Assembly: GCF_000981785.2 (NCBI RefSeq) | Contig: NZ_CP011304.1 | Coordinates: forward strand, 570,001 to 602,000 | Direction: 5' to 3' | Length of the DNA: 32,000 nucleotides | Origin: Microcystis aeruginosa NIES-2549 | GTDB taxonomy: Bacteria > Cyanobacteriota > Cyanobacteriia > Cyanobacteriales > Microcystaceae | Shown here: positions 1-32,000 of the stretch, in pieces | Layout: the number at the start of each line of letters is the position of its first letter | How positions within the stretch are numbered: the first letter of the stretch is position 1 | Notes under the pieces: model-generated | Database searches by the model: none | What the model saw: the letters and a program-made list of their open reading frames with translations, nothing else | Told to the model about the DNA's origin: nothing | Translations under genes and position numbers: made by a program

Positions 1-356
1 TCATCTACTCCTTCATAATGCCCGCAGATGAGAATTAACTGCTGATAACTACCGGCCCAAGTTTTCAGTAAAGCTTGATTGAGAGGTTCCCCCTGGGGAG
101 TCATCAGCACGATCTCCCGGGGTGGTAAAGTTTCTAAAGACTCGATCGCCTCAAAAATTGGCTCTGGTTTTAATAACATTCCCACACCACCACCGTAGGG
201 TTCATCATCGACGCGACGGTGTTTATCGTGGGCAAAATCTCGGAGATTGACCAAATTTACCCTAGCGATGTCGCGTTCGAGAGCTTTTGCCAACAACCCC
301 GACTGCAGCGGTGAAGTAAAAAAATCGGGAAAGAGAGTAATAATGTCAAACTGCAC
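1..356 (-). CDS. trmD: tRNA (guanine37-N1)-methyltransferase TrmD, N-terminal part (gene runs off the window start)
   Basis: My own translation of the reverse strand from GTG at 356-354 gives VQFDIITLFPDFFTSPLQSGLLAKALERDIARVNLVNLRDFAHDKHRRVDDEPYGGGVGMLLKPEPIF...LILICGHYEGVD. The DDxPYGGGxGM and CGxYEGxD motifs are characteristic of TrmD. The ORF track does not list it because it is truncated by the window edge. Confidence 0.85.
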   Translation of the reverse strand, partial: MQFDIITLFPDFFTSPLQSGLLAKALERDIARVNLVNLRDFAHDKHRRVDDEPYGGGVGMLLKPEPIFEAIESLETLPPREIVLMTPQGEPLNQALLKTWAGSYQQLILICGHYEGVD

Positions 357-729
357 GGGGAAAATTAAGGCCTAGACTGGAATAGTGTTTAATGTATCAT
401 TTTGTCACGGCTCGATCGGTTAAAATCTTGCTAATTTTGCGCTAGTCTATCTCGATAACATGGTAGACTATGCTGTACTGTCTAGGGGTTTTTCTGGCTC
501 TAGCTTGAGTGATCGAAGTCTAGCCTAGACTTAAAGTTAACTAAAAGTCCGTCATTGCCAGTGGATCGAAGAAAATTGCTAAAATCGCCTCTACTATTGC
601 TTGATGTCCCGAAAAATATTCCTAAACCGCATTTTTTTCCGTAAACCGTTCAGGGAAAATAACATCAAGATACCTGTCCATCTTCCCGAAACACCTTCCA
701 TCCCTAAAAATGTCTATTCGTTCAGTGAC

Positions 730-1584
730 ATGATCATCGAGCTAGAAACCCAAAACCACCAAAATCCTACCCCCATATCTCTCAAAACGGCGATTTTAGT
801 CATTGGAGGTGCCGAGGATAAAGTCCACGGTAAAGAGATACTGCATACCTTTTGGAATCGCGCTGGGGGTAGCGAAGCAGTGATCGCTATTGTTCCCTCC
901 GCTTCCAGAGAACCGGTGTTAATCGGCGATCGCTATCAGAAGATTTTCGAGGAAATGGGGGCAAAATACGTCAAAGTTATCGATATTCGTGATCGCGTAC
1001 AGGGAGAAGACCCCCAATTCCAGGCCTACATCGAAGAATGTACAGGTGTATTTATGACTGGAGGCGACCAGCTGCGTTTATGCGGTTTGCTCTCCGATAC
1101 CCCCCTGATGGAAAGAATCAGACAAAGAGTGCAACAGGGAGAACTGACCTTGGCTGGAACTAGCGCCGGGGCTGCCGTTATGGGTCATCACATGATTGCC
1201 GGGGGCAGCAGCGGGGAAGCACCCAATCGGGCCCTAGTGGACATGGCCATGGGATTAGGTCTCATTCCTGAAGTCATTGTCGATCAACATTTCCACAATC
1301 GCAACCGCATGGCTCGGTTAATGAGCGCTATCTCTGGTTATCCCGAACGTTTAGGAATTGGCATCGATGAGGATACCTGCGCTATGTTTGAACGGGATGG
1401 CACGATGACGGTAATCGGCTGCGGTACGGTAACGGTAATTGATGCCAGGGAAATGTCCCACACCAACCACCATCACGTCACCGCCAACGAACCCCTGAGT
1501 CTGCATAATCTGCGGGTGCATATTCTTTCCTACGGTGATAGCTATCATCTCAAAAAACACCAAGTGATCGCTAAATTAGGGTAA
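730..1584 (+). CDS. cphB: Cyanophycinase (peptidase S51)
   Basis: The ORF is 601..1584. It contains ILVIGGAEDK, FMTGGDQLRL, GTSAGAAVMG (catalytic Ser) and DQHFHNRNRMARL, typical of CphB. The TTG at 601 adds about 43 poorly conserved residues. ATG at 730 (MIIELETQ...) gives a length of 284 aa, close to the roughly 270-aa length I recall for characterised cyanophycinases. The start is uncertain. Confidence 0.9.
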   Translation: MIIELETQNHQNPTPISLKTAILVIGGAEDKVHGKEILHTFWNRAGGSEAVIAIVPSASREPVLIGDRYQKIFEEMGAKYVKVIDIRDRVQGEDPQFQAYIEECTGVFMTGGDQLRLCGLLSDTPLMERIRQRVQQGELTLAGTSAGAAVMGHHMIAGGSSGEAPNRALVDMAMGLGLIPEVIVDQHFHNRNRMARLMSAISGYPERLGIGIDEDTCAMFERDGTMTVIGCGTVTVIDAREMSHTNHHHVTANEPLSLHNLRVHILSYGDSYHLKKHQVIAKLG

Positions 1585-1600
1585 AAAAACTCCTGAAAAA

Positions 1601-1620
1601 CTGTTCATCGTGAACAGTTT
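1601..1620 (+). terminator. Small hairpin plus TTT downstream of cphB (weak intrinsic terminator candidate)
   Basis: ctgttca-tcg-tgaacag forms a perfect 7-bp stem (1601-1617) followed by ttt, 17 nt after the cphB stop. Confidence 0.3.
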
Positions 1621-1694
1621 ACCGATCTCGGAAACCCAGACAATAAACAACGGCTTCTTTGTGCTTCTCAACAGCGAACACCAGCTATATCGTC

Positions 1695-1906
1695 ACTAAC
1701 CCCGCCCTAAAAGGGACGGGGTTTGCCTAAACCAATTTAGGCGACGCAAGTAGAGACTACCGCACCGAGACGCAATCTGGCACAGACCTCCGAATGCTTC
1801 CCTAGTTCGGATTCTCTCTAAGCTTTATTGGTAAAGCGTTGTTAGACAAGACATCTTGATTGTGTTGCGGTAAGGGACTTTAACTTCACTCTTAAGGATT
1901 ATCTCC
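1695..1906 (+). ncRNA. Candidate omega-RNA scaffold of the IsrB element (extent uncertain; the guide is expected just 5' of the scaffold)
   Basis: In IscB/IsrB systems the omega-RNA is encoded directly upstream of the nuclease ORF, sometimes overlapping it. This roughly 210-nt leader has no credible ORF. It contains the hairpins 1700-1721, 1725-1742 (gcctaaa/tttaggc) and 1789-1811 (tccgaa/ttcgga). No covariance-model check was possible. Confidence 0.4.
1700..1721 (+). repeat. 5'-side subterminal hairpin (LE-like)
   Basis: ccccgccct-aaa-aggg(a)cgggg forms a 9-bp stem with one bulged A, followed by gttt. A near-identical stem and tail occur at 3015-3047. Confidence 0.6.
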
Positions 1907-3004
1907 ATGGCAAGAGTTCCTGTTATCTCAAAAGACGGAAAACCGTTGATGCCCACTAAACCCAGTCGGGCCAGGCGGTGGATTAAGGAAGGAAAAGCTA
2001 TCGGTAAATTCAACGACTTAGATATTTTCTATGTCCAGTTAACCGATGAACCTTCCGATAACAAAACCCAACCGATTGCTATTGGTATTGACCAGGGTAA
2101 ATTATTTTCGGGAATTGGCGTTCAATCCTCTCTTTTTACTCTTTGGAAGGCTCACTTAGAACTTCCTTTTAAACGAGTAAAAGAGCGCATGGACAATCGC
2201 TGCTTAATGCGAAGAGGACGTAGAGGAAGACGGATTAACCGCCAACTTCCTTTTAATCTAAGAGCGCATCGACAAAAACGATTCTTAAATAGAAGACAAG
2301 GAAAATTAGCTCCCTCAATCAGAGCTAATCGTCAACTTGAACTTCGAGTCGTTTCCGAACTAACCAAAATCTATCCAATTACCGATATTTATTTTGAGTA
2401 CATCAAAGCCGATGTTGATTTAACTTCTGGTAGAAAAGGGGCTAAGTCTGGAAAAGGTTTCTCGCCGGTTATGGTTGGACAAAAATGGGCTATTGAGCAA
2501 CTGTCTCAGTTTGCAACAGTCCATACTCGCTTTGGTTGGCAAACCTCTAATCTCAGAAAACATTTGCGACTAGAAAAGTCTAAAAATAAAGCAGAACAAT
2601 CACCAGAAAGTCATGCTAACGATGGAATTGCTCTTGCCTGTTTTCAATTTTTAGATTATTTGCCATTTCACAATTCTAATGGTCATGGATATGATTGGAA
2701 GGGTTATGTTAAAGTAACAAACGCTCCCTTTGCTGTCATCAAACGTCCTCCTATTAGTCGTCGTCAACTTCACCTGATGGTTTTTTCTAAAGGTGGTAAA
2801 CGACGTAAATATGGTGGCTCTACCACAAGACATGGGTTCCGTAAAGGAGATTTAGTTTCTTCTCCCAAAGGGATTGGTTATGTAAGTGGAGATACCGAAA
2901 AACAGCTATCTGTAAGCGATACCAGTTGGAAACGATTGGGACAAATAGCTGTTAGCAAGATTCAGTTAATTCGTCGTTCTAACGGTTTAATTGTTTCTCA
3001 CTAA
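1907..3004 (+). CDS. isrB: IsrB-type OMEGA nuclease (IscB homologue lacking HNH; RRXRR/PLMP-domain RuvC protein)
   Basis: Motifs seen: PLMP (VISKDGKPLMPTKPSRARRW); RuvC-I (IAIGIDQGKLFSGIGV); Arg-rich bridge helix (RRGRRGRRINRQ...RFLNRRQGKLAPSIRANRQ); RuvC-II (TDIYFEYIKAD); RuvC-III (ESHANDGIALA). The C-terminus is beta-rich (GFRKGDLV...GIGYVSGD). Only about 65 aa separate RuvC-II from RuvC-III, and there is no CxxC/HNH signature. At 365 aa the size fits IsrB rather than IscB. Confidence 0.75.
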   Translation: MARVPVISKDGKPLMPTKPSRARRWIKEGKAIGKFNDLDIFYVQLTDEPSDNKTQPIAIGIDQGKLFSGIGVQSSLFTLWKAHLELPFKRVKERMDNRCLMRRGRRGRRINRQLPFNLRAHRQKRFLNRRQGKLAPSIRANRQLELRVVSELTKIYPITDIYFEYIKADVDLTSGRKGAKSGKGFSPVMVGQKWAIEQLSQFATVHTRFGWQTSNLRKHLRLEKSKNKAEQSPESHANDGIALACFQFLDYLPFHNSNGHGYDWKGYVKVTNAPFAVIKRPPISRRQLHLMVFSKGGKRRKYGGSTTRHGFRKGDLVSSPKGIGYVSGDTEKQLSVSDTSWKRLGQIAVSKIQLIRRSNGLIVSH

Positions 3005-3014
3005 CTTGTATAAA

Positions 3015-3044
3015 GCCGCCCTCCGCTATCGCTAAAGGGCGGGG
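3015..3044 (+). repeat. 3'-side subterminal hairpin (RE-like)
   Basis: ccgccct (3016-3022) pairs with agggcgg (3036-3042) across a 13-nt loop, followed by ggtttcag. It shares ctaaaggg(a)cggggttt with the 1700-1724 copy and ends 19 nt before the cphA ATG. Confidence 0.6.
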
Positions 3045-3063
3045 TTTCAGACCCATTTTTTCG

Positions 3064-5697
3064 ATGAAAATTCTCAGAACCCAAACCCTGCGCGGTCCCA
3101 ACTACTGGAGTATTCGTCGCGACAAGCTCATTGTTATGCGTCTAGATCTCGAAGATCTCGCAGAGAAGCCATCGAATGAAATCCCAGGCTTTTATGAGGG
3201 ACTAATCGATGTTCTCCCCAGTTTAGTCGAACATTACTGCTCCCCCGGTTATCGCGGCGGTTTCTTTGAACGAGTCCGCACTGGCACTTATATGGGCCAC
3301 ATTATCGAACATATCGCCCTGGAATTGCAGGAATTGGCGGGAACTCCCGTCGGGTTTGGTCGCACTAGAGGCACCTCAACCCCAGGAGTCTATAACGTGG
3401 TGTTTGAATACGTTGAGGAGCAAGCGGGACGTTATGCGGGTCGGGCTGCCGTGCGGTTGTGTCAATCGATTGTCGATACGGGAACCTATCCTCAGGAAGA
3501 ATTGGCCCAAGATTTAGCCGATTTACGCGATTTATGCAATAATGCCTCCCTCGGTCCGAGTACCGAAACCATCGTCAAAGAAGCACAAGCTAGAAATATC
3601 CCCTGGTTACTCCTGAGCGCTCGTGCCATGGTGCAATTGGGCTATGGCGTTCACCAAAAGCGCATTCAAGCCACTTTAAGCAGTTTTTCGGGGATTTTAG
3701 CCGTTGAGTTGGCCTGTGACAAGGAAGGCACGAAAACTATCCTCAAGGATGCCGGCATTCCCGTCCCCCGGGGTACGGTGATTCAATACTTGGATGAGTT
3801 GTCAGCGGCAATCGAGGAAGTGGGAGGATTTCCCATCGTGATTAAACCCCTCGATGGCAACCACGGCCGCGGCATCAGCATCGACATCAAAAATCAGCAG
3901 GAAGCAGAGGAAGCCTATGATCTAGCCAGTGCCGCCTCGAAAACCCGCAGCGTGATCGTAGAAAGGTACTATAAAGGCAGTGATCACCGAATTTTAGTCA
4001 TAAATGGCAAAGTCGCCGCCGTGGCCGAACGGATCCCCGCTCACGTCGTCGGTAATGGGCGCTCAACTATAGAAGAATTAATCGAAATTACTAATCGGGA
4101 TCCCAACCGGGGTGAGGGTCACGCCAACGTTTTAACTAAAATAACTATTGACAAAACCGCCCTTAATGTGCTAGGGAAACAGGGCTATGAATTAACCAGC
4201 ATTTTACCCCAAGGTGCGATTGCCTATCTGCGGGCCACGGCTAATTTAAGCACCGGCGGCATCGCCGTGGATCGTACCGACGAAATTCACCCCGAAAACG
4301 TCTGGATCGCCCAAAGAGTGGCAAAATTAATCGGTTTGGACATTGCCGGGATCGATGTGGTGACAGAGGATATCCGCAAACCCCTGCGAGAAGTGGACGG
4401 GGTAATCGTAGAAGTCAACGCCGCTCCCGGTTTTCGGATGCACGTCGCCCCCAGTCGCGGTTTACCCCGCAATATCGCCGCCCCGGTTATCGATATGTTA
4501 TTCCCCCCCGGGACTCCCAGTCGCGTGCCGATTCTGGCAATTACGGGAACTAACGGCAAAACCACCACTAGCCGCTTAATTTCTCATATTTGCCGACAAA
4601 CGGGGAAAGTAGTCGGATTTACCACGACGGACGGCGTATATATCGATGATTATCTGGTAGAAAAGGGCGATAACACCGGTCCCTACAGTGCCAGTATGAT
4701 TTTGAAGGATCCCACAGTCGAGATTGCCGTATTAGAAACGGCCCGGGGTGGTATCCTGCGATCGGGTTTAGCCTTTAATCAGTGCGATGTGGGAGTGGTG
4801 TTAAATGTGGCCGCTGACCATTTGGGTATCGGTGATATCGACACCATTGAACAAATGGCAAAAGTAAAAAGCGTTGTGGCCGAGGTGGTTAGCGCCGAGG
4901 GTTACGCGGTTTTAAATGCCGATGACCCCTTGACCGCTAGTATGGCCGAAAAAGTCAAGGGAAGAGTGGCTTATTTTTCCATGAGTGCCGATAACCCGAT
5001 TATTCACGACCATATCCGTCGCGGTGGCATGGCCGCCATTTATGAGAATGGCTATCTGTCGATTCTAGAGGGAGAATGGACGCTGAGAATCGAGGAAGCG
5101 GTCAATATTCCCGTGACTATGCAGGGAATGGCCCCTTTTATGATTGCTAACGCCTTGGCCGCCTGTTTAGCCACTTTTGTGCAGGGTATCGATATCGAGT
5201 TAATTCGCCAAGGAGTGCGGACTTTTAAACCTTCCGTGGCCCAGACCCCCGGCAGGATGAACTTGTTTGACTTGGGACACCATCACGCTTTAATCGATTA
5301 TGCCCATAATCCGGCTGGATACGAAGCCGTCGGCGGTTTTGTCGGCAATTGGTCCGGGGAAAAAGTCGGCGTGGTCGGCGGACCTGGCGATCGACGCGAT
5401 GATGATTTAATTTTATTAGGGAAATTATCAGCCCAAATGTTCGATCGAATTATTGTTAAGGAAGATAACGATACTCGCGGTCGCCGCCGGGGGGAAGTGG
5501 CCGATTTAATTCTCCGGGGAATTAGCCAAGAAAATGCCAGTTTGCGGCCGGAAGTTATTCTCGATGAAACGGAGGCTTTAGAGAAGGCTTTAAGCACGGT
5601 TTCTGAGGGTGGTTTAGTGGTAATTTTCCCGGAAAGTGTCACCCAGGCGATCGATTTGATCGAGAAACATCGACCCCTGACCGATAACCGGGGTTAA
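3064..5697 (+). CDS. cphA: Cyanophycin synthetase
   Basis: 877 aa. The N-terminus MKILRTQTLRGPNYWS is followed by an ATP-grasp region (IVIKPLDGNHGRG) and a Mur-ligase-like C-terminal half (ITGTNGKTTT P-loop). It lies next to cphB. Confidence 0.95.
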   Translation: MKILRTQTLRGPNYWSIRRDKLIVMRLDLEDLAEKPSNEIPGFYEGLIDVLPSLVEHYCSPGYRGGFFERVRTGTYMGHIIEHIALELQELAGTPVGFGRTRGTSTPGVYNVVFEYVEEQAGRYAGRAAVRLCQSIVDTGTYPQEELAQDLADLRDLCNNASLGPSTETIVKEAQARNIPWLLLSARAMVQLGYGVHQKRIQATLSSFSGILAVELACDKEGTKTILKDAGIPVPRGTVIQYLDELSAAIEEVGGFPIVIKPLDGNHGRGISIDIKNQQEAEEAYDLASAASKTRSVIVERYYKGSDHRILVINGKVAAVAERIPAHVVGNGRSTIEELIEITNRDPNRGEGHANVLTKITIDKTALNVLGKQGYELTSILPQGAIAYLRATANLSTGGIAVDRTDEIHPENVWIAQRVAKLIGLDIAGIDVVTEDIRKPLREVDGVIVEVNAAPGFRMHVAPSRGLPRNIAAPVIDMLFPPGTPSRVPILAITGTNGKTTTSRLISHICRQTGKVVGFTTTDGVYIDDYLVEKGDNTGPYSASMILKDPTVEIAVLETARGGILRSGLAFNQCDVGVVLNVAADHLGIGDIDTIEQMAKVKSVVAEVVSAEGYAVLNADDPLTASMAEKVKGRVAYFSMSADNPIIHDHIRRGGMAAIYENGYLSILEGEWTLRIEEAVNIPVTMQGMAPFMIANALAACLATFVQGIDIELIRQGVRTFKPSVAQTPGRMNLFDLGHHHALIDYAHNPAGYEAVGGFVGNWSGEKVGVVGGPGDRRDDDLILLGKLSAQMFDRIIVKEDNDTRGRRRGEVADLILRGISQENASLRPEVILDETEALEKALSTVSEGGLVVIFPESVTQAIDLIEKHRPLTDNRG

Positions 5698-6060
5698 AAG
5701 TTGGGAAAAAGAGCTAGAAAATAAAGTAGGGAGATTCTTAGCTGTTAGCCGCCGATACTCAAGCAATTCTCTTACTTTGTGCCAATTTTGGACAAAATCG
5801 CCCTACAGAACCCTCGCCCTTCACCTTGAGCGAGTATAATAGTCTTGCTAGTTGGCTACGGCAACAGCAATTAACTCCCACAGACCTGCTTGATCGCAGT
5901 TTACAAGAAAAATTACCAGATATCACGATTGCGCGCACTGGATTCTGGGCGTCTTTTTTCCCTACTCAATCGGGGTTTTTTGCTGGGATTACCCCTAGAA
6001 ACATGGCTAAACCAAGGACTTTGGATTATCGGACGGGGAGAGGATATTTATAAGTTGGAT

Positions 6061-6094
6061 GCGACTAGAATATAATATTTTAGTCGCTTTTTTT
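6061..6094 (+). terminator. Intrinsic terminator-like hairpin plus T7 tract with no annotated gene upstream
   Basis: gcgacta-(13 nt)-tagtcgc forms a 7-bp stem (6061-6087) immediately followed by ttttttt (6088-6094). Confidence 0.5.
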
Positions 6095-6179
6095 CATTAT
6101 GAAGCTATCATTCAACACTTCTGGGAATGTCCCTACAGTTTAGAATATCTGCTCGCTCTCGATTGGGTTCCTCCAGAAA

Positions 6180-7109
6180 ATGAATAAAGGAAAAAACGAA
6201 ATGCTGAAAAAATTTCTACGTTGGCTGATTATTGGGGGAACCTTATTTTTTGTTCTCAGTAACCTTAAAAATAACTGGGATAACGTTACCTCAGTTAGAA
6301 TTGAAAATCATGGTTGGTTATTTCTTTTCTTGGCACTTGTAACCACCATTATCGCTCAAATTTGGGCAGGATGGGTGTGGACATGGATACTCAAAAGCTA
6401 TCAACAACCGATTAAAACCTCCGCAGGAATTGGCATCTATATGATTACCAATTTAGGAAAATATCTACCTGGTAATATCGGTCACTTTTATGCTCGCATC
6501 GTGGCAATTAATAAAGCAGGGAGTGATTGGGGAACTGCTAGTTTAAGCGTTTTATTAGAACTTTTACTACTGGTATGTGCAGCCTTAGCCATAGCAGTAA
6601 TTGCTAGTGGTTTAGGTTGGATGAAATCTAGCTCAAGTCTAGGGATACAGATATTAGTTTTAGGATTAATTTTAATCGGCATTCATCCCAAATTTTTAAA
6701 TTATCCTCTCAAAATCCTTAGCCAAAAGAAAAAGATTGCTCAAGAACCAGTTTATCTAACTAAATATCCTCTCGTCCCTCTCCTCGGTGAAACTGGATTT
6801 TTATTGTGGCGCGGCGCGGGTTTTATTTTAGCTGGGATGGTATTAAAAATGATCACCCCCGCTCAGATTTTACCCCTACTAGGAACCTTTAGTTTTGCTT
6901 GGTTATTGGGTTTAGTTGTCCCTGGAGCGCCGGGAGGATTAGGAGTGTTTGAAGCTACAGTAATCGCACTTTTAGACACAGAAAAATTTCCCGCCGCTAA
7001 CGTACTTGTCACCGTTGCTATCTATCGTTTAATTAGCATTCTCTCCGAAGTCATTGCCGCCGTAATCGGGACAAAATTAGTTAAAGATAAAGCCAAGTTT
7101 TTTAGTTAG
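6180..7109 (+). CDS. UPF0104 / lysylphosphatidylglycerol-synthase-TM-like (flippase-like) integral membrane protein
   Basis: 309 aa with multiple predicted TM helices. The motif NLGKYLPGNIGHFYAR and a C-terminal PGAPGGLGVFEA are typical of the UPF0104 family. The start could be 6180 or 6201. Confidence 0.65.
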   Translation: MNKGKNEMLKKFLRWLIIGGTLFFVLSNLKNNWDNVTSVRIENHGWLFLFLALVTTIIAQIWAGWVWTWILKSYQQPIKTSAGIGIYMITNLGKYLPGNIGHFYARIVAINKAGSDWGTASLSVLLELLLLVCAALAIAVIASGLGWMKSSSSLGIQILVLGLILIGIHPKFLNYPLKILSQKKKIAQEPVYLTKYPLVPLLGETGFLLWRGAGFILAGMVLKMITPAQILPLLGTFSFAWLLGLVVPGAPGGLGVFEATVIALLDTEKFPAANVLVTVAIYRLISILSEVIAAVIGTKLVKDKAKFFS

Positions 7110-7125
7110 CTTAGGGATATTAGTC

Positions 7126-7153
7126 GGGTGTGTTAGCCCAATGTAACGCACCC
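7126..7153 (+). repeat. GGGTGTGTTA...TAACGCACCC hairpin element downstream of the 6180..7109 CDS
   Basis: A 10-bp stem (one G.U on the + transcript) lies 17 nt after the stop. A related copy occurs at 31002-31028. Confidence 0.55.
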
Positions 7154-7294
7154 AGAAGAAAAGTTTTGATCATTGTTAACTGAAGATAATTTTCTCAACT
7201 CCTAACATCTATCTCCTCACTCCTAAATTCTGATGTAACATAGGATCAATAATCAGCAAAAATATGGATACTCCCACCTAGAGAGGCCGAAAAA

Positions 7295-8104
7295 ATGACG
7301 ATTGCCAAAAGCGACGAAACTGCCACCTCTCCGGCACTGATAGAAGAAGATTTCGAGGACTTCTGGGAACCCGCCCCACCCCCCACAGACTTAATTTTTG
7401 ATGATGGTGAACCCTTGGAAAGCAACCGACACCGCATTGCCATGAATGTGCTGATTCGCTCCCTACAGCAAGGTTACGGCGAGCGAGACGACTTCTACAC
7501 CAGTGGCAATATGTTTATTTATTTCAGCCGCGAACAGGCGAAAAATCGCGATTTTCGCGGGCCCGATTTCTTCGCCGTCCTCAATGTTGATGGCAAGAGA
7601 GAGCGACAGGGTTGGGTAATTTGGGAAGAAGAGGGACGTTATCCCGACGTTATCGTGGAATTAACATCTTCTAGTACCGCTAAGACCGATAAAGTGCGAA
7701 AAAAAGCCATTTATGAGGGAACCTTCCGCACACCAGATTATTTCATCTACGATCCTTTTGATGCCAATTCTTTACAAGGATGGCATTTAGGGGCCGACCA
7801 ACGCTACCATTCTTTAGAACGAAACGAGCGCGGCTGGTTATGGTGCGAAACTTTAGGCTATTGGTTGGGAACTTGGGAGGGGACTATTGACCGAGAAACG
7901 GCAATTTGGGTGAGATTTTATGACCCAGAAGGCAAATTAATCCCCTTGCCAGAAGAAGCGGCCCAGGAACAAGCGGCTGCGGCACAGGAGCAGGCAGCCG
8001 CAGCACAGGAGCAATTAAATGCTACTCAGCAAGCTCTGGAAGCGGAAAGACAGCGTTCTCAACAGCTGGCGGCTCGTTTGCGAGAAATGGGGATAGAGCT
8101 ATAG
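7295..8104 (+). CDS. Uma2-family (DUF820) putative endonuclease with a C-terminal Q/A/E coiled-coil tail
   Basis: GEPLESNRHRIAMNVLIRSL, NMFIYF, PDFFAVLNV and PDVIVELTSSST...K..Y match the Uma2/PD-(D/E)xK layout abundant in cyanobacteria. The tail is EEAAQEQAAAAQEQAAAAQEQ. Confidence 0.8.
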   Translation: MTIAKSDETATSPALIEEDFEDFWEPAPPPTDLIFDDGEPLESNRHRIAMNVLIRSLQQGYGERDDFYTSGNMFIYFSREQAKNRDFRGPDFFAVLNVDGKRERQGWVIWEEEGRYPDVIVELTSSSTAKTDKVRKKAIYEGTFRTPDYFIYDPFDANSLQGWHLGADQRYHSLERNERGWLWCETLGYWLGTWEGTIDRETAIWVRFYDPEGKLIPLPEEAAQEQAAAAQEQAAAAQEQLNATQQALEAERQRSQQLAARLREMGIEL

Positions 8105-8301
8105 TATAGCTGTATTTGTTTAGGTGAGGAGGTAAACTGCTCCTGTTCCTCCTCGTTCAAAGTCGGTTAATTTCCCCTTTCACGGTTGAGGAAGCCTGCA
8201 ATCCCAGTGTATTTGAAATCTAGCGCGACACCTGTTTGCTGCTGTGATTACCTTTCGACCAGTCGGTAATTATTGATCAGAGTTTTCTTGGATTCTTCCT
8301 T

Positions 8302-8363
8302 AAACAGTAAACAGTGAACTGAAAACTCAAATCTGATAACTGATAACTGATAATTGATAACTG
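8302..8363. repeat. Heptamer (STRR-like) array (CTGATAA)n with a 17-mer anchor
   Basis: aaacagtaaacagtgaactgaaaactcaaat is followed by ctgataa x3, ttgataa and ctg. The anchor CAGTGAACTGAAAACTC lies at 8312-8328. Confidence 0.9.
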
Positions 8364-8399
8364 TCTCAACTAGGAAATTTATTTGGCACGACTACTTAT

Positions 8400-9773
8400 A
8401 TGTCTAATCTATCTTTTGGCGCACAACCTCCTCTAGAATTTATACCCCCTGACCTTAATCCCTTGCTTTTAAAGGGATGTCAAATCTTTTTACCTCTCTG
8501 GTTACAAACTAAAACCAATTTAAGAGAAATTTCCGCCGCCAATCTAGAAACTTTAATCACATTTTATCAAAAAAGTCAAGAGAAAAAAGTCCGTTTACTG
8601 CTGGCTTTTCGTCATCCTAGTATTAACGATCCCTACTGTATGGCCTATCTTTTGTGGAAATTAGTACCCAAAAAAGCCCAAGAGTTAGGAATAAAATTAC
8701 CGGCACCGACTCACGCTCATTTTATGTACGATCGAGGGATTCCTTTATGGGCTGGAGAAAGGGTAGGATGGTTATATTCTAAGTTGGGTGGCACACCAAT
8801 TCAACGGGGAAAAGCCGATTTAATCGGATTGCGTTCGGCTCGTCGTTTATTATTAGAAGGAGATTATCCTCTAGCTGCCGCTCCAGAAGGGGCAACTAAC
8901 GGACATAATGAGCTTGTCAGTGCTATTGAACCGGGTATTTCTCAATTAGCTTTTTGGGGTGTGGATGATGTCAGAAAAGCTAAACAACAGCAGGAAGTAA
9001 TTATTTTACCCATTGGTATTCAGTATTTTTATCTAACTCCAGTCTGGCAAGAAATCGAGCAAATTTTAACTAATTTAGAAACCGATAGCGGTTTACAACC
9101 AATCCCGAATTCATCCCTAGAAGAAAAGGTTTTATACGAGCGTCTTTTTCGGTTAGGAGAAAGATTATTATCCTTAATGGAGGATTTTTATCGAGATTTC
9201 TACTATCAATCTTTGCCTGTAGTACCTGCCAATGGCGATGATCCAAACGAAACCCTAGCCAAACGTTTAGCCAATTTATTAGATGTGGCCCTACAAACCG
9301 CAGAAAAGTATTTTAATATTTCTCCTAATGGTAATGTGATCGATCGCTGTCGTCGTTTGGAACAAGCAGGATGGGAACGCATTTATCGGGAAGAATTAAA
9401 ACCCACTCATTCTATTTCTCCCCTTGAATTAGGATTAGCTGATCGCCTGGCCGATGAAGCTAATTTAAAAATGTGGCACATGAGAATTGTGGAAAGTTTT
9501 GTGTCAGTAACTGGTTATTATGTCAAGGAAAAACCCACTGTAGAAAGATTTGCCGAGACAATTTTATTACTCTGGGATTTAGTGACAAGAATTAAAGGAG
9601 GTAATCCCTTTTTCCGTCCCCAAATTGGTCAACAAAAAGCGATAATAACTATCGGTAAACCTATTTCCGTATCCGATCGCTATGGCGATTATAAAAGTGA
9701 TCGACGCTCGGCCGTAGCACAATTAACCCAAGATTTACAAACCAGTTTAGAAAGTTTAATTATTCATCAGTAG
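8400..9773 (+). CDS. Phospholipid/glycerol acyltransferase family protein (PlsC-like)
   Basis: The HX4D motif (FRHPSINDP) and the PEG motif (AAPEGATNG) are present. 457 aa. Confidence 0.7.
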   Translation: MSNLSFGAQPPLEFIPPDLNPLLLKGCQIFLPLWLQTKTNLREISAANLETLITFYQKSQEKKVRLLLAFRHPSINDPYCMAYLLWKLVPKKAQELGIKLPAPTHAHFMYDRGIPLWAGERVGWLYSKLGGTPIQRGKADLIGLRSARRLLLEGDYPLAAAPEGATNGHNELVSAIEPGISQLAFWGVDDVRKAKQQQEVIILPIGIQYFYLTPVWQEIEQILTNLETDSGLQPIPNSSLEEKVLYERLFRLGERLLSLMEDFYRDFYYQSLPVVPANGDDPNETLAKRLANLLDVALQTAEKYFNISPNGNVIDRCRRLEQAGWERIYREELKPTHSISPLELGLADRLADEANLKMWHMRIVESFVSVTGYYVKEKPTVERFAETILLLWDLVTRIKGGNPFFRPQIGQQKAIITIGKPISVSDRYGDYKSDRRSAVAQLTQDLQTSLESLIIHQ

Positions 9774-9810
9774 ATAATTAGGGTTTGCTGAAAAAGTTTG
9801 TTGGTGGAGT

Positions 9811-9866
9811 CAGTTATCAGTTATCAGTTATCAGTTATCAGTTATCAGTTATCAGTTATCAGTTCA
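9811..9866. repeat. Heptamer array (CAGTTAT) x7 plus one degenerate unit; reverse complement of the 8333-8363 array
   Basis: There are seven perfect cagttat units at 9811-9859, then cagttca. Confidence 0.95.
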
Positions 9867-9888
9867 CTGAGAAAACACCCCACACCCC

Positions 9889-9980
9889 TAGGGTTAATTC
9901 ATAGTAGGGTTAATTCATGGTAGGGTTAATTCATGGTAGGGTTGATTCATGGTAGGGTTGATTCATGAATCAACCCTACC
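9889..9980. repeat. 16-nt tandem repeat (GGGTTRATTCATGGTA, about 4.75 copies) ending in a 30-nt palindrome
   Basis: Units start at 9891, 9907, 9923, 9939 and 9955. The terminal sequence ggtagggttgattc-at-gaatcaaccctacc (9951-9980) is a perfect inverted repeat. The array is flanked on both sides by cacacccc. Confidence 0.9.
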
Positions 9981-10159
9981 CACACCCCACTTCCCGACGC
10001 AAAACTTTTTCACCTAGCTCTAGTATAGGAGATAGTACGGGAATCTGGAAAAACTCAGTACCGAAAACCCTACCCCGGTCAGAGAATCTTTTATCTATCC
10101 TAAAAGTGTAGAGATAAACCAACATCTCTAGCGTTAAGAAAACTTCGGAGGTGACTTAT

Positions 10160-10621
10160 ATGGCACTTATACGTTGGGAACCTTTCAGAGAAGTAGAAGG
10201 CCTACAAAAAGAAATGAATCGCTTGTTTGACCGTCTTGTGCCGACTCATTTGGGTGATGGTGAAAAAATGGGGTTATCCTTCATCCCAGCGGCGGAAATG
10301 ACCGAAACGCCAGAGGCAGTTCAGCTTAAACTGGAAATACCTGGTATGGAAGCCAAAGACCTCAACGTGGAAGTAACAGCCGATAGTCTGACCATTAATG
10401 GTGAAAGAAAATCGGAAATTAAAACCGAAGAAGAAGGATTTACCCGCACTGAGTTCCGTTATGGTAAATTCCATCGAGTTATTCCTCTACCGGTTCAGGT
10501 TGATAATACTAACGTGACCGCTGAATACAAAGATGGTATTCTCAATCTCACCCTCCCGAAAGCGGAAGAAGAGAAAAATAAAGTGGTGAAAGTGTCCATC
10601 AGTCCTGCCATTGCTCAATGA
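10160..10621 (+). CDS. hspA: Small heat-shock protein, Hsp20/alpha-crystallin family
   Basis: MALIRWEPFREVEGLQKEMNRLFD is followed by the alpha-crystallin core (AEMTETPEAVQLKLEIPGM...GILNLTLPK). ATG at 10160 follows ggagg (10147-10151), so the GTG at 10151 in the track is probably too early. Confidence 0.9.
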   Translation: MALIRWEPFREVEGLQKEMNRLFDRLVPTHLGDGEKMGLSFIPAAEMTETPEAVQLKLEIPGMEAKDLNVEVTADSLTINGERKSEIKTEEEGFTRTEFRYGKFHRVIPLPVQVDNTNVTAEYKDGILNLTLPKAEEEKNKVVKVSISPAIAQ

Positions 10622-10678
10622 TGTAGCACTCATTGTCTGGTCTTGAGCGAAAGAGTTGACCTAGTCTGATTAAACCAA

Positions 10679-10706
10679 AGCGGGAGTATTAAATCATACT
10701 TCCGCT
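10679..10706. terminator. Hairpin between convergent hspA and the DUF790 gene (possible bidirectional terminator)
   Basis: agcgggagta-(8 nt)-tacttccgct forms a 10-bp stem with one G.U, followed by ttt. Confidence 0.4.
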
Positions 10707-10723
10707 TTTAGCTTCCTAACCTT

Positions 10724-11938
10724 TTAATTTAAAACTTCTAACACTGCTTGGGGTGATAATTTATCTTTAAACCAGATAACCTGAGCGGGTAGATTTTGGA
10801 ATTTAACTCCAGCTTTTTCGAGATTTAACCGTTCCGATACGGCTAAAATTAGATTATTTGCTTGGGCCGATTTAACCTGTAAAAATTTCTTTTGTAGGTA
10901 TTCTGGTCGCCAATAACCAACAATTTCTAGGAGAAAAACGCGACCATCGGGATGCACTAAACGGAAATCGGGAATCATCACTCCTCCGGGTAAAGGCACT
11001 AAATCCACTTCCCTTTCTAACTGCCATTCAGTTTTTAACTGTAACCAACGTTTAGCGAAAGATTCCTCTAACATACTATCGTAGGGTTTACCCGGGGAAT
11101 AGTGGGACACCAGACCACAGTTATCCTCTAAATTGAACTGTTGTTTTTTAATAGTTCCTGTGTAGGAATCTTTGTACTGTAATTGTGCCTTCAGATTCCA
11201 GTGAGTAACATGGAGTAAGGCAGGAATTAATTTAGCGATTTCAATGCCATAACGACTATTAGCTTTAAATAAACTGGTGGGACCATCGATAGTAATAGTA
11301 AATCCCGTGTCGGCATCCCCTTCGATATAAGTCATTAAACGAAATAGTTTTAGATAGCGAAAGAGATATTTATATTCCCCCGGATCGTTGCGGTGGACGT
11401 TGATAATTAAATAACTGGCCCGATAAAAAATCCCTTGAATTTGGGAGAGGTTAAAACGATGAATTAGGTTTTCGGGGGTGGGAGCATCAAATTGAGTGAG
11501 AATTTTATTCTCTGCTAAATCAGCATAGAGTCCTTTTTCTAGAGCCACTGGAAAAATTTCTTGATTTAATTCTTGGCTGAGTTGCTGGGCAATTTTTCCC
11601 AGAATTAGCGATCGATTTTGGGGAATAGGAACAAAGTTGGCCGCTTGTTCAAAAACTCTTTTTCTTAATTCCTGCGGTTCTAAGGGACTAATAATCTCAA
11701 AGGTGGCAAAATGATTGGTTAATAGGTGAGCAAATCCCCGTTTAATTTTATAATCGGGACTGTCTCCCTCCAAGATTAGGAGTTTTTGGCTTAATTCTCC
11801 CTTAGTTGCACCGATACTTTCCTGAAAACAGGTGATTTGTTCTTTGGCGATCGCCAGATAATCGCCAGCGAGGGGTAAGCGTTTAGGAATAATTGTCTCG
11901 CCATTTTGACGGGAAATCAATAAATCGGTCGGTAACAT
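10724..11938 (-). CDS. DUF790-family (Bax1-like) putative endonuclease
   Basis: The N-terminus is MLPTDLLISRQNGETIIP. The C-terminus VMIPDFRLVHPDGRVFLLEIVGYWRPEYLQKK matches, from memory, the conserved DUF790 nuclease core (PDF...EIVGxWxPEYL). Confidence 0.65.
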   Translation of the reverse strand: MLPTDLLISRQNGETIIPKRLPLAGDYLAIAKEQITCFQESIGATKGELSQKLLILEGDSPDYKIKRGFAHLLTNHFATFEIISPLEPQELRKRVFEQAANFVPIPQNRSLILGKIAQQLSQELNQEIFPVALEKGLYADLAENKILTQFDAPTPENLIHRFNLSQIQGIFYRASYLIINVHRNDPGEYKYLFRYLKLFRLMTYIEGDADTGFTITIDGPTSLFKANSRYGIEIAKLIPALLHVTHWNLKAQLQYKDSYTGTIKKQQFNLEDNCGLVSHYSPGKPYDSMLEESFAKRWLQLKTEWQLEREVDLVPLPGGVMIPDFRLVHPDGRVFLLEIVGYWRPEYLQKKFLQVKSAQANNLILAVSERLNLEKAGVKFQNLPAQVIWFKDKLSPQAVLEVLN

Positions 11939-12015
11939 GGCAAGCTAGAGAGGAATAATCAGATGGGGAGAGGTGGGACGACAAGGAAAGTCGAAACCCC
12001 AAAAATCCCCCGCTT

Positions 12016-12360
12016 CTAACTATTTTGGTCGATATAACGCTCTAAATCTTCGATCACACGGGTTAATTCTGCTTCTGTGGTTAAGCGTAGGCGATCATCA
12101 CGAACCGTTAGCAAAACTTTAGCCGAAAAAGGATTCGGATAAATATTGGGATTACAAAACACTTCCAGAAACACATCACCAGTGTGCTGATATTCCAGCG
12201 GTTTTTGGGGTTGGGGTTTACCCCCACTAGAGGCATTACTGGCGATCGCTTTTAGGCGATCGAGTAAAATGTTAATTTCCCTTTGCAAATCCAGAGCAGC
12301 ACTGGGACTGAAACGAAAAGTAACGGAACCTTGCAAGAGATTAAGAGTTAAAGGAATCAT
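12016..12360 (-). CDS. Hypothetical protein (114 aa), same strand and 77 nt upstream of the DUF790 gene
   Basis: A clean ATG ORF. The only overlapping ORF is the 62-aa opposite-strand 12269..12457. I recognise no motif. Confidence 0.45.
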   Translation of the reverse strand: MIPLTLNLLQGSVTFRFSPSAALDLQREINILLDRLKAIASNASSGGKPQPQKPLEYQHTGDVFLEVFCNPNIYPNPFSAKVLLTVRDDRLRLTTEAELTRVIEDLERYIDQNS

Positions 12361-12444
12361 GGAAAAAATCAGGTTAGGAGAAGGCCTGAAGTCAATTATA
12401 TTAATTTGTGGAAATTTGGGGAAATTGGGTTTTGGGGGATTGTT

Positions 12445-12479
12445 CAGTCATCAGTAATCAGTAAACAGTAATCAGTGAG
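12445..12479. repeat. Heptamer array (CAGTNAN x5)
   Basis: The units are cagtcat cagtaat cagtaaa cagtaat cagtgag. Confidence 0.85.
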
Positions 12480-12589
12480 GTTCTTCGTTACTTGGTCTGG
12501 TTCGATCGGGTGATCGCTAAATGTCTTTCTCTATAATAGTTTCATCCCTTATAACCCCGTCCATTCCATAACAGGAACCGAAAGGCCAT

Positions 12590-12665
12590 CAGTGAACTGA
12601 AAACTCACCACTGATAACTGATAACTGATAACTGATAACTGATAACTGATCACTGATCACTGAAG
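12590..12665. repeat. 17-mer anchor plus (CTGATAA)x5 and (CTGATCA)x2 array, abutting the stop codon of the 64-aa ORF
   Basis: CAGTGAACTGAAAACTC lies at 12590-12606 and the heptamers at 12611-12659. The array is in inverted orientation relative to 12445-12479. Confidence 0.95.
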
Positions 12666-12860
12666 TTACCGACGCGGAACGAGATTAATCCGGCCTTCGT
12701 CCATTTCATCCATGAGTAACTCTAGGGCCTCGTAATCCACATCGGAAACGTAGCCAAGACGAGCGAGGAGTTCATTAATTCCATTCTCGATTTCTGGCGT
12801 GATTTGACGATAATATAGGGCTTTTTCCACTAATTGGCGGATAGTCGGCTGGGTATCCAC
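12666..12860 (-). CDS. Hypothetical small protein (64 aa, GTG start)
   Basis: The ORF is the only support. The acidic C-terminal half (DVDYEALELLMDEMDEGR) looks protein-like. I recognise no family. Confidence 0.4.
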   Translation of the reverse strand: MDTQPTIRQLVEKALYYRQITPEIENGINELLARLGYVSDVDYEALELLMDEMDEGRINLVPRR

Positions 12861-13219
12861 AATTTTCTTACTCTAGTTCGATAAATCTAGTTTCCGTATC
12901 CTGCTTTACTTTATTTCAGCAAAAATACCGGTAGAATACTGGGTCATCGTCAGTCATTCGGGATTAGAGCTTAAACCTAGCGACTTTACCCTGATGTTCC
13001 CCCTAGTAAGCCTTGATAACTGTTCCTCTCTAGCGCCTGGATTATAAGGTTAACCTAAAAGTGGTTCCTACCTACAGGGGTCAAGATTAAAAAAAGATTA
13101 ATCTTTTCAGGAGAGAGAAAATTGATCAAGACCGGGGTTGCAAAATCAGAAAGTTAGGACATAATAGCGGTATCTGATTTCCAGTTAAAAGGTTCATTTA
13201 TGAATTTAAAAGCCAAGCC

Positions 13220-13570
13220 ATGAAAAGTCGCGTAAAAGTCCCAGAAATAGCTCTATTTGAGCCAAGTGGCTATATTACCGCCGCTAACGTCCTAGAATTT
13301 CAAGAGCAGCTCACCAATCTGGTTAACCAGAGTAGCTCTGTCACTTTTCTCGTGGATATGAGTAGGGTGGAATTCCTCGACAGCGCCGGATTAATGGCTT
13401 TAGTTACCGCCTTTCGTCTGGCTCAAAGTCAAGAAAAATCCCTCAATATTTGTTCTATTCCACCTTCAGTCAAGATTATCTTTGAATTAACCCAACTGGA
13501 CCGGGTTCTCTCGATTTTCCCTAGCCGTGCGGACTTTGATGCTGTCATCACCCTCCCCCAAGCGGCGTAA
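13220..13570 (+). CDS. STAS-domain anti-sigma-factor antagonist (SpoIIAA-like)
   Basis: 116 aa, with the FLDSAGLMALV motif (phosphorylatable Ser context) and an IFELTQLDRVL helix. Confidence 0.85.
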   Translation: MKSRVKVPEIALFEPSGYITAANVLEFQEQLTNLVNQSSSVTFLVDMSRVEFLDSAGLMALVTAFRLAQSQEKSLNICSIPPSVKIIFELTQLDRVLSIFPSRADFDAVITLPQAA

Positions 13571-13695
13571 GCCGACAAAATAGCGTTTCTCGCCGTAATT
13601 TCTCGGCTACAATCTGAATTCTACCCGTAAATCACCTCTTGACCGGGCAGATTGCCATTTACATTACCGACTCCTCAGGACAACAATTTTTCTCA

Positions 13696-13729
13696 AGGAG
13701 AGCCATTATACTGTTGAGATGGCTCTCCT
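13696..13729 (+). terminator. Strong hairpin (11-bp perfect stem) followed by ccttttggg
   Basis: aggagagccat-(12 nt)-atggctctcct lies 126 nt after the STAS stop and 134 nt before the next start codon. Confidence 0.5.
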
Positions 13730-13862
13730 CCTTTTGGGATATTATTTCGGGGGGCAAACTACCATACACTTGTTGGGAGCAGCTCACAAAAGACTGTCTA
13801 TTAAGAAATTCCATGACTTTAGTAATGACAGGGGGGAAGGGGGCCAAGATGGTAGATAGGTA

Positions 13863-14792
13863 ATGAGTAGTAATTTCCTAGAATCCATGACAGTCAACAA
13901 TCTCCAGTATGCTTATTTTCCCGGTTGTGTCGCTCAAGGTGCCTGTCGGGAACTATATTTATCCACGGCAGCCCTGACGGAAGCTTTGGGGATTAATTTA
14001 GTCGAACTCAAAAAAGCTGCCTGTTGTGGTTCGGGAACCTATAAGGAAGATTCGCAACTCTTGGAAGATGCCGTCAATGCGCGCAATATTGCCCTAGCGG
14101 AAGCCCTCAATTTACCCCTATTGACTCACTGTAGCACCTGTCAAGGAGTGATCGGTCATGTGGATGAGCGCTTGAAGGAAGCAAAGCATAATAATCCCAA
14201 TTATGTTGAGGAAGTTAATAATTATTTACAGAAAGAACATTGTTCCCCCTACCAAGGTACGACGACGGTTAAGCACCTACTCTGGGCAATTGTCGGCGAT
14301 TATGGCTTAGATAATCTGGCGGCCAAGGTAGTCCGTCCCTTATCAGGCTTAAATTGTGCCGGTTTTTATGGTTGTTATCTCTTGCGGGCCCAGGATACTC
14401 TCCCCTACGATAATCCTTTTCAGCCGGAATCTCTAGAAAATGTCTTTCGGGCCGTGGGGGCGAATCCGATTTATTATCAAGGACGCACCCAATGCTGTGG
14501 TTGGCCCCTGTCCAGTTATGCCACCACCCAATCGTTCCAAATGGCAGGAAAACACATTTTAGAGGCCATGGCAGCGGGGGCCGATTGTTTAGTCACCCCT
14601 TGTCCTTTATGCCATCTTAATCTTGATTCCCGACAACCGGAAGTGGCAAAAGTGATCGGTCGAAGTTTAGGTTTACCTGTGTTACATTTTTCCCAATTAG
14701 TCGCTTTAGCGCTCGGAGTCAGTCCTGATCGTTTAGGATTAGATCGACACATAGTTTCGACCAAATCCCTCTTAAAGAAATTGGGGTTTTAG
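13863..14792 (+). CDS. HdrB-like protein with two CCG cysteine-rich domains (heterodisulfide reductase B / type-E succinate:quinone oxidoreductase SdhE-like)
   Basis: Two CX(n)CCGX(n)CXXC modules are present: [10 protein letters not shown]...AACCGSG...HCSTCQG and FYGCYLL...TQCCGWP...TPCPLCHLN. Confidence 0.8.
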
Positions 14793-14814
14793 AACTCAAT
14801 CAGGAGTGTTAGCA

Positions 14815-15147
14815 ATGGATTGGTTAAAAAGAATTTTTGGCTTAGATAAACCGGCCAATGCCTCTAGTGCGATCGCAGGTAAAGCTGCTGCTGCGGGTAT
14901 TCCCCCCGAAAGAGTCGGATTAGACGGAAAATACGACGAAAGCGGCCTAGCTAAACGAGTAGTTTTAGCTTTTGACGAGACACCGGATTTAGCTGATGAA
15001 GACAAATTGTGGGTCGCTCAAACTGGCAGTAAAGTTGTACTAAAAGGCAAGGTTGCCAATCAGGCGACTTTAAATAAAATGGTGGCCATTGCCAGTAAAG
15101 TCCCTGGGGCAACCAGCGTCGATACCAGTCAAGTAACTATTGGGTGA
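14815..15147 (+). CDS. BON-domain protein
   Basis: The C-terminus GSKVVLKGKVANQATLNKMVAIASKVPGATSVDTSQVTI fits the BON pattern. ATG at 14815 follows aggag (14802-14806). The track start at 14806 is a GTG inside the RBS. Confidence 0.6.
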   Translation: MDWLKRIFGLDKPANASSAIAGKAAAAGIPPERVGLDGKYDESGLAKRVVLAFDETPDLADEDKLWVAQTGSKVVLKGKVANQATLNKMVAIASKVPGATSVDTSQVTIG

Positions 15148-15173
15148 AGTCGAACGGCTATATAGCAGTAATA

Positions 15174-15199
15174 GTAGGTTGATTCATGAATCAACCTAC
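15174..15199. repeat. 26-nt palindrome related to the terminal palindrome of the 16-mer array
   Basis: gtaggttgattc-at-gaatcaacctac shares the core ttgattcatgaatcaa with 9951-9980. It lies 27 nt after the BON gene stop. Confidence 0.8.
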
Positions 15200-15361
15200 A
15201 AAGCACGACGTTTTGAAAAATTTTCAGATATTTATTCCGAGAAATCGACTAAAAACGTTGCCAGATAAGGATTTGAGAGAATGACATAAGAGAGAATGAA
15301 ACAACCCTAGGGGGCAGGGGGGATCAAACCTAAAATCCATTTTTAATTTAATTATAACCAG

Positions 15362-16549
15362 CTAATTAGGATAAACTCGCCCTTTCCAACCTCCCCCTTG
15401 ACCGCGCCAATAACGGAGGGCAGAATCCACAGTCATTAAACTATAAAAGAGGGCAATTAGGGGTAAAGTTAAAGCCCGCAGAGGGGATAATTTATATAGT
15501 CTTAAAGTCGGGCTATAGGAGAGGGCGATTAGTAATAAGGTGACGGCGCTAATTATAATAATTGATCTTTCTTTTAAGACCAATCCCCAGATTAAGCCCA
15601 AGGGGGCAGCTAAATAGGTTAAAAACATCCCGAAAATTGTCCCTATTAACCAAAGTATTGAGTAATTTAGTTGTGTAAAGGCGGTGCGTGCTACCATATT
15701 CCAAATGCTGGCTAAATCGGGATAGGGACGGAGACTATAGGTGGTTTCTGTTAATCCTAGCCAGATAGATTTATCGGTATTTTCGGGGTGATTTTGTAGA
15801 TATTTTTTAACGGCAATTGCCAAGGAACAATCATCAATCAAAGCTTGTTTAAGAATCTCAATACCGCCAATTTTTTCTAGTGTATCTCGGCGAATTAAAA
15901 TGCAACCCCCGGCGGCGGCTGCTATCGGGGAGTTAGGGTTATTAACTAGGGCAAAAGGATAGAGTTTCTCGAAGAAAAAAACAAAGGCAGGAATAAGAAA
16001 TTTTTCCCAAAAACTGTCACAGCGTAGCAACACCATCAGGGAAACTAAAGCTTGTTTTTCTTGTACTGCTTTAGTAACTAATTGGGTTAAATTATCTGGT
16101 GCGTGGGCAATATCGGCATCGGTGAAGAGAAAATAATCGGGTGCAAATTTCTCGGTAGCCTCTGTTATTCCCTGTTTCATTGCCCATAATTTACCCGTCC
16201 ATCCTATCTCTAAAGGTTGTCCATAAATAATAGTTATCTGGTCAGATTTATGAGATTGATCAGCAATTTTTTGAGCAACTTTTCCCGTACCATCACTGCT
16301 TTGATCGTCAATTAAAATAATGGAAAATTCTCCTTGATAATCTTGGTTAAAGAGGGAAGCTAAACTGATGGGTAAAACGTCGGCTTCGTTTCGTGCGGGG
16401 ATAATTGCCGAGACTTTTGGATAATTTGTTAAAGGAGAAGTGACAGGATTAATTTTTTGGTTAGATAGCCAAAATTGTCCCCTAGCTAAGATTAAATATA
16501 ACCAAATTATCAACGATAGAGAGGTAACTAATAATAAGAAAAATGTCAT
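15362..16549 (-). CDS. Family-2 glycosyltransferase, membrane-anchored
   Basis: VSAIIPARNE, ILIDDQSSDGT and FTDADIAH (DxD-type) are present, with N- and C-terminal TM helices. The architecture resembles HpnB-like GT2 enzymes, but I cannot confirm that. Confidence 0.8.
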   Translation of the reverse strand: MTFFLLLVTSLSLIIWLYLILARGQFWLSNQKINPVTSPLTNYPKVSAIIPARNEADVLPISLASLFNQDYQGEFSIILIDDQSSDGTGKVAQKIADQSHKSDQITIIYGQPLEIGWTGKLWAMKQGITEATEKFAPDYFLFTDADIAHAPDNLTQLVTKAVQEKQALVSLMVLLRCDSFWEKFLIPAFVFFFEKLYPFALVNNPNSPIAAAAGGCILIRRDTLEKIGGIEILKQALIDDCSLAIAVKKYLQNHPENTDKSIWLGLTETTYSLRPYPDLASIWNMVARTAFTQLNYSILWLIGTIFGMFLTYLAAPLGLIWGLVLKERSIIIISAVTLLLIALSYSPTLRLYKLSPLRALTLPLIALFYSLMTVDSALRYWRGQGGGWKGRVYPN

Positions 16550-16700
16550 AAGATAGTCAGCTTTCGATGAGGAAATAGGGAAAAGGTCAAAAAGAGGATC
16601 AAATTTAGATGCACAAAAGCTTAACCAGTTTGGGGTTTAATAGAGGGCAATTTAGGGTAAAATAAAAGCAAGTTAGCAAGATTAACCGAGGGAGTAAATC

Positions 16701-17924
16701 ATGGATTATGATGTAGTAATTATTGGGGGGGGACCGGCGGGAGGTCACTGTGGCAGATTATTAAGTGAAAAAGGTTATCGTGTTCTTTTAGTGGAACAAC
16801 ATTCTAGTTGGCAAGATAATAACTTTTCTAGTGCCGCTTCTCCCCTAGAAATTTTAGAACAATTCAATCTCCCCGAAACCGTAGTGGCTAGGTTTTGGAA
16901 AAATATCGAAATTATCTCCACTAGCATACATCATTTTTGGTCATCAGCGCAACCTTTAGGGGTAGTTTTTGATTTTGCCAAATTGCGAGAGTTTTTAGCG
17001 GCGGAAGTGCTGCGTTGGGGGGGAGAAGTTCGTTTAGGTTGTCGTTATCTGAAATATCAACAGACGGAGGATCAGCTAACTGTTTTCTTGAAATCAAAAG
17101 GCGAGAAAATCGAGACAGTTACTACTCGTTTATTGGTTGATGCTACTGGATACGCTAGAGCAGTTATGTATAAATATAGACGAGAAAAACCTGATTTTTT
17201 AAAGGGTTTAGGAATTGAATATTTAATTGCTGTGCCAGAAGGAGATTATCAAAAATATCAAGATAATTTAGTATTTTTTCTCGGTCATAAATGGAGTCCT
17301 AAAGGTTATGGCTGGATTTTTCCTATGGATAATCAGCAATTAAAAATAGGAGCTGCTTGGTTAGAGGGAGAACATCCTTATATTGATGAAGTTAAGCCTT
17401 TAAAAAGTTATATTACACAAATTATTCAAACCTATATGAATCTCTCTAAATATGATATAATCGACATTCATGGTTCTATTTTAGAATATTCGCTCAATCT
17501 GCAAGATATTTATTATCAAGAACCGAATATTATAGCGATTGGTGATGCGGTTTCTACGGTTAACTTTTTAGGAGGGGAAGGTATTCGCCATGCTATGAAA
17601 GGAGCCGAAATTGCTTGTCAATACATGGAGGAATATTTACAGGGAAAATCGAGTAGTTTTGTCGCTTATCAACAGAGGATGCAAGAATATTTTCAACCAA
17701 AATGGAATTTATCCGATCGCCTCAGTCGCAAAGTTTATTTAAAATATAGTGATGCGCGTATTGATCAAGGATTATCCTATCTCAAGCACCTTTCCACTCA
17801 GGATATAATCGACATTTTATTTTACTACAAATTTGAAAAATACACAAAAGGTTTAGGAGGATTTCTCCTGGGGAAATTACGTCAATGGTGGCGCAGAATT
17901 TTCCCTAGTCAAAAACCTGAGTAA
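16701..17924 (+). CDS. FAD-dependent oxidoreductase, geranylgeranyl-reductase-like family
   Basis: The N-terminal dinucleotide fold is YDVVIIGGGPAGG and a later motif is AIGDAVSTVNFLGGEGI. Confidence 0.8.
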   Translation: MDYDVVIIGGGPAGGHCGRLLSEKGYRVLLVEQHSSWQDNNFSSAASPLEILEQFNLPETVVARFWKNIEIISTSIHHFWSSAQPLGVVFDFAKLREFLAAEVLRWGGEVRLGCRYLKYQQTEDQLTVFLKSKGEKIETVTTRLLVDATGYARAVMYKYRREKPDFLKGLGIEYLIAVPEGDYQKYQDNLVFFLGHKWSPKGYGWIFPMDNQQLKIGAAWLEGEHPYIDEVKPLKSYITQIIQTYMNLSKYDIIDIHGSILEYSLNLQDIYYQEPNIIAIGDAVSTVNFLGGEGIRHAMKGAEIACQYMEEYLQGKSSSFVAYQQRMQEYFQPKWNLSDRLSRKVYLKYSDARIDQGLSYLKHLSTQDIIDILFYYKFEKYTKGLGGFLLGKLRQWWRRIFPSQKPE

Positions 17925-17954
17925 ATAGGCTAGGATAAAGCTAAGGAAACAATA

Positions 17955-19169
17955 TTGGTAAAGACCGTGAGTAAGTTTATTCGCTACAGTACAATGATCA
18001 CTCTGCTGGGCATTTTAGCAGCCTGTAGTGGCAATCCTGCCCTAGAAAATCGTCTGGCTGCCGATCCTAATCTACAAACAAATCCAATATCAGAAAACTC
18101 TCCTAATAACAAGCAATTACCCACAAATTTTCCCGCAGAAATTCCTCGATATAGTCAATCAGAATTATTATCCGTGCAGACAAATCCTGATAATACTGGT
18201 GGACAAACCCGTTGGCAATCCAACGATCCCAGCAATGCGATCGAGGCTTTTTATCAACAGGAATTAGTTAATAATAATTGGGAAATTATTACTCCCTTTT
18301 CTGGGGAGGGAGTCAATAGTACCCTAACGGCCCGTCGAGATAATTTAGAATTAACTATCACCATAACTGCCACTTCTCCCAATACCGAATATAGCCTCGA
18401 TTATCGTCCAACGGGAACCCCGATTGCTTCCCCTAGTCCTTCCCCTATTTCTTCCCCTATTTCTTCCCCTTTACCCAATCTTAATCCCACCAGTTTTAAC
18501 GATCTCGAATCCTTACCTAATCCCTTAAAAAGCCACATTCAAGACTTAGCTAGATTAGGAGTATTAACAGGTAATAACAATCAGTTTAACCCTAATGATA
18601 CAATAACGCGCCGAGAATTTGCTCGCTGGTTGTTACAGGCTAATAATGCCATTTATGCTAATGTAGCGGGTAAACAAATCCGTTTAGCTACTCCCAATAG
18701 TTCCCCAGCTTTTAGTGATGTTAAAAATAACGATCCCGATTATATTTATATTCAAGGATTAGCGGAAGCGGGGTTAATTCCCTCTCCTTTAACGGGAGAT
18801 AGTAGCGCCCTTTTATTTCGTCCCAATGCTCCTTTAACCCGGGAAGATTTAATCGCTTGGAAAGTGCCATTAGATATTAGAAAAGCTTTACCGAGTGCCA
18901 ATCTTGATACGATTAAAAATACTTGGGGTTTTCAGGATACTAATAAAATTAACCCGCAGCTGGTGCGCGCTCTTTATGCCGATTTTCAAAATGCCGAACA
19001 AGCCAATATTCGGCGAGTTTTTGGTTTTACTACCCTATTTCAGCCAAAAAGACCAGTAACTCGCGCTGAAGCTGCCGCTACTTTATGGTATTTTGGTTTT
19101 CAGGGTGATGGTGTTTCTGCTGCCGATGCTTTGCAGGGTCAAGATACGCAACAGAGTGGGGTTAATTGA
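17955..19169 (+). CDS. SLH-domain lipoprotein
   Basis: The signal peptide carries a lipobox (LLGILAAC|SG), followed by a Ser/Pro linker (ASPSPSPISSPISSPLP). SLH-like segments are present (FNDL...LARLGVLTG; FSDV...IQGLAEAGLI). The TTG start at 17955 lies 7 nt after agga; GTG at 17967 is also possible. Confidence 0.7.
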   Translation: MVKTVSKFIRYSTMITLLGILAACSGNPALENRLAADPNLQTNPISENSPNNKQLPTNFPAEIPRYSQSELLSVQTNPDNTGGQTRWQSNDPSNAIEAFYQQELVNNNWEIITPFSGEGVNSTLTARRDNLELTITITATSPNTEYSLDYRPTGTPIASPSPSPISSPISSPLPNLNPTSFNDLESLPNPLKSHIQDLARLGVLTGNNNQFNPNDTITRREFARWLLQANNAIYANVAGKQIRLATPNSSPAFSDVKNNDPDYIYIQGLAEAGLIPSPLTGDSSALLFRPNAPLTREDLIAWKVPLDIRKALPSANLDTIKNTWGFQDTNKINPQLVRALYADFQNAEQANIRRVFGFTTLFQPKRPVTRAEAAATLWYFGFQGDGVSAADALQGQDTQQSGVN

Positions 19170-19352
19170 AATTTGTCCATAAAAATTAAGGGTGTGTTAG
19201 GAAAATACAAGCACTCTTTTTGACATTTCTTCATATCTATTCAGAAAAATTAACAAAGGATTCTTGACCCTGCAGCTAGGGGAATATTTTATCCTAAAGA
19301 TATAACTCTGCTGCAGGGGATTTTCTTGCTGACTTCCGCTGCTATTAAAATT

Positions 19353-21572
19353 ATGACCCATCAAACTCTCAAACTCGCCGGGATGAGTTGCGCTGGTTGT
19401 GCTGATTCGATCGAACGGATAATTAAATCTATCCCCGGAGTGATTCGATGTCAAGTTAATTTTGGCATGGAACAGGTGGATGTGGACTATGATCCCAAGC
19501 GTACCGATCTTAACACTATTCAAGCAAAAGTTAGTGATGCCGGTTTCCAAGCTACACCGATAACAGAAATTAATCTCGAATCCAGGCCAGAAAAAGAACT
19601 TCTCACCAAACTATCGATCGCTATTGTTATTAGTATTATACTTTTTATCGGTTCTTTGCCGATGATGACGGGTTTATCTCTATCTTTTATTCCCCACTGG
19701 TTACACGCTCCCTTATTCCAATTAATTCTCGCTACTCCCGTCCAATTTTGGTGTGGTCAAAGTTTTTATAAAAATGCTTGGAAAGCCTTTAAAAACCGCA
19801 CTGCCACCATGGACACTTTAGTAGTTTTGGGAACCAGTGCCGCCTATTTTTATTCCCTGTTTTTAACCTTCGGGAGCGATTTTATCGAAAAACAGGGGTT
19901 TGATTCCCATGTCTATTACGAAGCATCAGCTATCGTCATTACTCTGATTTTACTCGGTCGTTTCCTCGAAAAACGTGCCAGAAAAGAAACGGCCGCCGCT
20001 ATTAAACAATTAATGGGATTACAGGCAAAAACTGCTAGGGTAATTAGGGAAGAACAGACGCTAGATATACCAATAGAAGAGGTGAAGGTAGGAGATATAA
20101 TTTTAGTGCGTCCGGGAGAAAAAATTCCCGTCGATGGCATAATTATCCAGGGCAGTTCTAGCATTGATGAATCGATGGTGACAGGGGAAAGTTTACCCGT
20201 GCGAAAAACCGTCAATCAACAGGTAATCGGTGCGACAATTAATAAAACCGGTAGCCTACAAATGCAAGCGTTACGGGTGGGAAAAGATACGGTTTTAGCT
20301 CAGATTGTCCAATTAGTACAAACCGCACAAGCATCAAAAGCACCTATACAAAGATTAGTCGATCGAGTGACCGCTTATTTTGTGCCGGTGGTGATGATTA
20401 TTGCGGTAATAACTTTCTTATTTTGGATTCTCCGCACGGGTAATCTCACCCTCGCTTTGATTACAATGGTGGAAGTCCTAATTATCGCTTGTCCCTGTGC
20501 GCTAGGATTAGCTACACCTACCTCGATTATGGTGGGAACAGGACAGGGAGCAAAACAGGGAATTTTAATTAAAAATGCCGAAAGTTTAGAATTAGCCCAT
20601 GGCATCACTACCATTGTCCTCGATAAAACGGGAACTCTCACCCAGGGTAAACCAACGGTGACGGACTTCTTGACTCGCGAGGGGGTGGGGGATGGACGGG
20701 AATTATCGCTGCTGCAGTTAGTCGTATCGGTGGAGAATCATTCTGAACATCCGTTAGGAGAAGCAATAGTTAAATATGGGCGGTTAAACGCCATTAAAAC
20801 CCTAGAAGTAACCGAATTTGACTCAATAACTGGGGCAGGAGTGCAGGGAAAAGTCGGGTCGGATTTCGTGCAAATCGGTACACAACAATGGTTAGAACGT
20901 CAAGGAGTTGAAACAAAAGTTCTTAAAAAAGTCGCCCACGATTGGGAATGGCAGAAAAAAACCGTGGCTTGGATAGCGGTTAACGGGGGTTTAGAGGGGG
21001 TGATCGCCATTTCCGACGTTTTAAAACCTTTTTCTTCCTCAGTGGTCGCCAAGCTCAAAAAAATGGGCTTAGAGGTGATGATGATGACGGGGGACAACCT
21101 CGAAACCGCAGAGGCGATCGCCAGCGAGTTGGGTATCCGGCGCTTTTTTGCCGCACTCCGTCCCCAAGAAAAAGCCGAAAAAATTGAATATTTGCAGAAA
21201 AAAGGGAAAATTGTCGCCATGGTTGGAGATGGCATCAATGATGCGATCGCATTGGCGCAAGCGGACTTAGGTATTGCCATTGGCACAGGGACCGATGTAG
21301 CGATCGCCGCCAGCGATATAACCTTAATTTCGGGAGATTTACAGGGAATTGTGACCGCTATTGAGTTAAGTCGGGCAACAATGCGAAATATCAAAGAAAA
21401 TCTCTTTTTTGCTTTTATTTATAACCTGATTGCCATTCCCATCGCTGCCGGAGTCCTCTATCCTTTTCTGCTCAATCCGATTATTGCCGGCGCTGCCATG
21501 GCTTTAAGTTCCCTTTCCGTGGTGACGAATGCCTTGCGATTGCGTCGAATTCACCCCAGGGTGGGGAGATAA
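19353..21572 (+). CDS. Copper-translocating P1B-type ATPase (PacS/CtaA-like)
   Basis: The N-terminal HMA domain has GMSCAGC. Other motifs are the TM CPC motif ([13 protein letters not shown]), DKTGTLT, SEHPLG and GDGINDA. ATG at 19353 ([16 protein letters not shown]) is preferred over the upstream TTG at 19326. Confidence 0.9.
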
Positions 21573-21662
21573 TTTTCGTTAACAATTCTTAAGGAAAAAC
21601 CAGAAAAATTAGCTGTACGGGGGATGATACCGTAGAAAAGGCAATAGAATAATCATCCTGAT

Positions 21663-22727
21663 ATGACTGACTCCCCTGAAATACCTTATTTATTACGCGC
21701 TGCCAAAGGAGAAATCTTACCCCGTCCTCCCGTGTGGATGATGAGACAAGCAGGACGTTATATGCAGATTTATCGAGAATTGCGGGATAAATACCCCAGT
21801 TTTCGGGAAAGATCGGAAAATGCCGATTTAGCGATCGAAATCTCCCTGCAACCTTGGCGCGCTTTTCAACCGGATGGGGTGATCATGTTCTCCGATATCC
21901 TCACTCCCTTGGCGGGAATTGGTATTCCCTTTGATATTATCGAAAGTAAGGGGCCGATTATCGATTCTCCCATTCGTACTCAAGCGCAGGTGGACCAACT
22001 TAATCCCCTCGATCCCGATCAGTCTTTACCTTTTATCAAAACGATTTTAAAAACCCTGCGTCAAGAGGTGGGAAATAAATCCACTGTCCTCGGTTTTGTC
22101 GGAGCGCCTTGGACTTTAGCAGCATACGCAGTGGAAGGGAAAGGTTCTAAAAGTTATTCTGTGATTAAAGGGATGGCTTTTTCGGAACCCTCGGTACTGC
22201 ACCAATTTTTAGATAAATTAGCGGATATGATCGCCACTTATGTCCGTTATCAAATCGATTGTGGGGCGCAAGTGGTACAAATGTTCGATTCTTGGGCGGG
22301 TCAATTAACTCCCCAAGATTACGATGTTTTTGCCTTACCCTATCAACAAAAAGTAGTTCGTTTGGTGAAAGAAACCCATCCCGATACACCGTTAATTCTC
22401 TACATTAGTGGCAGTGCCGGCGTTTTGGAAAGAATGGCTCAATCGGGGGTTGATATTGTCAGCGTCGATTGGACCGTCGATATGGCGGAAGCGAGACAGC
22501 GTTTAGGTAAATCGATGATGGTTCAAGGTAATATCGATCCGGGGGTTTTATTCGGTTCCCAGTCCTTTATTCGCGAGCGGATTCTTGATACTATTCGTAA
22601 AGCGGGTAATCAAGGTCATATTCTTAATTTAGGTCATGGTGTTTTGGTGGGAACTCCTGAAGATAACGTGCGTTTCTTCTTTGAAACTGCTAAACAAGCG
22701 GATAAATTATTAGCAGTTCACGCCTAG
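21663..22727 (+). CDS. hemE: Uroporphyrinogen decarboxylase
   Basis: [13 protein letters not shown] and SDILTPL are present over a full length of 354 aa. Confidence 0.95.
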
Positions 22728-22897
22728 GATGTCGTGATCAAGGTTTAGGGAATAGGGGTTAGGAGGTAAGGAAATCGTCTCTAACACCCAACACCTAAGA
22801 GTGCATCTCATAATTGTAAATCTACTAAGTTGGGATTCTCTGATAACTTCTGTTGAAAAACTGTGCTTTCTAGGTTGTTTGTTTCCAACCCAGACTC

Positions 22898-22972
22898 TTG
22901 GGGGGTTCTACCCCCCAAACCCCCCGTCGGGGGACGAAGCGCCTCCCCCGAACCCCCCGCGCATTAGTTTTT
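22898..22972. repeat. Cluster of G-run/C-run hairpins
   Basis: ttggggggt-tct-accccccaa (22898-22918) and ccccc-gtc-ggggg (22921-22933) are followed by gcgcctcccccgaaccccccgcgc. Confidence 0.7.
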
Positions 22973-23146
22973 TTGTGGGATACTTACACGCAGCTGCTGA
23001 TATATTTGTAATAATTTAAGAGTCACTGACCATTACTCATTTTTGATATTTCTGCAAAGTTTAGATGCACCTCTCCAAAATCCAAACTCTTGATTCCCTT
23101 TTTACTTTCAAACTGTCCCCTAAATTCTGCCGTATCAATTAAAATA

Positions 23147-24094
23147 ATGAAAAAAATATTTCTAACGGGTGTGAGTGGCTGTATTGGGCATTATATCGCT
23201 GAGATTTTACTGGAAAATCCCGACTATGAATTATATTTTTTAGTGCGTAATGCCGAGAAGTTAAAATTTAGTTACGAAGGGCGATCAAATGTTCATATAC
23301 TTTTAGGCGATATGGAAAATATCGAGGTATATGCCGAGCTTTTAAAAACAATGAATATAGCGGTTTTAATCGCTACCAGTTGGGGAGGAGAGGAGGAAAG
23401 TTATCAGATTAATGTGGTAAAAACCCTAGAATTAATTAGTTATTTAGATGCTCAAATCTGCGAGAAAGTCCTCTATTTTTCTACTGCCAGCATTCTCAAT
23501 CAAAATAACCAACTTTTGCCCGAAGCTGGGGAAATAGGAACTAATTATATCCGCACCAAATATATTTGTTATAGCAAATTTACTGACCTAGAAATTGCCG
23601 ATAAAATTATCACTTTATACCCCACTTTTGTCTTAGGTGGTGACGAAAATAAACCCTATTCTCATATCTATGGTGGTTTACCGGATGTGTTGAAATATAT
23701 CGGTTTAGTGCGTTGGTTTCAAGCTGATGGCAGTTTTCATTTTATCCATGCCAAAGATATAGCTCAAGTGGTGAATTATTTAATCGAAAATCCCGCACCA
23801 GAAAGCAAAATTGTCCTAGGCAATCAACGCACAACAGCTAACCAAGCAGTGGAGGAAATCTGTACTTATTTAAACAAAAAAATCTACTTTCGCATTCCTT
23901 TATCTTTAACCATTGCTAACTTTTTTATCAAAGTTTTTAACTTGCAGATGGAAGCATGGGACCGCTTTGCCATGAATTATCGCCACTTCACCCACATTAA
24001 AACCTATACTCCTGACGATTTTGGTTTAAAAAACTATTGTTCCACCCTCGATGATGTTTTAACCTTGCGAGGAATTCCCCGAAAAAAACCCTAA
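23147..24094 (+). CDS. NAD-dependent epimerase/dehydratase (extended SDR) family protein
   Basis: MKKIFLTGVSGCIGHYI is a Rossmann GxxGxxG variant, and YIRTKY is a YxxxK-like motif. ATG at 23147 is preferred over the TTG at 23090. Confidence 0.75.
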   Translation: MKKIFLTGVSGCIGHYIAEILLENPDYELYFLVRNAEKLKFSYEGRSNVHILLGDMENIEVYAELLKTMNIAVLIATSWGGEEESYQINVVKTLELISYLDAQICEKVLYFSTASILNQNNQLLPEAGEIGTNYIRTKYICYSKFTDLEIADKIITLYPTFVLGGDENKPYSHIYGGLPDVLKYIGLVRWFQADGSFHFIHAKDIAQVVNYLIENPAPESKIVLGNQRTTANQAVEEICTYLNKKIYFRIPLSLTIANFFIKVFNLQMEAWDRFAMNYRHFTHIKTYTPDDFGLKNYCSTLDDVLTLRGIPRKKP

Positions 24095-24283
24095 GTAGAG
24101 GGAACAGAAAAATATCGGCTCTCCCAGCTTTGGTGGGTAAAATGTATTCTAAGATACATTTCTCAAGAGCGAGGGGGTGGAACGAACCACAAAGACACAA
24201 AGGACACAAAGATCGATCGATCCTATGTCAATTAAACTTATCACACAGAACCTAGAAGAGCCCAACTCTTAATGCCAAATAGA

Positions 24284-26011
24284 CTAATCTTGAAATTGTC
24301 TAGCATGAAATTGAGCGTAACGACCATTAAGATTTAATAACTCCTCGTGATTACCCACCTCAATAATTTCACCCTTTTCTAAAACTAAAATACGGTTAGC
24401 TTTTCTGACAGTTGCTAATCGGTGAGCAATAACAAATACCGTGCGCTCCGTCATAATTCTTTCTAAAGCTTCCTGCACTAAAGCTTCCGATTCCGAATCG
24501 AGCGCCGAAGTCGCTTCATCTAAGATTAAAATTCTCGGATTAGATAAAACCGCTCGCGCGATGGCGATTCTTTGTCTTTGTCCACCCGATAAATTAACAC
24601 CCCTTTCTCCCACATAGGTATAGTAACCCTGGGAAAGTTCACCGATAAATTGATGAGCGTTGGCGATTTTTGCCGCTTTTTCCACCTCTTGCAGATTAAA
24701 ATCTCCCTGACCAAAAGCGATATTTTGGGCTATAGTACCAGAAAAGAGAATATTTTCCTGTAAAACTACGCCAATTTGTCGCCGGAGACTTTTTAAAGTC
24801 ACATCACGAATATCCACCCCATCGATTAAAATCTTGCCGGCAGTGGGGTCATAAAAACGCAATAAAAGATTAACTAAAGTGGTTTTTCCCGCTCCCGATG
24901 CTCCTACTAAAGCAATCATTTCGCCAGCGTGTGCAGTAAAATTAATATTTTTTAAAACCTGTCTGTCCTCATTGTAAGAAAAATTTACTTGACAATATTC
25001 AACTTCTTTGCTATGGAGTTGCAGATCGATCGCGTTGGGTTTTTCCGTAATTGTTGGCAAAATAGCTAACAATTCAAAAATCCGATCCATGGAGGCTTGA
25101 CCCTGTTTAAATTGATTATAATTACTGGTAATATGGGCGATAGGATCGATTAACATTGCCACCGCTGCCACATAGCTAACAAAGTCAACACCAGTTAAAT
25201 TCTTTTGGGAAATTTGCCAACCCGCAAGGAAGAATAAAAAGATAACTCCCATCGCTTGCAAAAATCCCACCACGACGTATTGTAAAGCTTTGGTGGATTC
25301 TGATAGGTATTGAGCGCGGCGATTTTCCTCCGCTTCTTGGGCAAAAAGCTCGGTTTGATAATCTTCAGCTGCGAAAGCTTGCACCACACGAATACCGCCA
25401 AAAACTTCGGTTAATAACGAAGAAAGATTAGATATTTTCGCCTGAGCGCGACGAGCATATTGTAATAATTTTTCACCAAAAAATCCCACCAAAACTCCTA
25501 ACAAAGGAGCGATAATAATGACAGCGATTGTCAATTGCCAGTTAACAATAAACATATAGGCAAAGACGACAATTAACTGTAAGGCTGAGGGAATAAAATC
25601 ATGGAAAAATTTGTTAATTACTTCCCCAATGCGATCGATATCTTCCGTTAAACGATAGGATAAATCACCGGTTTTTGCCGTTTCAAAGTAATTTAAGCCG
25701 AGGGTTTGCAGGTGTGCATAAACTTTTTTTCTTAATTCCAGGGCAATTTTTAAAGAAGCTTTTGCCATCAGGGAATCTTGCCCATACTGAGACATTCCCC
25801 GCAGCAAAAAAACCACTGCCCCCACCCCCGAAAGTGTGGCCAATGCTTGCACATTTCCCTCACCGATATATCTGGCCATTTGTCCAGCTAACCAAGCTAA
25901 AATCGGCCAAAATACCGTAAATCCGATCGTACAGATGAACGCCAAAATAATTGTTTGGGTTTGGGGACGGAGATAGGGAATGAGGTTCCAATAACTAGAG
26001 CGAGATTTCAA
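24284..26011 (-). CDS. ABC exporter, fused permease/ATPase (MsbA-like)
   Basis: Six N-terminal TM helices are followed by Walker A (GASGAGKTT), the signature LSGGQRQR, Walker B (ILILDEATSALD) and the H-loop (IAHRL). The track start at 26011 is a TTG, so the true start is uncertain. Confidence 0.9.
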   Translation of the reverse strand: MKSRSSYWNLIPYLRPQTQTIILAFICTIGFTVFWPILAWLAGQMARYIGEGNVQALATLSGVGAVVFLLRGMSQYGQDSLMAKASLKIALELRKKVYAHLQTLGLNYFETAKTGDLSYRLTEDIDRIGEVINKFFHDFIPSALQLIVVFAYMFIVNWQLTIAVIIIAPLLGVLVGFFGEKLLQYARRAQAKISNLSSLLTEVFGGIRVVQAFAAEDYQTELFAQEAEENRRAQYLSESTKALQYVVVGFLQAMGVIFLFFLAGWQISQKNLTGVDFVSYVAAVAMLIDPIAHITSNYNQFKQGQASMDRIFELLAILPTITEKPNAIDLQLHSKEVEYCQVNFSYNEDRQVLKNINFTAHAGEMIALVGASGAGKTTLVNLLLRFYDPTAGKILIDGVDIRDVTLKSLRRQIGVVLQENILFSGTIAQNIAFGQGDFNLQEVEKAAKIANAHQFIGELSQGYYTYVGERGVNLSGGQRQRIAIARAVLSNPRILILDEATSALDSESEALVQEALERIMTERTVFVIAHRLATVRKANRILVLEKGEIIEVGNHEELLNLNGRYAQFHARQFQD

Positions 26012-26061
26012 AATAATTTATCGCCTTTAAATATGTAGGTAGGTGTTAAAAACTGTCGGCA

Positions 26062-26091
26062 CCCCCCTTATTAAGGGGGGATTAAGGGGGG
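26062..26091. repeat. C6/G6 hairpin plus direct repeat (attaagggggg x2)
   Basis: cccccctt-att-aagggggg spans 26062-26080, and attaagggggg is repeated at 26081-26091. Confidence 0.7.
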
Positions 26092-26126
26092 ATCAAAGGC
26101 AAAATCTATCTTCTCTTCAATTATAA

Positions 26127-26266
26127 ATACTTACTTATTAAGTAGGTAGGCACAATTATTTGTAGGATGGGTTAGCGGTAGCGTAACCCATGCGGGCGTT
26201 GGGTTTCATGCTTCAACCCAACCTACGTTCATTTTATATTTAATTCCACCCACCTACTTAAGTATT
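26127..26266. repeat. Composite nested palindromic element (outer 14-nt arms enclosing two GGGTT...AACCC hairpins)
   Basis: The outer arms are aatactta[cttatt]aagtagg (26127-26147) and cctacttaagtatt (26253-26266). The inner hairpins are atgggtta/taacccat (26167-26191) and gttgggtt/aacccaac (26198-26222), closed by gtag/ctac. Confidence 0.7.
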
Positions 26267-26293
26267 CCTGCAAAATTAATTTGCTAGTCGAGA

Positions 26294-26324
26294 CAGTTAT
26301 CAGTTATCAGTTATCAGTTATCAG
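26294..26324. repeat. Heptamer array (CAGTTAT x4)
   Basis: Four perfect units lie at 26294-26321, followed by cag. Confidence 0.9.
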
Positions 26325-26374
26325 ATTTAAGTTTTAAGTGAGCAGTATTAAATAGAAGTTTCCTACTGTCTTTT

Positions 26375-26411
26375 CACTGTTTACTGTTTACTGTTTACTG
26401 ATCACTGTTTA
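26375..26411. repeat. Heptamer array (CTGTTTA x3, CTGATCA, CTGTTTA), inverted relative to 26294-26324
   Basis: The sequence reads cactgtttactgtttactgtttactgatcactgttta. Confidence 0.9.
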
Positions 26412-26571
26412 GACAGTCTTGCACTTTAGCCAGAGATCTAATTAACTTTGCTTAGGTACTGAAAAAAAGGAGATTGACTAACAAATTGGCTTAAGGGGTT
26501 AATCGGGGAGTAGAGACGTTTTTAGTCCACGTCCCTACGATGTTTTTCAATAATACAAAGTTATGATGCGA

Positions 26572-27126
26572 TTAAACCGCCACAGCTTGATGAATGTAGC
26601 CTAATTCCGTCAATTTGTTCCAGACTTTGGCGACACTTTCCTCTAAAGTCTCTAAATCGGTGCGGCATTCCACTTCTGGGTTAAAAGGTGGTTCATAGGG
26701 ATCATCAATTCCCGTAAAAGACTTGATTTCGCCAGCACGCGCTCTTTTATATAATCCTTTCACATCGCGCTCCTCACAGACGCTTAAGGGAGCATTCACG
26801 AAAACTTCGACAAAACTGCCAATTTTACCCCTTACTTCCTCGCGAATCTCACGATAGGGAGAAATAGCTGAAACTAGGACAATCACACCGTGACGGGTGA
26901 GCAAATTAGACACAAAACCAATGCGACGGATATTTTCATCGCGATCCTCTTTACTAAATCCTAAACCTTTGGTTAGGTTCGTCCGTACTATATCGCCATC
27001 GAGAACTTCAATGGAATAGCCTTCAGCGATTAATTTTGCCTCTAATGCCTCGGTAATCGTGCTTTTCCCCGCACCGCTCAATCCCGTTAACCAAACCGTC
27101 ACGCCGCGCTGTTTCATAGCAATCAT
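26572..27126 (-). CDS. cysC: Adenylylsulfate (APS) kinase
   Basis: [21 protein letters not shown] and the SPY motif (ISPYREIR) are present. 184 aa. Confidence 0.92.
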
Positions 27127-27169
27127 TAATAATACTTAAATCCTGTTTAGCGTACCATATCTCAGGGAT

Positions 27170-27246
27170 CAGTGATCAGTTACCAGTTATCAGATGGGAG
27201 TTTTCAGTTCACTGATTACTGATTACTGCTTACTGATAACTGAACA
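27170..27246. repeat. Back-to-back inverted heptamer arrays with the 17-mer anchor between them
   Basis: cagtgat cagttac cagttat cag spans 27170-27193. The reverse complement of CAGTGAACTGAAAACTC lies at 27198-27214. ctgatta x2, ctgctta, ctgataa and ctgaaca span 27212-27246. Confidence 0.9.
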
Positions 27247-27327
27247 ACCCCCAACCTGATTGAAACAAACAACCTGTCACCACGATCATTGATAATGTAT
27301 GTTGAGCTACTGTCTTGAATTAAGGTA

Positions 27328-29496
27328 ATGTTTAAGAAATTCCCCCCTCACACCCCGCTCCTTCTTGGACTAGGTTCTGGGGTTGCGCTTTTTACTCTCA
27401 CCAGTCTCTTTCTCTTTCACCCGAAAATTCTCGCTTGGCTCGATCGCAATAGTGCCTCGCTTCCTAGCCAAGATCCTAACCAACCCTCTGCCGTGGTTGA
27501 TAGCGCTTTCTTACCACAAACCGAGCGAGATGTCAAGTTAAAAGATGTGGCCGATGCCAATGCGCCCTCTTTAGATCGTAGTCGCGCCCGCTATCTCCTG
27601 GCTATGGATTTATTGAGAAAATATGAAGGGGGTCCGGCTTTAAAACAATTAGAAGGCTTAGAAAAACAATATCCTGTCCTCGCTCCCCAGATTCTCCTCA
27701 AACAGGGACGAGCCCAGGAATTAAGCAATGATAGTGAAAGAGCGCGAGAAATTTGGCAAAAATTAATTAAAACCTATCCCCAATCGCCCGTAGTGGCGGA
27801 AGCTTACTACTCTTTGGGCAAATACGACCCCAGTTATCAGGAAAAATTGCTCAAGGAATACCCCCGACACCCGCGCACTTTGGCTTTAATTCGCCAACGT
27901 CTTCAAGAAAATCCCGATCAATTTCCCCTATGGTTACAGTTAGCCAAGGCTAATCCTTTTGATCCTACCCTCAATCAAGCCCGCGATCGTTTGGTGAAAG
28001 ACTACGCCGAGCAGTTGACTCCAGCGGATTGGGCAATGATTGGGGCGGGTTATTGGCAGTCTGGATTGTACGAAAAAGCCTATAAAGCCTACGCTAAAGC
28101 CACTCCTAGCCCCGAACAAGCCTATCGTTACGCCCGCGGGCTACAAATTGCCAAAAAACTGCCAGAAGCTCGCAGCGCCTACCAAAAATTAATTAAAACC
28201 TATCCCCAGGCCCCAGAAACCGGTTTAGGATTACTGCGACTCGCCCAGATTTCTCCTAACCGCGATGCCATAGCATATCTCGATCGCATTGTCAAGCAAT
28301 TTCCCGATCGCGCTCCGGAAGCTTTGGAAGCGAAGGCCAAATTACTCAACTCAACTAATGCCCAGGCCGCTAGTCAAACATGGCAGACTTTATTAAATAA
28401 ATACCCAAAATCCGACGAAGCCGCCGATTATCGCTGGTTAATGGCCCAAAGAGCCGCTAAATCCGGTGATTACGCCAAGGCGTGGCAGTGGGCGCAGCCA
28501 ATTGCGGTTAATAATCCCGATAGTCAAACTGCCCCGAAAGCGGCCTTTTGGGTGGGAAAATGGGCGCAAAAACTCGGCAAAAACCAAGAAGCAAAACAAG
28601 CTTTTACCTACACTATTTCTCGTCATCCCCATTCCTATTATGCTTGGCGCTCGGCGGTTTTATTAGGTTGGGACGTGGGGGATTTTACCACTGTCCGCTC
28701 CTATAATCCTACCACCGTCAAACCCGCCACTCGTAACGATCCCCCCGCTGGTTCGGAAGCTTTCAAGGAATTATATCGAATTGGTGAAGATACGGATGCT
28801 TGGAATCTCTTCCAAGCAGAAATTGTCGATCCTTGGAATTTAACCGTTGACGAACAATTTAACCTCGGTGTCTATAAACTCTCTCGCAATCAAAATTTAG
28901 AAGGAATTAACCTGATTTGGCGCTTGCGAGAAAGAGATACCCCAGAGGAAAGGGAAGCATGGAAAGCCCTGCGACAAAATGATAAATACTGGCACGCTTT
29001 ATTCCCCTTTCCCTACTACAATAGCATCCTACAATGGTCAAAAGATAGACAATTAAATCCCCTGCTCGTGACGGCTTTAATCCGGCAAGAATCCCGCTTT
29101 GAAAAAGAAATTCGTTCTCCTGTGGGGGCAGTGGGATTAATGCAAATTATGCCCGATACGGGTAAATATATCGCGGGTAATACTGGCAATAAAAGTTATT
29201 CTTTAACTAATCCCGAAGATAACATTATGATGGGGACATGGTATCTCGATTATACCCACGGCAAATTCGCTGGAAATTCACTTTTTGCCGTGGCTAGTTA
29301 TAACGCCGGACCTGGGGCAGTTTCCAAATGGAAACAGCGTTTTGATTTTAGCGATCCCGATCAATTTGTCGAGAATATTCCCTTTAGAGAAACTAAGGGT
29401 TATATAGAATCGGTGTTTGGTAATTATTGGAATTATCTCCAGATTTATAACCCCGAAATTCAAGAGCAAATGAAGAGAATTACTAACCCTTCCTAG
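27328..29496 (+). CDS. Soluble lytic murein transglycosylase (Slt70-like, TPR/superhelical N-domain plus GH23 catalytic domain)
   Basis: The catalytic region is LIRQESRFEKEIRSPVGAVGLMQIMPDT...ASYNAGPG. The protein has an N-terminal signal/TM segment and a long helical-repeat region. Confidence 0.9.
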   Translation: MFKKFPPHTPLLLGLGSGVALFTLTSLFLFHPKILAWLDRNSASLPSQDPNQPSAVVDSAFLPQTERDVKLKDVADANAPSLDRSRARYLLAMDLLRKYEGGPALKQLEGLEKQYPVLAPQILLKQGRAQELSNDSERAREIWQKLIKTYPQSPVVAEAYYSLGKYDPSYQEKLLKEYPRHPRTLALIRQRLQENPDQFPLWLQLAKANPFDPTLNQARDRLVKDYAEQLTPADWAMIGAGYWQSGLYEKAYKAYAKATPSPEQAYRYARGLQIAKKLPEARSAYQKLIKTYPQAPETGLGLLRLAQISPNRDAIAYLDRIVKQFPDRAPEALEAKAKLLNSTNAQAASQTWQTLLNKYPKSDEAADYRWLMAQRAAKSGDYAKAWQWAQPIAVNNPDSQTAPKAAFWVGKWAQKLGKNQEAKQAFTYTISRHPHSYYAWRSAVLLGWDVGDFTTVRSYNPTTVKPATRNDPPAGSEAFKELYRIGEDTDAWNLFQAEIVDPWNLTVDEQFNLGVYKLSRNQNLEGINLIWRLRERDTPEEREAWKALRQNDKYWHALFPFPYYNSILQWSKDRQLNPLLVTALIRQESRFEKEIRSPVGAVGLMQIMPDTGKYIAGNTGNKSYSLTNPEDNIMMGTWYLDYTHGKFAGNSLFAVASYNAGPGAVSKWKQRFDFSDPDQFVENIPFRETKGYIESVFGNYWNYLQIYNPEIQEQMKRITNPS

Positions 29497-29551
29497 GGGA
29501 TTGATGGGGATGGGTAATTAACTCATTCCCTTACTAACTTTTTTCTTAATT

Positions 29552-30382
29552 ATGCAATCATTTAACTGGCAAACCGTCGATCAAGATTCTCCTTTTACTC
29601 GCCTAGATTTTCGGACAAAATTAACCATGATGATCGTGGTTACTCTCATCGCTTTTACTTGGGAAAGTCCCCTCGCTGGCGGTTTACTAACTCTTATTGT
29701 CGCTTTAGCTTGTCTCTGGGCGGGGGTAAAATGGTCTTATCTCCTCACCATTTTTAAATTCATGGCTCCTTTTTATCTATTCTTATTAATTACCATGGGA
29801 TTTTTTAATGTGGAACAGGTAAAAGCTTTAACGGGAAAAACTGAATTAACTCCCTTATTAACTATCGGTTCTGCTCAAATGACTGTCGAGGGAACCCTCT
29901 ACGGTTTAAATGTGATCTTTAAAACTCTCACCATGGTTTTAATTATTCCCCTCGCTATTTTTACCACTGATATAAATCAGATGATGGTGAGTTTAACTAA
30001 AGCCAGAATTCCCTACAAAATAGTCTTTATTTTTTCCTCTACCCTGCGTTTATTTCCTCTCCTAGTAGAAGAATCTCGCTCGATTATTTCTGCTCAAAGA
30101 TTACGAGGATTAGCAATAGAAAAAATGGGTTGGTTACAAAAAGGAAAAATTTATGCTTCTATCGCTGTACCTTTAATTTTAAACGCTATGGCTAAATCGC
30201 AAAAATTAGAGGTAGTTCTACAGGCTAAGGCTTTCTCTGGTGATCCCGATCGCACATTTTTACAGGAATCAATCTTAACCAATAAAGACTATTTATTAAT
30301 TATTGGCTTTCTATTTTTATTGGTTTTGGCAATTATTCTCTATGTAAAATTCGGGGTGGGAAAATTTGCCTGGTTGTTTTAA
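29552..30382 (+). CDS. Energy-coupling-factor transporter transmembrane component (EcfT/CbiQ family)
   Basis: The protein is polytopic, with RLDFRTKL near the N-terminus and the coupling-helix motif ISAQRLRGLA. Confidence 0.7.
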   Translation: MQSFNWQTVDQDSPFTRLDFRTKLTMMIVVTLIAFTWESPLAGGLLTLIVALACLWAGVKWSYLLTIFKFMAPFYLFLLITMGFFNVEQVKALTGKTELTPLLTIGSAQMTVEGTLYGLNVIFKTLTMVLIIPLAIFTTDINQMMVSLTKARIPYKIVFIFSSTLRLFPLLVEESRSIISAQRLRGLAIEKMGWLQKGKIYASIAVPLILNAMAKSQKLEVVLQAKAFSGDPDRTFLQESILTNKDYLLIIGFLFLLVLAIILYVKFGVGKFAWLF

Positions 30383-30391
30383 GATTAATCC

Positions 30392-30973
30392 CTATTGTAT
30401 AGCTCGATCGATCTGGGGATATAAAGCTTCTAAATCCCCGGAATTGTCCAAAACAATATCAGCTAAGGCAATTTTTTCGGCTAAAGGCATTTGATTATTA
30501 ATCCGAGCGATCGCTTGTTCCCTAGTTAAGTTATTTCTAGTCATTAAGCGTTGAATTTGTTGCTCTAAACCGCAGGAAACCACCCAAATCTCTGTGACTA
30601 AATAGGTTAATTTGGCTTCAAATAATAAAGGTATGGAAAAAACAACTATCGGGGCTTCTAACTGCTCTAAATGCCGCTTAAAACATTCTCTAACGTAGGG
30701 ATGAATCTGACTTTCTAACCAGATTTTTTCCTCGGGATTATTAAAAATAATCTCTCCTAACTGTTGGCGATTAAGGGAATTATCCTCAGTTTTAACTTTT
30801 CTGCCATAACGCACAAAAATTCTCTCTAAAATTGCCGAACCCTTTTCCACTGCTTCCCGGGCATAAATATCCGCATCAAGGACGGGAATTTTGTAGATAT
30901 TTTCTAAATAATTGGAAACCGTGGATTTACCACAGGCTATTCCCCCTGTTAACCCGATAATTCTTCTCGACAT
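30392..30973 (-). CDS. coaE: Dephospho-CoA kinase
   Basis: IIGLTGGIACGKST is the P-loop, followed by VLDADIYAREAV. 193 aa. Confidence 0.9.
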   Translation of the reverse strand: MSRRIIGLTGGIACGKSTVSNYLENIYKIPVLDADIYAREAVEKGSAILERIFVRYGRKVKTEDNSLNRQQLGEIIFNNPEEKIWLESQIHPYVRECFKRHLEQLEAPIVVFSIPLLFEAKLTYLVTEIWVVSCGLEQQIQRLMTRNNLTREQAIARINNQMPLAEKIALADIVLDNSGDLEALYPQIDRAIQ

Positions 30974-31001
30974 AAATTATTAAATTGCTAATCTCAATTA
31001 A

Positions 31002-31028
31002 GGTGCGTTACGCGCTCGCTAACACACC
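31002..31028 (-). repeat. GGTGTGTTA...TAACGCACC hairpin element (read on the - strand) between purC and coaE
   Basis: ggtgcgtta-(9 nt)-taacacacc is the same family as 7126-7153. On the minus transcript the imperfect position is a G.U pair; on the plus strand it would be a C/A mismatch. Confidence 0.55.
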
Positions 31029-31034
31029 CTAAAG

Positions 31035-31760
31035 TTATAAACTCTCTATCTGTTGTAAAACTCTTGCTTGTACTTGTTGATAGGCAGTTTCCACATCTCC
31101 TAAATCGCGACGAAAACGATCCTTATCGAGAATACGCGCTTGGGCATCCTCTTGGGTTTTATCCCAGAGACGACAGGTATCGGGGCTAATTTCATCACCT
31201 AGATAAATTTTGCCCGTTTTATCAACTCCAAATTCTAACTTAAAATCGACGAGAATAATCTGGCACTTATCAAAAAATTCCTGTAGATATTGATTGATTT
31301 GCAGGGCTAAATCTCGTAACTGATTGACTTGCTCCTCGCTGGCAATATCGATCACTTTTATGCGATCGGGCGTTAACAAAGGATCGCCCAAAGCATCATC
31401 CTTGAGGTAAAATTCTACGAGAGGAAAAGGTAAAACTTTCCCCTCCTTTAATCCCGTTTGCTTGCACAAACTCCCAGCGGCGATATTTCTGACTACTACT
31501 TCCAAGGGAATGATTTTAATCGCCTTGACGCGCATTTCCCTAGAACTAGGGCGATCAATATAATGGGTAGCTATTCCTAGGGATTCTAACCATTGAAATA
31601 GGGCAGTGGAGACAGTACAGTTAATTTCTCCTTTGCCGACAATTTGCCCACGTTTTTGGGCATTAAAAGCGGTGGCATCGTCTTTGTAATAAGTAAGGAG
31701 AATATCGGGATCATCGGTTTGATAGAGAATTTTGGCCTTGCCTTCATAGAGTTTTTCCAT
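31035..31760 (-). CDS. purC: Phosphoribosylaminoimidazole-succinocarboxamide (SAICAR) synthase
   Basis: MEKLYEGKAKILY, LEVVVRN and DEISPDTCRLWD are present. ATG at 31760 follows gagga. The track start at 31778 is a TTG that adds only 6 residues. Confidence 0.92.
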   Translation of the reverse strand: MEKLYEGKAKILYQTDDPDILLTYYKDDATAFNAQKRGQIVGKGEINCTVSTALFQWLESLGIATHYIDRPSSREMRVKAIKIIPLEVVVRNIAAGSLCKQTGLKEGKVLPFPLVEFYLKDDALGDPLLTPDRIKVIDIASEEQVNQLRDLALQINQYLQEFFDKCQIILVDFKLEFGVDKTGKIYLGDEISPDTCRLWDKTQEDAQARILDKDRFRRDLGDVETAYQQVQARVLQQIESL

Positions 31761-32000
31761 AGTTATCATCCTCGGCAATTGATAAACGAAAATCGATGGT
31801 TAATCAGATAGCGGCAGCAGCAAATTTTGGCGATCAACCTAGACAAAAAATTTATATCATCGGGGAGATGATTGTTGAAAAAAATAATGTATAATTGCTG
31901 CTTAAAGATAACTGTCAACATTTTGCGACCGAATCTTAACCTATAACCAAAAAGTGTCACGATTTAAGTGTCAATTTTTGGCGAATCAGCAAAGTTTCTA

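Follow-up and report, generated by a model that had tools for sequence, protein, structure and literature searches.

The nickase IsrB is guided by an omegaRNA and uses an NTGA TAM; in its published architecture a 20-nt guide lies 5' of the RNA scaffold (PMC9581776). The transposon end marks the boundary of the omegaRNA, the elements share the orientation of the gene upstream, and cleavage of the donor joint promotes retention (bioRxiv 10.1101/2023.03.14.532601). Cyanobacterial IsrB nickases have been tested, namely CwIsrB from Crocosphaera watsonii and DsIsrB from Dolichospermum sp. (PMC9581776). Their omegaRNAs, assigned to group B2, lack SL3 and carry the SL2-SL5 and SL4 pseudoknots, and the TAM is NTG; the SL2-SL5 pseudoknot is a feature of group B IsrB omegaRNAs (PMC9581776). 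In Microcystis, an IsrB element whose gene is preceded by 207 bp and followed by 59 bp jumped into phage Mic1 at ATGA (PMC11237433).

The DNA analysed here (the window) is a 32,000-nt stretch of the Microcystis aeruginosa NIES-2549 chromosome (NZ_CP011304.1, positions 570,001 to 602,000) that contains the cyanophycinase and cyanophycin synthetase genes, cphB and cphA. A preliminary description had placed an IsrB-type element between these two genes, and Pfam searches identified both flanking genes as proposed. Segment 1692-3063 (plus strand) is very probably a non-autonomous element of the IS200/IS605 type (ISC1) carrying nothing but the scaffold of an omegaRNA and a gene for IsrB. This high confidence concerns what the element is and how it is built; nicking activity is graded separately below. 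The ends were fixed to the base by a Microcystis contig (L080) that has flanks 99.5% identical to those of the window and carries the empty site ...CAGCTATATC|ATGAAAATT. The features of the locus are as follows.

601-1584, plus strand: cphB (cyanophycinase), co-oriented upstream host gene (Pfam Peptidase_S51, E 9.9e-28)
1585-1691, plus strand: native cphB-cphA intergenic spacer, 107 nt, host DNA outside the element (contiguous with the cphA ATG in L080)
1672-1691, plus strand: predicted guide segment CAGCGAACACCAGCUAUAUC, 20 nt of host flank 5' of the scaffold (from the published architecture)
1692-3063, plus strand: mobile element, 1,372 bp (homology limits common to all Microcystis copies; same ends from the L080 empty site)
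1692-1906, plus strand: predicted omegaRNA scaffold, HEARO-type, 215 nt (Rfam HEARO match, covariation)
1692-1697/1752-1757, plus strand: S1 helix
1700-1721, plus strand: SL1
1724-1743, plus strand: SL2
1731-1736, plus strand: 5' half of the adaptor pseudoknot, SL2 loop ACCAAU (pairs with 1827-1832, AUUGGU, in the SL5 loop)
1760-1763/1867-1870 and 1769-1780/1855-1866, plus strand: long-range stems
1789-1811, plus strand: SL4
1799-1803, plus strand: 5' half of the nexus pseudoknot, SL4 loop UCCCU (pairs with 1873-1877, AGGGA)
1822-1837, plus strand: SL5
1907-3004, plus strand: IsrB gene, 365 aa (Pfam, PDB sequence match, homologue conservation)
2093-2095, plus strand: codon 63, CAG (Gln), beside catalytic Asp62 (Pro, as in GIDPG, in 98% of 46 homologues)
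3016-3042, plus strand: subterminal far-end hairpin CCGCCCU...AGGGCGG, SL1-like sequence (kept in about 45 copies with compensatory changes)
3064-3067, plus strand: ATGA, transposon target site and predicted TAM, its ATG being the cphA start codon (once in the empty site; after every copy examined)
3064-5697, plus strand: cphA (cyanophycin synthetase), start codon abutting the element (Pfam Cyanophycin_syn, ATP-grasp and Mur ligase domains)

The insertion point lies between ...CAGCTATATC and ATGA. The site is polymorphic among near-identical strains; since the two sequences compared are 99.5% identical, this indicates recent movement. The protein encoded beside the empty site is identical to the window CphA, and the L080 gene call for cphB (326 aa) corresponds to 604-1584 of the open frame 601-1584. 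Microcystis sp. T1-4 (L054) carries the same cphA-adjacent insertion as the window. Comparison of the filled window with the empty L080 site showed that terminal inverted repeats and a target-site duplication are both absent. The insertion has moved cphA 1,372 bp away from its native leader.

The empty cphB-cphA site also settled the bounds given in the preliminary description (1590-3063), of which the right end was exact and the left end lies at 1692, the element taking in about 100 nt less of the upstream DNA. The same holds for the roughly 300 nt of ORF-free structured DNA that had been noted before the ORF. The gap between cphB and the ORF is 322 nt, of which only 1692-1906 belongs to the element and 1585-1691 is native spacer. 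The homology common to the copies is confined to 1692-3067, that is, to the element plus ATGA.

The element consists of the 215-nt omegaRNA scaffold (1692-1906), the 365-aa IsrB gene (1907-3004) and a 59-nt hairpin-bearing end. Two short minus-strand ORFs (1825-2013 and 2651-2833) also occur within the element, both overlapped by the conserved IsrB frame. The matching hairpins that had been said to bracket the ORF are a similar pair, the near-end hairpin 1700-1721 (CCCCGCC...GGACGGGG) resembling that at 3016-3042 (CCGCCCT...AGGGCGG). They are placed asymmetrically, 8 nt from one end and 21 nt from the other, and compensatory changes accompany the conservation of both. Among about 45 copies the far-end hairpin occurs in compensatory variants (GCCGCCCT/AGGGCGG versus GCCGTCCT/AGGACGG), and it is followed by a conserved 21-nt tail terminating in UUUUUUCG. 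By analogy with IS608 biology, we presume that 3016-3042 is the hairpin recognized by TnpA. IS608 and the IS200/IS605 elements resemble the window element in having no inverted repeats, no target duplication, a fixed tetranucleotide and asymmetric but similar subterminal hairpins. In contrast, the IS608 target is TTAC rather than ATGA/TCAT, and the window element lacks tnpA; no TnpA gene was found inside the element or among the window ORFs scanned. An IS608-like pairing of the target tetranucleotide with bases at the foot of the hairpin was considered and dropped, as no convincing rule could be derived.

A search for further copies, as had been proposed, found 79 related loci and many copies with different flanks. 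Left flanks are unrelated among about 45 copies from cyanobacteria, all of which are followed by ATGA (about 45 of 45 aligned copies, the motif in L076 being displaced a few bases onward), which fits the published NTGA TAM. Several Microcystis assemblies carry two or three detected copies, and others are found in many cyanobacterial genera and in phages. Complete copies of about 92% DNA identity are present in phage Ma-LMM01 and related Microcystis phages. The Ma-LMM01 protein, gp171, is 94.8% identical to the window protein and its element likewise ends on the ATG of the next gene (gp170). The element containing orf2067 of Microcystis aeruginosa FACHB-1339 (PMC11237433), likened to ours from its description, extends 207 bp upstream of the gene and 59 bp beyond it, versus 215 and 59 in the window. 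The insertion sites of the orf2067 and gp171 elements differ from that of the window element, the cphA start codon.

The 365-aa ORF at 1907-3004 (plus strand) was found to be present and to translate as quoted in the preliminary description, and the IscB/IsrB-lineage motifs assigned to it lie at conserved positions. The protein matched the Pfam RRXRR family (PF14239) with an E-value of 1.7e-51, the profile check that had been suggested. In a phmmer search against the PDB the best solved-structure sequence match was DtIsrB (8dmb_P, E 6.9e-40, residues 2-361). The layout is a PLMP domain, RuvC-I (D62), an Arg-rich bridge helix, RuvC-II (E164), RuvC-III (H236 and D239) and a C-terminal TAM-interacting domain. 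The PLMP domain (KPLMPT at residues 13-18) aligns with that of DtIsrB, and all of the 47 homologues compared keep its L14, M15 and P16. The D, E and H..D residues align with the DtIsrB catalytic residues, and D62, E164, H236 and D239 are invariant in the same 47 homologues, as the catalytic check proposed earlier had called for. Further motifs at conserved positions are GIDQGK, the Arg-rich R102-R109, FEY and SHANDG. In the C-terminal domain the DtIsrB alignment reaches residue 361, and beta strands were modelled by AF2 at 316-356 with pLDDT of about 80-85. Pfam detected no HNH or zinc-finger domain (HNH at E <= 0.01) and E164 and H236 are 72 apart (a linker of 71 residues), in agreement with the short, HNH-less RuvC-II/III interval first described. 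On the sequence data the protein is an IsrB of full length that retains the catalytic residues of RuvC and has no HNH domain.

Structural comparison was less informative. The AF2 model was built from 47 fairly similar homologues (pLDDT 70, pTM 0.50), and given this medium quality the superposition that had been suggested is a weak check. The top Foldseek match was again 8dmb_P (E 5.8e-21, probability 1.0), but with a TM score of 0.35-0.38 and an rmsd of 19 A. As global superposition on 8DMB was poor, the catalytic residues were assigned from the sequence alignment. The DtIsrB-omegaRNA complex of Desulfovirgula thermocuniculi (PDB 8DMB, PMC9581776) has the same protein domain order as the window IsrB and both proteins lack HNH. 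In both systems the omegaRNA lies directly upstream and has S1, SL1, SL2, the long-range stems and the adaptor (SL2-SL5) and nexus (SL4) pseudoknots, and the ATGA flanking the window element fits the DtIsrB NTGA TAM. However, the two proteins are only 27% identical (Foldseek alignment), and the window scaffold is 215 nt versus 262 nt for DtIsrB and lacks some peripheral stem-loops. Moreover, unlike the DtIsrB host, the window host is a mesophilic cyanobacterium. CwIsrB and DsIsrB agree with the window element in the cyanobacterial lineage, the B2 omegaRNA features and the NTG TAM, and C. watsonii RRXRR proteins (not necessarily the tested CwIsrB) are 68-71% identical to the window protein. The window copy differs from CwIsrB and DsIsrB in having Gln rather than Pro at position 63. 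IscB (e.g. OgeuIscB, 7XHT/7UTN) shares PLMP, RuvC-I and the bridge helix with the window protein, and the IscB/HEARO elements share its IS200/IS605 setting and a flank-derived guide (bioRxiv 10.1101/2023.03.14.532601). Unlike IscB the window protein has no HNH domain and is thus expected to nick one strand rather than cut both.

The region upstream of the gene matched the full Rfam HEARO model (RF02033, positions 1-211) with 40.6 bits and an E-value of 1.6e-6, under the gathering score of 83. At gathering thresholds Rfam gave no match in the whole window, and HEARO surfaced by the E-value threshold only; by Rfam's cut-off the predicted scaffold is a divergent HEARO/omegaRNA subtype. Changes on both sides were found in 42 of 54 scaffold pairs, and 97% of cells pair compared with 30-47% when the partners were slid. 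The observed values were reached in none of 500 shuffles, and the single-sequence fold z-score was -2.9. The scaffold helices are all intact in the window sequence. Four of the six adaptor pseudoknot pairs covary, with 96.6% of cells pairing, and this pseudoknot matches the group B feature. For the nexus pseudoknot two of five pairs covary (C-G to U-A or G-C; U-A to C-G), with 98.6% of cells pairing. The left flanks are unlike in every copy, and the predicted guide and ATGA together rebuild the empty site. A terminator-like hairpin and U-run ends at 3063, immediately 5' of the cphA ATG.

By analogy with relatives of the element, we propose that a Y1 TnpA encoded elsewhere would excise it as single-stranded DNA and would insert it beside ATGA (TCAT on the other strand) via the two subterminal hairpins. 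As a promoter scan predicted no plus-strand promoter upstream of the omegaRNA, transcription of the element, and with it presumed omegaRNA expression, is proposed to occur by read-through, for which cphB is the likely source. Among 29 reconstructed sites, 20 have the upstream open frame running in the same direction as the element. The 5' guide of the omegaRNA would be the last ~20 nt of host flank (1672-1691). IsrB and the omegaRNA would then recognize the scarless empty site left by excision through the guide match and then the ATGA TAM, and IsrB, if it behaves as its relatives do, would nick the non-target strand. The nick would lead to recombination with a sister copy and restoration of the element. 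Transcription of cphA would also have to run through the element. The IsrB literature examined contained no demonstration that a nick, in place of a double-strand break, brings about retention. Current nicking by the window copy is a prediction that we consider somewhat favored.

One reason for caution is Q63, which is the sole departure of the window protein from columns conserved at >=90% and, by replacing a 98%-conserved Pro beside D62, may weaken the nuclease. If the Pro63 to Gln change disables nicking, the element could be genuine but an inactive relic that merely persists, with no transposase nearby. Variants of codon 63 recur in other Microcystis copies (CAG also in L002 and in the broken copy L012; CGG in L065), and no TnpA was found in the window. 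However, the ORF is full length and keeps the four catalytic residues and all remaining conserved columns, the omegaRNA helices are intact, and the polymorphism between 99.5%-identical strains implies recent movement. Moreover, the equivalent residue of Cas9 is Ile and hence Pro may not be essential. We regard a relic as unlikely. Much less probable still is that the element, instead of being purely selfish, has been co-opted by the host and serves as a regulatory leader of cphA, with expression tuned, for example, by the terminal hairpin and U-run or by binding of IsrB-omegaRNA. The terminator-like structure directly before the cphA ATG would suit such a role, as would the finding that about 70% of the independent insertions of this lineage lie right at the initiation codon of a gene in the same orientation, with Ma-LMM01 gp170 as another case. 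Yet the cphA insertion is missing in a near-identical strain and hence is not fixed at the locus, the protein has kept its nuclease residues, which known nuclease-dead guide-RNA repressors have not, and survivorship plus a need for host transcription can explain the start-codon pattern.

The shared insertion in Microcystis sp. T1-4 might suggest an immobile ORF and upstream RNA that form a conserved, single-copy part of cyanophycin loci. This reading is refuted by the existence of an empty cphB-cphA site, and all other copies adjoin unrelated genes, some copies being in phage genomes; we give it almost no weight. Equally improbable is a double-strand nuclease of the IscB or Cas9-like kind whose HNH domain has diverged. 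The N-terminal part of the protein is indeed matched by the NCBIfam IscB model and by IscB structures, but the structures align only with residues 1-116 (4-175 for HfmIscB), whereas the DtIsrB alignment is full length across the region in question. The NCBIfam match covers only profile positions 3-162 of 314 with a score of 109.7 against a cut-off of 175, a match confined to the N-terminal half and below cut-off being expected of a protein without HNH. The mere 71 residues between E164 and H236, in which Pfam finds no HNH family, likewise argue for the IsrB assignment.

In about 70% of the surviving independent insertions, in hosts and phages, a gene running in the same direction starts with the ATG of the ATGA motif, as cphA does. 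It is conceivable, although we lean slightly against it, that the cyanobacterial IsrB lineage is in effect start-codon-seeking, its ATGA target/TAM coinciding with the common ATG-A start context. Alternatively, the pattern might be pure survivorship. The literature searched, the scope of which did not extend to the original HEARO (2009) and ISC (2015/16) papers, contained no description of a start-codon bias or of an ATGA/GTGA rule. If true, a start-codon position would let a promoter-less element borrow a host promoter for its guide RNA and nuclease, and the conserved U-rich element end would replace the translation-initiation leader of the gene and could alter expression, for example that of cphA. 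A pattern that goes beyond survivorship would be a small new point on how promoter-less passengers of the IS200/IS605 group secure transcription.

The element in the window is genuine but unremarkable, its family having been described before in cyanobacteria and their phages, and it leaves knowledge of how IsrB works unchanged. The novelty claimed for it in the preliminary description was overstated, as cyanobacterial IsrBs had already been tested (PMC9581776) and a Microcystis element had been seen moving (PMC11237433). What is gained is that a gene annotated as an RRXRR domain-containing or hypothetical protein becomes a delimited OMEGA element with ends, a predicted guide and TAM, and an RNA structure, and that the natural empty allele makes activity or homing directly testable. 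For Microcystis biology, the finding is of a recently mobile element common to the host and its Fukuivirus phages, which stands between cphA and its native leader in only some strains and may thereby affect cyanophycin metabolism.

The spacer between cphB and cphA carries the open reading frame claimed in the preliminary description, with the position, length and translation given there, and two similar hairpins flank it as described. The 322-nt gap between cphB and this frame has no plus-strand ORF of at least 50 aa.

Features of the cphB-cphA locus (window coordinates)
601-1584, open frame: cphB (Pfam Peptidase_S51, E 9.9e-28)
1700-1721 and 3016-3042: pair of similar hairpins
1907-3004, plus strand: IsrB ORF, 365 residues
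3064-5697: cphA, with cyanophycin synthetase N-terminal, ATP-grasp and Mur-ligase domains (Pfam)

The only Pfam family matched by the 365-aa protein was RRXRR (PF14239, E 1.7e-51, residues 4-181), and no HNH family was detected in the same search. When all PDB sequences were searched, the best match was the IsrB of 8DMB (E 6.9e-40), with an alignment spanning residues 2-361. This alignment pairs GIDQG with VDPG, FEY with TE and SHAND with THAND; in it the catalytic residues line up with those of a solved IsrB. Only the N-terminal part matched IscB structures (residues 1-116, or 4-175 for HfmIscB). The NCBIfam IscB equivalog matched the first half alone with a score of 109.7, below the cut-off of 175, as expected for a protein lacking the HNH insertion. 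A Foldseek search with an AlphaFold2 model of modest quality (pLDDT 70, pTM 0.50) put 8dmb_P at the top (E 5.8e-21) and IscB structures next, although the TM score on 8DMB was low (0.35-0.38); the ranking supports the IsrB fold assignment but not the active-site geometry.

In an alignment of the protein with 46 homologues (66-95% identity) D62, E164, H236 and D239 are invariant. The lone departure from columns conserved at 90% or more is residue 63, which is Gln rather than the Pro found in 98% of sequences. Q63 (codon CAG, window 2093-2095) directly follows the catalytic Asp in the GIDPG RuvC-I motif. Among other Microcystis copies, L002 and L012 also have CAG and L065 has CGG (Arg), which suggests that this neighbor of the active site has either changed repeatedly or is altered in one sub-lineage.

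Scanning a single genome for each species gave 79 related loci, all cyanobacterial except for two, which lie on short contigs of one MAG labelled Alphaproteobacteria. In BLASTN comparisons the Microcystis copies were 93-98% identical over a shared stretch, 1692-3067, and nothing beyond it, the exception being L054 (Microcystis sp. T1-4), which has the same insertion adjoining cphA. On the left the copies begin abruptly (GTCACTAACCCC...) after upstream flanks that are unrelated to one another; on the right they end in ...CATTTTTTCG, and in all of them ATGA comes next, ahead of unrelated sequence. Look-up of the exact CphA protein yielded an empty site in a Microcystis contig (L080) having flanks 99.5% identical to the window, a cphB-cphA spacing of 107 nt and the junction ...CAGCTATATC|ATGAAAATT. 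These comparisons place the insertion at exactly 1692-3063 (1,372 bp). Of the span 1590-3063 proposed earlier, the right end stands, and the empty site and copy edges move the left end to 1692. There is no target duplication and there are no inverted repeats, the ATGA being host sequence; such features typify IS200/IS605-family elements. As no transposase was found within the element or among the window ORFs scanned, the element is non-autonomous, as are ~98% of iscB genes (bioRxiv 10.1101/2023.03.14.532601).

Elsewhere in the window, intergenic heptamer arrays (ACTGATA / CAGTTAT) lie at 8298-8363, 9786-9877, 12576-12676, 26269-26346 and 27131-27243. An inverted array pair (8305-8388 and 9786-9869) brackets a 457-aa ORF (8400-9773) that matched neither Pfam nor NCBIfam. 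About five tandem copies of a 16-nt repeat, TAGGGTTAATTCATGG (9889-9968), end in a perfect 20-nt palindrome, GGTTGATTCATGAATCAACC (9956-9975), which recurs identically 5.2 kb away at 15177-15196. Near the arrays are genes for a putative endonuclease of the Uma2 family that ends in a C-terminal tail of AAQEQ repeats (7295-8104) and a DUF790 protein (10724-11938, E 1.1e-150), which may be related to defence or mobile elements.

At gathering thresholds Rfam matched nothing in the window. With E-value reporting the whole HEARO model (RF02033) aligned over 1692-1884 at 40.6 bits (E 1.6e-6), which is below the gathering score of 83. We aligned 29 diverse cyanobacterial copies from the first base of the element to the IsrB ATG, and RNAalifold predicted 48 pairs, 39 of which show compensatory changes. 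With the 5' stem S1 added, both sides change in 42 of 54 pairs and 97.2% of cells pair; pairing falls to 30-47% once the partner columns are shifted by 1-3 positions, and none of 500 shuffles reached the observed values. Two loop-loop or loop-strand contacts also covary (1731-1736 with 1827-1832 and 1799-1803 with 1873-1877), and these are counterparts of the adaptor (SL2-SL5) and nexus (SL4) pseudoknots of group B IsrB omegaRNAs (PMC9581776). The window sequence folded alone gave the same helices (z-score -2.9). Protein, RNA and mobility evidence together support the reading of the locus as an IsrB-type element.

In the published family model the omegaRNA lies against the transposon end, with flank sequence serving as its guide; excision by TnpA yields a scarless donor joint, which the nuclease attacks by means of the flank guide and TAM, and recombination with a sister copy restores the element (PMC9581776; bioRxiv 10.1101/2023.03.14.532601). 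By analogy with this model, the window IsrB would nick DNA, with a predicted guide at 1672-1691 (CAGCGAACACCAGCUAUAUC), the empty cphB-cphA site as predicted target and ATGA as predicted TAM, in agreement with the TAMs measured for DtIsrB and CwIsrB (NTGA/NTG). Promoter prediction found none upstream of the omegaRNA, and in 20 of 29 reconstructed sites the open frame upstream of the element runs in the same direction as it; hence read-through from cphB is the likely source of the RNA.

The ATG of the flanking ATGA tends to be the start codon of a co-oriented gene; examples are cphA (window 3064-3067), L004:4158, L012:4269, L019:4153 and L081:3872. Among 38 independent insertion sites, 26 (~70%) have an ORF of at least 100 codons beginning at this ATG, versus 16% for ATGA sites elsewhere in these flanks (binomial p ~6e-13). 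Where the empty site was reconstructed, a stop usually precedes this ATG with no earlier in-frame start between them. None of the insertions breaks a long open frame read in a different register. The 22 spacers concerned offer 47 alternative ATGA/TCAT sites, and a generous null expects about one-third of insertions at start codons versus the three-quarters or so observed. The simplest explanation is survivorship plus the need for a sense-transcribed leader; a true target preference could still lie behind the pattern. A literature search, outside which the earliest HEARO and ISC papers fell, found it in no paper. In two reconstructed empty sites (L032:2778 and L072:2799) the target ATGA is an overlapping stop/start whose TGA ends the upstream open frame, and thus insertion removes the upstream stop codon; read by eye, the upstream frame of the filled sites would continue for a few codons inside the element. 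In L032 the ATG also opens a 259-codon downstream ORF; that of L072 has 12 codons.

Nicking of DNA was shown for Crocosphaera watsonii and Dolichospermum IsrBs (PMC9581776), and the window protein shares 68-71% identity with C. watsonii homologues. Insertion at ATGA into phage Mic1 was reported for a Microcystis IsrB element that has 207 bp upstream and 59 bp downstream (PMC11237433). We found complete copies (~92% DNA identity) in Ma-LMM01, MaMV-DC, MaMV-DH01 and MaMV-CH01/02, Microcystis myophages of the genus Fukuivirus. The Ma-LMM01 copy (L081:2501-3871) lies between gp172 and gp170, the ATG following it is the annotated gp170 start and its gp171 is 94.8% identical to the window IsrB protein. 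At the same phage site MaMV-DL01 (L082:1798-2644) and, likewise, MaMV-DL02 keep nothing of the element but its two ends (about 95 nt of omegaRNA, the IsrB ORF tail and the end hairpin), the interior being replaced by 200L, a 192-aa HTH plus HNH_3 homing-endonuclease-like gene. The same active element family is common to host and phage. Given the tested cyanobacterial IsrBs, the Mic1 insertion and the phage copies, the window element is a well-delimited addition to an already known group, and only the start-codon pattern and the Q63 variant go beyond the routine.

Follow-up and report, generated by a model that had tools for sequence, protein, structure and literature searches.

The window, that is, the whole stretch of 32,000 nucleotides of Microcystis aeruginosa NIES-2549 DNA analysed here, contains two cyanophycin genes on the plus strand, cphB for cyanophycinase (601–1584; Peptidase_S51 match) and cphA for cyanophycin synthetase (3064–5697; assigned from its Pfam families), and between them an inserted element whose own gene, isrB (1907–3004, plus strand), has the same orientation as cphB upstream. 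The 365-amino-acid product of isrB is understood as a RuvC-only RNA-guided nickase. It matches Pfam RRXRR over residues 4–181 (E = 1.7e-51) and aligns over residues 2–361 with the IsrB from Desulfovirgula thermocuniculi (DtIsrB; PDB 8dmb, E = 6.9e-40); IscB structures match it in the N-terminal third only. The features that characterize an IsrB protein are all found: the PLMP motif (residues 13–16), a split RuvC domain with the residues D62, E164, H236 and D239, an arginine-rich bridge helix (RRGRRGRR, residues 102–109) and a C-terminal TAM-interacting domain, with no HNH domain in the 365-residue product as judged from the 8dmb alignment over residues 2–361. The full-length match to 8dmb, combined with these motifs and the missing HNH domain, identifies the gene as an intact isrB, and it is the absence of HNH from the associated protein that makes the system IsrB and not IscB. 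The proteins and loci closest to the window copy are all from Microcystis.

The leader of isrB had been predicted from the DNA letters to lack a credible reading frame and to encode an omega-RNA. No plus-strand ORF of at least 40 amino acids is present in 1585–1906, and the covariance-model scan suggested as a check on the RNA gave a positive, if graded, answer. At gathering thresholds, Rfam returns no match in the whole window. In a permissive scan, the sole meaningful match is that of the HEARO model (RF02033), which aligns to 1692–1884 on the plus strand over all 211 model positions with 40.6 bits (E = 1.8e-6), which is below the HEARO gathering score of 83 bits and places the scaffold as related to RF02033 but outside its curated threshold. 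HEARO was subsequently identified as the omega-RNA of IscB. A covariance model of the clade itself (R1), built from 24 leader sequences and searched over 512 kb, finds a single match in the window, at 1692–1883, whose 211.4 bits are among the best scores of the family. The same model finds one match just 5′ of each full-length isrB among the retrieved loci, including 43 sequences outside the seed and the loci of Crocosphaera watsonii (153 and 137 bits), and it finds none in the site lacking the element. The scaffold is on the same strand as isrB and ends 23 nt before its ATG at 1907, an arrangement alike in 66 related loci; the RNA thus takes the position, immediately 5′ of isrB or iscB on the same strand, that is expected of an omega-RNA.

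Evidence for a conserved fold comes from two alignments. For the first (A1, 25 leaders), the RNAalifold consensus shows compensatory changes in 35 of 46 pairs, and stem S1 together with one pseudoknot was then added by eye. In the resulting structure of 57 pairs, 98.1% of the cells across the 25 sequences are standard pairs, compensatory changes occur in 39 pairs, and all ten helices are 96–100% paired; pairing amounts to 28–49% when partners are slid by one to three columns, and none of 500 shuffles reaches the observed value. The second alignment (A3, 66 distinct sequences, 52 pairs) gives 97.8% standard pairs and compensatory changes in 44 pairs, with 29–43% paired in the slid control and again 0 of 500 shuffles reaching the observed value; since A3 was fitted to the model, it leans towards the structure. 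G·U pairs are conserved in 63, 60 and 49 of the 66 sequences (the first being the closing pair of stem S3) and would be A·C mismatches on the complementary strand, thus placing the structural constraint on the plus strand, transcribed towards isrB. The interval 1618–1906, within which the RNA was originally placed, folds modestly better than shuffles when taken as a whole (z = −2.27).

The extent of the conserved scaffold (1692–1883, plus strand) follows from the matches to HEARO and model R1 and, on the 5′ side, from the homology boundary that marks the transposon end. Its parts all lie on the plus strand. Stem S1 (1692–1697/1752–1757) encloses the hairpins SL1 and SL2 and covaries at pair 13–78 (GC to UA) and pair 18–73 (UA to CG); its A·A mismatch at 1695/1754 is common to the Microcystis copies and to loci L030 and L044. 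SL1 (1700–1721) pairs 1700–1704 with 1717–1721, is extended inwards by GCCC/GGG, and covaries at four of five pairs, and SL2 (1724–1743, pairing 1724–1730 with 1737–1743) covaries at five of seven. The SL2 loop (CCAAU, 1732–1736) and the loop of SL5 (AUUGG, 1827–1831) form the adaptor pseudoknot, which is 100% paired in the 25 sequences with compensatory changes in two of its five pairs, compared with 7–54% paired when the partners are slid by one to three columns. Nexus stem S2 (1760–1763/1867–1870; covariation in three of four pairs in A1, four of four in A3) encloses everything from S3 to SL6. Within it lie S3 (1769–1780/1855–1866; covariation at 9 of its 11 pairs in A1 and at 10 in A3), S4 (1784–1786/1817–1819, from the alignment), SL4 (1789–1811, pairing 1789–1795 with 1805–1811, with covariation support), SL5 (1822–1837, pairing 1822–1826 with 1833–1837; all five stem pairs covary) and SL6 (1839–1849, pairing 1839–1842 with 1846–1849, from the alignment); SL3 is absent from the window scaffold. 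The nexus pseudoknot joins the SL4 loop (UCCCU, 1799–1803) to AGGGA at 1873–1877, with 99.2% of cells paired and covariation at pairs 126–205 (CG to UA or GC) and 128–203 (UA to CG). The fold therefore has the 5′ stem, the nexus stem, the nexus pseudoknot and the adaptor pseudoknot of an IsrB omega-RNA, and the three stems that had first been noticed by eye are real, each with covariation behind it, as SL1, SL2 and SL4. The 3′ tail that follows (1884–1906, plus strand) was compared in 41 loci and holds a short, variable, SL7-like terminal hairpin. Its 3′ arm overlaps the Shine-Dalgarno sequence AAGGA (1894–1898), and a conserved AUUAUCUCC precedes the ATG. Minimum free energy and centroid folds both place the hairpin at 1878–1883/1892–1897; two pairing registers of the hairpin (1878–1897) are compatible with the tail comparison and are ambiguous in the window.

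The extent of the element is derived from 79 related loci of cyanobacterial genomes (protein identity 47–98%) and from an empty site. By BLAST against these loci, similarity of the leader starts at window position 1689–1693 and ends at 3067–3069, and among about 70 copies homology sets in sharply at 1691|1692 and ends at a flanking ATGA. Junction views reveal GTCACTAACCCC... as common to all copies from 1692, with upstream flanks that are unrelated and specific to each copy; at the downstream end all copies are alike up to ...TTTTCGATGA (window 3067) and divergent beyond, and ATGA stands directly after every one of them. The empty site is found in a Microcystis contig without the element (L080), which encodes an identical 877-aa CphA and whose cphB–cphA spacer reads ...GCGAACACCAGCTATATC|ATGAAAATTCTC..., the joint itself being ...GAACACCAGCTATATC|ATGA.... 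Occupied and empty sites differ by 1372 bp of inserted DNA; a single ATGA is kept and the target site is not duplicated. From this comparison, the insert is 1692–3063 on the plus strand, without tnpA, immediately 5′ of the host ATGA (3064–3067, plus strand), the target-site motif and putative target-adjacent motif (TAM), which is single in the empty site and whose ATG is the start codon of cphA. The alternative of GATGA as element sequence was rejected in favour of ATGA, because the empty site already has one ATGA; the G in front of it is the last base of the element.

The homology onset at 1692 also corrects the earlier delimitation of the RNA. The interval of 1618–1906 does hold the omega-RNA, but it is too wide on the left, where 1618–1691 recurs with one substitution in the cphB–cphA spacer of the empty site. 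This leaves 1618–1671 as host spacer, about 1672 or 1676 to 1691 as the guide and 1692–1883 (up to 1906) as the scaffold, which had been predicted to begin at 1700. The spacer as a whole (1585–1671, plus strand) lies outside the element, being present in the element-free contig and not conserved in any other element copy. Aligning the related leaders, as had been recommended, thus yielded both the compensatory changes and, at 1691|1692, the stop in homology that is the junction of guide and scaffold.

A guide was originally placed at 1675–1699. That it precedes the scaffold holds, but the last 8 nt of this segment are the 5′ arm of S1, and the guide is instead the 16–20 nt ending at 1691, directly 5′ of the homology onset: GAACACCAGCUAUAUC (16 nt, 1676–1691, plus strand), or from 1672 if it is 20 nt long. 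Its length follows the published IsrB and IscB guides of 16–20 nt (PMC9581776). The guide segment is derived from the host and forms the final stretch of the cphA 5′ leader, and the scaffold starts on its 5′ side exactly at the transposon end, next to a flanking guide that differs from copy to copy, as an omega-RNA demands. The 16-nt guide is unique in the window, where no other target of it was found. The guide sequence is followed by ATGA in the empty site and by GTCA in the occupied allele. IsrB recognises NTGA or NTG as its TAM (PMC9581776), and the flanking ATGA fits the published NTGA; by this analogy, the element-free site would present a guide-matching target followed by the nuclease's TAM.

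Both ends of the element are of the IS200/IS605 type, with subterminal hairpins at each end, no target-site duplication and insertion beside a fixed motif of 4–5 nt. The omega-RNA and guide were originally assigned to the left end; by IS200/IS605 convention theirs is the RE (Meers et al.), and ATGA, which is TCAT on the opposite strand, abuts the LE. The same layout of ends is described for IscB, the TAM of GstIscB being TTCAT (Meers et al.). The LE (3005–3063, plus strand, 59 bp) is kept in all copies up to the ATGA and contains a subterminal hairpin (3016–3022/3036–3042) as well as a small GC hairpin with a T-run (3042–3062; terminator-like match). As read from the sequence, the hairpins at 1700–1721 and 3016–3042 share CCGCCCT...AGGG(A)CGG arms, a likeness from which SL1 is probably also, in its DNA form, a TnpA-binding hairpin. 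Neither a Y1 transposase nor TnpB occurs among ten of the large ORFs elsewhere in the window, scanned at 6180–22727, which are housekeeping genes. With no TnpA found among these, the element is classed as non-autonomous, dependent for current mobility on a transposase elsewhere in the genome. Searches by repeats, by the scaffold's initial 19 nt (3 mismatches allowed) and by model R1 returned no further element copies or orphan omega-RNAs in the window.

Based on the collective evidence, we consider it highly probable that 1692–1883(–1906) is the scaffold of an IsrB omega-RNA and the 16–20 nt upstream its guide, carried on a 1372-bp non-autonomous IS200/IS605-type element lodged between the leader of cphA and its ATG. 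The original prediction of an IsrB omega-RNA in this leader is borne out by the sub-threshold match to the full HEARO model, the covarying fold with both pseudoknots, the position at the transposon end, and the guide plus ATGA of the empty site. The boundaries of the element, the empty site, the flanking ATGA, the covarying structure and the intact protein are direct observations.

Transcription, guide processing, complex formation, nicking and homing are modelled on published IsrB, IscB and TnpB work, by analogy with which the system would operate as follows. Because the guide is located upstream of the element's boundary, the transcript has to begin in host DNA; it would run from a cphA promoter, or as read-through from cphB, through guide, scaffold and isrB. 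The spacer at 1585–1671 is the presumed source of this transcription in either case; a consensus scan found no sigma-70-like promoter on the plus strand in 1585–1691. The co-orientation of cphB and the element fits the orientation bias reported for IscB elements (Meers et al.). The transcript would fold into S1 with SL1 and SL2, S2, S3, S4 with SL4, SL5 and SL6, locked by the adaptor and nexus pseudoknots, and IsrB would bind it, with the guide trimmed to about 16–20 nt. The complex is expected to recognise DNA that matches the guide and continues with NTGA. Its only natural target would be the joint ...GAACACCAGCTATATC|ATGA..., arising from excision by a TnpA supplied in trans or present in an unoccupied copy of the chromosome; at the occupied site, GTCA takes the place of NTGA behind the guide match, which would spare the element from its own nuclease. 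A nick in the non-target strand at the joint or the unoccupied allele would then lead to recombinational repair from an occupied copy, restoring the element (retention or homing). IsrB does no more than nick DNA; nick-induced recombination that restores the element is an experimental result for TnpB and IscB and not so far for IsrB.

Several lines of evidence indicate recent mobility of this element. It is present in one and absent from another genome with identical CphA, and such site polymorphism points to recent movement. Copies 94–98% identical at the amino acid level occupy many Microcystis sites, and seven phage records (of Ma-LMM01, MaMV-DC, MaMV-DH01, MaMV-CH01 and MaMV-CH02) contain copies 91.5–91.8% identical over exactly 1692–3068, the phage copy having a full omega-RNA (193.6 bits). 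As reported in PMC11237433, a Microcystis IsrB-like gene (orf2067), together with 207 bp of upstream and 59 bp of downstream sequence, inserted itself in the laboratory into phage Mic1 at an ATGA; the 59 bp are the length of the LE defined here. These observations bear on the best-surviving alternative, namely a genuine RNA in a copy that has become a resident relic, transcribed and folded without supporting retention or homing any longer, be it for want of a compatible active TnpA or because nicking by IsrB does not drive repair here. It could draw on the lack of tnpA among the ten ORFs scanned, on decay in sister copies (one, L005, has a 100-nt insertion in the omega-RNA and ATA in place of ATG) and on the fact that IsrB-driven homing is not so far an experimental result in published work. 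The relic explanation is nevertheless unlikely in our assessment, for the isrB frame and all catalytic motifs are intact, the scaffold scores with the family's best (211 bits), the site is polymorphic between genomes of identical CphA, near-identical copies (94–98%) sit at many sites and in phages, and a Microcystis copy, by the account of the laboratory experiment cited above, has transposed into phage Mic1.

Two other explanations would deny the leader its role as a guide RNA, and we judge both very improbable. The leader might be merely a cis-acting 5′ UTR that controls translation or stability of isrB, and the last small hairpin does include the Shine-Dalgarno sequence in its 3′ arm, so that the fold could influence translation; yet a UTR function leaves unexplained that a 190-nt fold with its ten helices and both pseudoknots agrees helix for helix with the IsrB omega-RNA architecture solved and tested by experiment (PMC9581776), that it begins exactly at the transposon end, and that a target bearing the TAM is restored once the flank is joined to ATGA. 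The last idea, conservation of a DNA-level transposon end recognised by TnpA and not of an RNA, has in its favour that IS200/IS605 ends carry TnpA-binding hairpins and that SL1 (1700–1721) resembles the hairpin at the other end (3016–3042), but SL1 alone has such a counterpart, whereas the 190 nt taken up by nine more helices and the pseudoknots greatly exceed a TnpA site, and the conserved G·U pairs tie the structure to one strand, the sense strand of isrB.

The place of insertion shows a further pattern. Among 55 insertions of this family, 35 (64%) have a flanking ATG with which a host ORF of at least 100 aa begins, leading away from the element, namely 25 of 33 unique evaluable sites of close relatives and 10 of 22 of more divergent copies. 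The background is about 15% for all ATGA sites in the same loci and, when only start-codon and intergenic ATGA sites are counted (by a crude ORF mask), about 10.5% start codons. The N-termini of the downstream ORFs look genuine (CphA, a ThiD-like protein, response regulators), and the flanking ATG in phage Ma-LMM01 is precisely where gp170 begins in the RefSeq annotation. Meers et al. have argued that IscB guides need transcription initiated by the host, and this need, together with avoided gene disruption, may explain part of the pattern. Our tentative suggestion, which we hold with somewhat less than even confidence, is that the cyanobacterial IsrB family docks at start codons as a selected or mechanistic property, ATGA usually being the host ATG plus the next base (A). 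If so, an element between the host 5′ leader and the start codon, in the same orientation, would gain a host promoter, the short host leader would become the guide, and the position would be neutral, with the host ORF expressed downstream of isrB. Should this go beyond survivorship and the need for external transcription, it would constitute a previously undescribed insertion-site strategy for OMEGA elements, and the pattern, if confirmed genome-wide, would refine the rule of host-initiated transcription for IscB and IsrB guides.

Lastly, our study has importance in annotating, for a bloom-forming cyanobacterium, an RNA-guided nickase system complete with guide, scaffold, pseudoknots, ends and ATGA. 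Systems of this kind are familiar, and biochemical tests exist for close cyanobacterial relatives; the new points are the exact annotation of the window copy, its being missed at curated Rfam thresholds, and its position in a cyanophycin locus. The element is polymorphic at that locus and shared with Microcystis phages. It separates cphA from its native leader, and cyanophycin synthesis may be affected. The compact mesophilic scaffold (about 192–215 nt) and the 365-aa nickase could also make a candidate genome-editing reagent, although close relatives have been put to the test before.

Among known systems, the closest are CwIsrB and DsIsrB. The published plan of the IsrB omega-RNA comprises stems S1–S4, hairpins SL1–SL8, the adaptor pseudoknot between SL2 and SL5, and a nexus pseudoknot in which the SL4 loop pairs with the strand separating S2 from SL7 (PMC9581776). 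Group B2, with the IsrB of Crocosphaera watsonii and Dolichospermum, lacks SL3 (Hirano et al. 2022, PMC9581776), and its orthologues nick DNA with an NTG(A) TAM (PMC9581776). Judged by this published description, the window RNA maps one to one onto the group B2 architecture. The likeness to CwIsrB and DsIsrB extends to the size typical of cyanobacterial IsrB (about 365–380 aa, with about 70% protein identity at the C. watsonii loci), to S1–S4, SL1, SL2, SL4, SL5 and SL6 without SL3, to the adaptor (SL2–SL5) and nexus (SL4 loop with the strand after S2) pseudoknots, to the NTG(A) TAM, and to full-length matches of the C. watsonii leaders to R1; the window system differs in species and copy and has diverged in primary sequence, the leader aligning only partially by BLAST. 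DtIsrB (8DMB, group B1) has in common with it the protein fold family, the topology of the pseudoknots, the guide 5′ of the scaffold and an NTGA (TTGA) TAM, but its RNA of about 280–300 nt includes SL3 and SL8, compared with about 192–215 nt and no SL3 here, and its host is a thermophilic Firmicute. The HEARO/IscB omega-RNA resembles the window RNA in its position 5′ of the nuclease, its 5′ stem with two embedded hairpins, its nexus and its long S3; the stem region at HEARO model positions of about 129–175 is largely replaced in the window RNA, and the HNH-less protein sets the system apart as IsrB. The Microcystis orf2067 element (PMC11237433) and the RRXRR gene of phage Ma-LMM01 (gp171) belong to the same element family; as in the window, orf2067 has a 59-bp downstream end and insertion at ATGA, the insertion site being a different one, and the passages of that paper on orf2067 and the annotation of the phage record give the protein only, with omega-RNA, guide and element ends unnamed. 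With the reRNA or omega-RNA of TnpB (IS605/ISDra2) the window system shares its logic: the guide comes from the flank outside one end, the target is the excision joint, and the TAM is the transposon target motif at the other end. The TnpB RNA, however, lies 3′ of or within its gene, has the guide at its 3′ end and uses an internal promoter (Meers et al.), whereas the window RNA lies 5′ of its gene with the guide at its own 5′ end, an arrangement in which transcription has to start in host DNA.

Among the insertion sites examined at the right junctions of the related cyanobacterial loci (L001-L079), the ATG of the flanking ATGA is the start codon of a host gene on the same strand in 35 of 55 cases, against baselines of ~15% for all ATGA sites and ~10% for non-disruptive ATGA sites. 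The element family is therefore placed precisely between host 5' leaders and their start codons, as it is in the window, where the ATGA at 3064-3067 supplies the ATG of cphA. The insertion here has displaced the native region from -1 to -20 of cphA, and what adjoins the cphA ATG instead is a terminator-like GC hairpin followed by a T-run (3042-3062; GGGTTTCAGACCC ATTTTTTCG), which forms the element's final bases. Slightly further upstream, a conserved motif T(A/G)TAAAGCC (3009-3017) could be a portion of an outward promoter or of a TnpA site. On the other side of the element, just 3' of the cphB stop codon, a perfect 7-bp hairpin (1600-1616; CTGTTCA TCG TGAACAG) is followed by TTT only and differs by one loop base from its counterpart in the element-free Microcystis contig that encodes an identical CphA. 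It is a weak candidate terminator, and as such would be compatible with read-through into the guide.

Closely related copies of the element are carried by the Microcystis phages Ma-LMM01, MaMV-DC, MaMV-DH01, MaMV-CH01 and MaMV-CH02, with 91.5-91.8% identity over a span that corresponds exactly to window 1692-3068 (phage records H1-H7). The Ma-LMM01 locus (L081; phage positions 150341-154116) has a full omega-RNA, scoring 193.6 bits with the clade-specific covariance model, and its element ends at the codon annotated as the gp170 start. The start of gp171 is probably mis-called, because the coding sequence as annotated begins within the omega-RNA (L081 1364), 52 nt 5' of the conserved ATG. Immediately 5' of the full omega-RNA in Ma-LMM01, the first 28-39 nt of the element recur in three additional partial copies in head-to-tail arrangement (L081 1096-1200), each consisting of GTCACTAACCCC... 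and a degenerate SL1 hairpin; no counterparts of these tandem copies were found in the window or the other loci. They may be scars from repeated excision and repair.

Variation is also seen among the bacterial copies. The omega-RNA of one Microcystis copy (L005 2680-3003) is interrupted by a 100-nt insertion and its isrB ATG is replaced by ATA, so that this copy is probably decaying. Leaders are enlarged in L046 (252 nt) and L068 (236 nt). Within scaffold stem S1, an A.A mismatch (window 1695/1754) is common to the Microcystis copies, L030 and L044, and the position is an A-U pair in the remaining aligned sequences.

Elsewhere in the window, a Uma2-family ORF encoding a putative restriction endonuclease (7295-8104) and a DUF790 ORF (10724-11938) lie among neighbours that are otherwise housekeeping genes. 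A 16-nt unit (TAGGGTTAATTCATGG) is present in five tandem copies at 9889-9968. In several intergenic regions, 7-nt units (CAGTTAT / ACTGATA and their variants) are tandemly repeated in arrays that occur on both strands (8298-8363, 9786-9877, 12576-12676, 26269-26346 and 27131-27252) and resemble the short tandemly repeated repeats of cyanobacteria.
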